IMG/VR virus record: IMGVR_UViG_3300021962_000022
Length of the DNA stretch: 64,000 bases
Reading direction: 5' to 3' (one strand)
Source of the DNA: a virus
Taxonomy: Duplodnaviria; Caudoviricetes
Shown: positions 1 to 64,000 of the stretch, piece after piece
How the letters are laid out: every line of letters starts with the position of its first letter
Position numbering within the stretch: the stretch's first letter is position 1
The notes under the pieces: model-generated
What the model saw: the letters and a program-made list of their open reading frames with translations, nothing else
What the model was told of the DNA's origin: nothing
Databases searched by the model: none
Translations under genes and position numbers: made by a program

Positions 1-890
1 GTACCCGTACTTGTTGTAAACGTTTGACCACTTGATGTAGTATAACCTAAAAATTGTTTAGTTGAAACGTGTTTATTTGAAGTAAATCCGGTTATGTTCT
101 CATCTAAACCGTTAACATCAAACCCTATTGGTTTCATCCCCCAAACCACATTCATTGTCCATGAATTCAATTGTTGTGATGGGTCGATTTCCGCTGCTTG
201 ACAATTTGGATTGTATGTAACAGATACGGGATATTCATTTTCACATGAATTACATACTACTTGAGCGGGACCTGTACATCCTGAAAAATTTGGTGTATTT
301 CTATCTAAATAAAGTGTGTTACCAGTAACACCTGTAATTTTATAAACTAAACTATTTGTTTCACCTGTAATTACAGGGTGATTAGGGTCGTTACCACAAA
401 AAGTACCAAAAACTATTGTAATAAATTCACAATCATTAAAACTTGAACCTGTCAATACTGTGACACTATTGTCGCCCGTCATCGCAGATAATGATATTTG
501 TTGTGTTTCACACTCGACAGTGGTTCCTTCACAAACACTACCATCATATTCAATATATTCAGTAACAAATCCAGCGGGACCCATTACGTTTCTTAAAGTG
601 TCTGTTGTTGATGATTGAATTGGAATACCGTAAACAGTAGAACCTGTGTTACTACTATCCAATTTGTATGGATATTTTATACCACCCTCTCTATCAAATG
701 GTGCAAATACCATTTGGAATGGTTGTGAATCTAATCCTGTGAAATTGTCAAAAGGTGATGTGTAATCAAATTCAGAATCCCCAATTTGGAAATAGGCAAT
801 ATTAAAACTACCCTTGGCGATAGAATTTCTACCCTTTTGGGTTATTCTAACCGATAAAAATTCCGAATTGTTATTACTTAAAAAGCTCAT
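1..890 (-). CDS. Virion structural protein, 3'-truncated by the window edge (MSFLSNNNSEFLSVRITQKGRNSIAKGSFNIAYFQIGDSEFDY...)
   Basis: Not in the ORF track. I translated it by hand from ATG at 890 and found no stop before position 1. The N-terminal T-x-KGR...F-x-I-x-Y-F-x-x-GD-x-E-x-DY pattern is typical of large-myovirus structural proteins. A TATTTATA motif lies just upstream. Confidence 0.8.
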   Translation of the reverse strand, partial: MSFLSNNNSEFLSVRITQKGRNSIAKGSFNIAYFQIGDSEFDYTSPFDNFTGLDSQPFQMVFAPFDREGGIKYPYKLDSSNTGSTVYGIPIQSSTTDTLRNVMGPAGFVTEYIEYDGSVCEGTTVECETQQISLSAMTGDNSVTVLTGSSFNDCEFITIVFGTFCGNDPNHPVITGETNSLVYKITGVTGNTLYLDRNTPNFSGCTGPAQVVCNSCENEYPVSVTYNPNCQAAEIDPSQQLNSWTMNVVWGMKPIGFDVNGLDENITGFTSNKHVSTKQFLGYTTSSGQTFTTSTG

Positions 891-899
891 AGTTTATAT

Positions 900-907
900 T
901 ATAAATA
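900..907 (-). promoter_or_regulatory. Putative late promoter motif TATTTATA
   Basis: Exact motif about 10 nt upstream of the ATG at 890; recurs before structural genes. Confidence 0.6.
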
Positions 908-925
908 TTTTATTAACATTTTTTA

Positions 926-3214
926 TTAAGGACAACTACCATAAGTTATTGTGTAATCAGCAATCCCTGGTGGTGGTGTTGATGCGTCCGCCCATTGAAC
1001 CGAGGTTATCGTACCACAAACACACCCACTATTACCTTGTACTATGTTTAAAGTTGTTGGTGAACCATTACAATCCGTATAGAAAACTCTTATAGTTGAA
1101 GAACCATTTGGGTTACCGGATGTAATATTATTTACACCGTTACATTCACACGGTGGAGTTGAACTTGGGGTGGGTGTAACCGTTCTTGTTGGTGTAACAG
1201 AACTTGTTGGTGTAACTGATGAGGTTATAGATGGGGTTACGGAACTTGTTATGGTTACAGTTGGAGTTATAGTTGGGGTTACACTCGGAGATACTCCCAT
1301 TGTTGAAGATGGTGTAACAGAATTAGTAGGTGTGGCTGTAATAGATGGAGTCACCGATGGAGTTGCACCCATTGTTGAAGATGGTGTTAACGAAGGTGTT
1401 CTTGACGGTGTAATTGTAATAGACGGTGTGACAGAAGGAGTTACGCTCGGAGTTGGGGTTGGGCTACCCGGAACACTTTCGCAACATTCATCTAAATTTA
1501 TTCTAAACACTTGTTCACAACATCCCTCACAGACTAATCTCACATACATTTCCATCAATGTCGCCGTTATACCTGTAATTTCACAAACATCACCTGTGGT
1601 CATTCCTGTACATGATGTAACTCCTGTTATGTTGGTAGAAGTCAATCCTGTATAGACCGAACAATTAGTATAATTTGAACCCGAATTAAATGATATTTTG
1701 ATTGCCTTCGGCGTTACCGTATCATTCACACAAGGACTTCCACTTGTTGATGACGGTGTTGGGGTAATTGTAACAGTTGGGGTGATGGATGGGGTGATTG
1801 TAACCGAAGGTGTTACAGAACTAGTGACAGATGGTGTAACACTTGGAGTCGTATTTGATGTTTGTGATGGAGTTGGGGTTAGTGAAGATGTTGGTGTAAC
1901 GCTCGGTGTAACACTTGGGGTTGTGTTTGATGTAACCGAAGGTGTAACAGTTGAAGTGATAGATGGTGTGACTGAATTTGTTGGTGTGACACTTGGGGTA
2001 ACTGATGAACTAACCGAAGGTGTTGTCGAATTTGTTGGTGTAACACTTGGGGTAACTGATGAACTAACCGAAGGTGTTGTCGAATTTGTTGGTGTAACAC
2101 TTGGGGTAGTGGATGGTGTGACTGAATTTGTTGGTGTGACACTTGGGGTAACTGATGAACTAACCGAAGGTGTTGTCGAATTTGTTGGTGTAACACTTGG
2201 GGTAGTGGATGGTGTGACACTTGGAGTTGGACTAGCCGATATTGAATCACAATTTTGATTGTCCGCACATCCACCATTCGCATAAACAAAAATATCTGAT
2301 GGGTCACTGAATGTAATTGTTTGGTTATCAAAACACACACACTGATATACAGTACCCAATGGTGGTATAACACCTGAAGTTTGAAATAGGTTATAACAAT
2401 CGGTGTATGAATATGTAACAGTATTACCGTTTAGACTTACAATTTGTTTACATACACAGTCAGTACACAAAACTTGGGGTGATGGGGTAGGTGTGGGTGT
2501 TTTTGTTGGTGTAACAGAACTTGTAACCGAAGGTGTTACAGAACTAGTGACAGATGGTGTAACACTTGGAGTCGTATTTGATGTTTGTGATGGGGTTGGT
2601 GACGGGGTTGAGGTAACTGACGGTGTGACGGTGGGTGTTGGTGAGACAAACGACGAATCACAACATAGTGTATTTGAAAATACACTACTAGTTGTTACCG
2701 AACTTTGGATACCACCAATTAAAATATATAGGTTGGCACTACCTGTTAAATCCCTATTACAATTGTAACTGCTATAGGTACCGGCTGTGGAAATACTTTC
2801 ATCAAGGAAAGTTCCCGACGGACATCCATAATAAGTTAAATGTACGGCATCATCATCCGAATCATTAATATCTTGTTGACCAATGATTAAATCAAAAAAT
2901 GTACAATTACATTGTGGAGTTGCGGATGGTGTAGGTGTGGGACTTGTTTCTGGAAAACAGTTCTCAGTTGATGTTACTTGACCCGGCGGTGTTCCGTTAA
3001 CAATAAAAACCGTATTTGGATTTCCCGAAACAACTATGAACCAACCGAGATTCACAGGATTGGTACATGAACTATCTGTATAAATTATGTCCCCAACACT
3101 TAAATTACCACTGGCATTAACATCATCATAATAAAAGATATCTTGAGCGGGAGTGGCACAAACGGCGTTTTTACTAACAAAACTATATTTTAAAACTATG
3201 GCGGTACAGGACAT
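926..3214 (-). CDS. 762-aa modular protein: Cys-rich beta modules joined by TPS(V) mucin-like linkers; putative virion appendage protein
   Basis: ORF track; five Cys-rich globular segments alternate with T/P/S/V repeats; no signal peptide. Confidence 0.85.
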   Translation of the reverse strand: MSCTAIVLKYSFVSKNAVCATPAQDIFYYDDVNASGNLSVGDIIYTDSSCTNPVNLGWFIVVSGNPNTVFIVNGTPPGQVTSTENCFPETSPTPTPSATPQCNCTFFDLIIGQQDINDSDDDAVHLTYYGCPSGTFLDESISTAGTYSSYNCNRDLTGSANLYILIGGIQSSVTTSSVFSNTLCCDSSFVSPTPTVTPSVTSTPSPTPSQTSNTTPSVTPSVTSSVTPSVTSSVTPTKTPTPTPSPQVLCTDCVCKQIVSLNGNTVTYSYTDCYNLFQTSGVIPPLGTVYQCVCFDNQTITFSDPSDIFVYANGGCADNQNCDSISASPTPSVTPSTTPSVTPTNSTTPSVSSSVTPSVTPTNSVTPSTTPSVTPTNSTTPSVSSSVTPSVTPTNSTTPSVSSSVTPSVTPTNSVTPSITSTVTPSVTSNTTPSVTPSVTPTSSLTPTPSQTSNTTPSVTPSVTSSVTPSVTITPSITPTVTITPTPSSTSGSPCVNDTVTPKAIKISFNSGSNYTNCSVYTGLTSTNITGVTSCTGMTTGDVCEITGITATLMEMYVRLVCEGCCEQVFRINLDECCESVPGSPTPTPSVTPSVTPSITITPSRTPSLTPSSTMGATPSVTPSITATPTNSVTPSSTMGVSPSVTPTITPTVTITSSVTPSITSSVTPTSSVTPTRTVTPTPSSTPPCECNGVNNITSGNPNGSSTIRVFYTDCNGSPTTLNIVQGNSGCVCGTITSVQWADASTPPPGIADYTITYGSCP
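1974..2217. repeat. Near-perfect coding tandem repeat (54-bp and 42-bp units; TPTNSTTPSVSSSVTPSV)
   Basis: Unit starts gaatttgttggtgt at 1974, 2028, 2082, 2124 and 2178. Confidence 0.9.
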
Positions 3215-3225
3215 ATCTTATATCA

Positions 3226-3576
3226 TTAATTTAATTGTACAACATTAACCCCAAAAGAACATGGATAGTAACAATCACTACATCTCAAATCGACGAGAGC
3301 TAATTGATAACCTCCTTGTAATTTTGTTGCGGGTTGTGGTACTGAGCTTATGTGTCCGTCACAGTGTTCTACAAATACGAACATTTGTGGAATCGTACTT
3401 AATAGATTTATATTAAATGTATATCCTGAGGATAATGAAATTAAACTTATGTTACCATTGAGATATCCAGCATCATCAATATTGTGAGTTAACCCCGTGT
3501 AGATATAGTATCCACTACAAGGAGTTTGACCTGAAAAATTTGATATTGTTATTTGATACTGTTTTAATGATGGCAT
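3226..3576 (-). CDS. 116-aa small Cys-containing beta-rich protein of the appendage cluster
   Basis: ORF track; TATTTAT motif upstream; resembles the YTGLT module of the 762-aa protein. Confidence 0.8.
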   Translation of the reverse strand: MPSLKQYQITISNFSGQTPCSGYYIYTGLTHNIDDAGYLNGNISLISLSSGYTFNINLLSTIPQMFVFVEHCDGHISSVPQPATKLQGGYQLALVDLRCSDCYYPCSFGVNVVQLN

Positions 3577-3580
3577 ATTT

Positions 3581-3588
3581 CATAAATA
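3581..3588 (-). promoter_or_regulatory. Putative late promoter variant TATTTATG
   Basis: A few nt upstream of the ATG at 3576 (position approximate to +/-1). Confidence 0.5.
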
Positions 3589-3618
3589 TAAAAAATCATA
3601 TTTTATAATAAAGTATTT

Positions 3619-4326
3619 TTAACAACCCATTCCCTCAGTGTAAGGATTACCGTCCACTATACCACTCGTAGCGTAGTAAACAGAACCACCATATTTGAAG
3701 TATCCATTATATGGTGTTGTTAAACTTTGGTTAGTATAAATGGCGCCCGAAACTGATGGGAATTCACCAACCGAACAACTAGTGTATACCGTTATTAATC
3801 CACCAGAACATGTTATTACACCCGGACAAGAACATTGTTGTATTGACCAAGAATTAAATAAACATGATGGTGTTGGGGTTGGGGTTAAAGTTCTTGTTGG
3901 TGTTGGGGTTGGGGTTAAAGTTCTTGTTGGTGTTGGGGTTGGTGTTGGTGTTTTTGATGGTGTAGGAGATGGTGGTGGTGGTGTTGCACTCGGTGTAACA
4001 GATGGGGTCACACTTGGTGTCGGACTTGGACTAACACAAACTGTTTGTACATCGAAACACATTGTGTCATAACATGGGAATGCTTTACTATCGTGAGTAT
4101 AGATATTTTTAATAATATATCTTCCCGTAGTTTCATCAGTCATTTTAATCCAATATTGGGTATCAAAAGACAAACCACTAATCGTTATATTATTTACAGT
4201 TAATCCTGTGTTTAATAAAGTGAAAGACGAATCAATAGTTTCAGGATACGGCGATTCACCAGATTTATATCGAATGGAAAAACTACCGTCCGAAACAATG
4301 TTATATATTTTTACATTTAATCCCAT
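3619..4326 (-). CDS. 235-aa protein: Ig/Fn3-like N-terminal domain, PT linker, Cys-rich C-terminal module
   Basis: ORF track; beta-rich N-terminus ([16 protein letters not shown] is Fn3-like); PTPT linker. Confidence 0.8.
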
Positions 4327-4328
4327 TA

Positions 4329-6155
4329 TTATGTCGTTACATCAGAAGTTATATAAATTATTAATGATGTTGTACTGTTAGGTATCAAATATGTATCATT
4401 TATTGAACCTGTACCACAACTTGATTCGGTGTTTGTTTGAACTGTAACTCCGTTTCTAACTATAGAATATCCAACGACGCTACATCCATAACCTAAAGCG
4501 GTACAACCTGAAGTTATACCTAAAGCATCCATACTTAAATCAATTAAATCGCCAACATGTGCTGTTGTTGTACCACTATATGTACTAACAGGGAATGGTG
4601 TGTTCCAAGTATAAAAAGTAGTTCCATTTTTTTGAATATTACCAAAAGTTCTTGAACATGAATTCAATTTTTGATGTTGGTAAATCAAGGATATTGTAAT
4701 TGAACTTGGGGTTGGTGATGGTGTAATAGATATCGATGGTGTTCGTGTGATAGATGGTGTAACAGAAGTAGTTGGTGTAACCGATTGTGTAACGTTTGGT
4801 AAAGATGAACTTGGTGTTGGTGTGATAGATGGTGTTCTTGTGGGTGTTGATGAACGTGTGGGTGTAATTGATGGTGTTATGGTTGGTGTTTTTGTTGGAG
4901 TTGGGGTCTTGGTTACGGTTGGTGTTGGTGTTTTTGATGGTGTAGGAGATGGTGATGGTTGAGGTATCGGAGTTGCAACAAGATATTCAACCGAATTAGT
5001 ACACGAACCAACACTTTGTATCGTTCCGCCTGTTATTGAGTAACAAACCAATGTGGTATAACCTGATATTAATTGAGTATTTGTTACACCAGTTGCAATT
5101 GTAACAATTGTTCCACCTGTTGTGGTTCCCGAAATGTTATATGGTCCCGCTTGATTTAAAAAATAAATTTCTTGTAATGTGAATGTATATTGTGTACATC
5201 CACTTGGTATTGTTGATGGGGACGGGGTTACTGACATTGTTGGAGTCAGTGAAGGTGTAATCGAACTTGTTGGAGTAACACTTGGGGTTACTGAACTTGT
5301 TGGTGTCACAGTTGGTGTAACCGATGGTGTTGAACCCATGGTTGATGAGGGTGTGGGCGTAATTGATGGTGTTATGGTTGGTGTTTTTGTTGGAGTTGGG
5401 GTCTTGGTTACGGTTGGTGTTGGTGTTTTTGATGGTGTAGCCGTAACACTTGGTGTGGATGTCATTGTAGGTGTTACTGTTGGTGTAACACTTGGACACA
5501 CCGGAGAACAAATTTGACCTGAAAAAATCGCAATACCACTATATGGGTATGCTGTATTAACACAGACACCTGATGGGAATAATGAACCACTTTGATATGT
5601 TCCACAACAATCGGTATAATACCAAGATGGACCATCTGTAACACCCGATATACAAACAGGTGTTGGTGTTGGGGTTATAGATGGTGTTGGTGTAGGTGTC
5701 GGACTTGGTCCCGCTTGACAAGTGGGGCAATCAAGATGAAATAACCCGTTATTTTTTAATGTTTGAACGGTAAATGCGGGAATTGTATTTCCCGTACCCG
5801 CGGTATAAACAGGTGTGAATGTGTGACACTCTTCAGAATAGGATATTGTTGCACCTGTGGTATAAAAATATTCATAAATTTCTGAGTTGGGGAAAGAAAA
5901 TTGTTGGTCAGCACCCATCGGGTCACAATTGTCAAAATCCCAAGTATTGTATGTACTATTACATTGACTACATCCTGTATATCCTGAAAAAATAACAATA
6001 CCAGTAGGTCCTGCTCCAACATTACCTGTGGATTCCCAACATTGGTAATCCGCAAAAATGGTGTGTCCCGATAAAACAACACTATCGTTAACTATAAAGT
6101 CTTGATAAGTCGAAGGATTTGAACAAAGTTGGAAGGTTATTATTTGAACAGCCAT
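4329..6155 (-). CDS. 608-aa modular protein: tandem CxxC-ending modules, TP linkers, C-terminal beta domain
   Basis: ORF track; TATTTATA upstream; modules shared with the giant ORF. Confidence 0.85.
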
Positions 6156-6171
6156 TTATTAATTTTCTATC

Positions 6172-6179
6172 TATAAATA
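6172..6179 (-). promoter_or_regulatory. Putative late promoter motif TATTTATA
   Basis: Exact motif 16 nt upstream of the ATG at 6155. Confidence 0.6.
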
Positions 6180-6199
6180 CTTAAACCATTATTTTATTT

Positions 6200-9100
6200 T
6201 TAACAAACTTCTTCACAACCACAACCGTGTGCCCCACCACAACAAGTTACACCATAAGAGAAACCTGACGTACCACCTAAATTAGGTATTGTATACCATA
6301 CACCTCTGTCGAATACCGCTAAGTACATTACTCTACTTATACATCTACTTTCAGTTGTTGCTGTGGTGTATAATCGTTGAAAGAATTGACCATCACAACA
6401 TTGATAATACATATAAACTTGACCATAATCTGTAATGTCTCGGTCAGTAATATTAATCTCCGTACACTTACAATCACACGCACCTATGACCGATACTGAA
6501 CCAGTCCACGGAAATCCGCCGACGTTAGGTGCTCCACAAGCGCATAAAACTAATTCGTGATTTCCACCATTTGCCTCCCAATAAGCGGGGTCAGACAATG
6601 TTTGGGCATTACCCTGACAATCTGTGTAACTAACAAAGTTCCAATTGTTTAATTGAGTTACTAACCATTCACGACAATCACATGGTGGTGTTGATGAAGG
6701 TGTTGGGGTTGGAGTTGGTGATACACCCGCAGCAGCAGGGGAACTTGATGGTGTTACAGAAGGGGTAACAGATGGAGTTAAAGATGGTGTAACCGAAGGT
6801 GTTGGTGTTCTACTTGGTGTAACAGATGGAGTTAAAGATGGTGTAACACTAGCGGTTCTCGATGGTGTAACCGAACTTGTTGGTGTAACGCTCGGGGTTA
6901 CTGATGGTGTAACTGAAGGTGTAACTGATGGAGTTACGCTGGCAGTTCTTGAAGGGGTAACAGATGGTGTTGGTGGTGGGGATGCTCCCGCTGTTCTACT
7001 TGGTGTAACACTAGCGGTTCTTGATGGAGTTAAAGATGGTGTAACCGAAGGTGTTGGTGTAACACTTGGTGTTCTTGACGGTGTAACACTTGGTGTTATC
7101 GATGGTGTAACACTAGCGGTTCTCGATGGTGTAACGGATGGACAATTTTGAAACGTTTCAAGAATACATTCTTCACAACTACCATAACTTGATGTATATA
7201 TCGGGCCGGTATTTGGTCCAAAGTCATCAAATCTTGCACATAATTGGGCTGATTGTATATAAAACACCGTTCCAATTGCCGTACCAATTGGTACTCTACC
7301 TTGATAAATTGTTGTATCACCAGCACAACATGAAGTAAACACCGCACCTATGTACTGTGGACTTGGTGATGGTGTTACAGAAGACGTTGGTGTTAATGAA
7401 GGTGTAATAGATGGTGTTACTGAACTACTTGGTGTAACTGAAGGTGTAACGGAAGGTGTAACGCTCGATGTTGGTGTCACAGAAGGTGTAACGCTCCGTG
7501 TTGGGTCTGGTGTTCTTGATGGTGTAGGAGTAACAGAAGGTGTAACGCTCGATGTTGGTGTCACAGAAGGTGTAACGCTCCGTGTTGGGTCTGGTGTTAC
7601 TGAACTACTTGGTGTAACTGAAGGTGTTGTACTTGGTGTAATTGAAGGTGTTACAGAACTACTTGGAGTTACAGATGGTGTTCTTGAAGGGGTGATAGAT
7701 GGTGTAACAGATGATGTTGCGGTTACTGATGGTGTTGTACTTGGTGTAATTGAAGGTGTTACAGAACTACTTGGAGTTACTGATGGTGTTGTACTTGGTG
7801 TAATTGAAGGTGTTACAGAACTACTTGGAGTTACAGATGGTGTTGTACTTGGTGTGATAGACGCGGTAACACTTGATGTTGGTGTTAACGACGGAGTGAT
7901 AGAAGGTGTTACAGATGGAGTTCTTGAAGGGGTCAAAGAAGGTGTTCTTGACGGAGTTGCAGTTACTGAACTTGTTGGGGTTGGTGATGGTGTTGGACAG
8001 GTAAATACCGCGTTACAACTTGCACAATCAGCGAATTTTGAACTAGCCAATGTATAGAAAGGATATGCACCATTTGCAATTAAAACAAATGATTGATAAC
8101 ATGTCCCTCCAAATGGATAAATTCCAGGGTTACCAGTTATGTAGTTAAAATCACCCTGTGTCATGTTGATGTTGTAAATATTGTTATCACAACAACTCTG
8201 TGTTTGTACCGACACAATTACAGTTGATGGTGTTACTGTAGGTGTAACTGATGGAGTCACAGAACTACTTGGGGTTACCGAAGGTGTTACAGAAGGTGTA
8301 ACGCTCGATGTTGGTGTTACTGTAGGTGTAACTGATGGAGTCACAGAACTTGTAGGGGTTACGGATGATGTAACGGAAGGTGTAATGCTCGATGTTGGTG
8401 TCACAGAAGGTGTAACGCTCCGTGTTGGGTCTGGTGTTCTTGATGGTGTAGGAGTAACAGAAGGTGTAACGCTCGATGTTGGTGTCACAGAAGGTGTCAC
8501 TGATGGTGTTACACTTGGTGTGACAGAACTTGTTGGGGTAACTGATGAGGTAACCGACGGAGTCACTGAGCTTGTTACCGATGGTGTAACTGAAGGTGTT
8601 ACACTTGGAGTTACTGAAGAAGTAACAGATGGTGTAACGGAACTTGTTGGTGTTACTGATGGTGTTACTGAACTTGTAACCGAAGGTGTTACAGAACTAG
8701 TTGGGGTGACTGAAGGTGTTAGTGATGGGGTAACTGATGCGGTTCTACTTGGTGTAACTGATGGTGTAACAGATGATGTTGGTTCTGGTGTTCTTGATGG
8801 TGTAACAGATGATGTTGGAGTTACAGAAGGTGTTGTACTTGGTGTGATAGAAGGTGTTACGGATGATGTTGCTGTCACTGATGGAGTTACAGAAGGTGTC
8901 ACGGATGGTGTAACAGATGATGTTGGAGTTACAGAAGGTGTTGTACTTGGTGTGATAGAAGGTGTTACGGAACTTGATGGTGTAACGGAAGGTGTTAATG
9001 ATGGTGTAACTGACGGTGTAACACTTGAAGTTGCTGTCACTGATGGAGTTACAGAAGGTGTCACCGATGGAGTAACAGATGATGTTGGTGTTACGGATGG

Positions 9101-12100
9101 TGTTCTACTTGGTGTAATTGACGGAGTTACAGAACTACTTGGAGTTACAGAAGGAGTAACCGATGAAGTGATACTCGGAGTTACTGAAGACGATGGTGTT
9201 ATTGAAGGTGTTGTACTTGGTGTGATAGAAGGTGTTACGGAACTTGATGGTGTAACGGAAGGTGTTAATGATGGTGTAACTGACGGTGTAACACTTGAAG
9301 TTGGTGTAATTGACGGGGTTACCGATGGAGTTACCGATGGGGTAACACTTGATGTCGGTGTAACACTTGGTGTCCTACTTGGTGTAACTGATGGTGTCAC
9401 AGATGAAGTTGCAGTTACTGAAGGTGTTGTACTTGGTGTGATAGAAGCCGTCACAGATGGTGTTACAGAACTACTTGGAGTTACAGAAGGTGTTGTACTT
9501 GGTGTTATTGAAGAAGTTACCGACGGAGTTACAGAACTACTTGGGGTAACTGAAGGTGTTCTCGATGAAGTGACAGAAGGTGTTACAGAAGATGTTGGTG
9601 TAACAGAAGGTGTTACAGAAGGAGTCACGGATGGTGTAACCGAACTACTTGGAGTTACTGATGGTGTTGTACTTGGTGTAAGTGATGGGGTAACAGAACT
9701 TGTAGGAGTAACCGAACTAGTAACACTTGGTGTGAGAGATGGTGTAACCGAACTACTTGGTGTAACTGAAGGTGTTGTACTTGGTGTAAGTGATGGAGTA
9801 ACTGAGCTACTTGGGGTTACAGAAGGAGTAACACTTGGTGTAACTGAGCTCGTAACACTTGGAGTAACTGATGGTGTAACACTTGGTGTAACTGAGCTCG
9901 TAACACTTGGAGTAACTGATGGTGTAACGGAACTACTTGGTGTAACCGAAGGAGTAACAGAACTTGTTACAGAAGGAGTAACAGATGATGTTGCAGTTAC
10001 TGAAGGGGTTACTGAAGGTGTAACTGAAGGTGTTACCGAACTTGTTGCAGTTACCGAAGGGGTTCTTGACGGGGTGACACTCGGTGTAACACTAGAAGTA
10101 GGTGTAACAGATGGAGTAACGGATGGTGTTACTGAACTTGTTATGGATGGTGTTACCGAACTAGTAACTGAAGGAGTAACTGATGGAGTCACACTTGGAG
10201 TTACGGATGATGTTGGTGTTACAGATGATGTCACCGAAGGGGTTATACTCGGTGTAACCGAACTAGTAGGTGTAACGGATGGAGTTACTGATGGTGTAAG
10301 TGATGGTGTAACGGAACTAGTAGATGTTACAGAAGGGGTTACTGATGGTGTAAGTGATGGTGTAACGGAACTAGTAGATGTTACAGAGGGGGTTACTGAA
10401 CTTGTAACACTTGGAGTAACTGAAGACGTTGGTGTTACCGAAGGTGTTACCGAAGGTGTAACCGATGGGGTTACTGAAGAAGTTGGTGTTACTGACGGTG
10501 TTACCGAAGGAGTTACAGAACTTGTTACCGAAGGTGTAACGGAAGGTGTTAAAGATGGTGTTATACTTGGTGTTACTGAAGGTGTTACGGAACTACTTGG
10601 TGTAACACTTGGCGTTCTTGAAGGAGTAACACTTGGTGTAACTGAACTTGTTGGCGTAACTGAACTTGTAACTGACGGGGTTATTGAAGAAGTAACACTT
10701 GGAGTTACGGAACTAGTAACAGATGGAGTGACACTTGGTGTTATAGATGGTGTAACAGAACTTGTGGGTGTTACTGATGGTGTAAGTGATGGAGTAACAG
10801 AAGGTGTTACTGACGATGTCGCGGTTACGGATGGGGTAACAGATGGTGTAAGTGATGGTGTTACCGAACTTGTTGGAGTAACAGATGGTGTAACGGATGG
10901 TGTAACAGAACTAGTAACTGATGGAGTAACCGAACTTGTTACTGAAGGAGTTACACTTGGAGTAATCGATGGAGTTACTGAAGATGTTGGAGTTACAGAA
11001 GGTGTTGTACTTGGTGTAATTGATGGGGTTACAGATGACGTTGCGGTTACGGATGGGGTAACAGATGGTGTAAGTGATGGTGTTACACTTGATGTTACTG
11101 ATGGAGTAACACTTGGTGTTCTTGATGGTGTTATAGATGGTGTAACTGAACTTGTCGGTGTAACTGAACTTGTAACAGATGGTGTGACAGATGGTGTTAC
11201 CGAACTAGTTGCAGTAACCGAAGGAGTAACCGAAGGGGTAACCGACGGAGTAACGGAACTTGTTGGAGTTATAGATGGTGTAACGGAACTAGTAACCGAT
11301 GGAGTTACACTTGATGTTACCGATGGGGTTACACTTGGTGTTACAGAACTTGTTACCGATGGTGTTACTGAACTTGTAACCGAAGGTGTAACAGAACTTG
11401 TAACTGACGGAGTAACAGAAGGTGTTACTGAACTAGTAGGTGTCACTGATGGAGTCACACTTGGTGTTACACTTGGAGTAACAGACGAAGTTGGTGTCAC
11501 AGATGGAGTAACCGATGGTGTTACTGAACTAGTAACCGATGGTGTAACAGACGATGTCACTGATGGAGTCACACTTGGTGTTACACTTGGAGTAACAGAC
11601 GAAGTTGGTGTCACAGATGGAGTAACCGATGGGGTTATACTTGGTGTTACCGAACTTGTTGGAGTTATAGATGGTGTAACGGAACTAGTAACCGATGGAG
11701 TTACACTTGATGTTACCGATGGGGTTACACTTGGTGTTCTTGACGGTGTTATAGATGGTGTCACGCTCGAAGTTGGTGTAACAGATGGAGTTACAGAACT
11801 TGTTACCGAAGGTGTTACAGATGATGTTGGTGTTACTGATGGTGTTACGGAACTTGTAACCGATGGAGTTACAGACGAAGTAACGGATGGAGTCACTGAC
11901 GGAGTAACCGATGGTGTAACCGAACTTGTTGCGGTAACACTTGGTGTCACACTTGAAGTAACGGATGGAGTCACTGAACTTGTTGGTGTTACCGATGGTG
12001 TTACTGATGGAGTTACGCTTGATGTCACTGAAGGTGTTACCGATGGGGTAACTGAAGGTGTTCTTGATGGTGTAACTGATGGTGTTACCGAACTTGTTGG

Positions 12101-15100
12101 AGTAACTGATGAGGTAACTGATGGAGTCACTGAAGAAGTGACCGATGGGGTAATGGATGATGTTGGAGTAACAGATGGTGTAACTGATGGTGTTAGTGAT
12201 GGGGTTACTGAAGACGTTGGGGTTACAGATGGTGTAACACTCGGAGTTATGGAACTCGTTACTGACGGAGTCACTGAACTTGTTACCGACGGTGTTATTG
12301 ATGGTGTTGCCGATGGAGTAACAGAACTTGTCGGAGTTACTGAAGGAGTTACTGATGGTGTTACCGAACTTGTTACGGATGGAGTTACCGAACTTGTAAC
12401 AGACGGAGTAACTGACGATGTCACAGATGGCGTAACACTTGATGTTGGAGTTACTGATGGTGTTACCGAACTAGTAACAGATGGTGTAACTGAACTTGTA
12501 ACAGAAGGAGTAACTGAAGGTGTTCTTGACGGTGTTACAGATGGTGTAACTGATGATGTCGGGGTAACTGATGGAGTTACAGAACTAGTAACCGATGGAG
12601 TTACTGAAGATGTTGGAGTAACAGATGGTGTTACACTTGGTGTTACTGACGCGGTTACTGATGGAGTTACAGATGATGTAACTGATGGGGTAACCGAACT
12701 TGTTACCGAGGGTGTTACTGACGAAGTTGGTGTTACTGACGGAGTTACTGATGGTGTTATACTTGGAGTAACAGAACTTGTTGGGGTTACCGAAGCCGTA
12801 ACAGAAGGTGTTACTGAACTTGTTACCGAAGGTGTTACGGATGATGTTACAGATGGCGTTCTACTTGGTGTAATAGATGGTGTTACGGAACTAGTTGGGG
12901 TAACTGAAGGAGTTACGGATGGGGTAACAGAACTTGTCACCGAAGGTGTTACAGATGGTGTTACGGATGGAGTAACCGATGGTGTAACTGATGGTGTAAC
13001 AGACGAAGTTGGTGTCACAGAAGGTGTAACCGATGGAGTGACACTTGACGTTACTGACGGAGTCACTGAACTTGTTACCGACGGTGTTATTGATGGTGTA
13101 ATAGATGGTGTTACTGAACTAGTTGGGGTAACTGAAGGAGTCACGGATGGGGTTACAGAACTAGTGACAGATGGTGTTACTGAAGGGGTTACAGACGGAG
13201 TAACTGACGAGGTTACAGAAGGGGTTACACTTGATGTTGGAGTAACTGAAGCGGTAACTGACGGTGTTACGGATGGGGTAACAGAACTTGTTACCGAAGG
13301 TGTTACAGATGGTGTAACAGAAGGTGTTACAGAAGATGTTGGTGTAACAGATGGTGTTACTGAAGGTGTTACCGACGGTGTTACAGAACTAGTTGGTGTT
13401 ACTGATGGAGTTACTGAAGGTGTAACGGAACTAGTGACAGATGGTGTTACTGAAGGTGTTACTGATGCGGTTACCGATGGAGTAACTGAAGAAGTTGGTG
13501 TAATCGATGGTGTCACAGACGAAGTTACAGAAGGTGTAACAGAACTTGTTGGCGTTACACTCGGAGTTACTGATGGTGTTATCGAAGGTGTTACTGATGA
13601 TGTAACAGATGGAGTTATACTTGGTGTAACTGAACTTGTAACACTTGGAGTCACAGAACTTGTAGGGGTTACGGATGATGTAACGGAAGGTGTAACCGAT
13701 GGGGTAACTGATGATGTCACCGACGGAGTGATAGACGGAGTCACACTTGATGTCACCGATGGTGTAACTGAACTGGTGGGTGTTACTGACGGTGTAATCG
13801 ATGGTGTAACGGAAGGTGTTATAGAACTAGTTACTGAAGGTGTTACAGAAGGTGTTCTACTTGGTGTTACTGATGGAGTAACGGAACTTGTAGGAGTTAC
13901 CGACGAAGTAACAGAAGGAGTTACTGAACTTGTAACTGATGGAGTTACAGAAGGGGTTAAAGATGGTGTTACAGAACTAGTGACTGACGGTGTTACCGAT
14001 GAAGTTGGTGTTACCGAAGGTGTGACAGATGGAGTAACAGATGATGTCACGGATGGCGTAACGCTTGGGGTAACACTAGGTGTGACTGAAGGTGTTACGG
14101 ATGGGGTTACTGAACTTGTTGGTGTTACAGAAGGTGTGACAGATGGAGTAACAGATGGTGTAACCGATGATGTTACCGATGGAGTAACCGATGGAGTGAC
14201 AGAACTAGTGACTGATGGTGTTACACTCGAAGTAGGTGTTACCGATGGAGTAACTGATGGTGTAACTGAACTTGTAACGGAAGGTGTTACTGAAGGTGTA
14301 AGTGATGGGGTGACTGATGACGTAACTGAAGGAGTCACTGATGATGTTGGGGTAACAGATGATGTTACTGAAGGTGTTACAGAAGGAGTTATCGATGATG
14401 TAACCGATGGTGTTACCGAACTAGTAACAGAAGGGGTTACACTTGGTGTTACTGATGATGTCGGTGTAACACTTGGTGTTCTACTTGGGGTAACTGATGG
14501 AGTTACAGAACTTGTAGGTGTTACTGACGGTGTTAATGATGGCGTAACTGAACTTGTAACAGAAGGTGTAACAGATGGTGTTACCGAACTAGTAACTGAT
14601 GGAGTTACACTTGGAGTTACAGATGATGTGGGTGTTACAGAACTTGTAACCGATGGAGTTACAGAACTAGTGACTGACGGAGTAACCGATGGAGTAACGG
14701 ATGGTGTAACTGAACTCGTAACCGAAGGGGTCACTGAAGAAGTTGGGGTAACAGAGGGTGTTCTACTTGGGGTGATGGATGGGGTGATGGATGACGTAAC
14801 TGAGGGAGTGACACTCGGAGTAACCGATGAAGTCACTGAAGGTGTAACACTCGAAGTAGGTGTCACTGATGGTGTAACCGATGGTGTAACTGATGAAGTA
14901 GGTGTCACTGATGGTGTAACCGATGGTGTAACTGATGAAGTAGGTGTCACTGATGGTGTAACCGATGGTGTAACACTCGAAGTAGGTGTCACTGATGGTG
15001 TAACCGATGGTGTAACACTCGAAGTAGGTGTCACTGATGGTGTAACCGATGGTGTAACTGATGAAGTAGGTGTAACCGATGAAGTCACTGAAGGTGTAAC

Positions 15101-18100
15101 ACTCGAAGTAGGTGTCACTGATGGTGTCACTGATGGTGTAACCGATGGTGTAACTGATGAAGTAGGTGTAACCGATGAGGTAACTGACGGTGTAACAGAA
15201 CTAGTGACCGATGGAGTTACAGAACTTGTTACCGAAGGTGTAATCGAAGGAGTTACCGACGGTGTCACAGACGAAGTTGGTGTTACAGACGGAGTTACAC
15301 TTGGTGTTACAGACGGAGTTACAGACGAAGTTGGTGTTACAGACGGAGTTACACTTGGTGTTACAGACGGAGTTACACTCGATGTTACAGATGGAGTAAC
15401 AGATGGAGTGACAGAACTAGTAACTGATGGAGTCACACTCGATGTTGGGGTAACTGAAGGAGTCACGGATGGGGTAACAGAACTTGTTACCGAAGGTGTT
15501 ACTGACGAAGTTGGTGTTACGGATGGAGTTACCGAAGGGGTAACAGAACTTGTTACCGATGGTGTTACAGAACTAGTAACTGAAGGTGTTAATGATGGTG
15601 TTATTGATGGTGTAACTGATGGAGTGACGCTCGAAGTAGGGGTTACTGATGAGGTGACAGAAGGTGTTACCGAACTAGTAACTGATGGTGTAACTGATGG
15701 GGTTACTGAAGGTGTTACAGAACTAGTAACCGATGGTGTCACACTTGATGTTGGAGTTACTGATGGTGTTGTACTTGGTGTAAGTGATGGGGTTACCGAT
15801 GATGTAGGTGTTACTGAAGGTGTTACCGATGGAGTAACACTTGAAGTAACTGACGGTGTAACGGATGGTGTTACACTTGGGGTAACACTCGATGTTACAG
15901 ATGGGGTCACAGAACTAGTTGGTGTAACAGACGATGTAACCGACGGGGTTATAGAAGGTGTAACTGATGGGGTTACAGAACTAGTAACTGATGGGGTTAC
16001 AGAACTTGTTACACTTGGTGTTACTGATGAGGTTGGAGTCACCGACGGAGTAACCGAAGGAGTAATCGAAGGTGTTACTGAACTAGTTGGTGTGACAGAA
16101 GATGTAACTGATGGTGTAACAGAGGGTGTAACTGATGATGTTGGGGTTACTGATGAAGTTACCGATGGGGTAACAGAACTTGTTACTGAAGGAGTAACCG
16201 AAGAAGTTGGTGTTACGGATGGGGTGACCGAACTAGTGACAGAAGGTGTTACCGATGGAGTGACACTTGAAGTAACTGACGGTGTAACTGAACTACTTGG
16301 GGTAACACTTGGGGTTACTGATGAAGTTACCGATGGTGTAACACTCGATGTCGGAGTTACTGATGGAGTAACAGAACTTGTTACTGACGGAGTTACTGAT
16401 GGTGTAACAGAAGGAGTAACACTCGGAGTTACAGATGATGTAACAGATGGTGTTACTGAACTTGTAGGGGTTACTGAAGGTGTTAGTGAAGCGGTTACCG
16501 ATGGGGTAACTGAACTTGTTGGTGTTACCGATGCGGTAACGGAAGGTGTGATAGATGGAGTAACACTTGGTGTCACCGATGAGGTTACGGATGGGGTAAC
16601 TGATGGTGTTCTACTCGGTGTTACTGACGGTGTAACAGATGATGTTGGTGTTACGGATGGTGTTACACTTGGGGTTACAGATGGTGTTACCGAACTAGTT
16701 GCAGTAACCGAAGGAGTAACTGAAGGTGTTACCGAAGGTGTGACAGAACTTGTAGGAGTAACCGATGAGGTAACAGATGGGGTCACTGATGAAGTTACTG
16801 ATGGAGTAACGCTCGATGTTGGTGTTACTGAAGATGTTACACTTGGTGTTAAGGATGGTGTGACTGATGATGTTACTGAAGGAGTTACTGATGGTGTTAT
16901 ACTTGGGGTTACAGATGATGTAACGGAAGGTGTTACTGACGATGTTGGGGTTACGCTCGGAGTTACGGATGCGGTAATAGATGGTGTTACAGAACTAGTG
17001 ACAGATGGTGTAACACTTGGTGTAACCGATGAGGTAACAGATGGGGTAACTGAACTACTTGGTGTAACGCTTGGTGTCCTCGATGGGGTAATTGATGGTG
17101 TAACAGATGAAGTTGGTGTAACTGACGGAGTAATCGAACTTGTTACAGATGGAGTTATTGAACTTGTTACAGATGGAGTTACAGAACTTGTTACCGAAGG
17201 TGTTAATGATGGTGTTACGGAACTAGTTGGTGTTACTGATGGTGTAAGTGATGGTGTGACAGATGGTGTGATAGATGGTGTAACCGAATTAGTGACTGAT
17301 GGTGTAACGGATGGTGTTACGGAACTCGAAACTGAAGGTGTTAATGATGGTGTAACTGAAGGTGTTAATGACGCGGTTACGGACGGTGTTAAACTTGGTG
17401 TTACTGAAGGTGTTGGTGTACTTGTTGGCGTTGGTGATGGTAACATCGTATAATCAATGTCACATGAAGGTGCTGGTGTAGGGGTTACTGATGGTGTTAA
17501 AGACGGAGTAACCGATGGAGTTACAGAACTAGTTGGTGTAACGCTTGGTGTGACAGATGGAGTTACTGATGGGGTGACAGAACTAGTAATAGAAGGTGTT
17601 ACCGATGAGGTTACACTTGGTGTTACTGAACTTGTAGGTGTAATTGATGGTGTAACGGAACTAGTGACCGAAGGTGTAACCGATGGTGTAACGGAACTAG
17701 TTGGGGTGACTGACGGAGTTCTACTTGGTGTTAGTGATGGTGTAATAGAAGGAGTTACACTTGGAGTAACTGAACTTGTTGGAGTAACACTCGGGGTTAC
17801 AGATGATGTAACAGAAGGTGTTACTGAACTTGTGACAGAGGGTGTTACTGATGGGGTAACAGATGGTGTTACACTTGGTGTTACTGAACTTGTAGGGGTT
17901 ACTGATGGTGTTCTAGATGTCGTAACGGAAGGGGTTACGGAACTAGTTGGTGTTACGGAACTAGTAACAGATGGTGTAACCGACGGCGTTACTGAACTAG
18001 TAACTGACGGAGTAACACTTGGGGTTTCACTTGGAGTAACCGAAGGTGTTTCACTTGGTGTTATCGACGGTGTAACCGAACTAGTAGGTGTAACCGAAGG

Positions 18101-21100
18101 TGTTTCACTTGGAGTGATTGACGGTGTTACAGAACTAGTTAGAGTAATGGAAGGTGTTATACTTGGGGTTACCGATGATGTTACTGAGGGAGTTATAGAT
18201 GGGGTTATACTCGGTGTAACCGATGCGGTGACAGATGGTGTAACTGAACTCGTGGGTGTAACTGATGGAGTTACCGATGCGGTGACAGATGGTGTAACTG
18301 AACTAGTAACACTTGGAGTAACGGATGCTGTAACTGAAGGTGTTATACTTGGTGTAACAGAACTAGTTGGGGTTACAGATGGAGTTTCACTTGGTGTTAT
18401 CGACGGTGTTATACTTGGTGTAACAGACGCAGTAACTGATGGAGTTATACTTGGTGTAACAGACGCAGTAACAGATGGTGTTACCGAACTAGTGGGTGTA
18501 ACCGAAGGTGTTTCACTTGGAGTTATACTTGGTGTAACAGAACTAGTGACTGATGGTGTAACACTTGCGGTAACGGAAGGTGTCACTGATGGTGTAACCG
18601 ATGCGGTAACTGATGGTGTTATACTTGGTGTAACGGAACTAGTAACAGATGGTGTCACCGAAGGTGTAACAGATGATGTCGGTGTAACACTTGGTGTTTC
18701 ACTTGGAGTTATACTTGGTGTAACTGATGATGTCGGTGTAACACTTGGTGTTTCACTTGGAGTTATACTTGGTGTAACTGACGGAGTAACACTTGATGTT
18801 GGAGTTACAGATGGGGTTATACTTGGAGTTACCGATGCAGTAACCGACGGTGTAACCGAACTAGTTGGTGTAACAGATGGAGTTTCACTTGGTGTGATAC
18901 TTGGTGTAACGGAACTAGTAACAGATGGGGTTATACTTGGAGTTACCGATGCAGTAACCGACGGTGTTACTGAACTAGTTGGGGTTACAGATGGAGTTTC
19001 ACTTGGTGTTATCGACGGTGTTACGGAACTGGTTGGTGTAACTGAACTAGTAACACTAGGTGTTATACTTGGTGTAACTGAACTAGTAGGTGTAACACTT
19101 GGTGTAACGCTTGGTGTTACGGATGAAGTAACCGAAGGTGTAACTGAACTAGTCGGTGTAACACTTGGTGTTTCACTAGGTGTAACCGATGCGGTAACAG
19201 ATGGTGTTACTGAACTAGTAGGTGTAACACTTGGTGTTTCACTTGGTGTGATTGATGGTGTTATACTTGGTGTAACGGATGATGTTGGGGTTACAGATGG
19301 AGTTTCACTTGGAGTTATACTTGGAGTAACCGACGGTGTAACTGAACTAGTTGGTGTAACAGATGGAGTTTCACTTGGTGTGATACTTGGAGTTATACTT
19401 GGAGTAACTGATGATGTTGGTGTGATAGATGGTGTAACTGAACTAGTAACTGATGGAGTTACAGAACTTGTTGGGGTTATAGACGGAGTTTCACTAGGAG
19501 TGATTGACGGTGTTATACTTGGTGTAACTGATGAAGTAACAGATGGGGTTACTGATGGTGTTACTGAACTAGTGACACTTGGAGTAACTGAACTAGAGGG
19601 TGTAACCGAAGGTGTTGCACTTGGTGTTATACTTGGTGTAACTGATGATGTTGGTGTGACTGATGGAGTTACAGAACTAGTAACTGACGGAGTAACACTT
19701 GATGTTGGTGTAACACTTGGTGTTTCACTTGGAGTGATTGATGGTGTTATACTTGGTGTAACGGAACTAGTAACACTAGGTGTTATACTTGGTGTAACTG
19801 AACTAGTAACAGATGGTGTTACCGATGGTGTTTCACTTGGTGTTATACTTGGTGTAGCAGATGGTGTTACTGAACTAGTAGGTGTAACACTTGGTGTTTC
19901 ACTTGGTGTAACGGAACTAGTAACAGATGGTGTTATTGAAGGAGTTACAGAACTAGTGACTGATGGAGTTACTGAACTTGTCACACTTGGTGTAAGTGAT
20001 GGGGTAACAGAACTTGTTGGAGTTACGGAAGGTGTGATTGATGGTGTAACTGAAGGTGTTCTTGAGGGTGTTAAACTTGGTGTTACAGATGAACTTACAG
20101 ATGGAGTAACCGAACTTGTAACCGAAGGGGTTACGGAACTAGTTGGTGTTACGGAACTAGTAACAGATGGTGTTATTGAAGGAGTTACGGAAGGTGTTAA
20201 TGATGGTGTTACAGATGATGTTACAGAAGGGGTTACCGAAGGTGTTACAGAAGGTGTAACTGATGACGTTGGTGTTACGGAACTAGTAATCGATGGGGTT
20301 ACACTTGAAGTAACAGATGGTGTAACTGAACTAGTAACTGAAGGTGTTAATGATGGTGTTCTTGATGGTGTAACAGAAGGAGTTACGGATGAGGTTGGTG
20401 TAACCGATGAGGTAACCGATGGTGTAACCGAACTAGTAACTGAAGGGGTTACCGAGCTCGTTACTGATGGAGTAACACTTGAAGTTACAGAAGGAGTTAC
20501 GGAAGGTGTTATACTCGAGGTTGGGGTTACTGACGGTGTCAATGATGGTGTAACGGAACTAGTGACCGAAGGTGTAACCGATGGTGTAACTGATGGAGTG
20601 ACACTTGGTGTAATCGATGGGGTAACAGATGATGTTGGGGTGACTGACGGTGTTATACTTGGTGTAATTGATGGGGTTACCGATGATGTAGGTGTTACTG
20701 AAGGTGTTACCGATGGAGTGACACTTGAAGTAACTGACGGTGTAACGGATGGTGTTACACTTGGAGTCAATGAACTTGTAACTGATGGTGTTACAGATGA
20801 TGTCGGAGTTACTGATGGAGTAACAGAGGGTGTAACAGAACTAGTAACTGATGGTGTTACTGATGGTGTTAGTGATGGTGTAACTGAACTTGTAACAGAA
20901 GGTGTTACCGATGGTGTAACTGAACTAGTGACCGAAGGTGTAACCGATGGAGTTACAGACGAAGTTGGGGTTACACTTGGTGTGATTGACGGGGTAACCG
21001 AAGGGGTTACAGAACTAGTAACACTTGGAGTTACGGAACTGGTAACAGATGGTGTTACCGATGGAGTTACAGATGATGTTGGTGTTACTGAAGGGGTTAC

Positions 21101-22195
21101 TGAACTTGTTATCGATGGTGTTAATGATGGGGTTACTGAACTTGTTGGTGTTACAGAGCTTGTAACTGACGGTGTAACACTTGAAGTAATTGATGGTGTA
21201 ACACTCGGAGTTACGGAACTTGTTGGAGTTACAGATGGTGTGACTGATGGTGTGATAGATGGTGTAACCGAACTAGTAGGTGTAACTGATGGAGTTACTG
21301 AAGCGGTTATAGATGGAGTCACTGAACTCGTAACAGATGGTGTAACGGAACTTGTTGGGGTTATAGATGGTGTTAAAGACGGAGTAACCGATGGTGTAAC
21401 TGATGGAGTTACTGAACTTGTTGGTGTAACAGAACTAGTAACAGATGGTGTTACTGAAGAAGTTGGTGTAACAGATGTGGTAACCGATGGTGTTACTGAA
21501 GGTGTAACCGACGAAGTTGGTGTTACAGACGGAGTCTCACTTGGAGTTAACGACGGTGTTAAACTTGGTGTTACTGAAGAAGTTGGTGTAACAGATGTGG
21601 TAACCGATGGTGTGATAGAAGGAGTAACTGATGGTGTAACACTTGGAGTAACTGAACTTGTTGGTGTTACACTTGGAGTCTCTGAAGGTGTAATAGATGG
21701 AGTTACAGAGCTAGTGGGTGTGATTGATGGTGTAATCGAGCTAGTTGGAGTTACAGAAGGTGTAACTGATGGTGTAACATCTGGTGTTCTTGTTGGTGTA
21801 ACCGATGGGGTTGGGGTAATTGAACTCGTTGGAGTAACTGATGGAGTCACTGATGGAGTTGAAGTTACTGATGGGGTTGTTGTGACAGTTGGTGTTACTG
21901 AAGGTGTGGTTGTGACAGTTGGTGTAACAGGAGGTGTACTTTGTGGTGTTGGCGTTAAACTTGGTGTAACAGAAGGTGTAATTGAAGGTGTTGGGGATGG
22001 ACAATTAATTGCCGCGTAACATGTTTTGTCATGCGATGGAAAATAAACTGAATAGGTTCCTAAGTAATAAGTTGTGTCGTAATAATACGGCATCACAACA
22101 GTACCTAAATTAATGGTACCGCCAGTACAGGGATAAAATGTGATAACACCAATTTCACCATCAAAATTACCTGTGTTTATCTTTATTAATGCCAT
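6200..22195 (-). CDS. 5331-aa giant mucin-like (TPSV/TSSV repeat) protein with N-terminal domain and C-terminal Cys-rich modules
   Basis: Uninterrupted 16-kb ORF with plausible non-repetitive N- and C-termini, a dedicated upstream promoter, and synonymous variation concentrated at wobble positions of this frame. Confidence 0.85.
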   Translation of the reverse strand: MALIKINTGNFDGEIGVITFYPCTGGTINLGTVVMPYYYDTTYYLGTYSVYFPSHDKTCYAAINCPSPTPSITPSVTPSLTPTPQSTPPVTPTVTTTPSVTPTVTTTPSVTSTPSVTPSVTPTSSITPTPSVTPTRTPDVTPSVTPSVTPTSSITPSITPTSSVTPSITPSETPSVTPTSSVTPSVTPSVTPSITPSVTTSVTPTSSVTPSLTPSLTPSETPSVTPTSSVTPSVTPSVTTSVTPTSSVTPSVTSSVTPTSSVTPSVTPSVTPSLTPSITPTSSVTPSVTSSVTPSITASVTPSVTPTSSVTPSITPSVTPSVTPTSSVTPSVTPSITSSVTPSVTSSVTPTSSVTPSLTPSITSSVTPSVTPTSSVTPSVTPSVTSSVTPSVTSSVTPSVTPSITPSVTPTSSVTPSVTPSVTSSVTPSVTPSVTSSVTPSLTPSVTPSVTSSVTPSVTPSVTPTSSVTPSVTSSLTPSVTPSVTPSVTSSVTPSVTPSVTPTSSVTPSITPSITPSVTPTSSVTPSITPSVTPSVTPSVTPSVTSSVTPSLTPSVTPTSSITPSVTPSVTSSVTPSVTSSVTPSVTSSVTPSVTSSVTPTSSVTPSVTPSRTPSLTPSVTSSVTPSVTSSVTPSITSSVTPTSSVTPSVTPSVTPSVTSSVTPSLTPSVTPSITPSVTSSVTPTSSVTPSVTSSVTPSVSSSVTPSLTPSRTPSVTPSITPSVTPTSSVTPSLTPSVTSSVTPSVTSSVTPSITPSVTSSVTPSETPSVTPTSSVTPSATPSITPSETPSVTPSVTSSVTPSITPSVTSSVTPSITPSITPSETPSVTPTSSVTPSVTSSVTPSVTPTSSVTPSITPSATPSVTPSSSVTPSVTSSVTPSVTPSVTSSVTPSITPSITPSETPSITPTSSVTPSVTSSVTPSITPTSSVTPSITPSITPSETPSVTPTSSVTPSVTPSITPSETPSVTPTSSVTPSITPSITPSETPSVTPTSSVTPSVTASVTPSETPSVTPTSSVTPSVTSSVTPSVTPSVTPTSSVTPSITPSVTSSVTPTSSVTPSITPSETPSVTPTSSVTPSVTASVTPSITPSVTSSVTPSITPSETPSVTPTSSVTPSVTASVTPSITPSVTPTSSVTPSVTPSITPSETPSVTPTSSVTPSITPSETPSVTPTSSVTPSVTPSVTSSVTPSITPSVTASVTPSVTPSVTASVTPSVTSSVTPSITPSETPSVTPTSSVTPSVTASVTPSITPSVTASVTPSITPSITPSETPSVTPTSSVTPSITPSVTASVTPSVTSSVTPSVTASVTPSVTPTSSVTPSVTASVTPSITPSITPSVTSSVTPSITPSITLTSSVTPSITPSETPSVTPTSSVTPSITPSETPSVTPSETPSVTPSVTSSVTPSVTPSVTSSVTPTSSVTPSVTTSRTPSVTPTSSVTPSVTPSVTPSVTPSVTSSVTPSVTSSVTPSVTPTSSVTPSVTPSITPSLTPSRTPSVTPTSSVTPSVTPSVTSSVTPSITPTSSVTPSVTSSVTPSITSSVTPSVTPSVTPSVTPTSSVTPSVTPSLTPSVTPTPAPSCDIDYTMLPSPTPTSTPTPSVTPSLTPSVTASLTPSVTPSLTPSVSSSVTPSVTPSVTNSVTPSITPSVTPSLTPSVTPTSSVTPSLTPSVTSSVTPSVTSSITPSVTSSITPSVTPTSSVTPSITPSRTPSVTPSSSVTPSVTSSVTPSVTPSVTSSVTPSITASVTPSVTPTSSVTPSVTSSVTPSITPSVTPSVTSSVTPSLTPSVTSSVTPTSSVTPSVTSSVTPSVTSSVTPTSSVTPSVTPSVTPSVTATSSVTPSVTPSVTPSVTPTSSVTPSVTPSRTPSVTPSVTSSVTPSVTPSITPSVTASVTPTSSVTPSVTASLTPSVTPTSSVTPSVTSSVTPSVTPSVTPSVTPSVTSSVTPSVTPTSSVTPSVTSSVTPSVTPSSSVTPSVTSSVTPSVTPSVTSSVTPSVTPTSSVTPSVTSSVTPSVTSSVTPTSSVTPSVTPSVTSSVTPTSSVTPSITPSVTPSVTPTSSVTPSVTSSVTPSVTSSVTPSVTPSITPSVTSSVTPTSSVTPSVTSSVTPSVTPSVTPSVTSSVTPSVTPSVTPTSSVTPSLTPSTTPSVTPTSSVTPSVTSSVTPSVTPSVTPSVTSSVTPSVTSSVTPTSSVTPSVTPSITPSLTPSVTSSVTPSVTSSVTPSVTPSVTPTSSVTPSVTSSVTPSVTPSVTPTSSVTPSVTSSVTPSVTPSVTSSVTPSVTPSVTPSVTPTSSVTPSVTPSVTPSVTPTSSVTPSVTPSITPSVTSSVTPSVTSSVTPSVTSSVTPTSSVTPSVTPSVTPSVTPTSSVTPSVTSSVTPTSSVTPSVTPSVTPTSSVTPSVTPSVTPTSSVTPSVTPSVTPTSSVTPSVTPSVTPTSSVTPSVTPSVTPTSSVTPSVTSSVTPSVTPSVTSSITPSITPSRTPSVTPTSSVTPSVTSSVTPSVTPSVTPSVTSSVTPSVTSSVTPTSSVTPSVTPSVTSSVTPSVTPSVTSSVTPSLTPSVTPTSSVTPSVTPSRTPSVTPTSSVTPSVTPSVTSSVTPSVTSSITPSVTPSVTSSVTPTSSVTPSVTSSVTPSLTPSVTPSVTSSVTPSVTPSVTPTSSVTPSVTSSVTPSVTPSVTSSVTPSVTPSVTPSVTPTSSVTPSVTPSVTPSVTPSVTPSVTSSVTPSVTPSVTPTSSVTPSVTSSVTPSLTPSVTPSVTSSVTPSVTSSVTPTSSVTPSVTPSRTPSVTPSVTSSITPSVTPSITPSVTPTSSVTPSVTSSVTPSITPSVTSSVTPSVTPSVTSSVTPTSSVTPSVTSSVTPSITPSVTSSVTPSITPSVTPSVTPTSSVTPSVTSSVTPSITPTSSVTPSVTASVTPSVTPSVTSSVTPSVTPSVTPTSSVTPSVTPSVTPSVTPTSSVTPSVTPSVTPSVTSSVTPSVTPSVTASVTPTSSVTPSVTSSVTPSVTPSVTPSVTSSVTPSVTPSVTPTSSVTPSITPSITPSVTSSVTPSVTSSVTPSVTPSVTPTSSVTPSVTPSVTPSVTPSVTPSVTSSVTPSVTPSVTPTSSVTPSITPSRTPSVTSSVTPSVTSSVTPSVTASVTPTSSVTPSITPSVTPSVTPTSSVTPSVTSSVTPSVTSSVTPSVTASVTPSVTPSVTPTSSVTPSVTSSVTPSVTPTSSVTPSVTPSRTPSVTPSVTSSVTPSVTSSVTPSVTPTSSVTPSVTSSVTPSVTSSVTPSVTSSVTPSVTPSVTPTSSVTPSATPSITPSVTSSVTPSVTSSITPSVTPSVTPTSSVTPSLTPSVTPSVTPTSSITPSVTSSVTPSVTSSVTPTSSVTPSVTPSRTPSVTPSVTPSVTSSVTPSVTPSVTPTSSVTPSVTSSVTPSVTATSSVTPSVTPSVTPSVTSSVTPSVTSSVTPSVTPTSSVTPSVTSSVTPSVTPTSSVTPSITPSRTPSVTPSVTSSVTPSVTSSVTPSITPTSSVTPSITPSVTPSVTPTSSVTPSVTPSVTPSVTSSVTPSVTSSVTPSVTPSVTPTSSVTPSVTPSVTPSVTPTSSVTPSVTPSVTSSVTPSVTSSVTPSVTSSVTPSVTPSVTSSVTPSVTSSVTPSITPTSSVTPSVTPSVTPSVTATSSVTPSVTPSVTSSVTPTSSVTPSITPSRTPSVTPSVTSSVTPSLTPSVTPSVTATSSVTPSITPSTTPSVTPTSSVTPSITPSVTPSVTSSVTPSVTSSVTPSVTPSVTPTSSVTPSLTPSVTPSVTATSSVTPSVTPSLTPSVTPTSSVTPSITPSVTPSVTSSVTPSVTSSITPSVTSSVTPTSSVTPSVTPSRTPSVTPSSSVTPSVTPSITPSLTPSVTPSVTSSVTPSVTPSVTPTSSVTPSVTPSVTPSVTPTSSVTPSVTSSVTPSVTSTSSVTPSLTPSVTPSVTSTSSVTPSLTPSVTPSVTPTSSVTPSITPSVTSSVTPTSSVTPSVTPSVTPSVTSSVTPSITSSVTPSVTPSVTPTSSVTPSVTPSRTPSVTATSSVTPSVTPSVTPSVTATSSVTPSVTSSVTPSVTPSSSVTPSVTPSVTSSVTPSVTPSVTPSVTSSVTPSVTPSVTPSSSVTPSLTPSTTPSVTPSSSVTPSLTPSVTSSVTPTSSVTPSLTPSTTPSVTPSSSVTPSVTPSVTPSVTPTSSVTPSVTSSRTPSVTPSSSVTPSVTSSITPSTTPSVTPSSSVTPSVTASITPSTTPSVTATSSVTPSVTPSRTPSVTPTSSVTPSVTPSVTPSITPTSSVTPSVTPSLTPSVTPSSSVTPSITPSTTPSITPSSSVTPSITSSVTPSVTPSSSVTPSITPSRTPSVTPTSSVTPSVTPSVTPSVTATSSVTPSVTPSLTPSVTPSSSVTPSITPSTTPSVTPTSSVTPSVTPSVTPSVTATSSVTPSITPSTTPSVTPTSSVTPSRTPEPTSSVTPSVTPSRTASVTPSLTPSVTPTSSVTPSVTSSVTPSVTPTSSVTPSVTSSVTPSVTPSVTPSVTSSVTPSVTSSVTPTSSVTPSVTPSVTPSVTPTSSVTPSVTPTPSRTPDPTRSVTPSVTPTSSITPSVTSSVTPTSSVTPSVTPTVTPTSSVTPSVTPSVTPSSSVTPSVTPTVTPSTVIVSVQTQSCCDNNIYNINMTQGDFNYITGNPGIYPFGGTCYQSFVLIANGAYPFYTLASSKFADCASCNAVFTCPTPSPTPTSSVTATPSRTPSLTPSRTPSVTPSITPSLTPTSSVTASITPSTTPSVTPSSSVTPSITPSTTPSVTPSSSVTPSITPSTTPSVTATSSVTPSITPSRTPSVTPSSSVTPSITPSTTPSVTPSSSVTPDPTRSVTPSVTPTSSVTPSVTPTPSRTPDPTRSVTPSVTPTSSVTPSVTPSVTPSSSVTPSITPSLTPTSSVTPSPSPQYIGAVFTSCCAGDTTIYQGRVPIGTAIGTVFYIQSAQLCARFDDFGPNTGPIYTSSYGSCEECILETFQNCPSVTPSRTASVTPSITPSVTPSRTPSVTPTPSVTPSLTPSRTASVTPSRTAGASPPPTPSVTPSRTASVTPSVTPSVTPSVTPSVTPTSSVTPSRTASVTPSLTPSVTPSRTPTPSVTPSLTPSVTPSVTPSSSPAAAGVSPTPTPTPSSTPPCDCREWLVTQLNNWNFVSYTDCQGNAQTLSDPAYWEANGGNHELVLCACGAPNVGGFPWTGSVSVIGACDCKCTEINITDRDITDYGQVYMYYQCCDGQFFQRLYTTATTESRCISRVMYLAVFDRGVWYTIPNLGGTSGFSYGVTCCGGAHGCGCEEVC
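8220..22000. repeat. About 13.8-kb low-complexity coding repeat (3-5 aa units: TPSV, TSSV, TPSI, TPSE, TPSR, TPST)
   Basis: Direct reading; repetitive at protein level, degenerate at DNA level. Confidence 0.95.
14853..15062. repeat. Five near-identical 42-bp tandem copies ([14 protein letters not shown])
   Basis: gaagtaggtgtcactgatggtgtaaccgatggtgtaac(tgat/actc) at 14853, 14895, 14937, 14979 and 15021. Confidence 0.9.
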
Positions 22196-22235
22196 TTAAA
22201 TCTACAGTCTTATCTATATCTATTTTTATTATAAA

Positions 22236-22264
22236 AATATACTCAATTTTTAGGGGTTTGTCAA
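22236..22264 (-). promoter_or_regulatory. Sigma70-like promoter TTGACA-N17-TATATT upstream of the giant repeat gene
   Basis: -35 at 22264-22259, exact 17-nt spacer, -10 at 22241-22236, 40 nt before the ATG. Confidence 0.7.
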
Positions 22265-22288
22265 CGTCTATTTTTATTGTTTTTATCA

Positions 22289-25200
22289 TTAGCAATCAAA
22301 AATGGAACTACTTAATTCTACATTGGTTGGTTCTGTAGAACAATAATTGGCGTCGATATAATATTGACCGAGATTAAATCCGATGTTTGGATGTTTATTG
22401 TATTTGTGTTTCATTAGGATTTGTTCGTCCGTATTTCCGTTGAAAACGACAACAAATTCATCTGTTAGTGGTGTGTTGTTTAATTCGAAATTTAAATTAA
22501 AGTACAATCCTGATTCACAGTAATTTAAATCTACATCAATAACTTCTATTATGTCACCATATTGGTTTATTAAATAATCTCCATGATTATATAATTCTTT
22601 AGGGTGGTCACAACAAGGTTCTATAAAATCCGTTGGTTTCTTTTGTAATTCTTCAGGGAAACGGTCATCAAAGAAATAGGTACTATTTGTTGGTGTACCA
22701 AAATCTTCAACTATTCTGTTTGTATAGACTCTTAATTGTGTTGTCGGTAAAACTTCAAAAACTTCATAAGTGTTATTTAAAGTCAATCCGGTAATAATAC
22801 TTTTTTTAACTGAAGCCAAACATTCGATATCGGTAATTTCAAGTTTTTGGTAATTAAATGTGAAAGAGTAACCCGAAACAGGTCCGTTTACAATCTGTTG
22901 GTTTGTGTATCCTGAACATGGTTTATATGATGCAGATAAAACGAATTCACCAACATTTAAATCACACACATTTTTCTCTACAATAGAACCATTACCTATG
23001 TATGTTTGAACATTCGCTTCTGTGGTTTGATTATTAATGGTTAATCCACTATTAACCGCTAAAACTATGGAATCACATTTTAAACCGTAATTGAAAATTG
23101 ATTTATATTCAACTTTAGGTTGTATTGTGTAACCCGTGTAGTTATCACAATATGTTGCGCCTGAAATAACAGAAATCGGGTTTGATATTGACCCTTGATA
23201 ACCAACAATATTGAATAATTCTACGTGACTTTTACCATTAGGTGTTGGACATGGGTCGTGTTCTATCTTTCCTTGTAGTCCATCAATTTTAAAGTTAACT
23301 TCCTTATTTGCTGCGTCAACAATATTAAAATTAATTACGTCATTTTCAGATACACCTGTTAGTTTGTACACACAATCACTAACTTTTTCAATGTGTACGT
23401 CCGCATTCTCATTTGTTCCACTTACACAGTTAGCGTAAATGTGGAATGGCCATGTAGAACCTTGTTGTACACCTGTTTTATATCCAATAACCTCGAAAAA
23501 TACGTCACTTACTAATGTACATCCACTAGGTGTGTCACAAAAAGCTTCATTATCGGTGTAAACTTTAACACTGATACCGTTTGTGTTTTTAGTTACGTTA
23601 TAATCGGCTTCAAATCGATAATCAAAATAATCAGTAACGGAACATTCATTTGGACCTAATTTTACAGATGAAAATTTAACCTTTTCAACGTCATTTTCGT
23701 CAATAAATGTTTGGTATTTTATTAAAGGTATTGTCTCAGAAAAATAAGTTTGTCCTGTGGTTCCCGTAAACGCAGAATATGGTACATAACCAGCACTATT
23801 TCTTGTTATAGTGATGTCTGATATTAATTCAGATAATGCGTTTAACCATAAACTTTTGATTTGAGTAACATTAGGTTCAAGATAGGTTTTGTAATCACAA
23901 ATTAGAGATAAATTAACTGTGTCTCCACTTGTTACACCACTTGTACAACCTGTAAATGGTTGTGGGTCGAATAATTTAGCACTGTTAGAGGTGTTACTTG
24001 TTCCACTTAAGATTACATACATTGAAGATGTTAATCCAGTGTAGTCTGCACCGCCGTAAATTGTCCCATCTATTTCAATAATAGGGTAGTAGGTTACTCC
24101 AGTTAAGTTTATTAGCCCTCTAAAATTATTTTCTTCACCTAAAATATTTTCTAAATCCTCTTCAATAATAGTTTCAAAGTCAGGATAAAGTTCTTCAATA
24201 AATTCTAATGGTTGACAATCGTATCTATATTGATATTTTGGTCTACCGAATATATTATTTTCAATTAAATTACCACCTGTCCATAAAGTCGTTGATGGTA
24301 CTAATTGTTCAACTAATTGTGGCCAATAAGGTGATAATTTGTTTACAAATTCAATAACATTTATTTGATTATAAGGGGTAAAACCTGTGGTTTGTGAGAT
24401 ATAATCTTGAAAAACATCTTCTAATTGTATGTAATTCTTTTTGTATCGAATTTTATTTGAATTTGTTACAAGACCATGGATAAATGTGTCTAAAAATTCC
24501 GCAAATGTTTTACCTGTTTGTGGTAATAAAGTATTTGAACCGAAACTTATTAATAATTCCCTACTTTGTCTATAGATATCGTAGTCAATACCTCTTGCTG
24601 GTGATATGTATATACCAATATTTTTTCTATTTAAGATTAATAGATAATCATCCTCAATCGGTTTACCGTTACCATTATCAATATCGGGAACTAACTCATA
24701 TCCTGTATCTAATCCAGGTAGTGTTCGGTACAGATTAAAATAATCTTCACCATATGTGTAACCCTTGTTTTTTGTTTTAATTGATTTTGTTGTTCCCGTT
24801 AATGTTGAATTTTCAGAATCCAAAACAAGGGGAGAACGATGTGATAAAGTGATATCGTACCAACCAGAACCTTTTTCAAAAAATATTCCTTCGGTTGCAT
24901 TAAACGCTCTTCTTGGTAAACCTGTTAATTCATCAACAGGGTAACCATCTCTATCAAAAGTTGTTGACGCGGAGTATGTAACATTGGTATATGTGTAACC
25001 TGTTGTATCAAAAGTTGCGTATGAATACGTTTTGTTACCTTGAATCGCGTCATATATGTCTTGTTGTAAATCAAAACTAGCAGGGATTGATGTTACTTTA
25101 TAAACGTATTCATCAATTCTAATTAAAGGTTCGGGCGCTCCTAAGAATTTTAAAAAGAAATCAATAGAAGACCTAGTACCTTTTGATTTATAAATGTGAG

Positions 25201-26530
25201 CTAAGTTTATTAATAATCTTCTATAAAATTCATATTCGGCTTCAACTAAATTTGTACCTGTAGATACTCCGTTGTAATTTGAATCTAATCTTGAATATAG
25301 AACATCATTCAAACTATTTTCGTCAAATAAATTTAGTGTTGATAATCCTAAATTCTCTGCTAAATTCTTTAAAAGTACATCTGGTAAATTATTGATGCCG
25401 TCATAACTAACATTTCTCATGTAAGCTATGTTGTCAATATATTTTTTTACACTATCAAAACTTTGTCCATATAATTGGAAAACACTTTCGGCTCTTTTGT
25501 CCTCGGTGTCAAATTCAAATAACTGAGGTGCTGCCAAAAATCTAACCATTAAATTAGATTTATAACCATCTATTTCATCCGCAATATCTTTTAAGTGGTT
25601 CACATAGATGTCATAATCAAATCCTGTGATTTGTATATTATAACCATCACTTGAAATCGGCCACGTTAAAACAACATCAACCAAGGACGTTTTTGTATTG
25701 TCTTGGGTGTCTCTTGGAACTTTAAATGTTGAGGTGTAAATTGGATTTGTATCTCTATTTAAAAGAGATTCCTCTAAATCATCTAAACCTTGGAAGAATT
25801 CTTCCACTAAACCGTCATTGGGTCTTATTAAAAGATTACTTGAATAAGTTGAACCCGTGAACGGTTTACCATATACCCTTAATAAAATTTTATTATCCGT
25901 GTTTGGTTCGGTGTATTCTAAAATAGGGTATGGTGTGTTGTCTGTAACAACAACATATTTTGTGTAAGAAGAGTAAAAATTTCTTAATTCATTTTCGGTC
26001 TCTGGTTTAATTACCGAATTCGGTTCAACAAAAACTAATTCAAATGGATTAAAGATTTTACTTCTCTCAATATAAAAAGTTGTGGTATTGGTACTATCGT
26101 TATATGTAATTCCACTCGCACTAAAATTCGATACACCTATTGGACTATCTGCCAATATGGAAATAGCACCGGGGAATTTATTAATAATTTTAGTTAATGA
26201 AACTAAGATTCTACTTCTTAAAGAACCAAATAATGATTTATCAGCATATTTTTTATTTCCCTTAAATCTTACCTCATCCGTTCTTTTTTTTCTTGGAGTT
26301 GGGGATGTTGTTTGTATGCCCTCAACCTCTTTTAAAGTATCTAAAGTTAAAAATTGAGAAAATGGATTAGATGTAAAATTCTTAGAATCTTTGTCAGGAA
26401 TAGACTTGTCGAGCGCAAATACGGTGTTGGTTAGAGCGGACGACCCATCGGTTATCTGTCTACCAACTAAGAAATCACTAAATGTTTCCGCCCCGCTTGA
26501 CGCTTGACTTGGTACTTTCCTTTTTGCCAT
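22289..26530 (-). CDS. 1413-aa baseplate wedge-like structural protein (gp7/P2 gpI-like segment) with Cys-rich C-terminal extension
   Basis: IYKSKGTRSSIDFFLKFLG matches the Y-K-x-KGT pattern of wedge proteins; position in the baseplate operon. Confidence 0.7.
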   Translation of the reverse strand: MAKRKVPSQASSGAETFSDFLVGRQITDGSSALTNTVFALDKSIPDKDSKNFTSNPFSQFLTLDTLKEVEGIQTTSPTPRKKRTDEVRFKGNKKYADKSLFGSLRSRILVSLTKIINKFPGAISILADSPIGVSNFSASGITYNDSTNTTTFYIERSKIFNPFELVFVEPNSVIKPETENELRNFYSSYTKYVVVTDNTPYPILEYTEPNTDNKILLRVYGKPFTGSTYSSNLLIRPNDGLVEEFFQGLDDLEESLLNRDTNPIYTSTFKVPRDTQDNTKTSLVDVVLTWPISSDGYNIQITGFDYDIYVNHLKDIADEIDGYKSNLMVRFLAAPQLFEFDTEDKRAESVFQLYGQSFDSVKKYIDNIAYMRNVSYDGINNLPDVLLKNLAENLGLSTLNLFDENSLNDVLYSRLDSNYNGVSTGTNLVEAEYEFYRRLLINLAHIYKSKGTRSSIDFFLKFLGAPEPLIRIDEYVYKVTSIPASFDLQQDIYDAIQGNKTYSYATFDTTGYTYTNVTYSASTTFDRDGYPVDELTGLPRRAFNATEGIFFEKGSGWYDITLSHRSPLVLDSENSTLTGTTKSIKTKNKGYTYGEDYFNLYRTLPGLDTGYELVPDIDNGNGKPIEDDYLLILNRKNIGIYISPARGIDYDIYRQSRELLISFGSNTLLPQTGKTFAEFLDTFIHGLVTNSNKIRYKKNYIQLEDVFQDYISQTTGFTPYNQINVIEFVNKLSPYWPQLVEQLVPSTTLWTGGNLIENNIFGRPKYQYRYDCQPLEFIEELYPDFETIIEEDLENILGEENNFRGLINLTGVTYYPIIEIDGTIYGGADYTGLTSSMYVILSGTSNTSNSAKLFDPQPFTGCTSGVTSGDTVNLSLICDYKTYLEPNVTQIKSLWLNALSELISDITITRNSAGYVPYSAFTGTTGQTYFSETIPLIKYQTFIDENDVEKVKFSSVKLGPNECSVTDYFDYRFEADYNVTKNTNGISVKVYTDNEAFCDTPSGCTLVSDVFFEVIGYKTGVQQGSTWPFHIYANCVSGTNENADVHIEKVSDCVYKLTGVSENDVINFNIVDAANKEVNFKIDGLQGKIEHDPCPTPNGKSHVELFNIVGYQGSISNPISVISGATYCDNYTGYTIQPKVEYKSIFNYGLKCDSIVLAVNSGLTINNQTTEANVQTYIGNGSIVEKNVCDLNVGEFVLSASYKPCSGYTNQQIVNGPVSGYSFTFNYQKLEITDIECLASVKKSIITGLTLNNTYEVFEVLPTTQLRVYTNRIVEDFGTPTNSTYFFDDRFPEELQKKPTDFIEPCCDHPKELYNHGDYLINQYGDIIEVIDVDLNYCESGLYFNLNFELNNTPLTDEFVVVFNGNTDEQILMKHKYNKHPNIGFNLGQYYIDANYCSTEPTNVELSSSIFDC

Positions 26531-27447
26531 TATTCTGTTATAGTATCAAAGTTTAAGGTTTCATCTACATCATTTCTTTCTTCACGAATCTCATATAATG
26601 TCTCATTAAATTCGTCTTTAACTTCGTAAAGATTGTATTGTCTATAGATATTATTGTTGTTGTCATAAATGGTATAGATACCTTGTGAAACCGCCTTACT
26701 TTGATTACCATACAGAGCGTGTGCCAGTGTTGAAGCGTCGTGTTCAACCATTTCAATCTCTATCGTGGTTGGATTTAAATATGTGTTTGTTAAAATGATT
26801 TTTTGTGATGGTACACCAATAAATGGTACTGTATTTGGCTTGTTAGTGGGGGCTGAAGATGGTGTTACCGTTAGGAACATTAAATTCGTTGCTTGTTCAC
26901 TATATTGATATCTAATCGCTTTTTGTGACGTACTTGTTAAATTTGAAACGATTGGTGTACAGTAGAAAGATGATGTAACAATTCTATAAAAATTTGGTAT
27001 TTTTTTATTGTCAGAAGAATTGATGTATTCTATTCTATATCCGACTAATCCTTGTGGTGTAAATTTGTTTCTATCGTCAGCAGGGACGTTTGATAAATCG
27101 ATAACCAAACCTCTAACTGAGGGTAATGATGCTAAAATTCCACAATCAGTAATACTTGTTCTTATCTGTTTTGGTCGAATGTGTAAAGTATAAACACCTA
27201 AATCAGCAAAATCATCTGCGGTTAGTTTTAAATTATACAACCCACCTAAAATTTCGACATTTGGTGCTGAGGTGTCTTCCGTAGTATCTGAATTATGATA
27301 CACGGGTGTTAATACCTCAACTGAACTTAATTTTTTAAGTGTAACAGTTGACGTGCTATTTCTATCCGAAACATAGTGAAAATAAATTTCAACATCTTCC
27401 GGCGATACATCTGATGGTCTAATTATACCGTAACTACCTACTGCCAT
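26530..27447 (-). CDS. 305-aa conserved phage structural protein (baseplate-associated)
   Basis: ORF track; stop overlaps the next start (TAATG); TATTTATT upstream. Confidence 0.8.
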   Translation of the reverse strand: MAVGSYGIIRPSDVSPEDVEIYFHYVSDRNSTSTVTLKKLSSVEVLTPVYHNSDTTEDTSAPNVEILGGLYNLKLTADDFADLGVYTLHIRPKQIRTSITDCGILASLPSVRGLVIDLSNVPADDRNKFTPQGLVGYRIEYINSSDNKKIPNFYRIVTSSFYCTPIVSNLTSTSQKAIRYQYSEQATNLMFLTVTPSSAPTNKPNTVPFIGVPSQKIILTNTYLNPTTIEIEMVEHDASTLAHALYGNQSKAVSQGIYTIYDNNNNIYRQYNLYEVKDEFNETLYEIREERNDVDETLNFDTITE

Positions 27448-27457
27448 GTTTTTTAAT

Positions 27458-27465
27458 AATAAATA
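27458..27465 (-). promoter_or_regulatory. Putative late promoter variant TATTTATT
   Basis: 10 nt upstream of the ATG at 27447. Confidence 0.5.
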
Positions 27466-27471
27466 TAAAAT

Positions 27472-28638
27472 TTATTGTTTTCTAATATTAAAATATCCAT
27501 TTCCGTAAATTGATAATTCTCCTGTGTTATCAATTTCGGATAATCGTAATGTTTTTTCCATAACTCCTTGTTTACCTCTCTCTACGAAAATATCCGAATA
27601 AATTACCGGTTCGTCAATGAATCCTAAGAAATGTTCGTTCCTTGTAATAACTTTATTTATCACCTCTTCTTTAGTGAAACCTGAAGTTGTACCTGTAATT
27701 GTTGTAATTCCATCCGCAAAATCTTGATAATATAAATTGTCAATGGTGTAGGCACTGTACGAAACACCGTTTGTGACACCAGTGGTGACACCTGAGTAGG
27801 TGTTTGTACCATATAATTTTAATTCACTGATTTTACTCTTACCTATAGCAGCATATGTAAATGTGGTGTAACCTGTATTCAAACCTGAGTAATCCAAATC
27901 ATTTAGATAATTTTGTGTTTGACCTGTAATATTTGTATAAGGTATTGTGAATCCTGAGAAAGTTCCAAGTGGATTACTTACAGTGGTGTTGGATGGTACT
28001 TGTACCTTTTTCTTTGTTTCAAACTGACTCCAAGGAGTGTTGATTGATATTGATATCGTCGTCTCACCTGTTGATGAGTAAGTTTTTGACGCGGTGATAC
28101 CTGTTGTTGATAAAATACTTGTTGTGCCATCACCCCAATCCACAGTAAAGTCAATAAAGTGTATTTCGGAAACTTTAGTTGTGTCCACGGTATTGTAAAC
28201 TTGAACTGTGTTACCTGTTTGTGTATAAGAAAAATTACATATCTGTTCAACTTGTTCTAAGTTACCGTCAAATCCAACCATAACACCCATTTCATCAATG
28301 TGAGTTTCCAAGAATATTGGTAACATATGTTCACCATATGCCTCACCTTTGGTGATGTTTTCCCAAGCGTACAATTCAAGGCTTAAATCACATCCCTCAT
28401 CACCGTAAGAAGTTGTTGCAATACTATTACCTGTCCAAACATAGTACCCCGAAGAGACTGTTCCGCCGGTTACGTTATAAACAACAAATCCATCTAATGG
28501 GTCTAAATACTGTGATTCTGACCATGATATTAAACTACCCAAACTATTGTACCAATACGGTCCATCGTTTGAATACAATTTAACATTAGGAATATTCTTC
28601 CTAAGTATCTCGTATTTTGTGGGTGATTTAATATCCAT
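27472..28638 (-). CDS. 388-aa structural protein with PKD-like Ig domain
   Basis: FTVDWGDGT is the PKD-domain WxFGDG-type signature; beta-rich. Confidence 0.75.
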   Translation of the reverse strand: MDIKSPTKYEILRKNIPNVKLYSNDGPYWYNSLGSLISWSESQYLDPLDGFVVYNVTGGTVSSGYYVWTGNSIATTSYGDEGCDLSLELYAWENITKGEAYGEHMLPIFLETHIDEMGVMVGFDGNLEQVEQICNFSYTQTGNTVQVYNTVDTTKVSEIHFIDFTVDWGDGTTSILSTTGITASKTYSSTGETTISISINTPWSQFETKKKVQVPSNTTVSNPLGTFSGFTIPYTNITGQTQNYLNDLDYSGLNTGYTTFTYAAIGKSKISELKLYGTNTYSGVTTGVTNGVSYSAYTIDNLYYQDFADGITTITGTTSGFTKEEVINKVITRNEHFLGFIDEPVIYSDIFVERGKQGVMEKTLRLSEIDNTGELSIYGNGYFNIRKQ

Positions 28639-29468
28639 TATTGTTTTCTCTCATAAAAATTTATTGGTGCGGATGTGGTTCCTTTTCTCGTACCTAATGA
28701 ACCATTATATGCGTAAACGATATAAGAATAATCCGTCCTATCTATAATTACTTTATAATAAACATCTTCTTCTTCAACGTAAGGTGTCGTCGCGTTTACC
28801 GTTTTTGATTTATTAACAAAATCTATAACACTACCGTCTTTCGCATTGTAATATTTGGCGGTCATATAGAATGTGTTACCTGTGATATTGGTTTCACTAA
28901 ATGGTGAATCATCAGCAAACCAAAAAAAGTACATATTTTCTGTATTTCTATAATTTGAACCAGTAAAAACTGGTACGTAGATAAAATCATTTAATGGTAG
29001 TGTTGCACCTGATGGAGTACCTGTATAATATATTCTTTCACCTAAGGGTAGTGATAAATTTTTCGCAAAAACTAACCTTCTGTTTGTTTGGTTTGGTGAT
29101 TGGTCATTGTTTGTTTTATAAAATTCTAATCTGAAAAAACTTTCTGTTGATTGTTTTAACATTTTTGAATTTTCTTCCATGGTAATTGATACATCTTCAT
29201 AATTTTGAGAGTAGTTACCAAGACTGTTTAAAAAATAAAAGTTATACCATATATCAGTTTGTTGATATGGAGTACCATAGGGTGGCATTTGTTCATACGA
29301 GGAATGTATATATCTTACGGTCTCGTAATTTTCTGTTGGGTTGATTATTTCATAAAGAATTTCTTGCTCCATTTCTTGGGCATTATCTGTCCATCCTAAA
29401 TCAGTTTTAAACATCTGATTTGAAGAAATTAAAATGGATTGGTCGTTATTTTTAGCAAGAATTTTCAT
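28638..29468 (-). CDS. 276-aa phage structural protein
   Basis: ORF track; translationally coupled (TAATG overlap at 28638). Confidence 0.8.
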   Translation of the reverse strand: MKILAKNNDQSILISSNQMFKTDLGWTDNAQEMEQEILYEIINPTENYETVRYIHSSYEQMPPYGTPYQQTDIWYNFYFLNSLGNYSQNYEDVSITMEENSKMLKQSTESFFRLEFYKTNNDQSPNQTNRRLVFAKNLSLPLGERIYYTGTPSGATLPLNDFIYVPVFTGSNYRNTENMYFFWFADDSPFSETNITGNTFYMTAKYYNAKDGSVIDFVNKSKTVNATTPYVEEEDVYYKVIIDRTDYSYIVYAYNGSLGTRKGTTSAPINFYERKQ

Positions 29469-29469
29469 A

Positions 29470-31230
29470 TTAACATTTAAACTTATTTACATTTTTAACC
29501 GCGTCTTGTTTATTTGTGTAAATGTTTTCATTTCGTAAATAGAAATTGATGTCACTTTTTACATAATGAATATTGTTTATGAATGGATAGTTTGTCCCAA
29601 AACCCTCTGGGTCTATAAATCCATGGTCATATAAATCTCTCCATTTCCAAAGAGCTTCGTCTTCCATATATTTCGCATTCTGTGGTAATCCATAAACTTG
29701 GTTTGTTTTGGATGTTTCTATATAAGGGGAAAGTTGTCTTAATTTTACTCTGTGGTGTGGTTGATAAAACAACCCATACATGTTTGTAATTGAACCACCC
29801 GAAAAAGTACTTGTTGTACCTGTTTGTCCATAATCAAAAACAAAAAGTGGGTTTGAAAATCTATGATATGCCTCACTTATTATTCTCTCTTGTAATTCTG
29901 TACGATTATACTCAACAAACGCCCCGTGTAAAACAGTGTTCAATGGTAAGTCTGTTCCTGATACAAAATTGTATGTTGTGGCACTAATTGTTCTACTAAA
30001 TCCACTAGTTGTTATGGATGTTTCAGTTGAACCCGTTCCATTAAAATGTTTATCAACCCAAGTATTGTGAAAATTAAATTTCCACCCAACTTTTGGTGGG
30101 TATTGAAAATATCCATTTCTGTTAGCTAATATGACTGTTACATACAAATCTGTTGGTAGGTAACCTAAATTGTTTGTTAATCCTGTTAAAATAAATGGTT
30201 CTTTAAAATCATAAATTAAAGATTCCATCATGTTCCTCTCAACTAAAACGTCTGAAACTCCGGCACTATTTTCTAACAATAATTTTCTTTCGTTTTCCCA
30301 AATTGATGATTCAAATCCAATCTTATCTAAGATATAATCTTCTCTTTCTGTAAGTGTTTTATGTTTATGAACGTAGTAACTCGATGTTGAACCTGTGATG
30401 TTATTCCTATCAAGACATCTTTTACCAAAAACAACAGTCGATAGTGTTGTTCCCGATGGTAATTCGGATTTTGATATTTCTAAAACATATTTTTCAGAAT
30501 CATATATTGAATCCCCAACACTTATAATACTAAATGTTCTACCTGTAACATTTACGGTATTGTTGAAACTTCCACCACTAAGTGTAATGAATTCACCTGA
30601 TGACATTCCATGTTCAACGGGACTAGTAAATTTATAAGAATTAGGTAAACTTTCGACTCTAAATGGTATACCGTCACCAGCAGTAAAACTAAATGAAGTC
30701 CCACCACTTAAAGTATATTTCATTGGATAGGTACTGTCCTGACCATACACATAGGATAAATAAACATTCCAATTGTGGTAAGGAGCATCTATACTTGTTA
30801 TCGTGACATGTTCAGTTTCACCAGAATAAGTTATAACGGGTGTGTATGTTGTTAAAGATGATACCGTTTGTATGGTGTTCACTTGTCTGAATACATCTTT
30901 TCTTAGGAACGCAAATTCTTGATAAGGTAAAAACCCATCAAAATTATTATTACTACCATCTCCAACTAAATAAAGTCTCTTTAAAAGTGGGTTATATTCA
31001 GATGACCCACTATAAAGATTCCTAAAGACCATTTTTAATTTACCATGTATCTTATAATTGGTGCTCTCGTTCCTTTCTTTATTGAATAATTCGGCATTAT
31101 TTAAGATTATCGTTCTATCACCTTCTCTTAAAAGATTTTCGGTTTCCTCTAATCCAACTCGAATCGTTTGGTCTTCATTAATTGAGCCAAAAAACTTTTT
31201 AGATGGTAATATGATTCTTTTTTTATCCAT
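29470..31230 (-). CDS. 586-aa phage structural protein (contains an HGxxxG small beta-barrel module)
   Basis: ORF track; coupled to its neighbours; VEHGMSSGEFITLSG motif. Confidence 0.8.
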   Translation of the reverse strand: MDKKRIILPSKKFFGSINEDQTIRVGLEETENLLREGDRTIILNNAELFNKERNESTNYKIHGKLKMVFRNLYSGSSEYNPLLKRLYLVGDGSNNNFDGFLPYQEFAFLRKDVFRQVNTIQTVSSLTTYTPVITYSGETEHVTITSIDAPYHNWNVYLSYVYGQDSTYPMKYTLSGGTSFSFTAGDGIPFRVESLPNSYKFTSPVEHGMSSGEFITLSGGSFNNTVNVTGRTFSIISVGDSIYDSEKYVLEISKSELPSGTTLSTVVFGKRCLDRNNITGSTSSYYVHKHKTLTEREDYILDKIGFESSIWENERKLLLENSAGVSDVLVERNMMESLIYDFKEPFILTGLTNNLGYLPTDLYVTVILANRNGYFQYPPKVGWKFNFHNTWVDKHFNGTGSTETSITTSGFSRTISATTYNFVSGTDLPLNTVLHGAFVEYNRTELQERIISEAYHRFSNPLFVFDYGQTGTTSTFSGGSITNMYGLFYQPHHRVKLRQLSPYIETSKTNQVYGLPQNAKYMEDEALWKWRDLYDHGFIDPEGFGTNYPFINNIHYVKSDINFYLRNENIYTNKQDAVKNVNKFKC

Positions 31231-34200
31231 TATTCTTGAGTCGGGAATGCACCTTTCGGTCCAAATAATTTTATGAATTTATCAATAGCAGTTGCTCCCG
31301 GTCTTAATCCAAAATAGAATAAGAATGGTGTGGAAAGAATTTGTTTAGTACCTGTATAGTTTACGTCTGTTGGTTTTAATATAAAATCAACATCGAAATT
31401 CCAAGGTTTTGATTCCCAACCACCTAATTCACCTACTCTAATCCATAAAGTACCACCTAATGGAGTCGCGGTGGTTCCTGATGTAATATGTAAAACGGTA
31501 AAACCTTCTTCTTGATTATTATAGTTCAAGTGAACGTCCGTGGTATCTTCTACATCAAATGAACCATCATTAACATCCGCACCTGCAATTGTAAATGTGT
31601 TACCCGAATAATCTTTAGTCATTGGGAACAACAAGTAATTATAAGTGGTATCACCAGTGAATGCATAGTTATATGTCATCCCTTGTAATCTTTGAGAAAC
31701 CACTGTTGAGTAATCCCATGATTGACCATATCCTTCACCAAATCCTTGACCTTTTTTGTCCCAATAAAAGAATGGAACTATTTGAGAAGATTCTGTTAAT
31801 CTACCTGGTTCATTTAAACAAACTCTTACTCTATAACCTTCATCATCAAAAACAAAATTTATCGGCATCGGTCCATTTGCAGAACCTGATTGTGATTTGA
31901 ATAGTTGTTGATAATCATCGGGGTCTAATATTGTTGGACTGTATTGACCGTAATATCTATTTTGTAAATCAAATTCTTCAATACCAACTTCGTTATTAAT
32001 TGAAATAAGTTGTGTCACATCACCGTTTAAAATCTGTTTGTATGTGTTAAACGGATATGTAGACGTATACCCCGTATTTGAAAAGAAATCTTTATACCCA
32101 AACTCCGCATTTGTGTCGAGTCTATAATTGATATACAATCCCAACATTTCTTTAAAGTTTTGATATGAAGTTGGTCCTATATTTCTTACAACAGAACAAT
32201 TAGGGTCTAGAGTTGGGTCAACACATATTTCTTTTATAAACTCATCTCTCGGACCTAAATCCATAATTGTTGTTGGGTGTCTTAAAGTACTAAACTGCGA
32301 ACCTGATGATGTTTTTTGAAAAATCGAACCATTCCATTTTGTGGACCTGTAGTAAAATCTTTTTACCGGTTCATTGGATGTTTTTTCTTTTACTTTATAG
32401 TAAACTAAGTTTTCACAATAATTTGTTCCTCTTACATTCAAATCTAAATTTTCTTCATCATCCCATCTCACTCTCGCTTTAAATGGGAACATATACAACG
32501 AACCCGCTAACCAATTATCAAAAAATGAATAATTTGCAATACCCTCACAGAATACTTTATTGACTAATTTTCTTCTAGCATATTCTCTAATTAATTTGAA
32601 TTGCACGGGTCTATTGTCACCATGTGCAGCGGGTATTACTGTATAAACACCAAATCTAAATTCGGAAAATCCACTTCTAGTATCACATGGTGGATTTTTA
32701 CAAGGATTTTTAGATAGGTTATTTGCTGCAACTTGACCAACAATCATTAAATTTAAACTGTTACAATTAGTTCCGGGATTTGCGATAACTTGGGAAGTAT
32801 TATTATAATCCGCGGTCACTCCTGACGCACAATAGGTTAATGGTACTATACCACTATCATCATAGATTGTATTTTGAGATAAACACCCTTCTGGTAATGC
32901 ACTACTATCAAATGAACTGATTGATGAGCCCGTGAAAGGATAGTAGTTATCGTATATTTCATATGTAAAACCTGTCCAAACATAATCTTTTGGTATCGAT
33001 TGGTTTCTCCAACTTAAATACGAACCAGTATCTTGAGCAACATAACCCGTGGTTGAACCAGATACATATGTTGATAGATTTAACTCAAAGGTTGTACCGG
33101 TGGTTAATGTCCCCAATGTTGTTATGTCTGAACTTTGTGCGTAAGGGTTGGCGATATAGTACAATAACTTAACATAATAAGTTCTACCTGTGGCACTACC
33201 TGAGAGGTAATTGTTGTATATAGTTGTTAATGACTGACCATAGGTGTATCCCGTGTAATTGTATTGGGTCAAACCTGAAGATGGTAATTCACTTAATATA
33301 TATTCATCAATATTACTAATTGGGTCTGCAATGTAAACATCAGTAACCGTACTATCGCAAGTTCCAACTACTGACGGAACAGCATCACCACCCGAATAAG
33401 CCATTGAACCATCTCTAGCACAGATTCCACTTGTTGGGGAACCACTAAATGGTATTGAAACACTTTGTGGTGTGTTTGTTGTACAATCAATCCAATTATA
33501 TGTTGTTGTACCTGTTGTTGGTACATTTAAATTATATGTTGTACAGTTTACTAAAAATCTTAATTTATCCCTAACCGCTCTACCCGAACCAACTTTTTGA
33601 TAAATTAAAGACGGGTCACTTTCGGTTGGTGGGTTTTCATTAAAAACTTGTATTTCATCACACGATTCACACTCGGGATAAACTACAGTACTAAGATGAA
33701 CGGTACCCAAAGCTTGTAAAGGTTCAATGACCACACTATCGAAAAAATTAAATGGTCTCCAATTTATAATTGTAGCACCTAATGCTCGTATGTAAATACG
33801 AAAATCATACAGGAATTGAAATGGTATAATTATGATTTGTATTGCACCAACAAAAGCGGTGTATATTACCCTTTCAAATACATTAATTATAATTGCCAAT
33901 AAAATAGCAAAACTAAACTTTCTCCACGCGTAATTAATTGGTGGTGTAACTACACTTGATTCACAATCCTCTTCGGCTTTTGGTGCAATATCTTTAATAC
34001 CTAAGAAATTATCTTTTTCACCTATAAAAAAGTGACCACTTCTATAAGAAGTCACCGAATATACCTTATTGTATGAGAATCTATAGAAATAATCTTCAGG
34101 GAAATAACTTCCATAAGTTTGGTTAAAAATAACCGAAGAACTTGTTGCCGAAGTTGGATAGTCATCCCAATCTAATGAGAAGGCGTATGAACCATCAACA

Positions 34201-35363
34201 TCAGAATTGTATTCTCGTATATTTGGGAGTAAATAACTAGCAACATATCTAACTCTACCTAAAGTTTGGTTTTTACCTGATATTCTAAATCGATAACACG
34301 CGGAAGTTGGGATTCCTTTGTTTGGGTCGTTTGTGATTTCGTTTTCACCAAATTCGTTTGTGAATATAAAATCCATATTCATAGGTAATGGAACCACGAA
34401 TGAACCATCTTCCTCTATGTCTTCTTGAATTTCATATCTTTCTAATATAGGTCTACCCTTTGTATCTTTATTTGGTGTGAATCTTATTATTTCAATTGTT
34501 GCATCAAATGTTGTTAAATCACATTTTCGACCCATTTCACCCCGAGGTCTACAATTTTTATTGAGTGTATTTTTACCTTTGTCTGAATAAATCGAACCTA
34601 ATAGATATGCTTTAGGTTCAACCTTAACACCCTTACTTGATAAATCAAAGTCGGTTCTGGTTAATCCAATCTCACATAAATCTTCGTTACCCCAAAAAGG
34701 ATAAACCTCTACTGTTTGATTGAATGAAACAATTTGAGGTAAAGTATCTAAATCGTTTGATGATTTGTAAGAATATGTATTTTTGAATTTGTCAACCCCA
34801 AGTCCTTGTCTAATAAAATCATCAGGTCTTAATGAAAAACAACCAATATCTGATAAATCAACATCAACATGTATTGTTTGTATACCAACAGGTACACCCC
34901 AAATCATGAAGTCACCAGCATCGTTTGTTTTAACGGTGTACTTGTAATATTTTTCATACACTTCAAGTACTTCTTCTCTTGTTAAAATATCTTTTTGGTC
35001 AGGAAACGTACCGGTTGGTTCATGTCCTCCGTGTTGTTTTCTACTCGGTAATAAATTATAACGATAACCATTCTCATTCCTATCGTCAACTGTTGTAAAC
35101 GGATAAAGAGCCGATATTACAGGGTCGTTAGAGTCCTCTTCGGATATTGGAATAAAAATCGAGACTCTGGCGTTTGGTACACCAAAACCGTTATTTACAA
35201 AAATTCGACCGCAGACAACACCGTAATCCGCACACATTGACGAATACGCTTCGGTTTGTGTAAACTTAAGAGATAAAATCTCCAATAAATCGAAGTCGTT
35301 TTTAAGTTCGACTACGACTTTTTGGTCTTTACCTATATTTGTGGAAATTCTATGTTTCTGCAT
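31230..35363 (-). CDS. 1377-aa structural protein with N-terminal carboxypeptidase-regulatory/prealbumin-like domain, a hydrophobic segment and Cys modules
   Basis: GRIFVNNGFGVPNARVSI and KTNDAGDFMIWGVPVG motifs; TATTTATA upstream. Confidence 0.75.
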   Translation of the reverse strand: MQKHRISTNIGKDQKVVVELKNDFDLLEILSLKFTQTEAYSSMCADYGVVCGRIFVNNGFGVPNARVSIFIPISEEDSNDPVISALYPFTTVDDRNENGYRYNLLPSRKQHGGHEPTGTFPDQKDILTREEVLEVYEKYYKYTVKTNDAGDFMIWGVPVGIQTIHVDVDLSDIGCFSLRPDDFIRQGLGVDKFKNTYSYKSSNDLDTLPQIVSFNQTVEVYPFWGNEDLCEIGLTRTDFDLSSKGVKVEPKAYLLGSIYSDKGKNTLNKNCRPRGEMGRKCDLTTFDATIEIIRFTPNKDTKGRPILERYEIQEDIEEDGSFVVPLPMNMDFIFTNEFGENEITNDPNKGIPTSACYRFRISGKNQTLGRVRYVASYLLPNIREYNSDVDGSYAFSLDWDDYPTSATSSSVIFNQTYGSYFPEDYFYRFSYNKVYSVTSYRSGHFFIGEKDNFLGIKDIAPKAEEDCESSVVTPPINYAWRKFSFAILLAIIINVFERVIYTAFVGAIQIIIIPFQFLYDFRIYIRALGATIINWRPFNFFDSVVIEPLQALGTVHLSTVVYPECESCDEIQVFNENPPTESDPSLIYQKVGSGRAVRDKLRFLVNCTTYNLNVPTTGTTTYNWIDCTTNTPQSVSIPFSGSPTSGICARDGSMAYSGGDAVPSVVGTCDSTVTDVYIADPISNIDEYILSELPSSGLTQYNYTGYTYGQSLTTIYNNYLSGSATGRTYYVKLLYYIANPYAQSSDITTLGTLTTGTTFELNLSTYVSGSTTGYVAQDTGSYLSWRNQSIPKDYVWTGFTYEIYDNYYPFTGSSISSFDSSALPEGCLSQNTIYDDSGIVPLTYCASGVTADYNNTSQVIANPGTNCNSLNLMIVGQVAANNLSKNPCKNPPCDTRSGFSEFRFGVYTVIPAAHGDNRPVQFKLIREYARRKLVNKVFCEGIANYSFFDNWLAGSLYMFPFKARVRWDDEENLDLNVRGTNYCENLVYYKVKEKTSNEPVKRFYYRSTKWNGSIFQKTSSGSQFSTLRHPTTIMDLGPRDEFIKEICVDPTLDPNCSVVRNIGPTSYQNFKEMLGLYINYRLDTNAEFGYKDFFSNTGYTSTYPFNTYKQILNGDVTQLISINNEVGIEEFDLQNRYYGQYSPTILDPDDYQQLFKSQSGSANGPMPINFVFDDEGYRVRVCLNEPGRLTESSQIVPFFYWDKKGQGFGEGYGQSWDYSTVVSQRLQGMTYNYAFTGDTTYNYLLFPMTKDYSGNTFTIAGADVNDGSFDVEDTTDVHLNYNNQEEGFTVLHITSGTTATPLGGTLWIRVGELGGWESKPWNFDVDFILKPTDVNYTGTKQILSTPFLFYFGLRPGATAIDKFIKLFGPKGAFPTQE

Positions 35364-35370
35364 TCTTCTA

Positions 35371-35378
35371 TATAAATA
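35371..35378 (-). promoter_or_regulatory. Putative late promoter motif TATTTATA
   Basis: Exact motif 7 nt upstream of the ATG at 35363. Confidence 0.6.
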
Positions 35379-35417
35379 GAAAATTATGGATTTCCAGAAA
35401 AATAAATAAAAATTAAA

Positions 35418-37250
35418 TTAGAATGTAGTCGTTCCTAAGGTTTTTACTCTAACTTTTATATCTTTCTGTGGAAATCTTATTTGATATATTTGGTTAGATT
35501 TCATGTATATGGTCATATCTGATTGTGAAATTTCTTTTGTGTTAGCATCAACATAAGCTTGGGCAACTTCAGAAGATGAATATTCACCACCGATATTATT
35601 GAAAACCCTAATATCAACAGCGTTTACAACACCATTTACTTCACCTATTGTTTTGTATAAATCACCAACGAATAATGGGTCTCCCATTTTTCTTTTTTCT
35701 ATTGAAAAATAACTCACTGTATCCTCGATAATTGTTTTAACAATTTCTGTTTGGTTTCCGTTTTTATCGATTACAACATCAATTTCTAATGTGAAATCAA
35801 CAACTTCACCACTCTCAACGTCTAAGAAGTCATTGACCATTCTATATTCAGCCAAATATGTAAGTATATTATTTTTTAGTGTGTTGGAAACAGTATCAAT
35901 TAAATTACCATTTTCATCATAAGACAGTAATTTAATTTTAATCTTATTGTCTTCTTCCATCACATTAACTTTAGCTGGTGCACCATAAGTAGATGGCATT
36001 GTTTCAATTAAAGACTTATAGTCATTAAGTGTAACCGCTCTGTTTTGTGCTGAGAAGTTATATGCAATCATGTTTCTAACTTCTTCAATACTTGGTTGGT
36101 CAGCTCCACCCACTGCGGGAGTTACGTTGGTAACGGTTAAAGAATTCTGTACTTGTGTATTTGTATTTGAATTTGGTCCACCTACAACAAATTCTACGTT
36201 ATCAACACTCGTAATAACATCAATACCAATGTTACTATCTTTTCCACCACCTATTCTATATTTTACGAATAAAGTGGTGTTTGATTTTGGTAATGCCCCA
36301 AGTGATAGGTTGTTAAGGTAAGTACCAAGACTTACTCTTAAACTACCTTGATTGTAGTTATCTAAATTATCCAAAGGATTCACATTGCCAGAACCGAATG
36401 TTACCGAAAAATAATTTTCAGGTGTGTATTCTGTGATAAATTTATTTGTTACAGGTACATAAGTTCCTGATATAAAATTATCACTATCTGAAGCCGATGT
36501 TGGGTCAGGGATAAAAACTTTATCTTGTATTAAAGTTTTTACTTCATACCATTTGTTTTCTGAACTTAAAAATTCAGAATTAGTAGGGTTATTTACGAAG
36601 TTTGTACCTTCTTTATGGATGACACCACTAACACCTAAAATATTTTGTTCGGGTAAATAAATTTTTAAAAAGGGTTTTTGGTCTACTTCTGTAATAACTT
36701 TTCTAAAGATTCTCGTAACCCCATTAACAACCGCTTCTCTCTTTACAATCGAATATGAAATTAATCTATTATTACCATCAAAATTAGGAATTTTTAATCT
36801 GTTAGGTTCCCCTCTTTTGTTGAATGGGTTTGAGAAGTCAATGTCCTCTATGGTTTCAAAAACTTGTCCTCCACCAGAAACTTGTGCCCCCGATTTAATT
36901 GTACCTAAATAACGTTCATCTTCCTTATCACCTCTAACAGGTACTTGTATTGTAAAATCACACAAAGCAACTGATGGTCGGTTTCCTGGTATTCTCATAC
37001 CGTATGTCTTAGCAATATGATATAAGGATTGTCTTTGTTGTGCAAAATCCAACATGGTTTCTTGCCAAACCCTATCAATATGAAAGTGTAAGTTATCTGT
37101 TACAGCGGCGTTTAAATCCAATAATACAGAATATATTGACGCGTCATTTGTGTTTTTAATTAAATCAGGATAATATTCCCTTGTAAGATTGACTAATTCC
37201 TGTCTTAAACTAGCAAAGTCTCTTACGGCATATGATATTTTTTTAGCCAT
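35418..37250 (-). CDS. Baseplate wedge subunit (T4 gp6 / P2 gpJ-like), 610 aa
   Basis: RDFASLRQEL, GGADQPSIEEVR and QNRAVTLNDY motifs; follows the gp25-like gene. Confidence 0.88.
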   Translation of the reverse strand: MAKKISYAVRDFASLRQELVNLTREYYPDLIKNTNDASIYSVLLDLNAAVTDNLHFHIDRVWQETMLDFAQQRQSLYHIAKTYGMRIPGNRPSVALCDFTIQVPVRGDKEDERYLGTIKSGAQVSGGGQVFETIEDIDFSNPFNKRGEPNRLKIPNFDGNNRLISYSIVKREAVVNGVTRIFRKVITEVDQKPFLKIYLPEQNILGVSGVIHKEGTNFVNNPTNSEFLSSENKWYEVKTLIQDKVFIPDPTSASDSDNFISGTYVPVTNKFITEYTPENYFSVTFGSGNVNPLDNLDNYNQGSLRVSLGTYLNNLSLGALPKSNTTLFVKYRIGGGKDSNIGIDVITSVDNVEFVVGGPNSNTNTQVQNSLTVTNVTPAVGGADQPSIEEVRNMIAYNFSAQNRAVTLNDYKSLIETMPSTYGAPAKVNVMEEDNKIKIKLLSYDENGNLIDTVSNTLKNNILTYLAEYRMVNDFLDVESGEVVDFTLEIDVVIDKNGNQTEIVKTIIEDTVSYFSIEKRKMGDPLFVGDLYKTIGEVNGVVNAVDIRVFNNIGGEYSSSEVAQAYVDANTKEISQSDMTIYMKSNQIYQIRFPQKDIKVRVKTLGTTTF

Positions 37251-37251
37251 G

Positions 37252-37704
37252 TTATATGTTAATAATTATAAAATCAGACGAAACAAAAGGTTCGTTATTT
37301 ATGTCATAGTCAATCCTAACTTTAGCGGTATATGGTTTTGTAGAATAATCCGAAACTCTAAATAATCTTGAATCTTCATCTTCTTGAGGACTTGTTGGTT
37401 CCTCAGGGTCTTGGTCTGCCGCAGTTACTCTAATTGATTTAATTTCCAAATTGGGTATGTAAGTTTTTACTGAAGTTCTAATCTCATCTTCAATCTGTCC
37501 CCACGTAACCGCGTCGTTTGGTTCAAAAATAAATTCATATAATCTAGTACCAAAATCAGGCAAATAATATCTTGAACCTTTTCTTGTTAATAATAAATGA
37601 ATTAGGTTCGCACGAATCTCTCTTTCAGGTGTTTCGGTCATCACCAAAAAATCACCTTTGGGACTAATTCTAAATGGAAAATCTATACCATACGTTATCG
37701 CCAT
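37252..37704 (-). CDS. Baseplate wedge protein gp25/GPW-like, 150 aa (start corrected to MAITYGIDFP)
   Basis: GIDFPF and LLTRKGSRYYLPDFGTRLYEFIFEP motifs; the upstream ORF extension runs through a terminator and a promoter. Confidence 0.9.
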   Translation of the reverse strand: MAITYGIDFPFRISPKGDFLVMTETPEREIRANLIHLLLTRKGSRYYLPDFGTRLYEFIFEPNDAVTWGQIEDEIRTSVKTYIPNLEIKSIRVTAADQDPEEPTSPQEDEDSRLFRVSDYSTKPYTAKVRIDYDINNEPFVSSDFIIINI

Positions 37705-37734
37705 ACTAATAAATATAACTAAAGAAGAAATACT

Positions 37735-37742
37735 TATAAATA
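37735..37742 (-). promoter_or_regulatory. Putative late promoter motif TATTTATA (second copy TATTTATT at 37708-37715)
   Basis: Directly after the nrdA terminator, ahead of the baseplate operon. Confidence 0.6.
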
Positions 37743-37767
37743 AAAAATCCCAACCGAAGTTGGGATT
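37741..37767 (-). terminator. Rho-independent terminator after nrdA
   Basis: 9-bp stem AATCCCAAC/GTTGGGATT, C(UUCG)G tetraloop, U-tract. Confidence 0.9.
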
Positions 37768-37858
37768 GTGTATATTGTTTGATTTTTTTGCTCCTTTTAT
37801 AATCAAACAAAGTAGATGTTTGCGGTAGGTCGCGAACTATTATTGGAGCCATCTACAG

Positions 37859-40291
37859 TTACGAGCCACAACCTTCACATTCAAAAGGAGAATCTGTTGG
37901 TCTTGATGGTAACGCCATCTCAACAACTTCCTCTTCTTGTTGTTTATTTTGGTTGTATGAAGTGTTTTGTACTTCGTTGGCTTCAACTGTAGGTTTCGCT
38001 GTTGAGGTATCAATACCTAAACCCTTGATTGGGTCAACAGCCGCTCTAGTTCTGAGATAGTACATCCCAGTTTTCAAACCAAGTTTCCATCCATAAAGAT
38101 GTGCTGCTAAAACTTTGGTTTTGTTCGCGTTGTCAATAAATAAATTTAATGATTGTGATTGGTCAATATAAATCGACCTATTCGCAGCCATGGTCAAAAT
38201 TCTTTTTTGAGACATTTCCCAAACTGTCTTGTATACCTCTTTTACTTCAACAGGTATTTCGGGAATGTTCTGTACGGAACCATTTTCCATGATTAGTTTT
38301 TTCTTCAAATCATCTGACCATAAACCTCTTTCAAGTAATTCATTTACGAGGTGTTTATTGATAACAATAAATTCACCACCTAAAGTTCTTCTTGAATATA
38401 AATTAGATGTAAACGGTTCAAACGCTTCGTTATTACCAAGGATTTGTGCAGTAGACGCTGTTGGCATCGGAGCAACTAACAAAGAATTTCTTACACCGTG
38501 TTTTACGATTTCTTTTCTTAAAGTCTTCCAATCCCATCTTCCGCTTGTGTCTTTATCGGTTTTACCCCACAATTCATATTGAAGTATACCTTTAGATAAT
38601 GGAGAACCTTCAAATGTTGAATAATGACCGTGTTCAATTGCCAAATCTTTAGACGATGTTAATGCCGCAAAATAAATTGTTTCAAAAATTTCAACTTGTA
38701 GTTTGTCGGCATTTTCACTTTCAAAAGGTAATCTTAACACACAAAAAACATCTGCCAATCCTTGTACACCTAAACCAACTGGTCTGTGTTTCATATTTGA
38801 AAGTTTTGTTTCCTCTGTAGGATAAAAATTCAAATCAATAACGTTGTTTAGGTTTTTTACCACTTGGTACACATATTCATAAAGTAATTCGTGGTTGAAT
38901 TCTTTATTAATAATGTATTTTGGTAATGCAATTGATGCTAAATTACAAACCGCCTGTTCTTCAGGACTTGAATACTCGATAATCTCAGTACACAAATTTG
39001 AGGATTTAATCGTGCCCAAGTTTTTTTGATTTGATTTATAATTTGCAGCGTCTTTATATAACATGTAAGGTGTGCCGGTCTCGATTTGTGCGGTCAAAAT
39101 TGCATCCATCAATTTTCTCGCCTTCACAACTTTTCTGGCTCTACCTTCTTTTTCATATCTTTCATAAAGTTCGGTGAATTCTTGCGTAAATGAAAATGGG
39201 TCATCATATGCATCAGATAAACCCGGTGCTTCATCAGGTGAAAATAATGACCAATCACCATCTTCCTCAACTCTCTTCATGAAAAGATTTGGGGTCCACA
39301 TTGCCAAGAATAAATCACGAGCTCTCATTTCTTCTTTACCGTGGTTTTTTCTTAAATCAATAAACTCAAACACATCTGAATGCCATGGTTCAAGATAGAT
39401 AGCAAAAGAACCTTTTCTTTTACCACCTTGATTAATCCAACGAGCAACTTCGTTGTATGTTTTCATCATTGGTAGTAATCCATCCGATTCACCGCCTGTC
39501 CCTTTAATGTACGACCCTTTACCTCTAACGTCGTGAACATGTAGTCCAATACCACCAGCCCATTTAGAAATCTTTGCAACGTCTTTAATGGTGTCAAATA
39601 GACCATCAATATCATCTCCCTTGTTACCAATTAAGAAACAAGATGACATTTGTGGACGACGAGTTCCCGCATTAAATAATGTTGGTGTGGCATGAGTGTA
39701 AAAATGTTGTGATAGGTCGTCGTAGATTCTTAAAGCAGTCTCTAAATCACCATTACAAATACCAACCGCAACTCTCATGTACATGTATTGGGGTCTCTCA
39801 ACAATTCGTTTACCGATTCTTAATAAGTAAGAACGTTCAAGTGTTTTAAAACCAAAGTAATCAAAATCAAAATCTCTTTCTTGTGCAACAGCACCATCCA
39901 ATGATTCTCTATTTTGAATTACGAATTGATAAACCTCGTCAGATATCAATGAAGATTCTTTACCTGTTTTAGGTTCATTAAAAGAATATAATTCTTTAAT
40001 ACACTGTGAAAACTTTTTTGGTGTTGTTTTATGTAGGTTAGAAACCGCTAGTCTACCCGCCAATTTAGCATAATCAGAATGTGTTGTAACCATTGAAGCC
40101 GCGGTCTCCGCCGCTAATGTGTCTAATTCTGTTGTTGATATACCATCATAGATTCCCTGCGTAACTTTAAGGGTAACCAATGTAGGGTCAACGTATTCTA
40201 AATTTAAATCATCACAAAAAAATTGTATTCTTCGTGTAATTTTGTCATATCTCATTTCTTCCAATGAGCCGTCTCTCTTTTTTACTTTCAT
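37859..40291 (-). CDS. nrdA: Ribonucleoside-diphosphate reductase class Ia alpha subunit (N-terminal ATP cone)
   Basis: KRDG ATP cone, TPTLFNAG, SSCFL, SNLCTEI, CNLAS, APMPTASTAQILG, C-terminal CEGC. Confidence 0.98.
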   Translation of the reverse strand: MKVKKRDGSLEEMRYDKITRRIQFFCDDLNLEYVDPTLVTLKVTQGIYDGISTTELDTLAAETAASMVTTHSDYAKLAGRLAVSNLHKTTPKKFSQCIKELYSFNEPKTGKESSLISDEVYQFVIQNRESLDGAVAQERDFDFDYFGFKTLERSYLLRIGKRIVERPQYMYMRVAVGICNGDLETALRIYDDLSQHFYTHATPTLFNAGTRRPQMSSCFLIGNKGDDIDGLFDTIKDVAKISKWAGGIGLHVHDVRGKGSYIKGTGGESDGLLPMMKTYNEVARWINQGGKRKGSFAIYLEPWHSDVFEFIDLRKNHGKEEMRARDLFLAMWTPNLFMKRVEEDGDWSLFSPDEAPGLSDAYDDPFSFTQEFTELYERYEKEGRARKVVKARKLMDAILTAQIETGTPYMLYKDAANYKSNQKNLGTIKSSNLCTEIIEYSSPEEQAVCNLASIALPKYIINKEFNHELLYEYVYQVVKNLNNVIDLNFYPTEETKLSNMKHRPVGLGVQGLADVFCVLRLPFESENADKLQVEIFETIYFAALTSSKDLAIEHGHYSTFEGSPLSKGILQYELWGKTDKDTSGRWDWKTLRKEIVKHGVRNSLLVAPMPTASTAQILGNNEAFEPFTSNLYSRRTLGGEFIVINKHLVNELLERGLWSDDLKKKLIMENGSVQNIPEIPVEVKEVYKTVWEMSQKRILTMAANRSIYIDQSQSLNLFIDNANKTKVLAAHLYGWKLGLKTGMYYLRTRAAVDPIKGLGIDTSTAKPTVEANEVQNTSYNQNKQQEEEVVEMALPSRPTDSPFECEGCGS

Positions 40292-40297
40292 AATATT

Positions 40298-41275
40298 TTA
40301 AAAATCTATATCGTCAAATGATGTATCCATATCTTCGATGGATACGTTATTATTAACACCCGCTTTTTGGTATTCTGCCACTCTTTTTTCAAAGAAATTG
40401 GTTTTACCCTGTAATGCAATGTTTTGCATAAAGTCAAACGGATTTTCTGAATTATAGACCTTAGAACAATTTAAAGACACTAACAATCTATCTGTTACGA
40501 ATTCCAAATATTGTGACATCAAATCAGAATTCATACCAATTAATTTTACAGGTAGGGCCTCTAAAATAAATTCCTTTTCAATCTCTAAAGCCCCACAGAT
40601 TATCTCTTTAATCTTTTTCTCACTTATTTTATTTTCAATGTGATTATTGAATAAGTGACAAGCAAAGTCACAGTGCATTCCTTCGTCTCTTGAAATGAGC
40701 TCATTTGAGAAGGTTAATCCTGGCATTAAACCACGTTTTTTGAGCCAGAAAATGGAACAGAATGAGCCAGAAAAGAAAATACCCTCAACAGCAGCAAACG
40801 CCAACAACCTTTCCACAAAAGATTTTGAATTAATCCATTTGATTGCCCATTCCGCTTTTTTCTTAATTGCAGGTACGGTTTCAATTGCATTAAACAATTT
40901 GTTTTGTTCTTGTTTGTCTTTGATGTAGGTATCAATCAAAAGTGAATAGGTTTCACTATGAATATTTTCCATCATGATTTGAAAACCGTAAAACATTTTC
41001 ACCTCAGTGTACTGAACTTCATTGACAAAGTTCATTGCCAAGTTTTCATTCACAATACCGTCTGAAGCTGCGAAAAACGCTAAAACGTGTTTAACGAAAT
41101 GTTGTTCATCCTCGTTCAATTTGTTTTCCCAATCATAGATGTCTTGTGCCAAATCAATTTCTTCGGCGGTCCAAAAACACGCCTCTTGTTGTTTGTAAAG
41201 TCTCCAAATGTCGTGGTGTTCGATTGGAAAAAGGACAAATCGTCCGGGATTTTCTTTTAAAATCTTTTCTGTCAT
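40298..41275 (-). CDS. nrdB: Ribonucleoside-diphosphate reductase class Ia beta subunit
   Basis: [61 protein letters not shown]. Confidence 0.98.
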
Positions 41276-41286
41276 GGTGTTTATTA

Positions 41287-42663
41287 TTAATTTCTATTTA
41301 ATGTTTCTTGTCTTTTCATAAACGCATCCTTAATTCTTTCGGAATTGTTTTTTTGTTTTTCTTCCTTGTGACCAAGTAGTGTAGTTTGTGACTCGGTATC
41401 AATAACCAAAAGTCGGTTGTCAAATTTACAATTTTGCCATATGATACCATCTCTACCAATTCTTGATTTAAGTAATGTCATGGTTGCTAAATTGTGTTCT
41501 TTTTGTTCAATAGTTTTACCTATTGATAGAATAACGTGTGCAATTTGAGCTTTCTTAATTGAACCACCCATTTGGTCGCTATTAACAACTTCGGATGAAA
41601 TTGATTCTCTGTTACCTTGTGTTGCCGTCCAAATAACGATTCCAAATTCACTTGTCATCGCTTCTAAACTTCTCATTACTGAACCTTCACCTTTCCATTC
41701 TTCACCGAATTGTGATTTGTCAGGACTGATACAGTCAACGTAGTCGATAACAAGTAGGTCAATTTTTTTACCCTCTGAATTTCTTTTTCTTAATCTCGAT
41801 TTGATTTCAGAGATTGTAACAGAATCACTTGGTAATTTCAAAATGTCCAAAGTTCCTTTACTTTGTGTTTGAACTTCGTTGATTTTTTCTTTTACGAAAT
41901 CTTTATTTTCAGGTTGTTCATCGGGGGCAATTCCTGACCAAATTGTATAGTGTTTCTTTTTAATGTTATCCGGATTGTCCTCAAAGAATATTTGAAGGAC
42001 GTTGTAATCGTGTAAGTAAGCGGTATTCGCAAATAAAGATAATATTGTAGTTTTACCCGTTCCTGTTGGAGCCAAAACAACACCAAGTTCTCCAGTCCCT
42101 AAACCACCCTTCAAAGCTGAATCAAGACCTTCAATTCCCGTTGGAATCGGTTGTCTATTATCCTTCTCTAAAGCCTCATCGATATTGTGGAAAACATCCA
42201 TACACTCTTCAGGTGGTAACCCAACCTGTAGGGCCTTTTGTATAATACCCTCAATTTTATGGTACTCTTGGAATTTACCATTTTCAATAATGGTAGTAAC
42301 CATTTTGAGTTCCTTCTTCAAATTTTGTTGTTTACAAAAATTTAAAGCTTCTTCTCTAACCATTGGGTCATCCACGGTATTTTCTTTAATATCGTGGATA
42401 GTGTCCAAGTGTATTCTTGCGGTCTCTTGAGAACCTAATTCAAGAATTATGGTTTGACATAGACTTTGATAATCAGGTATCTTACCATATTTCTGATAGT
42501 ATTCTTTAATGTGAGCAGTAATGAATCTAAAAGAACTATTATCAAAATATTTGCTCTCGATTACATCAATAATCTGTTCACCGTACTTTTTATCCTCTAC
42601 TATTGATTTAATTAATGTTTGTTGGAATGATGCTCCGAGAAATCCAAAATTTTTTTCTGACAT
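41287..42663 (-). CDS. DnaB-like replicative helicase (T4 gp41-like)
   Basis: Walker A APTGTGKT, Walker [24 protein letters not shown] arginine finger. Confidence 0.92.
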
Positions 42664-42677
42664 AGTTTTTTTAGTTT

Positions 42678-43121
42678 TTATAATTTGTAATTTAAATACG
42701 TTGTTTCCAAATCTTTAGATGATAAGATGTCAGTTAAGTCTGACAAATACCTCTTCAAATATGGGCGAATATCTACCGTATATCTTACCTTAGGGTGGTA
42801 GACATTAGCGGAAAACATCCTTTGAATAAATACATCGTCACCCATCTTAATCTCGAGTAAGAAATACTCTTTTTCATTTTGTTCATCAGTTTCTGCAACC
42901 TCTAAACCGTAAAAATAATCACGATTTTCGTGTAGATAATCCAATGTTTTTGTTTTTAAATCATCACTAATATCGCTACAAATATTTTTAACGTAGTAGT
43001 GTAAATCCATTGAACGTCTAGATTTGGAGTTATGCTCTCTAACGTTAAAGAATCGTTGGCAGATAATGTTTCCTTCTAAGGTCAAAAGGAACTCGAACTT
43101 TGTTACATCTTGATTACTCAT
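42678..43121 (-). CDS. 147-aa hypothetical protein in the replication module
   Basis: ORF track; overlaps the exonuclease stop; fits the operon. Confidence 0.8.
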   Translation of the reverse strand: MSNQDVTKFEFLLTLEGNIICQRFFNVREHNSKSRRSMDLHYYVKNICSDISDDLKTKTLDYLHENRDYFYGLEVAETDEQNEKEYFLLEIKMGDDVFIQRMFSANVYHPKVRYTVDIRPYLKRYLSDLTDILSSKDLETTYLNYKL

Positions 43122-44136
43122 TGTCTCTAATTTTAATTAATTTTTTATTTTTTTCTTTTCTTGTTAATCTTAAAAAAGGATTTAGGAAGTTTATCCACGC
43201 GTCATCTGATTTTGGTAGAAGTAAGAATATACCATCTTCCATCATCATCTTCATCGTGTTTTTATATGAACGACCCTCAGGGTCAATCAAATCGTTTATA
43301 AGTGAATTAATAGATTCTTTTGCATCATCTGTTAAAAAGGGATTTTCAAGACTTACTATTCGACTATTCACATCAAAGAATTCTTCACCAAGTATTCCAT
43401 ATTTTGTTACACCTGTCAATAAATTTTTAACAATGTTATTGTCATTGTCTTGTTCAAAAAGATTGTTGAATCTTTCCAATACAAATTCTATAGAAATTTC
43501 CTCGGTTTTAACTTCAGGTACCATTGAGACTAATCGTCTAACACCTAAGTTTTTAATACCCGCAATATTATCAGACGGGTCACCACAAATCATTTTGACA
43601 ATTTTAATGTTTTGTATTAAAATCTGTTCATGGTCATATACGAACATATCATTAGGTTGATATATTTTACTGTGTGAGGGATTGTATAATCGAGTGTTTT
43701 CTGATACTAATTGTGTTAAATCACCATCCGAAGAAAAGATAATTTTATCTTCTTTTGGTGAATTTTGACTGTAGTATGCAATTGCGTCGTCAGTCTCACA
43801 AAATTCGTATTCTCCTTGTCTAACAAAAAGTTCTTCGAGATATTGTTTGACTCTGTTTCTCTGTTTTCCATACGAATGAATCTCTTCTTCACTGCGTATT
43901 CTAGATTTACGATTCTCTTTGTATTGATGATAGAATCTTTTTCTTGTTAAAGAACCATCTTGACCGTCCCAAAAAACGACAATTTTATCTAAACGATGTA
44001 TCTCAATTGTCCTTCTTAAAGTATTGATAAAATGGTAAATTCCACCAATATGTTCTCCCTTATAAAAGTGATTTTTTAATCCAAAAAAACCAATAGTAAG
44101 TAAATTGTCTCCATCTACTAATAATACATTAGGCAT
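43114..44136 (-). CDS. 5'-3' exonuclease / RNase H (FEN-like, PolI N-terminal or T4 Rnh type)
   Basis: LLVDGDNL, FWDG, ETDDAIA, SSDGDLTQL, GDPSDNIAGIKNLG (H3TH motif). Confidence 0.93.
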   Translation of the reverse strand: MPNVLLVDGDNLLTIGFFGLKNHFYKGEHIGGIYHFINTLRRTIEIHRLDKIVVFWDGQDGSLTRKRFYHQYKENRKSRIRSEEEIHSYGKQRNRVKQYLEELFVRQGEYEFCETDDAIAYYSQNSPKEDKIIFSSDGDLTQLVSENTRLYNPSHSKIYQPNDMFVYDHEQILIQNIKIVKMICGDPSDNIAGIKNLGVRRLVSMVPEVKTEEISIEFVLERFNNLFEQDNDNNIVKNLLTGVTKYGILGEEFFDVNSRIVSLENPFLTDDAKESINSLINDLIDPEGRSYKNTMKMMMEDGIFLLLPKSDDAWINFLNPFLRLTRKEKNKKLIKIRDNE

Positions 44137-44167
44137 TAATCATCACTCTTATAGGGTTAAACAAATA

Positions 44168-45166
44168 TTAATCTTCTTCTTCGTAATCAAAAGTTGTTGA
44201 TTCGGCTAAATCAAAATCCGTAGACCCTAATTTATCTCTCCAAAAACTTGAGTATTCTTTTTTGTATCCTTCCAACGCCTCTTTGGTGTCAGCGATATAT
44301 CCATTGTGAACAACGATAACTTTACCGTCTTTGTATCCTAAACCATTGACGTGATTCTTGAGGATAGAGATTTTAGTTCTTACAGCGTAAACAACTTTTC
44401 TACCATCTTTAGTTGCATCAATGTGGTTGATACCTGATTTCTTTTGGTTACCGAACAAAAAGATTAATGACGACGCCAATTTTAACGCTTCACCACCTTT
44501 TGGTTTGATTTCAGGTTGACCCATAGGATTATCGGGTAATTCTACCCATGGTTGGTTTACAACAACCATTGTTAGGTAATATGATGAATCTTTAGATGGG
44601 TAGTCTTCTTTTTTGGATTTGGTAATTCTTGAGTGAATACCCATACCAATTTTGTCAGATAAAACACTTGCGTTGTGTTGTTTACCACCTTTACCATCAA
44701 AGGTCATCTTACATGGTATTGAACCGATAGAGTCCCAACAGAACAAAATGTGTCTTGGGATTTCACCTTTCTCATGTGCGTTGATAATATCGTTTATGAA
44801 ATCGGTTGCTTGTTCAATATAGTCAAAGGAATCATTGAAGATAAAATCTCCCGTCCATTCACCATTTGAATCTTTTTCAGCTTGAAATCCTAATTCAATT
44901 GCGTGTTCCCATTTCCATTTTCTCTCCGTAATAAGTAGTACAGGTAGATGCCCTTTCTTTTGTGCATCAACCGCCGCTAAAATCATTGCGGTAGTTTTTG
45001 AAGAGTTAGTATGTCCTAAAAACATATTAATCCCACCCATTACAGGTCCGGGTAATCCACACGCATTGTTAAATGCCTCACCACAATAATAGAAGTTTTC
45101 GTCCTTGTATTTTGTTTTAGATGAGAATTTGGATATATAATCAAATTCTTTTTTCTTGATTGCCAT
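44168..45166 (-). CDS. RecA/UvsX-like recombinase
   Basis: P-loop-like GHTNSSKTT, ILFCWDSIGS Walker B, VVVNQ, KPKGGEAL; adjacent to SSB. Confidence 0.85.
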   Translation of the reverse strand: MAIKKKEFDYISKFSSKTKYKDENFYYCGEAFNNACGLPGPVMGGINMFLGHTNSSKTTAMILAAVDAQKKGHLPVLLITERKWKWEHAIELGFQAEKDSNGEWTGDFIFNDSFDYIEQATDFINDIINAHEKGEIPRHILFCWDSIGSIPCKMTFDGKGGKQHNASVLSDKIGMGIHSRITKSKKEDYPSKDSSYYLTMVVVNQPWVELPDNPMGQPEIKPKGGEALKLASSLIFLFGNQKKSGINHIDATKDGRKVVYAVRTKISILKNHVNGLGYKDGKVIVVHNGYIADTKEALEGYKKEYSSFWRDKLGSTDFDLAESTTFDYEEED

Positions 45167-45188
45167 TGTATATTTTATAATTTTTTTG

Positions 45189-45232
45189 AAAAAAAGAGCA
45201 TGGACATCATGTTAATTCACGTGTCCATGCTC
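45189..45232 (-). terminator. Rho-independent terminator after the SSB gene
   Basis: 11-bp stem GAGCATGGACA/TGTCCATGCTC followed by U7. Confidence 0.85.
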
Positions 45233-45239
45233 GTATTGA

Positions 45240-46097
45240 TTAAAATGGTAAATCGTCGTCTCCTTCAGCGTCTTCTTGTGGGTCAAACTCAGGAGCTGGT
45301 GATTTCTTAACGGGTGTTGATGGTTTCGCAATCTCAAACTCTTCTGTAGAATTTGATACGTATTTACCAGTTGTAGTATCCCATCTTGGAACTTCACCTC
45401 TTGCAACCATTTCCAAATATTCTTCAGGTTTTTTAGAATATACATCAGACCAAGTCAATTCATCTTTTAACCAAGTTGACGCAACATCTGAATCTGTGTG
45501 TAATGGAGATTGGTCTTCAGGGATGATAGATGTGATTGTAGTATATTCTCTACCATTACCAGCTTTGGTAAGGTTAAGGTTGATGATTAAATCTCTACCT
45601 TTTTGTGGGTCGGTGATATCACCTTTGTTTTTGAAAAGAGGGTAGATTTTATCCAACACACCTTCATTTTTGGTGTTGTGTTTAAATCTCCAAAATTTAA
45701 CTCCATCTTGTTCTCTTTCTCGGTCGATAACTTTCACAATGTAAAATTTACGTGAACGATACTGACGAGCCAAAACCTTGTCTTGTTCATCACCCGTCAT
45801 AATCAAACCTTCATAAACCTCATTTAAAGGTGAACGTTTTCCGTCTTTGCTCGGGTCGTAAAGTTTTACCCAATTACCATCTATTTGTACTTCATGGAAG
45901 TAAGCTTCTTTAAATGGTGAACCACCATCGTCAGATGGAAGGATTCTAATTCTTCTTTCACCACTTCTCTCACCCTTAGGTAAAACGGTGGTAAAATACT
46001 TTTTCATTCTATCCTCTTGGGATACCTTGTTTGCACTGCCGCCTGCGGCTTGTTTGTTCTTTTCGTACTGTGCCAGTACTGATTCTACTGTTGACAT
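45240..46097 (-). CDS. Single-stranded DNA-binding protein (T4 gp32-like)
   Basis: RIRILP, FHEV, FYIVKVIDR, DITDPQKGRDLII; acidic C-terminal tail ending DDDLPF. Confidence 0.88.
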   Translation of the reverse strand: MSTVESVLAQYEKNKQAAGGSANKVSQEDRMKKYFTTVLPKGERSGERRIRILPSDDGGSPFKEAYFHEVQIDGNWVKLYDPSKDGKRSPLNEVYEGLIMTGDEQDKVLARQYRSRKFYIVKVIDREREQDGVKFWRFKHNTKNEGVLDKIYPLFKNKGDITDPQKGRDLIINLNLTKAGNGREYTTITSIIPEDQSPLHTDSDVASTWLKDELTWSDVYSKKPEEYLEMVARGEVPRWDTTTGKYVSNSTEEFEIAKPSTPVKKSPAPEFDPQEDAEGDDDLPF

Positions 46098-46137
46098 ATT
46101 ATTTGTTTTTAAATGTTAGAAATGTATTTCTATGTAA

Positions 46138-46165
46138 AGTATAGACAAAAAAAGTCAGATTACAA
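46138..46165 (-). promoter_or_regulatory. Sigma70-like promoter TTGTAA-N16-TATACT upstream of SSB
   Basis: -35 overlaps the loop of the upstream terminator; 40 nt before the ATG. Confidence 0.5.
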
Positions 46166-46185
46166 AATCTGACTCTCTTTTTTTT
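46147..46185 (-). terminator. Rho-independent (possibly bidirectional) terminator after the Dps-like gene
   Basis: 9-bp stem AGTCAGATT/AATCTGACT, 4-nt loop, A-tract left and T-tract right. Confidence 0.8.
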
Positions 46186-46204
46186 AAAAAATGTTTTTAG
46201 GGGG

Positions 46205-46579
46205 TTACTCTAAAGTTAGAAGATACAATAATTTATTCAATAAACCAAGTATCTCGTCTCTTAAATTTAATAAGTCGGTATCAACCCTGTCGTCCAAGTC
46301 TTCAGAAAACTCTATTAAGGCTTCAGTACAAACTTTAATCATATCGGAAGGATTTACATCCGAAAGATTAACCATTTCAATTTTTTTGGTTTCCTCGTCT
46401 AATACGAATCTACCATATTTACCCATTGATATTTCAACAAACTCATCAATAAGACCTGTTAAATCATCATAGGTTTTACCAAAAGCTTCGTGTCTAGCAA
46501 TACCTTTTGTTTGCCAATGGTTTATTTTCATTTGTATTTGTAAACCCAATAAAAAGTTTACCTTAGAACTTAAATTCAT
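46205..46579 (-). CDS. Dps/ferritin-like four-helix protein, 124 aa
   Basis: HWQT...HEAFGKTYDDL...IDEFVE...RDEIL...LYLLTL pattern of phage Dps-like proteins. Confidence 0.75.
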   Translation of the reverse strand: MNLSSKVNFLLGLQIQMKINHWQTKGIARHEAFGKTYDDLTGLIDEFVEISMGKYGRFVLDEETKKIEMVNLSDVNPSDMIKVCTEALIEFSEDLDDRVDTDLLNLRDEILGLLNKLLYLLTLE

Positions 46580-47192
46580 CTTCTTCTGTTTCTGGATTAA
46601 ATGTGTCTCTTATTGTATCTCTTGAGTAATCTTCAATATCTTGTTTAGTTAAAACGTACTCGTTTTTACCACTTTGTTGCATTTCACCTTGTTTTTGTGC
46701 AAAGAACTGTTGTGGGTTCATATTAAATGGATATGAGTCTAAAGAACGTAACTCCAATTTCTCTTGTGGGGTTTTTTCTTTCATTGACTCAACTTTGTTT
46801 CCAAGTTCGTCAATTTTATTCATGACTGAGTCCATCTGTGATAACTTTTGTTCCAAATCGTTCAGTTTACTAAAGACTGTCTCCATCTTATCAACAACAG
46901 CGGTGTTGTCAGATTTATTATCATCCAAATCTTTTTTAATTGATTTGGTCATGTTAACTAAATCAGTGATGTCAATTTCTTCAGTATCTGTTGCTGCGGG
47001 TACATCACCCGTTGGTGGTGGAACATCCGCAGGTGGTGGAACATCTGTTGGTGGTACAGCAGGTTCAATTGGCGGTGCATCCATAGGTGGTGGAGGTGGA
47101 ACCTCACCTTGTTCCATCAAAGTTTTTGCATATTTATTAATCGCATTGTATCTTGCGAGTTCTTCCATTAATGATTTTTCTAGTTTTTTCAT
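46563..47192 (-). CDS. 209-aa hypothetical protein (Pro/acidic linker plus coiled coil)
   Basis: ORF track; heptad-rich centre; 17-nt overlap with the downstream gene. Confidence 0.8.
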   Translation of the reverse strand: MKKLEKSLMEELARYNAINKYAKTLMEQGEVPPPPPMDAPPIEPAVPPTDVPPPADVPPPTGDVPAATDTEEIDITDLVNMTKSIKKDLDDNKSDNTAVVDKMETVFSKLNDLEQKLSQMDSVMNKIDELGNKVESMKEKTPQEKLELRSLDSYPFNMNPQQFFAQKQGEMQQSGKNEYVLTKQDIEDYSRDTIRDTFNPETEEDEFKF

Positions 47193-47194
47193 AG

Positions 47195-47401
47195 TTAGTC
47201 TTGTAAAAGTTGTCTACCGTCTTCGGTTATAAATTTTTTGTTTATTCTTTCAACTATACCATCTTTAGACCTGATTACATAACATTCACCAGTTTGAAGG
47301 TCACATTCTTCTCTTTCCATCCCATCATTTGAAACGGACTTAACGTGTTTTGGATTTTCCATATAGTTATCCAATGTTTTATTTAATTTTTCGTTGTTCA
47401 T
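47195..47401 (-). CDS. 68-aa hypothetical protein (ECDLQTGEC motif)
   Basis: ORF track; TATTTATT at 47414-47421 upstream. Confidence 0.75.
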   Translation of the reverse strand: MNNEKLNKTLDNYMENPKHVKSVSNDGMEREECDLQTGECYVIRSKDGIVERINKKFITEDGRQLLQD

Positions 47402-47446
47402 GGTACTTTCTTTAATAAATATCTAAAAAACTTAAAAACTTATATT

Positions 47447-50400
47447 TTAATCCATTTTAAAATAAACCACATCCCCATCGTATAATCCTAATTCGGACAT
47501 TAACTTTGGTGACATACCCATACCTATAGTTGTAGACGAAGGCCCAACACTAATAGGTCCCTCAACTACAATCTGTCCAACGTTCTTATCTAATTGATAA
47601 CTCGGGTTCAATGTAAGAGTTTTACTGTTTTTAGGATTCTTAAAAGTTGTTTTAGCAGTTTTAATCACATCAACGGTGATACTTTTTGATAACTGAAAAT
47701 AAACATTGTAAAACTTATAGTCTGTCGATTTAATATCTGACCATTTTATACCGTTAGCAATGTTAAATCCTTGGTCATCGTCTATTGCATATTTTTCACC
47801 ACCCATTTTGTATACAACTGTTCGTAACCATTCCTCGTTACCATTCTTTACCTTTTGTATTAATCGAGTCTCGTTGTATCCATTGTATGGAACGCCGAAT
47901 CTATTTATACCAACGTCTTGAACTATAGTTTCACCTTGTACGTTCTTACCTTGTCTATCTGTTATGTAAGGTATTTTTTGATAAATAACCGTGTCTTGAG
48001 TATCGGTACGATTAGATTCTCTTTGTTTGATTTTAGCAATCGCTTTCGATTGAATCTTATCAAATAAGATTCTGTAACTAGCAACAAACGAATCTTTTGG
48101 GTCAGGTAATGATGTATATGGTATCCTTGTTCCTGAGAAATTTGTTGAAATAACGTTACCTCTAATTTGATGGGAAACCTCTGTAATCCAATAAGAACCT
48201 CTGAACATCGGTATGTTTTTTAAATAGAAAAACATTGTAGGTTGAATCATTACATTACCCATAGCACTAACTCCACATTTATATGAAGCTTGTTTATAGT
48301 AATCAAACAAACTAACGTCAACATTATGAACACCAGCACCTGAAGCTGACCTTGATAGGTCTTCCAATACTTGGAAAGATTCAGAAGTATTTTTAAGTGA
48401 GGTTTGGTCAAGTGTTACACCTTTGAATATTCCTTGGTTTTGGTCACCAAAGCTAACCTCAAAAGCAACAACCCTATTGGACTTTGACAAATCGTTTTGT
48501 GAAAAACTATCTAAAGAAGTAATCAGTAGGGGATTAGGTGTTTGACCTCCAATATAGAAACTGTCATCGTTAAATTTATATGCTTTACTGTTTGACATGT
48601 CAACCCTCTTTGATGTTTGACCAACTAATTGAATAATAACTTTTGGTGTTGCTTCTTGATAATCAACTTCTAAAAAGGTTCCGAATAAAGTAGATGCCAC
48701 TTTTTTAGATGGTGTAATCTTATTTCTATTTGTTAAATTGTTTCCATAAAAATTAATATAAGCTGGAAGAGCCCTCATGTCTAATCCAGTACCTTGAATT
48801 ATCATAGATATTGCACTATACAAAGAAAGTTTGGAATTTCTACTATCGAGTAGTGGAGTAAATTTATCTATGTTAAGATAAAATTTATCACCAATGTCTC
48901 TGTTTGCTTTATCCAAGAATAAAAATTCTTCAAGTAATAATCTTTGACCAATTGAGTTACCGGCAGTCCATTTATCATTAAATGATTTGAATGTGTTGTA
49001 AAGTTCTAATTTAGTTTGTGTTGAGTTATAACCCCTGAACATATCAATACTTGCCGCAGGATTTGCGTTGGTATTACTACTTAGTTTTGAAAATTGTGGT
49101 AATAATGTATTTAAAAATAATGCAAGTCTTGCCTCTGCACCATTTCCAACAATCTTACCATCGTTATTTTTTATTAAAATAGAATTTTGTAAATAGGTTA
49201 TAAACGCGGACTTGGTGTTTGTTCCACCCGCTTTTCTATAACCACCATATATGTGTGCTAAAGGTCTATGTCTTTTTATGTTGTCTTCTGTCAATTTAAT
49301 ATCCATTAAACTAAAGAAATTAACATAGTAACTATCTATATCTTCACCTATATATAGTTTTATTAAATTTAAATTTGTTGATGTTAAATCAACAGCACTA
49401 AATGGTTGTGGACCATATGTTGTGAAACTTCCATATGGCTCTATTTTTGTAAGTCCATATAGTGAATACGCATCAATTTCTTTTGGGTTAGCTAATGTGA
49501 ATTTTATTAAATTACTTGAACTTAAGATATCATTGGTAATTGTTTCAGCGTTCTTTTTTTGTCTCTCTTTTAATGTTGTCTGAATTAACAAATCAATATC
49601 ATTACTATCGTCGTCTTTCTTTTCAACAACGGACAATTTCTTTAATAAATCTTGGAATTTAGGGTAACTAACGTTTCTAAAGATTCTATATGGTATTTCT
49701 TCGTTTATTTTTTCACTGGCAAAATCAAGGAAGAAACTTTCCATGTATTCAAGTATTTGAGGACTAAAAGTACCAATAAGGTCTAACGCCTTTTTGTAGT
49801 TTGAAGATACTGAATATGTGTTTCCTGTTGTTCTAAAATAATCATATGAACTTGGGAATGTTTGTCCACTAAAACTTGTTGACAGGGTATCATCCAAATA
49901 CCAAATTGATTTAAAACTTAATTCTTCAGCCAAATTAAATGAATTACCATCTGAGATAGAATTGGTTTGGTGTCCACCTACTGATGGTAATAATGTATAG
50001 TTTTTATCAGAACTTATGTATTTGGAATTATCCATAACAACATCCCAATAATTCATTCCACTTTTAGTTCTAACTCTATGAAGGATTTTACCTGATTGAC
50101 TTGTTGATGAATATGATGTGTTACCCAAACTTATGTCATAAGTGGAGTAATCATTAACTATTTGACTGTAAACCGCCTGATAGAATGGTTTAATACCAGC
50201 ATGTGTATATCCTGTATAAGTAACTCCCGTAGTTGTACCAGATGTTGTGGATATTCTTGGAATAACATCAAAAGTCACGTATTCATCATAAACCGCAAAA
50301 ATGGTCGCCCCCGTTAATCCTGTTAATGGTGATTGAGAAATCGTGAATCCTGTAGTACTTGTAACGTTTGTTATAAAAGTATTTGGTGCGGTTTGTCCTG

Positions 50401-53400
50401 TTCCCGCAATAACGGTAACTGTCATTCCCGATTGTAATCCAACTGTACTTGGTACATTGATGGTTGTTCCACTACTTGACGCGTTGGTTGCGGTATAAGT
50501 AATTAAAGCACCATTGTTGTCAAACAATGTTTTTCCTGTTAAAGGTCTGGTTATATAACTTGGGTTTATACAACCATCTAATATATCATAACCATCAATT
50601 AAATGTGTTTTATATCTATGATAGATTGACCCCCATTTTAATAATAAATGATATGGTATAAAGTGAGTTGCAGATACTTCTCTAAATAATGATGATGTTA
50701 GAATTGATTTCCCGTCGAAAGTGATTTGGTCGTCTAAATCAATAAATGGTAAAGAATTTAATAACAAGTAAGAAGAACCAACATACTTACCTTTTAATGT
50801 TGATTTATTAAAATCTGAAAATAATTGATTGTGGAAATATGGGGTGTTAAGTATTGATGTGGTGTTCCCTGATACTTTAACAGTATTTGTAAAAAAATCA
50901 GTAGTACTTGATGATGGTTTTACCCAAGATTTTGAATTGATTGGTGAACAAATAAAACCTTGTGAGCTATTAACTTTTAAGATTCCGTTGAATTTAAAGT
51001 TATCTCGACTAAATGATGTTTTACCTAAATAATTTAAATACGTGGTAGAATTGAAGGGGTAGATATCTGTTCTATATGTTTCAGGTTCGTAATCAATTAG
51101 AATCTTATTAAGATTATCTTCTTCTAAATCACCTGTTGGGTTTGTTGACGCTTCATCATATTTGTCAAATTTGAATGGTTCATCAATTACATCACTTATA
51201 TAATTAGTTGTTGGTAAATGGTCTTTGTAATAGTTAAACCTTTCATATGGTGATAATCCGGGTAAATAACCACCGTATGTTGTTGCAATTTTTGGGGTAC
51301 CATCAGTGTTTTTCTGAATAACACCATTCTCTTTTAATTCTGTGGTTGACACAGGTGCAATCAATGCGTTTTTATTTGTAATTTTTTTGGCTAATTCAAT
51401 TATGTCAGTATCTTCTTTTATTGATTCTTGTATGTTTTTAAATTCTTCATTAGCCAATTGTATAATCATTTTGTCATTAAATGAATCAAACAATGTCATA
51501 TAAAGAGCTCTCTCATAAAGTTCATAAACAAAGCCAGCATAACTTTTATCAACAAATGGTATTGATTCGTTTATAACATCAATACCTGAAATATCTTCGA
51601 TTTTTTGATTTTCTGTGTTTGAATCAAAAACGTAATTAACGTCATTCCTTGTTGGTTCATTATTAACATTTGTCTCAACCCTGTTTGTTGCAATTTTAAT
51701 ATACTCTTCAACAAAATCAACTTCAGGCCATAAGGTCTTATCATATGATTTTAATTTATGTACCAATTCTTCATCACCGGGATATGAAACAACATTTTGT
51801 TTACCACCTGTTTGTGGTTTTTTTACTTCAGGCCATGGATATATGTTTTCACCTTTTGACTCTTTTGATAAATTAGTTAAAACTTTTTTTCTGTTATTAG
51901 CAGCATCGAACGCCTTGTTGTGAACATCTTTCATTAATCTGATGTAAACCTCAGCATTGGCCAATAATACCGCAAACATGTTTCTGATTGTCGGTTCAAA
52001 ACCAAAACCATATTCTTTACTTTTGATGACCTCATTCATTTTTGTCTCAACGTCATCCTCAACTTTTTTTCTTTGTTCTTCAAAAGATTTTCTTATTTGG
52101 AATATGTCTTCAAATAATCCATCAATGTATACCGCAACCTTTTTATCATTCAGTATTTTATAATATGATTGGACATCTTTAACATTCCTAATTGAAATTC
52201 TCTTAAAGTCGCCGCCAGTCTCGTTTAATAAATTTTGAGTCAATAGTTTGGATTTATTCATCGCACCGTTAAATCCTTTTAATAAAAGTTCAAGAGCCCC
52301 CGGTCCGTTACCAAGAATATGTTTTGTTTCGGTCTTATCTTTTGCGCTCAAATAAAACCATAAATCACTAACAGTTTCGTCGGTTGTTGCGGTTCGATTA
52401 AAAGATGTGTATTCTTGTGATAGATATTGTTTTCCCCAAGCTTTTATTGAATTTTCAAAATCATTTATTATACTATCAATTTCTTTTATACCTGAAAAAA
52501 CATCCATGCTCACTTTACTGAATACTTGTTGTTCAAGTATTTTATCAAGACTTTCGGCTATATAACCAACTTCTTTTAGTGTACGAACAGGGAAACCTTT
52601 CGGTATTAAACCCTTTTGTTCATATTGTCTATATATTGATTTTAAGATTGTGTATCCTCTTGAAGACTGTTTGAGTGTCTTTTCGTATAAACCTGTTTTT
52701 TCATTAAACTTGGAATTTTTAGATTCTTCAACTAAAAACATGTAAGGACAATTTATAATTGCCGATAATGGAATGTCATTTAACCAAGCAAATGTGGAAC
52801 CAACAAATTTTGTTGTTATTTCAAAATTACCATTAGAATCATTAAATCTTGATTTAAAATCAGTCATGTGCAATCTGTATCTGATTGCTTTACCGTAATA
52901 ACCTTTTACTGTTAGATAAAAAATGGGCCACGGTAAATGAAAAAACGCTCGGTATGGTGAATTTTCTGAAGATTCAAAAAGTGTCTTTCCCCTAACATCA
53001 ACAAAATTGATTGAAACTTGGGGAACAAAGTTCGCACCTTTAACGTCAATTGTTATTGAATCAATACCGAATGATTGACCTGTTGGGTCTTTAAATTGGT
53101 CTTCACCAAACGTTACGTCATAACCATCTTTGTAGGTTGATTCTTGACCCTGTATTGGTTTGGGTACAAACGCATCGGTCCAAGTAGCGTCAAAGTTTCC
53201 ATCGCCACTGGCGTTTCTTAAGAAATTTAAATTTCCTTTTGCAATTTGTGTTAATGTGTTTCCAACGTTATCATCGGCAATAAGAGTTGTCCTCGGAATC
53301 AAATCTGCTTCCAAGTTAACATACATTACTAAGTTTTCCTGTTTATGTCCTCTTGGTTGTACTTCTCCATTTGAATCAACAACACTATTTGGGTCAACAT

Positions 53401-53470
53401 AAATTAAATTGTTTTGGTCAACTTTTACAAGTATGTTCTCATTATTTGGGTAATCATTATTGCTCGCCAT
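47447..53470 (-). CDS. 2007-aa baseplate hub-like protein (gp27/gpD-like ends, large insertions)
   Basis: N-terminal FGIDSITI...PQVSINFVDVRG; C-terminal MGNVMIQPTMFFYLKNIPMFRGSYWITEVSHQI; follows the LysM-like gene. Confidence 0.7.
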   Translation of the reverse strand: MASNNDYPNNENILVKVDQNNLIYVDPNSVVDSNGEVQPRGHKQENLVMYVNLEADLIPRTTLIADDNVGNTLTQIAKGNLNFLRNASGDGNFDATWTDAFVPKPIQGQESTYKDGYDVTFGEDQFKDPTGQSFGIDSITIDVKGANFVPQVSINFVDVRGKTLFESSENSPYRAFFHLPWPIFYLTVKGYYGKAIRYRLHMTDFKSRFNDSNGNFEITTKFVGSTFAWLNDIPLSAIINCPYMFLVEESKNSKFNEKTGLYEKTLKQSSRGYTILKSIYRQYEQKGLIPKGFPVRTLKEVGYIAESLDKILEQQVFSKVSMDVFSGIKEIDSIINDFENSIKAWGKQYLSQEYTSFNRTATTDETVSDLWFYLSAKDKTETKHILGNGPGALELLLKGFNGAMNKSKLLTQNLLNETGGDFKRISIRNVKDVQSYYKILNDKKVAVYIDGLFEDIFQIRKSFEEQRKKVEDDVETKMNEVIKSKEYGFGFEPTIRNMFAVLLANAEVYIRLMKDVHNKAFDAANNRKKVLTNLSKESKGENIYPWPEVKKPQTGGKQNVVSYPGDEELVHKLKSYDKTLWPEVDFVEEYIKIATNRVETNVNNEPTRNDVNYVFDSNTENQKIEDISGIDVINESIPFVDKSYAGFVYELYERALYMTLFDSFNDKMIIQLANEEFKNIQESIKEDTDIIELAKKITNKNALIAPVSTTELKENGVIQKNTDGTPKIATTYGGYLPGLSPYERFNYYKDHLPTTNYISDVIDEPFKFDKYDEASTNPTGDLEEDNLNKILIDYEPETYRTDIYPFNSTTYLNYLGKTSFSRDNFKFNGILKVNSSQGFICSPINSKSWVKPSSSTTDFFTNTVKVSGNTTSILNTPYFHNQLFSDFNKSTLKGKYVGSSYLLLNSLPFIDLDDQITFDGKSILTSSLFREVSATHFIPYHLLLKWGSIYHRYKTHLIDGYDILDGCINPSYITRPLTGKTLFDNNGALITYTATNASSSGTTINVPSTVGLQSGMTVTVIAGTGQTAPNTFITNVTSTTGFTISQSPLTGLTGATIFAVYDEYVTFDVIPRISTTSGTTTGVTYTGYTHAGIKPFYQAVYSQIVNDYSTYDISLGNTSYSSTSQSGKILHRVRTKSGMNYWDVVMDNSKYISSDKNYTLLPSVGGHQTNSISDGNSFNLAEELSFKSIWYLDDTLSTSFSGQTFPSSYDYFRTTGNTYSVSSNYKKALDLIGTFSPQILEYMESFFLDFASEKINEEIPYRIFRNVSYPKFQDLLKKLSVVEKKDDDSNDIDLLIQTTLKERQKKNAETITNDILSSSNLIKFTLANPKEIDAYSLYGLTKIEPYGSFTTYGPQPFSAVDLTSTNLNLIKLYIGEDIDSYYVNFFSLMDIKLTEDNIKRHRPLAHIYGGYRKAGGTNTKSAFITYLQNSILIKNNDGKIVGNGAEARLALFLNTLLPQFSKLSSNTNANPAASIDMFRGYNSTQTKLELYNTFKSFNDKWTAGNSIGQRLLLEEFLFLDKANRDIGDKFYLNIDKFTPLLDSRNSKLSLYSAISMIIQGTGLDMRALPAYINFYGNNLTNRNKITPSKKVASTLFGTFLEVDYQEATPKVIIQLVGQTSKRVDMSNSKAYKFNDDSFYIGGQTPNPLLITSLDSFSQNDLSKSNRVVAFEVSFGDQNQGIFKGVTLDQTSLKNTSESFQVLEDLSRSASGAGVHNVDVSLFDYYKQASYKCGVSAMGNVMIQPTMFFYLKNIPMFRGSYWITEVSHQIRGNVISTNFSGTRIPYTSLPDPKDSFVASYRILFDKIQSKAIAKIKQRESNRTDTQDTVIYQKIPYITDRQGKNVQGETIVQDVGINRFGVPYNGYNETRLIQKVKNGNEEWLRTVVYKMGGEKYAIDDDQGFNIANGIKWSDIKSTDYKFYNVYFQLSKSITVDVIKTAKTTFKNPKNSKTLTLNPSYQLDKNVGQIVVEGPISVGPSSTTIGMGMSPKLMSELGLYDGDVVYFKMD

Positions 53471-53783
53471 AATATAGGTTATACAATTCTACACTTCTTT
53501 TATAATCTTGTAAAGACGTTACTAATGGAAATGGAATCCTAATAACAAAATTATCGGGTATTTCAAATTCAACACTTCCCGCTGTTGGGTTGGCTTGTAA
53601 TATTAACCAACCAAAAACTGGTGAACCATAATAATCTTGAGATAGTTTATCTAATCTATCTTTACCTCTTTTATAGAACATATATCTATCAGATGGTTTT
53701 ATTGGTATCTCAATTCCGGGTACAATTCTAAATTTACCATCTTCCACAAAAAACTGATATCTATCAAAATATTGTCTACTCAT
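53457..53783 (-). CDS. LysM-like baseplate protein (P2 gpX / T4 gp53-like), 108 aa
   Basis: DRLDKLSQDYYGSPVFGWLILQANP...IRIP. Confidence 0.85.
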   Translation of the reverse strand: MSRQYFDRYQFFVEDGKFRIVPGIEIPIKPSDRYMFYKRGKDRLDKLSQDYYGSPVFGWLILQANPTAGSVEFEIPDNFVIRIPFPLVTSLQDYKRSVELYNLYYGEQ

Positions 53784-53786
53784 TTG

Positions 53787-56700
53787 TTATTCTGCTCTAT
53801 AAAAATTTAATTTATCATCAACACTATTTGATGTTGAAAATGTTTGATTTGCTTCACTAATTATGGTTGAGTTTGTTTCATCCACTGTGGATGCAATACC
53901 AAATTTTATGTCTTTACCACTTTTTCTACTTTTGAATTTTGATAATTTAAAATTCTTTTCTTTTGGTTTTTCAACAAATTTTTCTAATCTCTTTTTTAAT
54001 TGGTTCTTTAATCCGTTTGAATATAACGTAGTATCTTTAAATTCAGACATTAAACTATCTACACTATCTGATAATAATTCTTTCATTAAAAAGTCAAAAT
54101 CTGCAGATTGTATAGTTGGATTTAAGAAGGTAATGTTTGTTGATAAACCCTCAAATAATTTTGATGTGTTTGTATCAATATAACTAATACATGTCTCATA
54201 CTCATTATATAATAAATCAGACGTAAAACCACTCATAGTTACGGATTTAACAACACCATCTGAAACTGTTGAGTCCTTACCATTTTTAATTACGAAGTTT
54301 ACTTTATCTAAAGATGTAATTAATTGATTTCTTGACTTTTCTAAATCTGATAAAAGAGCGGTAGAATCTGTTAATTCATTTATTTTGTTTTCTATAATTT
54401 TTTCAGTAATGAATTTTTTTAATATTTTTTCATTTGTGTCCGTAAGAAGTGAACCTGTCATTTCTTTATTAAATGACAACATATCTACTAAGTACGTTGA
54501 AGAAGAGTTATTTACGAATGTCGCTAAAGCTGTTTTTAGACCGGCAGTATAGACGTTTAATTCTTGTGTCTTTTTGTGTAGTCCAAACAGTGTCAATGTT
54601 TTACCTGGTGTGGGTGATGTCGATGTATACACATCGTACTTGTTTATAGGTCTGTAATCACCTTTTAATAACATGGTGGTTATGTCTTTACCATATTTGG
54701 TGTAAACTTTATTGTATGTGGTTGTAAATTTGGTAAAATAATCCTCGGTTGATTTAAAAACAGAATCAATTAATTTTGTATAATTCATTGTGTTTCCGTT
54801 TTCTAACTCACCCATGTAAACCCCATTCTTAACATTATTGGTATTCTGAGTTTGTGAATTTTTATTTATCGAATTATTGTAGGTTTTATTCAAGTCTTCT
54901 AAAAATTCTCTCGTAAATTCTTCGGCCTTTTTACCACCAATAGTTTCGTTTGTTGCAATAGACCTTTCATCGTACATTTCAGTGTTAGCAAAGAAATTAG
55001 ATGAAAGTGCATTTTGCAGTCTTTCTACTGGTTTTGACAAACCTTGACCACCAATAAAGTTTATTGATAACGATACAGATGCAATCATAGGTTGTACACC
55101 AATTCCTTCAGGATTTAAATCCCATAATATTTGACCACCATCATCGAAAGAAATGTTAACATCTCTTATGACAATTTTTGAGTGATAAAAGTCCCCAACT
55201 CTCAATACACAAACAGGAGGTGGTCCAAATGATGTGTTTCGAGCTCTAACGTCTGAATCTTCAGATATTCCTTTTATTGGAATAGTGTCACCCGGTCTAA
55301 TACATTGTTGTAAGAAAGTTAATCGAGCATTCAATCCTTCAGGTGTTGTCGAGTGGAAACCAGGGTGAAAATATTTTAATTTTTCTTTTAAAGACGAGAA
55401 AACTATTGGGTCGGTTTCTTCCAACTTTTTAAAGTAAAAACATTCTGATAATGTTTTTGCAATAATTCTTTTTAAAGGGTCAATAGCCGGTCTACGTGTT
55501 GGTGGGTTAACAACAACTTCACCGTTTTCTTCAATTTTTGTAACAGGTTGAGGAGGTGGTGGTGTAGTTGGTTTTGGTTTTTCCGATTTTTTATTGTACT
55601 TCAAAGAAAACGCGGTTTGTCTACAATAAAAAGCAATTGGTGAGTACACTTTTAAATCAGGTATTTTAACAAAATCTTTATTTAAACAATCAACATCAGG
55701 ATTTGTTCCTGTTAATGATTCACCATAGTTTACTGATTCAATTACTATTTTAGTGTCATGTTCAAAACCAAAATCTTTGGTACTATATTCTTTAACAACT
55801 ACGATAGGTTGTCCCCTTTGTATAACTTCCTTATCATTTTCGGAATTATTTTTATTTACTAAATTTAAACTAGTTGGCCATTTAATTTGCCATTCTTTTT
55901 TTCCACCACTAGCGGTCAATCTATCAAAAATATCTTGGATAACTGAGTGACTTCTTCTTAACGCCAATCTTTCATTGTAATCAGTTGTGGCAACTGAGGA
56001 ACAAGAAGATAGAATCTGAAATTTAATAGTGTCAGCGGTTTTACCCGAAATATCTGTAATTAAATTATTTAGTGTAGTTTCATATGTGTTGAATGAAGTC
56101 TGAGCGTCGTCAAAATATTGACCAATTTTCGTAACTTGGAAGTTAATATCATCTTGAGTTACGGCTTTGTTTTCATCACCAAAAATAAATGATTTTTCTT
56201 TCTTTACTTGTGGGTCCGTTTGTGTTAAACCTGTTAAAGTATTTAAAGCAGAACCCAATTTTGTAATATAATCTTGTTTTCTAACTTTATATGTGTTGTA
56301 AAGTTCTGTGTAGTTTTTGGTCGTATCAAGGTCTAAACTTGGCCCCGGTCTATTGTTTTCGTATTTTAATTTAATTACAACCTCATCAACAGGTTTTGAA
56401 TCGGCGTCATTACCTTGAGGTGTTGTATTTGTTGGTGTTGATTCTACAGGATACTCTGTGGTAACTTTATATTGTTTTATAATCTCAGGATTTTGTCCTT
56501 TATTTAAAAACGATTGAATCAACTTAATGTCGTTTGTATCTAATTGTGCATATCTTCTAATTAATGAATAGAAATCTAATTCTTCACATCCCGCAAAAAA
56601 TGCATTAATGTAGTTTTCAGATTCTTCATCTGACATTCCTTTGAAGTATTCTCTAACTAATAGGTTTAAAATACTTGGGTGGTCGACAACCACTTTAAAT

Positions 56701-58628
56701 GAAAGTTGTCCACTTCTTGATGTATCCTGATATGTGTATATCGGTTCGGGTCTACCTAAGAAAGTATTGTCTTGCCATCTGGCTTGGTTGTTTTCACTAA
56801 CTTTTAAATCATATGGTGGGAACCACATAACTCTACCACCATTAGGGCCTCTTTCACAGAATGGTAAATCATTGTATGTAAAACCAGGTGTGTTTGATGT
56901 TCTCCAAGCTAAGTTTTCAATTGAGAACATATATTTTTTAGCGTAAAATCCGTCACCCGTTGGTGATTCAAATATGTTTGTTGAGTTTTTAGCACCGAAT
57001 GAATTTTTGAAACTATTTTTTGCATCATAGTTTCCACTTGACATCGGAGCAATATTGATGTTCCAAGGTCTACTGTCACCACCTAATATACTATCATCAA
57101 ATTTTCTGATGTTAGCAGTTCTTTTCATGGTGTCAGAATAATTCATATATGACCTATCTTTTGTCCAAACACGACAATATTCAGCACCCGTTTCTTGTTT
57201 GTATTTATCGACAAATTTAATCGCTGAACCTCTTGATAACATTGATTCACCCTCTTTGAAAATTCTACTTGTTTGGTCAATAACGTTACCCACGTGAGTT
57301 CTGGTTGCTTGACCATCCTTAGGCATTGAATCCAATATTTCTTGGGTCTTACCTAAAATTGAATCTTCTCTAAATCCATATTTTGTTGAAATTGAACTAT
57401 TATACGCATCACTTTCTCTTGATTGAAACTCTTGGTTCCATAATCCAATTTTGTTTTGTGAATTTTTACTAATCCAAGTTAACTTTCCACTTATTGGTCC
57501 ACCTTGAGATATATTTCTTTGTCTTTCAAATAAAGTGGCTTGTGCGGGGTCAAACATTAGACTCAAGAAATAACTACTCTTAACCATGTTGTCGTTAAAG
57601 TCAGACATGGTATATTTTACGTCTTCACTTCTATCGTCTCCAATATATGCAACACCTTTTGGTGCTTCTAAACCTAAAACGTTTTTGATTCCACCCGCAA
57701 CACTATTTACAAAGTTGAAGATTTTGGATGACTGTTGAGACCTTGCAACTGTTGTATAGTTTGGTGCATATGTTGAATAGGTTAATTGGTCAAATAAAAT
57801 TTGTTTTTGACCTTCACCCATATATTCAATCATTAAATCAGAAGGTTTTCTTCCTAATTTTGGTCTTCTTTGTATTCCGACTAAACTACCTAAAACACCT
57901 GTAACATCTTGTAATATTGCACCGGCTTCAGTTTTAGGTGATGGTCTATTAATAATTGGGTTTTTAGGGTCACTTAAATAATCACCCGGTATCTCACTAA
58001 AAGGTGATTCAATACCCGCAACTGTTTGAATAAAATCAACACCCTTTCCTAATAAACTTTTAGCGACGGTAATTTTGTAATTTTTTTCAACTAAAGGTTC
58101 TCTACCTGTTACAATATTGATTGCGGTGGCAAGATTACCACCTAAAGCATCAAGAGCTCTAACTCTACCTAATGTAGCGGATTCAAGATTTTGTTGTAAT
58201 CTAGCAAATACCGGTCCTTGTTTATTCTCTCTAATATTAGTTGTTGCGAATTTCATTAACCTCGAATCATTATCGAAGTTTTGGCCTCCCATAATACTAA
58301 CTAAATTAGTTGTCTGTGGTTCAAATGAATTAAAATATCCGTCATATAAAATACCACCATTTAACAACGCTAAATTTGGTAGTGACGTATCAGTGTATTC
58401 TTCAATCGTACTGTTTGGTGGTAAATATAAATTGATAAAATTTTGACCAAAGTAAACCGCCCAGTTTGTTTTAACATCACCCGGGTCAACGTTTGCAAAA
58501 TTATTTAGGTTTTGAACAGCATAATTTGCATCAGTGAACGTCTGTGGTCCATTGGGTCTATTTAGAGTTTTTGATATTAAAAAATCTCTAAAAGTTTTCG
58601 TACTGTTAAAATCTAAATATGTTGGCAT
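53787..58628 (-). CDS. 1613-aa tail tube initiator/baseplate protein (gp48/gp54-like fold) with inserted OmpA-like domain
   Basis: WFPPYDLKVSENNQARW...GRPEPIYTY...SFKVVVD and PPVCVLRVGDFYHSKIVIRDVNISF; lies between the tape-measure and LysM genes. Confidence 0.72.
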   Translation of the reverse strand: MPTYLDFNSTKTFRDFLISKTLNRPNGPQTFTDANYAVQNLNNFANVDPGDVKTNWAVYFGQNFINLYLPPNSTIEEYTDTSLPNLALLNGGILYDGYFNSFEPQTTNLVSIMGGQNFDNDSRLMKFATTNIRENKQGPVFARLQQNLESATLGRVRALDALGGNLATAINIVTGREPLVEKNYKITVAKSLLGKGVDFIQTVAGIESPFSEIPGDYLSDPKNPIINRPSPKTEAGAILQDVTGVLGSLVGIQRRPKLGRKPSDLMIEYMGEGQKQILFDQLTYSTYAPNYTTVARSQQSSKIFNFVNSVAGGIKNVLGLEAPKGVAYIGDDRSEDVKYTMSDFNDNMVKSSYFLSLMFDPAQATLFERQRNISQGGPISGKLTWISKNSQNKIGLWNQEFQSRESDAYNSSISTKYGFREDSILGKTQEILDSMPKDGQATRTHVGNVIDQTSRIFKEGESMLSRGSAIKFVDKYKQETGAEYCRVWTKDRSYMNYSDTMKRTANIRKFDDSILGGDSRPWNINIAPMSSGNYDAKNSFKNSFGAKNSTNIFESPTGDGFYAKKYMFSIENLAWRTSNTPGFTYNDLPFCERGPNGGRVMWFPPYDLKVSENNQARWQDNTFLGRPEPIYTYQDTSRSGQLSFKVVVDHPSILNLLVREYFKGMSDEESENYINAFFAGCEELDFYSLIRRYAQLDTNDIKLIQSFLNKGQNPEIIKQYKVTTEYPVESTPTNTTPQGNDADSKPVDEVVIKLKYENNRPGPSLDLDTTKNYTELYNTYKVRKQDYITKLGSALNTLTGLTQTDPQVKKEKSFIFGDENKAVTQDDINFQVTKIGQYFDDAQTSFNTYETTLNNLITDISGKTADTIKFQILSSCSSVATTDYNERLALRRSHSVIQDIFDRLTASGGKKEWQIKWPTSLNLVNKNNSENDKEVIQRGQPIVVVKEYSTKDFGFEHDTKIVIESVNYGESLTGTNPDVDCLNKDFVKIPDLKVYSPIAFYCRQTAFSLKYNKKSEKPKPTTPPPPQPVTKIEENGEVVVNPPTRRPAIDPLKRIIAKTLSECFYFKKLEETDPIVFSSLKEKLKYFHPGFHSTTPEGLNARLTFLQQCIRPGDTIPIKGISEDSDVRARNTSFGPPPVCVLRVGDFYHSKIVIRDVNISFDDGGQILWDLNPEGIGVQPMIASVSLSINFIGGQGLSKPVERLQNALSSNFFANTEMYDERSIATNETIGGKKAEEFTREFLEDLNKTYNNSINKNSQTQNTNNVKNGVYMGELENGNTMNYTKLIDSVFKSTEDYFTKFTTTYNKVYTKYGKDITTMLLKGDYRPINKYDVYTSTSPTPGKTLTLFGLHKKTQELNVYTAGLKTALATFVNNSSSTYLVDMLSFNKEMTGSLLTDTNEKILKKFITEKIIENKINELTDSTALLSDLEKSRNQLITSLDKVNFVIKNGKDSTVSDGVVKSVTMSGFTSDLLYNEYETCISYIDTNTSKLFEGLSTNITFLNPTIQSADFDFLMKELLSDSVDSLMSEFKDTTLYSNGLKNQLKKRLEKFVEKPKEKNFKLSKFKSRKSGKDIKFGIASTVDETNSTIISEANQTFSTSNSVDDKLNFYRAE

Positions 58629-58634
58629 TTATAT

Positions 58635-58642
58635 TATAAATA
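58635..58642 (-). promoter_or_regulatory. Putative late promoter motif TATTTATA
   Basis: Exact motif 6 nt upstream of the ATG at 58628. Confidence 0.6.
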
Positions 58643-58656
58643 GAAACTTTTTATTT

Positions 58657-60603
58657 TTAATAGAATTTTGTTGGTAATGTAGTTGAGGTGTAATCAAGTT
58701 CACTCGGTAAAACAGTATTTGCAATATCATTAGCAATTGATGGGTTATTAACTATTGCACGTGTTGTCGCGTCAACGACCGCATCGTTTGATTTAATATT
58801 TAGGTTAATGTTTTTTGTGGTAACTTGTTGTTCACCTGACCCAATACTTTTTACACCCTTTAATGCCTCTTCACTAATTATACCACTTTTCTGTAATTCT
58901 TCAAAAGATTTTAACATGGGTGTCTTCGTGTTTAGACCAACCTCTTTCCAAAATGCGCCAAGTTCTTCATTTCCTTGTAGTTCGGCTGTTGTTGTCTTTT
59001 TTAAATCTTTTCCAAGTTTTTCTTCTAAGTATTTATCAACTTGAGATAAGGGTTCTCTTAGTCCACCAGCAACTCTAACCTTTGCTAAAGTCAATAATGC
59101 ACTAACATCTTTTTGTATATTTTGTGTGGTTGTATACTGGTCTCTTGCAATATCCTCAACACTCATTTTTTCAAACGCCTGTTGATTTTCTATTAATCCT
59201 TTAGCTATAGCGGGACTCAATTCATCAAGTGCAACTTTTGTATCCTCTAAACCTAACTCTTTTGCCAAAGATTTTGGTACGTCAATTACCATTTGTCCAC
59301 CTTCCATTTTAGAAATGTTGGTAAGGAACTCTTTTTCTTTTTCGTCGATTTGTAAACCTGATGATAGAAGAGCGGTAGCCGCTGAAGACCTTTCTGATGC
59401 CTTTATTGCGGTATTGGCCAATTCATCATAGTTCATACCAAGTTCACTGGCCAACGCTTTGGCTTTTCTTAAATTAGCACCCGATATTTCAAATTTCCCT
59501 AACTCACTATTATATGTTGTTAATGAACCCGCAACACCAATTAACGCGTCTTGTAATCCGCCGGCATCATTTGTTGCCATATACATCAATTTGAGTGGGT
59601 CATTAAAATCTCCAATTGCACCACCTATTGCTTGTAATTCGGCGGACAACGCAATCGCTTTATCAGGGTCCATGGCGTCATCTGCAAGTTTTAATACTGT
59701 AGACATATTCAAGTTAAATTCAATGGATTTTTGAACCATTCTTGTTAAACCTTCCACACCATTTTTAAATCCATATGAATTTAATTTAGACATATTTTGG
59801 TCTAACTCAGATACGACTTTTCTTGCATTTAAACCTAAAGCCAATGAACTTTTACCCGCTTTATCAATTTCTTTAATTGCATCCTTAGCTCCAATACCGA
59901 CTTTTTCAAATCCATCGATAGCACCCGCCAATTTATCCAAATCACCATAAAAAGCTCTCGCTGTTTTTTGGGATTCCTGTAAAACATCGGCACCAAATGT
60001 GGTCATTTTACCTGTATTTTGTACTAATGAAACGGCGTAATCACTAACGTCCTCAAAACCAAATGCCATTGCGGTTGCCGCTGGTAAGGTTTCTAATATA
60101 TTGTTTCGAGCTTCTCTTGATAGCTCACCTGTTAAACCAAGTTGAGAATTTATTTTATTTCGTAATTCAACCTCTTGTTTTAAAACTTGTTGTACACCCT
60201 CCATCAATTTTCCGATACCCGCACCAGCTAAATTCATAACCACATCGCCAACATTTTTTGATTGGTTCATTACATCAAATAAACCTTTAGAAACATCACT
60301 TAATTGAAATATGGTATCTTGAGTACTTTCCAATGATGAATACTGATATCCAGCACCTAACCTACTAATGTCTTGAGTGCCAAGTAACCCTGTAACTGTT
60401 GATTGTGTGGTGGATGTAAGTTTATTAGTACTTCCGGTATTTGAAGTTGTAGTTGTAGCGGTTGAACTATAGGCGGTCCAATAGTTATCGATTTGACCTA
60501 ATAGACTGGGATTATTCTTTACCTCATCACAATCCATAAACTCTTTCTTAAAATTACTGTAAGAAAGTCCTTGTTTAATATCACTAATTCTTGGTGCTGC
60601 CAT
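58657..60603 (-). CDS. Tape-measure-like protein, 648 aa
   Basis: Helical Ala/Leu/Gly/Lys-rich; canonical position after the tube and chaperone genes. Confidence 0.75.
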   Translation of the reverse strand: MAAPRISDIKQGLSYSNFKKEFMDCDEVKNNPSLLGQIDNYWTAYSSTATTTTSNTGSTNKLTSTTQSTVTGLLGTQDISRLGAGYQYSSLESTQDTIFQLSDVSKGLFDVMNQSKNVGDVVMNLAGAGIGKLMEGVQQVLKQEVELRNKINSQLGLTGELSREARNNILETLPAATAMAFGFEDVSDYAVSLVQNTGKMTTFGADVLQESQKTARAFYGDLDKLAGAIDGFEKVGIGAKDAIKEIDKAGKSSLALGLNARKVVSELDQNMSKLNSYGFKNGVEGLTRMVQKSIEFNLNMSTVLKLADDAMDPDKAIALSAELQAIGGAIGDFNDPLKLMYMATNDAGGLQDALIGVAGSLTTYNSELGKFEISGANLRKAKALASELGMNYDELANTAIKASERSSAATALLSSGLQIDEKEKEFLTNISKMEGGQMVIDVPKSLAKELGLEDTKVALDELSPAIAKGLIENQQAFEKMSVEDIARDQYTTTQNIQKDVSALLTLAKVRVAGGLREPLSQVDKYLEEKLGKDLKKTTTAELQGNEELGAFWKEVGLNTKTPMLKSFEELQKSGIISEEALKGVKSIGSGEQQVTTKNINLNIKSNDAVVDATTRAIVNNPSIANDIANTVLPSELDYTSTTLPTKFY

Positions 60604-60606
60604 ACC

Positions 60607-60614
60607 TATAAATA
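60607..60614 (-). promoter_or_regulatory. Putative late promoter motif TATTTATA
   Basis: Exact motif 3 nt upstream of the ATG at 60603. Confidence 0.55.
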
Positions 60615-60758
60615 CTATTTAGGACTATTTTCTAATTCAAGAATATATTCCACATAATATCTACGTATAAAAATTGGCATCGTCAAAATATCACCATAAC
60701 TAAAACCTTTTTTGATTAAAAATAAAATTTCATCTAATTGACCTTTCTTATAATCCAT
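60615..60758 (-). CDS. 47-aa tail assembly chaperone C-terminal part (MDYKKGQLDE...TMPIFIRR); may be expressed by frameshift fusion
   Basis: ATG overlaps the end of the upstream gene; the Y-x-x-I-x-x-MP-x-x-x-R pattern resembles small chaperone ORFs found before tape measures; the only TAG stop seen. Confidence 0.7.
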   Translation of the reverse strand: MDYKKGQLDEILFLIKKGFSYGDILTMPIFIRRYYVEYILELENSPK

Positions 60759-61497
60759 AGAAAGGACGAAAAAACTCCACCCCGAAGCCGATTTCAACAT
60801 CGACATCTTCTCCTGACGGGGTTTTTACTTTTTTTACTAAATCTAATCCTGGTTTATTTTCTTTAACAAATTTTTTGAAATCTTGTGAATCTTTGATTGG
60901 GAGTCTTTCTACAAAGTTGTGAATGTTCATCATATCTCTATTACCCTCAACAGATTTAATCATAATTTCTAATTGTTTAGTGACAATAGGTGCAACACCT
61001 TGTCCATTCCAACTTCGTTTTAAATCCTCTAAATCTTTTTCTTGTTTTGGTGTTAAAAACTTGAAAGTAATATGAACTTTAGATTTTTCCATAAAATATG
61101 GGTATTCACCATTTGTATCCGATTCTAAATTAAAATCTTTAAATTTTAATTCACTCATATCAACACTTGCCGTGTATTCCTTTTCTGTTTTTGGGTCTTG
61201 TAGATATAATTTATATTCAGGACCAAAAGCGGTATTTCTTAGGAAAATTAATATCGCTTGTCTATCTTCCTCTACAATATCTTCAACTTGAATGTCCCTA
61301 TCTAAAACTTTTCTTTTTAATAGTTCCTCAATCACTCCATTGGTGGCAATTAAATTCTGAGCTGATAAAATATTCTCATCCGCTGCTGTTAGATATGCAA
61401 CCTTTAATGATTTCTTTTTATTTTGATAGTGTATACCTCTTGAAGGTAATTCAACAACATCATACGCAATTGTTGGGTCTACTCTAAATTCATCCAT
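60748..61497 (-). CDS. Tail assembly chaperone / baseplate hub assembly protein (T4 gp26-like), 249 aa
   Basis: VELPSRG, YLTAADENIL, LIFLRNTAFG motifs; lies between tube and tape measure. Confidence 0.8.
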   Translation of the reverse strand: MDEFRVDPTIAYDVVELPSRGIHYQNKKKSLKVAYLTAADENILSAQNLIATNGVIEELLKRKVLDRDIQVEDIVEEDRQAILIFLRNTAFGPEYKLYLQDPKTEKEYTASVDMSELKFKDFNLESDTNGEYPYFMEKSKVHITFKFLTPKQEKDLEDLKRSWNGQGVAPIVTKQLEIMIKSVEGNRDMMNIHNFVERLPIKDSQDFKKFVKENKPGLDLVKKVKTPSGEDVDVEIGFGVEFFRPFYGL

Positions 61498-61540
61498 ATT
61501 TTTTTATTTTATAACTATTATAATTTACAAAAACTTATAA

Positions 61541-61572
61541 AAAAAGTAAAGGTCTCCTTTTGAGAGACCTTT
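61541..61572 (-). terminator. Rho-independent terminator after the tail tube gene
   Basis: Stem AAAGGTCTC/GAGACCTTT followed by ACTTTTTTT. Confidence 0.8.
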
Positions 61573-61597
61573 TATTGACAGATTTTTTATTATTTGA

Positions 61598-62086
61598 TTA
61601 GTAAACTAATATACATCTATCCATTCTCAATGAACAAGTGATAGATGCAATATCATCTCTTGAATAGTCTAGTTCATTAAAGTTTAAGTCGGTGATAAAA
61701 GTACCTTGAAGTATCCATTTTTCAACCACAACCCCCGTTGGGTCTAACATTTCTAATTCAATGTCTTTTTTATAACCAGCAGCATAACCCATACGACCTG
61801 TAACTGATTCTGCGTGTAAACGGAACCACTCCATTAATGCCTGAGCGGCTGAAGGTCCAATTGGGTCTTTGAAGGTTACTCTTATTTCGTTCCATTCAAA
61901 TCTACCAGCAACATATGTTGATGTGTTGATAAACGGAATCGCAACTGAATTAATTTTTGCACTTGGTCTAGCACTTGAGGTTACATACCATTCGTTGATA
62001 CCCAATGATGAGGGAAATCTTAATATGAATCGGTTAACTCTCTTCGGTTCGTAAGGAACCGGCATTTTCATTAATAAATCTGCCAT
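61598..62086 (-). CDS. Tail tube protein (T4 gp19-like), 162 aa
   Basis: EPKRVNRF, YVAGRFEWNEIRVTFKDPI, YKKDIELEMLDPTGVVVEKWILQG. Confidence 0.93.
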   Translation of the reverse strand: MADLLMKMPVPYEPKRVNRFILRFPSSLGINEWYVTSSARPSAKINSVAIPFINTSTYVAGRFEWNEIRVTFKDPIGPSAAQALMEWFRLHAESVTGRMGYAAGYKKDIELEMLDPTGVVVEKWILQGTFITDLNFNELDYSRDDIASITCSLRMDRCILVY

Positions 62087-62127
62087 GTCAATATTTGTTT
62101 TTTATTTTTTTTATTGTTAATCTTTCT

Positions 62128-62135
62128 TATAAATA
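62128..62135 (-). promoter_or_regulatory. Putative late promoter motif TATTTATA
   Basis: Exact motif 41 nt upstream of the tube gene ATG. Confidence 0.6.
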
Positions 62136-62208
62136 TCCTGTATCTGAAAAAACAAAAAAATCTTGTTCATCCCTTGATTATGTCAAAATAATTTCGTATT
62201 TTTTCCAT

Positions 62209-62286
62209 ACTAGTACTAGATGCTAGTAAATATAGAACTAGATTAAATAAACTAGAATAACTAGAATCAAATAAACTAGAACTAGA
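62209..62286. repeat. Non-coding array of eight CTAG-centred motifs (mostly ACTAGA)
   Basis: CTAG at 62210, 62216, 62223, 62238, 62252, 62261, 62276 and 62282. Confidence 0.85.
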
Positions 62287-62366
62287 ATACTGGTGCATAT
62301 ACTGGGTAATTTATAATTTTATTTTTTTTATATTTTAATATTTTTCTGTGGAACAAATAATATCAA

Positions 62367-62382
62367 CGTTTCACGTGGAACA
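62367..62382 (-). promoter_or_regulatory. parS-like centromere site TGTTCCACGTGAAACG
   Basis: 15/16 match to the bacterial chromosomal parS consensus TGTTNCACGTGAAACA; extra half-site TGTGGAACA at 62347-62355. Confidence 0.75.
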
Positions 62383-62407
62383 TAAAATAGGGAGGGTTTC
62401 CCCTCCC
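62383..62407 (-). terminator. Rho-independent terminator after the tail sheath gene
   Basis: GGGAGGG-GAAA-CCCTCCC (GNRA loop) followed by TATTTTA. Confidence 0.88.
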
Positions 62408-62414
62408 CTTTTTA

Positions 62415-64000
62415 TTAGATATTGTCAAATGATGCTCCTGTTGGTGTGATTATGAACTCAACATCGATGAATTCAAGAGCTCTTGTTGGTTTAATATAAA
62501 TTTTACCTCTCAAAGTATTAGCGTCAATGTCCTCAGGGTCGTTTGAAACCGTTACACGGAATTCATATAAACCTCTTTCTCTCTTGATTGCGTCTAATAT
62601 TGGGTTTACCAATCTCAAGAACTCGTTACGAACTTGTTCATCGTTTTGTTCAAATAGTAATCTAACTGCCACCGCTGAAATCAATTTTCTTGCTCTCAAC
62701 AACAATCTTCTTACGTTAATTCTATCCAATGCTGATTCACGAACTTGAAGAGTTTTATTACCCCAAATTATCGTTCCTGTATCTGCGAATGTTGCGATAG
62801 GGTTAATTCGAGCTTTGTATAGGTCATCTCTTTCATCCAAAGTTAATTTCTTGAAAGCTTTGATAGAGTTAACCAAACCTCTTGAGTAACCCGCTACTGC
62901 GAACCAAGGGAAGGATACGTTATCTGTTAATGCGATATTTCTTAATACTTCACCTGTTGGTGGAAGATATAGTTGTACCGCGTTATCCACGTCTCTAACT
63001 TGAATCCAAGGCCAATATGTTGCTGAATAGTTACTATCAATTGCAACTCCGTCCAATGCGTCTATAATTTCGTCAGAAGTACCATAGTTTGGTGGTGATA
63101 TCACATAAAGTGAATCTGCTCTGTCTTCTTCAATCATATCAATTGCGTATGATGTTAAAGAACTATGGTCGTAGAAGTTAATACCCGGTGTTGAGAATAT
63201 ATTGATGTCAACCGCCTCAGGGTTTGCAAAAGTGTCAATACCTTGAGTATATGCGTAGTAGTCAGAGTTTCCTGATACCGTACTAAACACCCCTCCGTTT
63301 GTGGTATTACCACTTGTGTAGGTAGTTTTACCAAAGATATAACCATCACCGTAAGTTCTTACGTTTCTGTAGATATCCCATCCATCAAATCCACCACCTG
63401 CGGCGAATGTGAATTTACGGTAGTTGATGTTTGTTAAAACGTTGTTTGCTCCACCTGTTTGACCTTCTAAATCATATGATGTAGTTAAGAAGGTAGTACC
63501 TGTGATAGTAGATGCGTTTGTTGATAAGTGGAAACCTTTAGTTGTTCCCGCAGCTCCCGTTCCTTTGAATTTAAATAAATCCCTATCGTATGTTGATTTA
63601 TTAACTGGACTTGATAAACCAAAGTAAACCTTTCTCACTTTATCTCCTGAAGATAAAATAGGTGTTCCGTCCGCTTCGTATCCTGTTGTATCACCCGCGT
63701 CATAGAATTCTGTTTTATACATTACTGAACCTAAAGTTTTAGTTCCAAATGATGTGTTGTTCACAAATCCTTTGAAACCGCCAGGGTATGCATCAATCGG
63801 GTGGTCATTGGCCATCGATAACATAATGTATCTTGAACGTAATTCGTATTCACCATCAGATGTACCAACTTTTTTAGCCACATAACCAGGTAGGTCAGGA
63901 TTCATATTACATCTTGAATATTTTTCAAGAACCACAATATTGTCGTCAGTATCATTGAAGTCACGAACAATTAAGTCGAAGTCACCAGTGTTTACATCTA
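62415..64000 (-). CDS. Contractile tail sheath protein (T4 gp18-like), 5'-truncated by the window edge
   Basis: SNYSATYWPW, PWFAVAGYSRG, RDDLYKARINPI, IWGNKTLQ, ALDRINVRRLL, LFEQND; the frame stays open to the window end (DVNTGDFDLIVRDFND...). Confidence 0.96.
   Translation of the reverse strand, partial: DVNTGDFDLIVRDFNDTDDNIVVLEKYSRCNMNPDLPGYVAKKVGTSDGEYELRSRYIMLSMANDHPIDAYPGGFKGFVNNTSFGTKTLGSVMYKTEFYDAGDTTGYEADGTPILSSGDKVRKVYFGLSSPVNKSTYDRDLFKFKGTGAAGTTKGFHLSTNASTITGTTFLTTSYDLEGQTGGANNVLTNINYRKFTFAAGGGFDGWDIYRNVRTYGDGYIFGKTTYTSGNTTNGGVFSTVSGNSDYYAYTQGIDTFANPEAVDINIFSTPGINFYDHSSLTSYAIDMIEEDRADSLYVISPPNYGTSDEIIDALDGVAIDSNYSATYWPWIQVRDVDNAVQLYLPPTGEVLRNIALTDNVSFPWFAVAGYSRGLVNSIKAFKKLTLDERDDLYKARINPIATFADTGTIIWGNKTLQVRESALDRINVRRLLLRARKLISAVAVRLLFEQNDEQVRNEFLRLVNPILDAIKRERGLYEFRVTVSNDPEDIDANTLRGKIYIKPTRALEFIDVEFIITPTGASFDNI

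What the first reader, a model, noticed from the sequence alone, without database searches (positions are those of the whole stretch)
26530..35363. [ST]-G-x-T tetrapeptide strongly enriched in structural proteins but not in enzymes
Seen (hand counts): 11 copies in the 388-aa protein (TGGT, TGNT, TGIT, TGET, SGFT x2, TGQT, TGYT, SGVT, TGVT, TGTT), 8 in the 586-aa, 13 in the 608-aa, and many more in the 1413-, 1377- and 2007-aa proteins and the sheath. NrdA, NrdB, helicase, exonuclease, RecA-like and SSB together (2,550 aa) have only 2, one of them the Walker A. Composition alone predicts about 1 per 400 aa. Inference: a sequon for a phage-encoded modification of virion proteins (for example cytoplasmic O-glycosylation, fitting the mucin-like genes), or a docking motif for a decoration protein. 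A recurring beta-turn is the mundane alternative.
Basis: partly seen in the sequence, partly recalled or inferred. Interest (0 to 1): 0.66.

Follow-up and report, generated by a model that had tools for sequence, protein, structure and literature searches.

The report
Ser/Thr-Gly-x-Thr tag on outer virion proteins
The outward-facing tail, baseplate, fibre, sheath and capsid parts of this uncultured freshwater jumbo phage carry the four-residue pattern Ser/Thr-Gly-x-Thr about eight times more often than chance. Related phages with the same proteins lack it, so it looks like a tag that something reads, perhaps a sugar-adding enzyme, although no modification has been shown.

Summary
Nine minus-strand ORFs of the window (7,067 aa) hold 88 [ST]-G-x-T against 10.9 expected (z 25). 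Shuffling within 15-residue blocks still expects only 13.3. The other 20 ORFs hold 13 against 8.5. The pattern is exact: [ST]GxS, [ST]Gx[VI] and rearranged forms are not enriched. Codons vary, so the signal is in the protein.

It is not "structural versus enzymes". Tube, hub, gp25-like and gp6-like proteins have none. The excess lies in distal baseplate and fibre proteins and, in a close relative, in the lineage-specific parts of sheath and capsid.

T4 and three distant relatives show little or no excess. Three lineages with the same syntenic module are at chance, so the folds do not need the motif. Within the clade some sites are invariant and others turn over. The Ser/Thr and Thr positions are more conserved than other Ser/Thr, while x is free.

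My best reading (0.4) is a short tag read in trans, most plausibly an O-glycosylation acceptor for phage glycosyltransferases. A lineage-specific strand-start turn (0.35) is not excluded. The glycosyltransferase link could not be tested.

The scan had already noted this motif in at least eight other jumbo-phage genomes.

The parts
3..890 (-). C-terminal 296 aa of a fibre-like protein (716 aa in relative G001); motif-rich
   Evidence: 7 [ST]GxT against 0.76 expected. The full-length orthologue has 13 against 1.06.
3226..3576 (-). 116-aa protein; motif-rich
   Evidence: 3 against 0.09 expected. The G001 orthologue has 3 against 0.08.
4329..6155 (-). 608-aa protein with Pro/Thr linkers and a phrog_15511 domain; motif-rich
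   Evidence: 13 against 3.2 expected. It has runs spaced 9, 9 and 11 residues apart and matches phrog_15511.
22289..26530 (-). 1413-aa distal baseplate or fibre protein; the most motif-rich
   Evidence: 19 against 1.4 expected. Orthologues have 12-22 at 50-90% identity. There are 49 motif columns, 8 of them conserved in at least 80% of sequences.
26530..27447 (-). 305-aa protein, the most conserved gene of the module; motif-free internal control
   Evidence: 0 in the window and 0-2 in 37 relatives. The 297-310-aa orthologues have 0 in seven of the outgroup lineages and 1 in L134.
27472..28638 (-). 388-aa protein with a PKD-like domain; motif-rich; the family studied in depth
   Evidence: 11 against 1.06 expected. 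Relatives have 8-12 at 49-99% identity. There are 27 motif columns, 6 conserved. The AF2 model has pLDDT 69 with motifs at loop-to-strand junctions. Foldseek matches PKD domains at E 3e-5.
28638..29468 (-). 276-aa protein; moderately motif-rich
   Evidence: 2 against 0.18 expected. Relatives have 2-7.
29470..31230 (-). 586-aa protein; motif-rich
   Evidence: 8 against 0.69 expected. Relatives have 7-16. There are 36 motif columns, 4 conserved.
31230..35363 (-). 1377-aa protein directly downstream of the gp6-like wedge gene; motif-rich in its C-terminal half
   Evidence: 12 against 1.47 expected, all at residues 617-1295. There are 42 motif columns.
35418..37250 (-). gp6/Baseplate_J-like wedge protein (610 aa); motif-free control
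   Evidence: Matches phrog_6 at E 3e-22. It has 0 motifs in the window and in all 27 distinct orthologues.
47447..53470 (-). 2007-aa tail or baseplate protein; all 13 motifs lie within residues 867-1215
   Evidence: 13 against 1.8 expected. The G001 orthologue has 14 against 1.9.
62415..63935 (-). Conserved C-terminal part of the tail sheath; not significantly enriched by itself
   Evidence: Matches phrog_23 at E 8e-52. It has 2 against 0.6 expected. The full-length sheath of G001 has 7 against 1.6, mostly in residues 121-303.

Best explanation
Uncharged/hydrophobic-[Ser/Thr]-Gly-x-Thr is a short linear tag written into the outward-facing parts of the virion. These are the distal baseplate and fibre proteins, a middle region of the 2007-aa protein, the lineage-specific N-terminal parts of sheath and major capsid protein, and a few unknown proteins.

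The tag sits at exposed loop-to-strand junctions of beta-rich domains. Selection keeps up its number rather than only its positions. I infer that a trans-acting factor of this phage lineage reads it. The most plausible reader is a phage-encoded glycosyltransferase that O-glycosylates the Thr (or the Ser/Thr) in the cytoplasm, during or after folding, giving the particle a sugar coat.

Shown here: the enrichment, its exact specificity, its protein-level nature, its restriction to certain lineages, its short-motif style of conservation, and its absence from orthologous modules in other lineages. Inferred: that a reader exists, that it is a glycosyltransferase, and which residue is modified.
For: 1. 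Strength and specificity. There are 88 against 10.9 expected. TGxT has O/E 8.9 and SGxT 7.5, while [ST]GxS is 1.4 and T.G[ST], [ST].GT, [ST]GT, [ST]G..T, [ST]AxT and [ST]NxT are about 1-2. In these proteins 17.7% of all Gly lie in the motif, against 1.3-2.5% in controls. Charged residues at position -1 are 0 of 88 (background 19%), and Pro at x is 0 of 88.

2. Codons at the motif follow background usage, and Ser uses both TCN and AGY.

3. It is not a generic fibre property. T4 gp34 has 0 against 1.9, gp12 1 against 1.1, gp10 2 against 0.65 and gp37 6 against 2.1. Flavobacterium phage immuto, Microcystis phage Mel-JY01 and LR756508 show little or no excess.

4. Orthologous syntenic modules are at chance in three lineages: L089 2 against 1.7, L092 1 against 2.6 and L134 6 against 3.4. 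These lineages are nested among motif-rich ones on the family tree. The same folds therefore do without the motif.

5. Turnover. Each family has 27, 36, 49 or 42 distinct motif columns against about 10-18 motifs per sequence, and control tetrapeptides mostly have 2-15 columns. Some sites are re-created one residue out of register. Homologues at 28-35% identity keep a 5-15-fold excess at mostly different positions.

6. Short-motif signature. In 4 of 5 families the position-4 Thr and the position-1 hydroxyl are more conserved than other Thr or Ser/Thr, and x is less conserved than average.

7. Genome-wide census of a 92%-complete close relative. Ten of 315 ORFs hold 106 against about 12.5 expected, and the rest are at baseline, 79 against 59.6. 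The enriched proteins have no known family in common and share location rather than fold. Capsid and sheath motifs lie in the lineage-specific parts.

8. GT2-family genes are present in all four near-complete motif-rich relatives, and two of them are conserved across about 66% protein divergence.
Against: No modification is shown.

The glycosyltransferase link is untested, because motif-poor lineages are known only from contigs of 8-60 kb.

In the only usable model (pLDDT 69) the motif lies at strand-turn-strand junctions. T141 ends a strand, G142-N143 turn, and T144 starts the next; T182 and T285 are first residues of strands. Flanks are hydrophobic and uncharged. That is what a structural turn would look like.

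A quarter to a half of the sites are positionally conserved.

One site is the canonical PKD F-G hairpin, which reads xGxY in distant homologues.

In the 1413-aa family two control patterns, [ST]GT and [ST]G..T, occupy more distinct columns (66 and 61) than the motif (49), so the turnover argument does not hold in every family.

Controls show a weak natural coupling of [ST]G with GxT, ratio 1.2-2.3.

Enrichment is not always module-wide. In lineage L139 only the 388-like protein is enriched.

The glycosyltransferases could instead serve DNA or host-surface modification.
Confidence: 0.4

Rival explanations
1. A lineage-specific structural habit. [ST]-G-x-T is a favoured turn plus strand-start element (a Ser/Thr cap, a Gly turn, then a beta-branched Thr opening the next strand). 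This clade has multiplied it in its beta-sandwich and beta-meander outer domains for stability or folding. Nothing reads it.
For: In the model the motifs lie at loop-to-strand junctions. Positions -1 and +4 are hydrophobic and charged residues are depleted over -4 to +8. Runs spaced 9-16 residues look like beta-meanders, in the 608-aa and 2007-aa proteins. Several sites are nearly invariant. One site coincides with the PKD F-G hairpin. Ordinary proteins show a weak baseline preference. An earlier scan note on a different motif (e1-5366545) reached this kind of conclusion.
Against: Orthologous proteins of the same families do without the motif in three lineages, and T4 fibres lack it. [ST]Gx[VI] and [ST]GxS are not enriched, although Val or Ile would serve a strand start as well. 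The excess cuts across unrelated proteins that share location rather than fold. Positions turn over while the number is kept.
Confidence: 0.35
2. The motif is read by a protein, or acts directly, rather than being modified. It could be a docking site for a decoration protein or an assembly chaperone. Alternatively it could form hydroxyl-rich uncharged patches that bind polysaccharide (host capsule, mucus or biofilm matrix).
For: The lineage-level contrast and short-motif conservation argue for a reader of some kind. The context is uncharged and hydroxyl-rich. The tagged proteins face outwards.
Against: No candidate partner was identified. About 190 sites per genome on more than ten different proteins is a lot for one docking partner. 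No lectin-like or chaperone gene was tied to the motif.
Confidence: 0.15
3. An artefact of composition, of a hidden sequence repeat or of a DNA-level signal.
For: The rich proteins are Thr-, Ser- and Gly-rich.
Against: Global and 15-residue block shuffles expect only 11-13 against 88 observed. Permuted arrangements of the same residues are not enriched. There is no consensus beyond positions -1 to +4. Codons vary as in the background.
Confidence: 0.01

Closest known systems
Virion glycosylation of mycobacteriophages by phage-encoded glycosyltransferases (Freeman et al. 2023, Cell Host Microbe; known to me only through its summary in PMC12619734, because the paper itself is not held)
   Same: A tailed phage carries its own glycosyltransferases and would coat exposed virion proteins with sugars.
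   Different: There, glycans are reported at the C-termini of capsid and tail-tube subunits. Here the candidate sites are a dispersed four-residue motif on baseplate, fibre, sheath and capsid insertion parts, the tube has none, and no glycan has been shown.
Cytoplasmic glycosylation of autotransporter adhesins by heptosyltransferases of the AAH/TibC family (from my own knowledge, not checked here)
   Same: Many Ser sites on a beta-rich surface adhesin are modified in the cytoplasm, within a short strand / short loop / short strand element. That resembles the loop-to-strand setting seen here.
   Different: Those sites lie in a 19-residue sequence repeat of one protein family. Here there is no longer repeat and many unrelated proteins are involved. 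No GT9-type heptosyltransferase was looked for.
General O-glycosylation of Bacteroidota, sequon D-[ST]-[AILVMT]
   Same: The likely host phylum uses a short Ser/Thr sequon.
   Different: That sequon is not enriched here (20 against 26 expected). It acts in the periplasm, whereas virions assemble in the cytoplasm.
PKD / Ig-like beta-sandwich domains with a Gly-containing F-G hairpin
   Same: The 388-aa protein contains a PKD-like domain (Foldseek E 3e-5, TM 0.73-0.79 to PKD domains). One motif occupies the hairpin that reads xGxY in distant homologues.
   Different: This accounts for one of eleven sites in one protein. Canonical PKD consensus residues are not [ST]GxT, and motif-poor orthologues keep the domain.

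Membership tests
Mycobacteriophage-type virion glycosylation | The phage encodes glycosyltransferases | tested here: met
   PF00535 matches above the cut-off occur in all four near-complete relatives G001-G004. One example is a 245-aa GT2 at E 7.6e-22. These genes lie outside the window.
Mycobacteriophage-type virion glycosylation | Glycans are attached at C-terminal ends of capsid and tail-tube subunits | tested here: not met
   The tube has 0 motifs. Capsid motifs are at residues 168-305 of 587. The sites are dispersed and internal.
Mycobacteriophage-type virion glycosylation | Glycan on virion proteins shown chemically | not testable with these tools
   This needs mass spectrometry or glycan staining of virions.
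Bacteroidota general O-glycosylation | Enrichment of D-[ST]-[AILVMT] in target proteins | tested here: not met
   20 observed against 26 expected in the rich set.
N-x-[ST] N-glycosylation (cytoplasmic NGT/HMW1C type or OST type) | Enrichment of N-x-[ST] | tested here: not met
   92 observed against 94.9 expected in the rich set.
Fibre shaft or tandem sequence repeats | The motif is the core of a longer repeated consensus at a regular period | tested here: not met
   There is no consensus beyond -1 to +4, and spacings range from 3 to 285 residues.
PKD-domain hairpin | The motif sits in a recognisable PKD domain at the F-G turn | tested here: inconclusive
   This holds for one site (residue 190) of the 388-aa protein. 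The other motif-rich proteins have no family or PDB match.

The most novel reading that the evidence does not exclude
[ST]-G-x-T is an undescribed dispersed O-glycosylation sequon. Phage glycosyltransferases read it in the cytoplasm on the surface of folded virion proteins, giving a widespread group of aquatic jumbo phages of Bacteroidota a sugar coat. Related lineages that lost the enzyme have let the motif decay.
Probability: 0.33. Interest if true: 0.85.

Novelty: new variant of a known kind. Interest (0 to 1): 0.62.

Why it matters
If the motif is an acceptor site, it would be the first sequence-defined sequon for virion glycosylation in tailed phages. It would give a function to the large, puzzling sets of glycosyltransferase and sugar-nucleotide genes of aquatic jumbo phages. 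It would also let glycosylated virion surfaces be predicted from sequence alone, which bears on host recognition, resistance to proteases and grazers, and phage stickiness in water.

If the motif is structural instead, it is still an unusually clean case of a lineage rewriting about one Gly in six of its outer proteins into a single turn type. That would be useful for annotating exposed domains in proteins that have no detectable homologues.

Tried and rejected
DNA-level signal: rejected, because codons vary as in the background.

Composition or local-composition artefact: rejected.

Hidden longer repeat: none found.

N-x-[ST] and D-[ST]-[AILVMT] sequons: not enriched.

Pfam and PHROGs on the motif-rich proteins gave only phrog_15511 of unknown function. 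PDB sequence searches with the 1377-, 1413- and 2007-aa proteins found nothing credible.

The first AF2 run on 24 close relatives gave pLDDT 48 and was discarded. The second, on 60 sequences, gave pLDDT 69. No coordinates were available, so solvent exposure could not be computed.

Testing the glycosyltransferase association failed. Motif-less and motif-poor lineages are known only from contigs of 8-60 kb, and the JGI contigs of 80-85 kb are not held for searching.

Literature searches for the motif and for phage sequons found nothing relevant. Freeman et al. 2023 is not held.

No whole genome is held for the window, so a 94%-identical, 92%-complete relative was used instead.
Full report
**What is in the window**

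All genes lie on the minus strand. In reading order they are as follows:
- Tail sheath, cut by the window end (62415-63935), then tube (61598-62086) and baseplate hub (60748-61497).
- Unknown proteins of 648, 1613 and 108 aa, then a 2007-aa protein (47447-53470).
- An inserted replication block: SSB, UvsX-like, exonuclease, DnaB-like helicase, NrdB and NrdA (37859-47192).
- A gp25-like protein (37252-37806) and a gp6/Baseplate_J-like wedge protein (35418-37250).
- Unknown proteins of 1377, 586, 276, 388, 305 and 1413 aa, then the 5331-aa Ser/Thr-rich giant.
- Proteins of 608, 235, 116 and 762 aa, and a protein cut at 296 aa by the window start.

The gp6-like protein places the phage among T4-like myoviruses. 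Its nearest named relatives are Flavobacterium phages, at 26% identity.

**Check of the observation**

- Nine ORFs (7,067 aa) carry 88 [ST]-G-x-T against 10.9 expected from shuffles (z 25).
- Shuffling within blocks of 60, 30 or 15 residues, which preserves local composition, still expects only 11.7 to 13.3.
- The other 20 ORFs, leaving out the giant, have 13 against 8.5.

The pattern is sharply defined. TGxT has O/E 8.9 and SGxT 7.5. [ST]GxS has only 1.4, and T.G[ST], [ST].GT, [ST]GT, [ST]G..T, [ST]AxT, [ST]NxT, [ST]DxT and N.[ST] are all between about 1 and 2.

Codons at the motif follow background use, and Ser is written with both TCN and AGY. The signal is therefore in the protein.

There is no longer repeat. 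The context is as follows:
- Position -1 is hydrophobic in 51% of sites and charged in 0 of 88 (background 19%).
- Pro occurs at x in 0 of 88.
- Charged residues are depleted from -4 to +8.
- In these proteins 17.7% of all Gly lie in the motif, against 2.5% in the rest of the window, 1.3% in motif-poor orthologues and 2.4% in T4 fibre and baseplate proteins.

**Which proteins carry it**

Tube, hub, gp25-like, gp6-like and the 305-aa protein have none. The 648- and 1613-aa proteins are at expectation. The giant is depleted, with 1 against 5.8.

I fetched a 288-kb, 92%-complete relative, G001, which is 94% identical in the 388-aa protein, and ran a census.
- Ten of 315 ORFs hold 106 motifs against about 12.5 expected.
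- The remaining 305 ORFs hold 79 against 59.6.
- Weaker excesses appear in several other proteins:
  - the full-length sheath (7 against 1.6, five of them in residues 121-303);
  - the 844-aa protein upstream of the sheath (7 against 2.4);
  - the major capsid protein (4 against 0.6, at residues 168-305, largely before the conserved core match that starts at 276);
  - unknown proteins of 457, 447 and 652 aa.
- Portal, terminase and DNA polymerase have 0 to 1.

What the enriched proteins share is location, on the outside of the particle, rather than any detectable family.

**Is it a generic property of fibres?**

No. T4 gp34 has 0 against 1.9, gp12 1 against 1.1, gp10 2 against 0.65 and gp37 6 against 2.1. 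The distal baseplate and fibre genes of Flavobacterium phage immuto, Microcystis phage Mel-JY01 and the uncultured LR756508 show little or no excess.

**Relatives**

Eighty IMG/VR loci carry the module at 49-99% identity. All keep the excess:
- the 388-aa family has 8-12 per sequence;
- the 586-aa family has 7-16;
- the 1413-aa family has 12-22;
- the 1377-aa family has 6-14;
- the gp6-like protein has 0 in all 27 distinct sequences.

Positions are of two kinds. Some are nearly invariant as [ST]-G-x-T, with x free and Ser and Thr interchanging at position 1 (41-43 of 43 sequences at five sites of the 388-aa family). Others come and go. The families have 27, 36, 49 and 42 distinct motif columns, whereas control tetrapeptides mostly have 2-15 columns and 0-1 conserved ones. 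The exception is the 1413-aa family, where two control patterns, [ST]GT and [ST]G..T, occupy 66 and 61 columns against 49 for the motif. Some motifs are re-created one residue out of register.

In four of five families the position-4 Thr and the position-1 hydroxyl are more conserved than other Thr or Ser/Thr of the same protein. The x position is less conserved than average.

A search of 1.84 billion representatives found 352 homologues of the 388-aa protein. Those of at least 200 aa carry 475 motifs against 98.7 expected. Most keep a 5-15-fold excess even at 28-35% identity, but at mostly different positions. Only the site at residue 319 is widely shared.

**The decisive contrast**

A few homologues have no motif. 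Their contigs carry the same syntenic module.
- At chance:
  - L089 (P0069), 2 against 1.7 expected over 3,973 aa;
  - L092 (P0083), 1 against 2.6;
  - L134 (P0021, with synteny NrdA, gp25, gp6 and onward), 6 against 3.4.
- Intermediate:
  - L097/L133 (P0092), 18-19 against 7.4-7.9;
  - L136 (P0025), 7 against 1.4.
- Rich:
  - L137 (P0057), 19 against 3.5.
- Mixed:
  - in L139 (P0094) only the 388-like protein is enriched.

On a quick tree, the motif-less lineages are nested among motif-rich ones. The same protein families therefore fold and function without the motif. The load is largely, though not perfectly, a property of the lineage across several proteins at once.

**Structure**

With 60 sequences the 388-aa protein gave a model of mean pLDDT 69, with the beta parts at 80-89. 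Foldseek finds a PKD domain in it (E 3e-5).

In the confident parts the motif lies at loop-to-strand junctions. T141 ends a strand, G142-N143 make the turn and T144 starts the next strand. T182 and T285 are first residues of strands. The site at residue 190 is the PKD hairpin that reads xGxY in distant homologues.

No coordinates were available, so exposure could not be measured.

**Interpretation**

The findings fit a short linear tag kept up by selection and read in trans. The supporting points are exact specificity (Thr, not Ser, Val or Ile, at position 4), conservation of the fixed positions with a free wildcard, turnover with the number maintained, spread over unrelated outward-facing proteins, and decay in whole modules of some lineages.

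The most plausible reader is a phage glycosyltransferase.
- GT2-family genes are present in all four near-complete motif-rich relatives, and two of them are conserved across about 66% protein divergence.
- PF00534 (GT1-family) matches also occur in all four, but pass the curated cut-off only in G003 and G004.
- One GT2-like gene lies on the same strand as, and just upstream of, a sigma-like gene and three motif-bearing unknown proteins.

None of this is shown. The association with glycosyltransferases could not be tested, because motif-poor lineages are known only from short contigs.

The structural reading, a lineage-specific strand-start turn, is supported by the model, the beta-type flanks, the positionally conserved sites and the weak baseline preference in ordinary proteins. 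I give the sequon 0.4, the structural habit 0.35, another reader or direct binding 0.15, and artefact about 0.01.

**Comparison with what is known**

Published phage virion glycosylation places glycans at the C-termini of capsid and tail-tube subunits of mycobacteriophages (summarised in PMC12619734). Here the sites are dispersed and internal, and the tube has none.

The Bacteroidota periplasmic sequon and N-x-[ST] are not enriched. I found no paper describing this motif.

**Earlier findings of the scan**

The scan has noted the same motif in at least eight other jumbo-phage genomes, one of which shares sequence words with this 388-aa protein. Their follow-ups disagree on whether it tracks glycosyltransferases. 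I treated them as leads only.

- the whole-module contrast between rich, intermediate and motif-less lineages of one syntenic module;
- the genome-wide census;
- the Gly-coupling and charge-exclusion statistics;
- the T4 and distant-relative controls.

Noticed in passing
window 26530-27447 (-): The 305-aa protein is the most conserved gene of the distal baseplate module. It is 75-100% identical where its neighbours are 49-99% identical, and a 297-310-aa orthologue is present in every lineage examined. It carries no motif in the window and none in most lineages examined, and it has no family match. It may be the structural anchor of the module.
   Followed up: partly
window 37859-47192 (-): A replication and nucleotide block (NrdA, NrdB, DnaB-like helicase, exonuclease, UvsX-like, SSB) is inserted between the hub/2007-aa genes and the gp25/gp6 wedge genes. 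The NrdA-gp25-gp6 junction is also kept in the distant lineage L134.
   Followed up: no
window 6200-22195 (-); G001 107949-124367: The Ser/Thr-rich giant protein is depleted in the motif, with 1 against 5.8 expected here and 1 against 11.9 in the relative. It has almost no Gly (0.8%). If it is glycosylated, it must use another rule.
   Followed up: partly
L097 14842-20951: In the P0092 lineage the gene that follows the module is a protein of more than 3,800 aa with VWA domains, in place of the mucin-like giant of this phage.
   Followed up: no
G001 35007-43068 (L114/L115): In the close relative, a GT2-like gene (259 aa) and a sigma-70-region-2-like gene (232 aa) lie on the same strand directly upstream of unknown proteins of 652, 519 and 457 aa. 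These carry 3, 2 and 7 motifs; the excess is significant for the 652- and 457-aa proteins.
   Followed up: partly
window 926-3214, 3619-4326, 4329-6155 (-): Three neighbouring proteins share a phrog_15511 domain of unknown function, and the 608-aa protein has Pro/Thr linkers. The same domain occurs in the 844-aa protein upstream of the sheath in G001.
   Followed up: no
window 27472-28638 (-), residues 320-388: The C-terminal 70 residues of the 388-aa protein are the most conserved part across the whole family, yet they are modelled with low confidence. This may be an oligomerisation or attachment interface.
   Followed up: no

Follow-up and report, generated by a model that had tools for sequence, protein, structure and literature searches.

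Iteron origins, of the kind known from phage lambda and the plasmids RK2 and R6K, carry direct repeats of about 17–22 bp that lie in helical phase and bind an initiator of the Rep or O type. Arrays of short boxes comparable to those of the plasmid protein ParG are the omega heptads of plasmid pSM19035 and the ParR-parC system of R1. For the huge uncultured phages of Bacteroidota, we know of no origin or cis-acting control site. In phage T4, the origins oriF (uvsY) and oriG (gene 34) each consist of a promoter that reads into an A+T-rich, easily melted stretch (PMC3016281). The T4 origin promoters are either MotA-dependent middle promoters or early promoters, oriE contains short direct repeats of unknown role, and the phage runs several origins at once (PMC3016281). 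The ParG arrays parH/OF of plasmid TP228 are composed of degenerate 4-bp ACTC boxes separated by A/T-rich spacers, in both direct and inverted copies; they tolerate inversion, span about 100 bp and are located at a promoter (PMC3130281).

The locus described here is a gap between two tail genes in a window of 64,000 nucleotides (the whole stretch of phage DNA that was analysed), which contains an array of CTAG and CTGG boxes, an A/T tract and a parS palindrome. The closest described architecture to the box array appears to be the ParG array of TP228, with which it shares short degenerate boxes (ACT(A/G)G in this case), A/T-rich spacers and mixed box orientation. Unlike parH/OF, however, the boxes have an irregular spacing of 6–16 bp instead of a fixed 8 bp, and no ParA-type partner was found in the phages. 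With T4 oriF and oriG, the locus has in common a T4-related tail module around the site, a promoter-like motif directed into a meltable stretch of about 100–200 bp, and a position among other genes, with no initiator gene recognised beside it. It differs from the T4 origins in that the motif is non-canonical and of Bacteroidota type, and in possessing a parS site and a 5-bp box array with inverted ends, both of which are absent in T4. As in bacterial chromosomes, where parS is found next to oriC, a ParB-type 16-bp palindrome adjoins the candidate origin, although here it is a single site in a lytic-type jumbo phage without a ParB gene, and there is no DnaA-box cluster. Relative to iteron origins, the boxes are much shorter, more closely packed and not phased direct repeats. 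An earlier reading of the window made from its letters alone (the sequence-only reading) had proposed the standard origin layout of iterons plus an unwinding element. That layout does not fit the locus: the boxes are 5–7 bp long, 6–16 bp apart and in mixed orientation, and the A/T tract is not conserved.

Genomic context of the sheath/tube gap

A blastn search of the gap region against cultured phages returned no matches, and the nearest cultured tube proteins, those of Microcystis phage Mel-JY01 and Flavobacterium phage immuto, share 37–42% identity with that of the window. Hundreds of close relatives are found in IMG/VR, some of them on contigs of 200–330 kb. Judged by these comparisons, the source of the window is an uncultured jumbo myovirus. 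Two near-complete relatives, G1 (288 kb) and G2 (310 kb), were analysed whole. The host is very probably a member of Bacteroidota, since the early promoters of the phage are of the Bacteroidota type and no Shine-Dalgarno sequences precede its start codons.

Every long ORF in the window is on the minus strand. The gap (62087–62414) measures 328 bp and separates the tail sheath and tail tube genes; as the sequence-only reading had stated on an estimate of about 330 bp, it is the largest in the window between long ORFs. The DNA polymerase gene lies 11 kb away, while the immediate neighbours of the gap are the sheath and tube genes, with no initiator gene recognised next to it. The tube gene is followed by a terminator and thus forms a separate transcription unit. 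The features of the locus, in window coordinates, are listed below, with the basis of each in brackets.

61548–61572, minus strand: terminator 3′ of the tube gene (terminator scan)
61598–62086, minus strand: tail tube gene (PHROG 4542 tail tube, 9.7e-25)
62087–62127, minus strand: leader of the tube mRNA, A-rich and lacking a Shine-Dalgarno sequence (read from the sequence)
62128–62135, minus strand: putative late promoter driving the tube gene, with the coding-strand sequence TATTTATA (of eight copies in the window, seven lie on the coding strand in gaps immediately upstream of late genes)
62174–62204, plus strand: blocks 7 and 8, read as a Bacteroidota-promoter-like motif aimed into the array, with TTG (62174–62176), a 20-nt spacer and TATTTTTT (62197–62204) (exact N20 geometry in relatives)
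62210–62285, no strand assigned: eight CTAG boxes (ACTAG plus A/T on the plus strand) with A/T-rich spacers between them (only such cluster per genome)
62288–62306, no strand assigned: two TACTGG boxes, 62288–62293 and 62300–62305 (both copies exact)
62307–62345, no strand assigned: pure A/T tract of 39 bp (no longer A/T run and no less stable 40-mer in the window)
62367–62382, no strand assigned: host-type parS palindrome, core GTTTCACGTGGAAC at 62368–62381 (single copy in the window, G1 and G2)
62389–62408, no strand assigned: G+C-rich hairpin preceded by an A run and followed by a T run, a predicted bidirectional intrinsic terminator (terminator scan on both strands; flanked hairpin in relatives)
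62415–64000, minus strand: tail sheath gene, 3′ part, continuing past the end of the window (PHROG 23 tail sheath, 4.7e-52; Pfam Phage_sheath_1 and Phage_sheath_1C)

A genome-unique array of short boxes

The CTAG boxes start at 62210, 62216, 62223, 62238, 62252, 62261, 62276 and 62282, with spacings of 6, 7, 15, 14, 9, 15 and 6, and AACTAGA occurs five times within 62236–62286. This agrees with the sequence-only reading, which had reported eight irregularly spaced CTAG motifs in about 76 bp with ACTAGA recurring (62210–62285, spacings of 6–15). The same reading described the two TACTGG copies as degenerate; both are present, and both are exact. The outer of the two, ATACTGGG (62299–62306), constitutes a conserved end of the array and reads CCCAGTAT on the tube-sense strand.

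The array is a real feature that goes beyond chance. A Poisson estimate at background density gives a probability of about 1e-16 for eight or more CTAG in one particular stretch of 76 bp, and in the window CTAG is rare apart from one repetitive giant gene. G1 and G2 contain 146 and 176 CTAG, respectively, and in each of them the sheath/tube gap is the sole cluster of at least five per 100 bp. Depletion of CTAG is genome-wide, with observed/expected ratios under a Markov model of 0.37 in G1, where it is the second most depleted 4-bp palindrome, and 0.60 in G2.

Conservation and variation among relatives

The gap was extracted from 71 loci by means of the tube protein and from a further 37 by means of a conserved block, which gave approximately 89 distinct sequences. 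The sequence-only reading had looked to synteny and motif conservation in relatives, and the array is indeed in place at the sheath/tube gap in about 90 distinct relatives, with tube identities of 81–100% and gap lengths kept at 250–380 bp. Distant cultured relatives do not have the module, and their gaps of 45 and 94 bp suggest that it was acquired by the clade of the window. A literature search on CTAG iterons in phage origins yielded nothing relevant and no description of the module, and we know of none. It is a single recognisable unit of about 300 bp, conserved in many phage genomes from lakes and other environments.

Read in the tube sense, the relatives begin with the hairpin terminator and its A and T runs, followed by parS-type heptamers, an A/T-rich stretch and the array, which starts at CCCAGTAT and ends with ATACTGGG or ATACTAG. 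Next come block 7 (consensus A6-(C/A)-TACG-A5; GGAAAAAATACGAAAT in the window), block 8 (consensus TTGAyAnnnTCAAG), a variable stretch, the tube late promoter and an A-rich leader of about 40 nt. A second copy of the two conserved non-repeat blocks was found nowhere else in the genome.

The box core is C-Y-R-G (CTAG, CCAG or CTGG) and its flanks are ACT(A/G)G(A/T). Of 88 distinct relatives, 72 have at least five such boxes, and box number ranges from 2 to 14. The array is bounded by inverted ends, CCCAGTAT...ATACTGGG, the inverted copy being found at the opposite end in relatives; the cores of the outermost ends are exactly complementary in 52/78 distinct relatives, and two lineages have CCGG at both ends. 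The usual layout comprises four boxes (spacing 8, 6 and 9), an A/T spacer of 27–53 bp and three further boxes (spacing 6 and 7–9), while in the subgroup of the window the centre of the array is filled with extra CTAG boxes at intervals of about 15 bp. Even among relatives with 99–100% tube identity, the number of CTAG varies from 7 to 10. At fixed positions, CCAG or CTGG takes the place of CTAG, and the flanks and ends of the array are conserved. In a few lineages the boxes have been lost through point changes (L077, compared with its sister L078, and L119/L124). The parS site and the boxes have been lost independently, in different lineages, and the promoter-like motif and the terminator persist in lineages where boxes or parS are lost (L119, L124 and L077).

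Promoters and terminator

Upstream of ORFs, no 8-mers other than homopolymers are as enriched as ATATTTAT and TATTTATA. The early promoter class, TTG-N19/20-TAnnTTTG of the Bacteroidota type, is enriched three- to fourfold and precedes dozens of small early ORFs at a distance of about 20 nt. The late class, TATTTATA, lies on the coding strand 3–41 nt upstream of the start codons of late genes, a placement shared by seven of its eight copies in the window. The array itself is located 75–160 bp upstream of the tube late promoter. In the relatives, a late-promoter core (TATTTAT) may be fused to a box within the array, as CTAGTATTTAT; this occurs in the tube sense in 35 of 57 distinct relatives and in antisense in 7, and where present the internal late promoter converges on the plus-strand motif. 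The subgroup of the window has no exact copy of it.

The plus-strand motif, TTG-N20-TA(G/T)TTTTT, is found in 66/89 distinct relatives with a strict filter and in 71/88 with a loose one, while the sequence of its spacer varies. Among the early promoters of the phage itself, 20 nt is likewise the commonest spacing (45 of 71). The motif always ends in T, never in the G that is typical of the working early promoters, and in these genomes 48% of the G-ending matches lie just upstream of an ORF compared with 14% of the T-ending ones. A position weight matrix of the strict early promoters gave no strong match in the gap, which is a biased test, as the training set had a fixed final G. By its geometry, the motif is plausibly a non-canonical promoter.

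At the other end of the unit, the hairpin at 62389–62408 has a proper T run on the plus strand and would end both the sheath transcript and a plus-strand transcript coming from the array. An RNA that starts at the motif and crosses the boxes, the A/T tract and parS to reach this hairpin would be about 200 nt long.

Evidence for function at the level of DNA

Several properties of the array concern its orientation. The oriented box ACTAGAA is found on the plus strand in the subgroup of the window and on the tube-sense strand in other relatives, and the arrays of some relatives align better to that of the window as their reverse complement. Among 77 pairs of relatives with similar flanks, no difference in orientation was detected, all pairs being in the same orientation; the inversions are thus likely to be old rearrangements, not a working switch. 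An invertible promoter (inverton) or programmed inversion was rejected on this account, given that orientation differs only between deep lineages (0/77 close pairs) and that a resolvase was not found in the genomes searched. An attP site was likewise rejected, as an integrase occurs only in G2 and a resolvase in none of these genomes.

Folds of the array alone are equally stable on both strands (mean z of about −2.7). RNAalifold identified no consensus pair on either strand of the relatives' gaps, and Rfam searches at permissive thresholds gave matches at chance level only. The palindromic hairpin of block 8 was considered and rejected as a structure, since its pairs are often broken. There are 43-aa ORFs on both strands of the gap. 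The one on the minus strand (62167–62298) was rejected as a small protein gene because it is open only in the subgroup of the window and passes through the conserved blocks in varying frames, and the earlier statement that the gap holds no credible ORF stands despite these frames. The sequence-only reading had also named a transcribed 5′ UTR as a possible other role for the region; the tube promoter is downstream of the array, which is therefore outside the tube 5′ UTR.

The flips in orientation between lineages, the strand-equal folds and the absence of a consensus RNA structure and of a conserved coding frame all suggest that the CTAG/CTGG boxes are probably sites where a sequence-specific protein binds double-stranded DNA. 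The same is indicated by the uniqueness of the array, its conservation despite the genome-wide avoidance of CTAG, its independence of strand and its conserved inverted ends. The nucleoprotein-organising site that the sequence-only reading had offered as one possibility fits well with a conserved, genome-unique site that has the anatomy of a protein-binding array.

Duplex stability and the parS site

In G1, G2 and the window alike, the 200-bp duplex of lowest nearest-neighbour stability falls in the gap, so that the promoter-like motif has an A+T-rich, easily unwound region downstream of it. At scales of 40–100 bp, the array or the A/T tract ranks first or second in G2 and in the window, and the least stable 40-mer of the G2 genome is inside the array. 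In G1, 26 regions are less stable than the gap at 100 bp, and finer scales are unexceptional. The pure A/T run measures 39 bp in the window and 29 bp in G1; the gap of G2 has no A/T run longer than 25 bp, and that one is in the tube leader, not at the position of the tract. Because the run varies in length and place, the unwinding element proposed earlier at 62308–62346 is not conserved, whereas the low stability of the region is. The tract of about 40 bp seen by the sequence-only reading is nevertheless real (39 bp, 62307–62345), and it is its counterparts in relatives that are unexceptional.

The parS site noticed beside the array in the sequence-only reading was confirmed as a palindrome of the chromosomal type, with a single copy in the window and in each of G1 and G2. 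An extra half-site, GTGGAACA, is present at 62348–62355. In relatives, one to three GTTCCAC/GTGGAAC heptamers form a parS-type palindrome 45–75 bp from the box array, which is absent in some subclades. The window site agrees at 15 of 16 positions with what we take to be the spo0J parS sequence of Bacillus subtilis. The consensus 18-bp parS of the clade occurs, frequently clustered, in the chromosomes of bacteria from many phyla, among them Chitinophaga, Mucilaginibacter and Bacteroidales, which suggests that it is a true ParB site of the host kind. No ParB_N, AAA_31 (ParA-like) or tubulin genes were detected in the three relatives searched (G001–G003), and a partition system encoded by the phage was rejected on these grounds.

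A possible promoter-primed replication origin

The preferred interpretation, a tentative one drawn from the arrangement of the motifs, is that the whole unit may be a replication origin of the T4 oriF/oriG type, made up of a promoter and an unwinding region, to which the binding boxes and parS would be accessories. On the plus strand, the order would be a host-type promoter-like motif, the box array, the A/T tract, the host-type parS and the bidirectional terminator. Early in infection, the host RNA polymerase would start at the plus-strand promoter and transcribe into the stretch of the genome that melts most readily. The transcript would remain annealed as an R-loop and prime DNA synthesis, while the boxes would bind an initiator or regulator, and parS would load host ParB onto the copied phage DNA. 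Late transcription in the tube sense could later switch the unit off. From the sequence and conservation of the gap we infer, as steps of this model, an active promoter, an R-loop, a bound protein and a firing origin.

Such an origin would best explain why an elaborate and unique unit has a promoter-to-terminator frame, high meltability and a parS neighbour, and yet can be lost. If several origins operate simultaneously, as in T4, this would also account for the loss of the module in some lineages. Cumulative GC skew, which the sequence-only reading had named as a signal of an origin, has no bend at the array and tracks gene orientation instead; it is a weak test at this location, where the genes on both sides point the same way. 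A true origin would provide a handle for building replicons and for tracking infection through copy-number profiles in metagenomes.

A more far-reaching form of the same interpretation, in which an origin primed by transcription would act with a centromere-like array of short boxes and a parS borrowed from the host to copy and keep the genome of a giant, apparently lytic phage as an episome, is improbable. Such a replication-and-inheritance cassette would use the host RNA polymerase and the host ParAB/SMC, with no partition genes of the phage's own.

Operator, RNA and other interpretations

Nearly as probable as a promoter-primed origin, and likewise no more than possible, is an operator array for late transcription, in which a small DNA-binding protein of the phage or host would coat the ACT(A/G)G boxes cooperatively, in the manner of ribbon-helix-helix repressors bound to short-box arrays. 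It would control the sheath/tube boundary through the internal late promoter of most relatives and the tube promoter downstream. The box anatomy matches that of ParG on parH/OF (PMC3130281), and most relatives retain four boxes, an A/T spacer of 27–53 bp and three boxes. The position of the array 75–160 bp upstream of the tube late promoter is consistent with such control, as is the excess of box-fused CTAGTATTTAT cores in the tube sense (35/57) over those in antisense (7). Decay of the boxes in some lineages would be expected of a site for an accessory regulator. However, the other late genes, including that of the sheath, use a bare TATTTATA, so that a genome-unique module with parS would be hard to explain as a requirement of one gene, and the subgroup of the window has no exact internal late promoter.

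An operator would also find a possible ligand in a conserved ribbon-helix-helix-like protein of 51–58 aa, which has a strand-helix-helix pattern and whose gene lies about 3.3 kb from the array, immediately upstream of the sheath gene and divergent from it. It is present in nearly all relatives whose sequence extends that far. Its matches in Pfam are weak (RepB-RCR_reg, 0.0038; ParG, 0.012; Omega, 0.06), as are those in other collections (PHROG repressor, 3e-5; PDB ParG 1p94, 0.034; Atlas CopB, 0.94, and Arc, 0.92), and the agreement among these family signals indicates a ribbon-helix-helix fold. The AlphaFold model of the monomer, a coil followed by two helices, is of low confidence (pLDDT 60), and the predicted homodimer scores 0.39 (mark, 0.42). 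The divergent promoter region of this gene, which is common with the sheath late promoter, contains five AAGATA/TATCTT boxes and not CTAG boxes, and the AAGATA boxes are more likely than the CTAG array to be the target of the protein. The gene is also kept in L119, where the CTAG boxes are gone. For both reasons, it is a weak and doubtful candidate for the binder of the array.

T4-type late genes are thought to need a bare promoter only, and an operator at this position would therefore represent a new control layer on them. As to its kind, the module, which a widespread clade of uncultured giant phages carries together with a host-type parS, would be an origin built from a promoter and an unwinding region or else an operator with short boxes. 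Under either interpretation, the array offers a defined DNA bait for a protein that reads CTAG, a tetranucleotide avoided elsewhere in the genome.

It is unlikely that the unit is a non-coding RNA gene, the plus-strand transcript of about 200 nt from motif to terminator acting through its CUAG repeats as a protein sponge or antisense regulator. A promoter-like motif followed after about 200 nt by an intrinsic terminator is a conserved arrangement, and the plus-strand RNA of the window folds with z = −3.08, compared with −0.78 for the tube-sense strand. That value, however, includes the terminator hairpin, and the two strands of the array, folded by itself, are equally stable. Rfam gave no match above chance level, a consensus structure was found for neither strand, the stretch from motif to terminator is the most variable part of the gap, and flipped boxes would change the RNA motifs between lineages.

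Less likely again is a centromere-like or genome-organising site, at which the array and parS would position, condense or keep the phage genome by means of host ParAB or SMC. Arrays of short boxes are the centromeres of type Ib partition systems, the unit is present in one copy per genome, and a chromosomal parS variant lies 45–75 bp from the array. On the other hand, the three relatives searched encode no ParB_N, AAA_31 or tubulin protein, and hence no partner of the type Ib ParA kind, and parS and the boxes are lost independently across lineages. An episomal life style, to our knowledge, is not documented in this clade, which further lowers the probability of a centromere.

The pac site of phage P1 contains 4 + 3 hexamers, to which the 4 + 3 boxes around the A/T-rich centre of the array can be likened. 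A packaging site of this kind, in which box clusters with a methylatable palindrome would flank a cleavage region, is nonetheless very improbable. Orphan DNA methyltransferases are carried by the phages, but the gap is between sheath and tube, with no terminase gene recognised beside it, and the boxes have decayed in living lineages (L077 and L119), which an essential site should not tolerate. The ends of G2 overlap by 99 bp, which resembles the assembly overlap of a permuted or circular genome and speaks against a P1-like site.

That the array is a decoy or target for an enzyme that restricts or modifies DNA at CTAG, the alternative put forward in the sequence-only reading, is scarcely credible, since nothing beyond the genome-wide depletion of CTAG (observed/expected 0.37 in G1 and 0.60 in G2) favours it, a cleavable cluster would damage the phage, and the exchange of CTAG for CCAG or CTGG at fixed positions, together with the conserved flanks and ends, indicates a binding protein whose recognition extends beyond CTAG.

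Promoters and a predicted repressor

The late promoter of the phage clade, as predicted from sequence, is TATTTATA, which often lies just 3–9 nt from the start codon, so that a number of late transcripts would have little or no leader. About 1.3 kb past the right end of the window, and diverging from the sheath gene, lies the gene of a conserved ribbon-helix-helix-like protein of 51–58 aa that shows weak similarity signals to ParG/CopG/Arc. The 140-bp region between the two genes contains five AAGATA/TATCTT boxes, two of which flank the sheath late promoter. The protein is probably a repressor of both the sheath gene and its own gene.

Window 900–907, 6172–6179, 35371–35378, 58635–58642, 60607–60614 and 62128–62135, all minus strand: late promoter TATTTATA
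G1 (288-kb near-complete relative) 64542–64718 (L084:4542–4718) and locus L001:505–678, minus strand: gene of the ribbon-helix-helix-like protein

Strong promoters of the Bacteroidota type (A run, TTGG, N19–20, TAtaTTTG) stand ahead of dozens of small early genes, one per gene, which points to a member of the Bacteroidota as host.

G1 212–235 kb and G2 (310-kb near-complete relative) 236–262 kb, minus strand: small early genes with Bacteroidota-type promoters

The parS variant

Bacterial chromosomes of many phyla contain the 18-mer ATGTTCCACGTGGAACAT (parS site at window 62367–62382; loci L228–L307), which turned up in more than 120 chromosomal stretches, frequently in multiple copies per locus. 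It is a parS variant that is widespread in chromosomes. The phage has a single copy and encodes no ParB.

GATC and CTAG content

GATC does not occur in the 64-kb window (about 161 expected) or in the 288 kb of G1 (L081–L095; about 800 expected), a pattern that suggests a GATC-cutting enzyme in the host of the window's lineage. The 310-kb G2 (L096–L111) contains 741 GATC sites, and D12-class (Dam-like) methyltransferases are encoded in all three relatives. CTAG, the tetranucleotide of the box array, is concentrated in a single giant gene, where about 98 of the window's 130 copies share one reading register at spacings that are all multiples of three; the gene is thus highly repetitive. Its G1 homologue carries no such load, because the entire G1 genome contains just 146 CTAG.

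Window 6200–22195, minus strand: 5331-aa ORF

Other candidate sites and sequence matches

Among the three relatives, a tyrosine recombinase is present in G2 alone, and is absent from G1 and the third relative, G3. A tandem repeat in G2 sits within a 696-bp gap at which gene orientation flips from plus to minus and cumulative GC skew peaks; the repeat is a further candidate cis-acting site. It has no similarity to a 72-bp repeat of G1.

G2 187797–188246, plus strand: tyrosine recombinase, 273 aa (Phage_integrase match, 4.9e-36)
G2 231090–231394: 66-bp tandem repeat, 4.6 copies
G1 234079–234276: 72-bp repeat

The conserved upstream sequence GTGCGCCAAGTGTAAAAAAATACGAAAAATTATAACC is common to an unrelated phage group (L125, L128, L144, L149, L150, L156, L157, L159, L174, L179, L187 and L189), in which it precedes a gene with a Shine-Dalgarno site. 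It includes a 17-mer identical to one in block 7, a conserved sequence on the tube side of the box array, and this match is probably a coincidence.

What the first reader, a model, noticed from the sequence alone, without database searches (positions are those of the whole stretch)
62340..62410. Host-type parS centromere in a phage tail operon
Seen: TGTTCCACGTGAAACG (minus strand, 62382-62367) plus a half-site at 62347-62355, directly abutting the sheath terminator. It was the only such site I found in 64 kb, and no parA/parB gene is in the window. Known: TGTTNCACGTGAAACA is the chromosomal parS consensus bound by ParB/Spo0J-CTP in Bacillota, Actinomycetota, Bacteroidota and other phyla. It is usually origin-proximal and loads SMC. 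Inference: the phage may recruit or titrate host ParB to position or segregate its genome (carrier state or pseudolysogeny), load SMC, or disturb host chromosome segregation. ParB spreading could also modulate late tail transcription.
Basis: partly seen in the sequence, partly recalled or inferred. Interest (0 to 1): 0.8.

Follow-up and report, generated by a model that had tools for sequence, protein, structure and literature searches.

The report
Host-type parS site in jumbo phage
A giant T4-like phage of Bacteroidota carries, just behind the terminator of its tail-sheath gene, one copy of the DNA word that its likely host family uses to load the chromosome-partition protein ParB; the phage has no partition genes of the usual kind, so it probably borrows or soaks up the host's ParB, a trick I could not find described.

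Summary
TGTTCCACGTGAAACG lies at 62367-62382 (minus strand). It has one outer mismatch to the parS consensus and a perfect 14-bp core, abuts the sheath terminator, and is the only match with up to 2 mismatches in 64 kb.

It is not chance. A palindrome tGTTCCAC-NN-GGAACc sits behind the sheath or the tube terminator in 46 of 80 related uncultured phages, usually once per roughly 250-kb genome.

The host is Bacteroidota. Early genes of the closest relative use TTTG/TAnnTTTG promoters, and a 248-kb relative was binned with a Flavobacteriaceae genome. In that bacterial family 53 of 61 genomes carry 1-3 exact sites, mostly TGTTCCACGTGGAACA, then TGTTCCACGTGAAACA. These are the phage family's consensus and this window's core.

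Four large relatives have no ParA and no canonical ParB. Two of the four encode a divergent 251-residue ParB/KorB-fold protein elsewhere.

Both perfect parS palindromes exceed 119 hits in IMG/VR, against 2-3 for composition-matched controls.

Best reading (about 0.55): a true parS that host ParB loads on. What the phage gains is inferred only. Two-thirds of relatives have a degenerate centre, the site is often lost, and nothing is tested experimentally.

The same site was also noted in an overlapping window of this scan.

The parts
62415..63935 (-). tail sheath gene (506 aa)
   Evidence: Pfam Phage_sheath_1 and Phage_sheath_1C. 599 relatives were found in IMG/VR; the best 80 are 66-93% identical.
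62383..62408 (-). intrinsic terminator of the sheath gene (8-pair G+C-rich stem 62389-62408, then a T-tract)
   Evidence: Terminator scan. The RNA fold of 62335-62415 gives -24.9 kcal/mol, z = -3.2. A terminator is present at the same place in relatives, with different stems.
62367..62382 (.). parS-type 16-bp palindrome, TGTTCCACGTGAAACG on the minus strand; the core GTTCCACGTGAAAC matches parS perfectly
   Evidence: Conserved in relatives. Its first 15 bases equal a common chromosomal parS variant of Flavobacteriaceae.
62348..62354 (-). extra heptamer GTTCCAC (a 'half-parS'), specific to this lineage
   Evidence: It lies in a 27-bp insert not shared with relatives. The window holds 39 GTTYCAC heptamers against 27 +/- 5 expected, so its position could be chance (my estimate p about 0.05).
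62337..62366 (-). weak sigma-70-like match (TTGATA-18-AATATT) directly after the palindrome; not conserved
   Evidence: 9 of 12 positions; the number of such matches in the region is as expected by chance. Absent in L001.
62205..62306 (-). conserved CCCAGTAT box followed by an array of CTAG-core repeats (context, not part of parS)
   Evidence: The window has 8 CTAG in 62001-63000 against 0-3 per kb elsewhere outside the giant gene.
62128..62135 (-). late-promoter-like box TATTTATA, 41 nt upstream of the tube ATG
   Evidence: The same box lies about 4-45 nt upstream of many late-gene starts in the window. This is inference by analogy with the T4 late promoter TATAAATA.
61598..62086 (-). tail tube gene (162 aa, T4 gp19-like)
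   Evidence: Pfam Phage_T4_gp19, weak. 75-99% identical in relatives.

Best explanation
The 16-mer is a genuine chromosomal-type parS, a nucleation site for ParB-CTP. It is kept as a single non-coding copy just downstream of a strong terminator in the late tail-gene region of a virulent-looking, T4-like jumbo phage of Bacteroidota, probably Flavobacteriaceae. The phage lineage has no ParA and no canonical ParB, and the site is spelled like the host family's own ori-proximal parS. Host ParB is therefore expected to load on every phage genome copy.

Shown here: the sequence identity, its conservation, its single-copy intergenic placement behind terminators, the host phylum, the host-family parS, and the absence of phage parA and canonical parB.

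Inferred: that host ParB binds, and what follows from it. I consider the most likely consequence to be recruitment of the host ParB (and possibly SMC) machinery to organise or position phage DNA. With only 1-3 sites on the host chromosome, replicating phage genomes would also titrate ParB away from the host origin. Placement right behind a terminator would shield the nucleation site from late transcription.
For: (1) 15 of 16 match to the consensus, perfect 14-bp core, unique in 64 kb, chance about 1-2%.
(2) 46 of 80 relatives (sheath 66-93% identical) carry tGTTCCAC-NN-GGAACc. In 35 it lies 40-85 nt after the sheath stop; in 11 it lies 50-90 nt after the tube stop. Another relative has ATGTTCCACGTGGAACAT in a different 450-bp non-coding region. 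All follow a terminator.
(3) At least one heptamer GTTYCAC is kept in every one of 39 distinct sites. The only freely varying arm position (C/T) is the N of the parS consensus. GTTCCAC and GTTTCAC are the half-sites that P. aeruginosa ParB binds in vivo (PMC10419367).
(4) There are one or two copies per 233-287-kb contig.
(5) The distance to promoter-like boxes varies: the palindrome overlaps the -35 region in one clade and lies at about -45 to -58 in another. This argues against a promoter-bound operator.
(6) Host: 14 Bacteroidota-type promoters (TTTG-N18-21-TAnnTTTG), all on the coding strand, lie in 13.5 kb of the early block of the closest relative, against 0.8 expected. No Shine-Dalgarno sequences are seen. 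A 248-kb relative is binned in a Flavobacteriaceae MAG.
(7) That MAG has a canonical ParB (113 bits) and two TGTTCCACGTGGAACA flanking mnmG/gidA. It has no other GTTYCAC-NN-GRAAC site, so there is no sign of a second host regulon with this motif.
(8) 53 of 61 genomes of that family hold 1-3 exact sites, mostly TGTTCCACGTGGAACA, then TGTTCCACGTGAAACA; the control pattern gave 0.
(9) No ParB_N above cut-off and no ParA (AAA_31, CbiA) in four contigs of 176-287 kb.
Only 2 of 50 such records have ParB_N, and 0 of the 7 that are at least 90% complete.
Against: - The central CACGTG is intact in only about 60% of the 39 distinct family sites (26 of 39). In the weaker half, adenine 6 and cytosine 7 are kept in 67% and 74%. 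Adenine 6 is a ParB-versus-Noc specificity base (PMC7383237). 11 of 39 sites have 3 mismatches to the symmetric consensus, beyond the usual limit of 2.
- The last base is mostly C rather than A.
- The site is missing from about 30 of 80 loci and decayed by point changes in L002, so it is dispensable.
- A 176-kb relative (51% complete) has none.
- Two of the four large relatives encode a ParB/Noc/KorB-fold protein that could be the true binder.
- The host family rests on binning, on labels of metagenome bins and on promoter type, not on an isolate.
- It is unknown whether the phage DNA is modified or shielded from host proteins.
- Part of the IMG/VR excess could be host or plasmid DNA in 'viral' contigs.
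- There is no experimental binding data.
Confidence: 0.55

Rival explanations
1. The palindrome is the binding site of the phage's own divergent ParB/KorB-fold protein (251 aa, DGQHR motif, encoded in the early block). On this reading it is a phage-private ParB-like system, and host ParB is not the intended partner.
For: The protein exists in the closest relative (G001:220262-221014) and in G002, at 42% identity to each other. The AlphaFold model is confident (pLDDT 91.5). Its best PDB matches are ParB, Noc, KorB and pNOB8 ParB over about 240 columns, at E about 2e-4. It belongs to a family of at least 190 similar metagenomic proteins of about 250 residues.
Against: It has DGQHR instead of the GERR arginine patch of CTP-dependent ParB. 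Pfam ParB_N scores only 13-15 bits and GmrSD_N 22.6 bits, all below cut-off. No parS-like site lies next to the gene in G001. The one inside the G002 gene is unique to that sequence among 45 homologues. G003 has a perfect palindrome but no homologue in 251 kb. This reading does not explain why the site is spelled exactly like the host family's parS, nor why the same 16-mer recurs in unrelated viral contigs.
Confidence: 0.15
2. It is an operator for an unrelated dimeric transcription factor (phage or host) that controls expression of the tube or baseplate genes or read-through at the terminator. The likeness to parS would be convergent.
For: The arms GTTCC/GGAAC are more conserved than the centre, as in many operators with a spacer. 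The site always lies between a terminator and promoter-like A/T-rich boxes. Some relatives carry extra abutting half-sites, such as GTGGAAC-GTTCCAC-GTGGAAC.
Against: There is no fixed register to any promoter. The tube's own late box is about 230 bp away, and the site moves between intergenic gaps. The family consensus is 15 of 16 identical to parS. There is no other site of this kind in the phage genomes, nor in the Flavobacteriaceae MAG apart from its two parS.
Confidence: 0.15
3. It acts in RNA, as a small hairpin at the 3' end of the sheath or tube transcript (stability or processing signal).
For: In three clade-B relatives the palindrome forms the tip of the tube terminator hairpin. C-to-T and G-to-A changes at arm positions 5 and 12 often go together.
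Against: In the window the site lies after the terminator T-tract and does not fold into a significant hairpin. Hybrid sites give a C-A mismatch on the sense strand in some relatives and on the antisense strand in others. There is no Rfam match.
Confidence: 0.05
4. It is a chance match or a relic without function.
For: There is a single site. Chance in one 64-kb window is about 1-2%. It is often lost.
Against: It is conserved across 39 distinct sequence contexts while the flanks diverge. It is re-positioned but retained in distant relatives, and it matches the host-family variant.
Confidence: 0.05

Closest known systems
Chromosomal parS of the ParABS system (TGTTNCACGTGAAACA; B. subtilis Spo0J sites, P. 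aeruginosa parS1-4; review PMC7022226)
   Same: The same 16-bp palindrome. The same tolerated position 5. The heptamer GTTCCAC/GTTTCAC (PMC10419367). It is identical to the sites that flank mnmG/gidA in Flavobacteriaceae genomes.
   Different: It sits on a phage, not next to a chromosomal origin. It is a single copy with no parAB operon in cis. In relatives the centre of one half-site is often degenerate.
Partition sites of plasmid-prophages (P1/P7 parS with their own ParA/ParB; N15 sop; mycobacteriophage parABS, PMC7157519)
   Same: A centromere-like site on a phage genome.
   Different: Those elements are temperate, encode their own ParA and ParB, and use private site sequences. Here no ParA or canonical ParB is found, the replication and structural genes are T4-like, and the site has the host's sequence.
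KorB/OB and Noc/NBS: ParB-family proteins with their own 16-bp palindromes (PMC7383237; PDB 8qa8, 7ol9)
   Same: The phage's 251-aa protein resembles these folds. They show that ParB-like proteins can act as regulators at palindromes.
   Different: The site here has guanine 1 and adenine 6 of parS, not the A and C of NBS, and it is unlike the KorB operator. No link between the phage protein and this site is shown.

Membership tests
chromosomal-type parS (ParB nucleation site) | 16-bp palindrome matching TGTTNCACGTGAAACA with at most 1-2 mismatches | tested here: met
   15 of 16 positions match and the 14-bp core is perfect.
chromosomal-type parS (ParB nucleation site) | the organism in whose cell it acts encodes canonical ParB and uses the same sequence | tested here: met
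   Bacteroidota promoters in the phage's early block. A Flavobacteriaceae MAG with a binned relative has ParB and two TGTTCCACGTGGAACA at gidA. 53 of 61 genomes of that family carry exact sites. The host family is inferred, not proven.
chromosomal-type parS (ParB nucleation site) | specific binding and CTP-dependent loading of ParB | not testable with these tools
   Needs EMSA or BLI, a clamp-loading assay, or ChIP.
chromosomal-type parS (ParB nucleation site) | conservation of all base-contact positions, including the central CACGTG | tested here: inconclusive
   The window's site is intact. Across 39 distinct family sites one half is nearly invariant, but in the other half A6 and C7 are kept in only 67% and 74%.
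chromosomal-type parS (ParB nucleation site) | origin-proximal position, often in clusters | tested here: inconclusive
   It is a single copy. The phage origin is unknown, there is no GC-skew turn at the site, and an iteron-like CTAG array lies 60-180 bp away.
autonomous phage/plasmid partition cassette (parA-parB-parS) | own ParA ATPase and ParB adaptor encoded with the site | tested here: not met
   No AAA_31, CbiA or ParB_N above cut-off in four related contigs of 176-287 kb. None in the 26 window proteins scanned.
promoter-linked operator of a transcription factor | fixed distance and helical register to the regulated promoter across relatives | tested here: not met
   Distances to promoter-like boxes differ between clades, and the site moves between intergenic gaps.

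The most novel reading that the evidence does not exclude
Host-type parS is a widespread and so far unrecognised class of cis-element in phage genomes that lack partition genes. Unrelated phages, including several jumbo phages, would each keep one site spelled like their host's centromere. They would use it to load the host's ParB-CTP clamp (and through it SMC or ParA) onto viral DNA, or to strip ParB from the one to three sites of the host chromosome during infection.
Probability: 0.35. Interest if true: 0.85.

Novelty: new variant of a known kind. Interest (0 to 1): 0.66.

Why it matters
ParB-parS is the near-universal bacterial centromere and the loading point of condensin. A virulent-type phage that keeps the host's own centromere word, without partition genes, would be a new form of host take-over. 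It could also be a route to persistence, because the phage genome would be segregated like a chromosome in a carrier state. The idea is directly testable with purified ParB and short oligonucleotides. The excess of perfect parS in IMG/VR over matched controls (more than 119 against 2-3) suggests the phenomenon reaches well beyond this phage. There is a practical side too: the parS spelling could help predict hosts of uncultured phages.

Tried and rejected
- No whole genome is held for the window, so the genome-wide scan was done on related contigs instead.
- Megablast of the locus against cultured phages found nothing.
- The second GTTCCAC-AC-GGAAC site of G002 lies inside the ParB-like gene, which recalls the parS inside B. 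subtilis spo0J. I rejected it as functional because the codons (VPCGT) are unique to that sequence among 45 homologues.
- The three GTTCCAC copies at 47018-47096 are codons of a Pro-rich repeat.
- A site in a distant relative (L217) is inside a gene and was given no weight.
- Rfam gave nothing above threshold, and the RNA hairpin reading was rejected.
- A homing-endonuclease target was considered, because insertions occur between the sheath and tube genes and an AP2-like ORF lies near the G003 site. I rejected it because such a target would not reproduce the host's parS nor recur in unrelated phages.
- The literature searches found no description of orphan host-type parS in virulent phages. 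Livny et al. 2007 is not held.
- The cultured-phage collection cannot be scanned for 16-mers with these tools.

Full report
**1. What is there**

On the minus (coding) strand the order is as follows.
- The sheath gene (62415-63935) ends in TAA.
- An 8-pair G+C-rich terminator follows (stem 62389-62408), with a T-tract.
- The 16-mer TGTTCCACGTGAAACG follows immediately (62382 down to 62367).
- Next come 12 nt and a lone heptamer GTTCCAC (62354-62348), then an A/T tract.
- Then a CCCAGTAT box (62306-62299), an array of CTAG-core repeats (about 62290-62205) and a late-promoter-like TATTTATA (62135-62128).
- The tube gene starts at 62086.

The 16-mer differs from TGTTNCACGTGAAACA only at its last base. 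It is the only match with up to 2 mismatches in the window. Matches with 3 mismatches are at chance level. A match with up to 1 mismatch is expected in roughly 1-2% of sequences of this size and composition.

The 26 window proteins scanned show no ParA or ParB family. The window encodes T4-type baseplate, sheath and tube proteins, ribonucleotide reductase, a DnaB-like helicase, a 5'-3' exonuclease, a RecA/UvsX-like protein and gp32.

**2. Conservation**

The sheath protein has 599 relatives in IMG/VR. I studied the best 80 loci, which are 66-93% identical.
- In 35 loci a palindrome of the form tGTTCCAC-NN-GGAACc lies 40-85 nt after the sheath stop, directly behind the terminator.
- In 11 others it lies 50-90 nt after the tube stop, again behind or within a terminator.
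- One relative whose sheath-tube gap lacks it (G003, 251 kb) has ATGTTCCACGTGGAACAT in another 450-bp non-coding region, also after a terminator.
- Large contigs hold one such site. G002 holds two, the second being a coding-region coincidence.

Among 39 distinct sites one half, (T)GTTYCAC, is nearly invariant: G 39/39, T 36, T 39, C 39, A 39, C 36. The only freely varying arm position (C or T) is the N of the parS consensus. In the other half the arm is conserved, but A6 and C7 are kept in only 26 and 29 of 39.

About 30 loci have no site within reach. In L002 a decayed remnant aligns with it. The window's extra heptamer lies in a 27-bp insert that differs even in the 93%-identical relative.

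The palindrome is therefore under selection but dispensable, and it can move between neighbouring non-coding gaps.

**3. Who is the host, and what is its parS?**

The 13.5-kb early block of the closest relative (G001) holds 14 matches to the Bacteroidota promoter consensus TTTG-N18-21-TAnnTTTG. All are on the coding strand, against 0.8 expected, and 0 of 200 shuffles reach 14. Window genes lack Shine-Dalgarno sequences.

In the species-representative genome collection, the best sheath match (73%) is a 248-kb contig binned in a Flavobacteriaceae MAG. Five of the ten hits carry Bacteroidota labels.

That MAG has a canonical ParB (113 bits). It has exactly two GTTYCAC-NN-GRAAC sites, both TGTTCCACGTGGAACA, flanking mnmG/gidA next to ybeY and a DNA polymerase III subunit gene.

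In 61 genomes of its family, 53 carry 1-3 exact TGTTYCACGTGRAACA sites, typically as a pair about 1.9 kb apart. The reversed control pattern gave none. The commonest spelling is TGTTCCACGTGGAACA, then TGTTCCACGTGAAACA; the all-T form is rare.

These are the phage family's consensus and the window's first 15 bases.

**4. Does the phage have its own partition proteins?**

No ParB_N above cut-off and no ParA-type ATPase (AAA_31, CbiA) is found in four related contigs of 176-287 kb.

There I found a 251-aa protein with a DGQHR motif. It scores below cut-off for ParB_N and GmrSD_N.
- It has a 42%-identical homologue in G002 and at least 190 relatives in metagenomes.
- Its AlphaFold model (pLDDT 91.5) matches ParB, Noc, KorB and pNOB8 ParB over both domains. 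The scores are modest: E about 2e-4, TM 0.3-0.48.
- It is not found in G003, which has a perfect site, and no site lies beside the gene in G001.

It remains a possible binder and is the main rival.

**5. Is it a promoter element or an RNA?**

The tube gene has its own late box about 230 bp from the palindrome. In many clade-A relatives the palindrome ends 7-8 nt before a TATAA box. In L033 and L079 it is 8 nt from the CCCAGTAT box. In clade B it lies 9-15 nt upstream of a TTGATT-17-TATATT promoter of the baseplate gene. No constant register exists.

The window's palindrome does not fold significantly and there is no Rfam match. Hybrid sites break pairing on either strand. These readings are disfavoured.

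**6. A wider pattern**

Exact scans of IMG/VR gave these counts.

| Pattern | Stretches found |
|---|---|
| TTGCTCACGTGAGCAA (control, same composition) | 2 |
| ACAAGGTGCACCTTGT (control, same composition) | 3 |

The hits lie in contigs of 23-71% G+C. Of the first 80 checked, only 2 are relatives of this phage. Several sit right after terminators (L088, L090, L126, L138). Others are inside long ORFs.

Of 50 records checked, 2 have ParB_N, and none of the 7 that are at least 90% complete does. One of the 50 is a 351-kb contig without ParB_N.

Caveats:
- divergent ParB-like proteins escape that Pfam test;
- some contigs repeat the same lineage;
- some 'viral' contigs may carry host or plasmid DNA, as the multi-site clusters suggest.

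Even so, the recurrence of this exact word in unrelated phages is hard to explain except through the one protein family known to read it across phyla.

**7. Mechanism**

What is established elsewhere: ParB dimers nucleate at parS, bind CTP, close into clamps and slide for kilobases. They recruit SMC and interact with ParA (reviews PMC7022226, PMC7333895). Guanine 1 and adenine 6 of the half-site set ParB-versus-Noc specificity (PMC7383237). P. aeruginosa ParB also binds the lone heptamers GTTCCAC and GTTTCAC (PMC10419367).

Inference for this phage:
- Each phage genome copy offers one high-affinity site to host ParB.
- The host chromosome has only 1-3 sites, so replicating phage DNA would soon outnumber them.
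- ParB would then be both recruited to phage DNA and drawn off the host origin.
- Placement just behind a strong terminator would protect the nucleation complex from late transcription.

Which consequence is selected (positioning or compaction of phage DNA, inheritance in a carrier state, or disturbance of host segregation) cannot be decided here.

**8. Objections**

The main objection is the degenerate centre in about a third of relatives. The second is the phage's own ParB-fold protein.

**9. Verdict**

The identification as a host-type parS is supported by conservation, host match and absence of a private partition system. The proposed functions remain untested.

I found no paper describing orphan host-type parS in virulent phages in the held library. 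I rate it a new variant of a known kind, with confidence 0.55 in the ParB-loading reading.

Noticed in passing
window 62205-62306; L001-L080 downstream of the sheath stop: A CCCAGTAT(A) box followed by an array of CTAG-core repeats (ACTAGAA, TCTAGTT) is conserved in position in most relatives. In L003 and L005 the array is closed by the inverse box TATACTGGG. In the clade that has the palindrome after the tube gene, the array is built from TTAGAA and TCAGTA units instead. The unit changes with the lineage, as if it co-evolved with a binding protein.
   Followed up: partly
window, upstream of the starts at 890, 3576, 6155, 27447, 35363, 58628, 60603 and 62086: A box TATTTATA (or a near variant) lies about 4-45 nt upstream of many late-gene ATGs. 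It is probably this lineage's version of the T4 late promoter TATAAATA. The giant gene at 6200-22195 instead has TTGACA-N17-TATATT.
   Followed up: partly
L084:260-1015 (G001:220262-221014) and L082:1872-2615: A family of at least 190 metagenomic proteins of about 250 residues has a DGQHR motif and a confident two-domain ParB/Noc/KorB-like fold. The two copies I located on large phage contigs sit in or beside the early block, among TGTATGACA motifs. Its function and DNA target are unknown.
   Followed up: partly
IMG/VR loci L087-L206 and L224-L303: Both perfect parS palindromes are at least 40 times more frequent in viral contigs than composition-matched palindromes. They occur in complete genomes with terminal repeats and in other very large contigs (351 kb) without a Pfam ParB. 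Several contigs with the T-variant carry clusters of 3-5 sites.
   Followed up: partly
L006, L064, L065, L067, L076/L077 between the sheath and tube genes: In several relatives the sheath-tube gap holds insertions of 0.7-3.6 kb with extra ORFs (one begins MKIELNC...C..C). It looks like a hot spot for mobile genes, as between conserved late genes of T4-type phages.
   Followed up: no
L081 2300-2445 (G003): The ORF ending just upstream of the G003 palindrome has an AP2-like C-terminal motif (YRVRV...G...F.T..AA..YR), as in HNH-AP2 homing endonucleases.
   Followed up: no
window 37859-46097: A replication and nucleotide module (NrdA, NrdB, DnaB-like helicase, 5'-3' exonuclease, UvsX/RecA-like, gp32-like) is wedged between baseplate genes and large structural genes on the same strand.
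   Followed up: no
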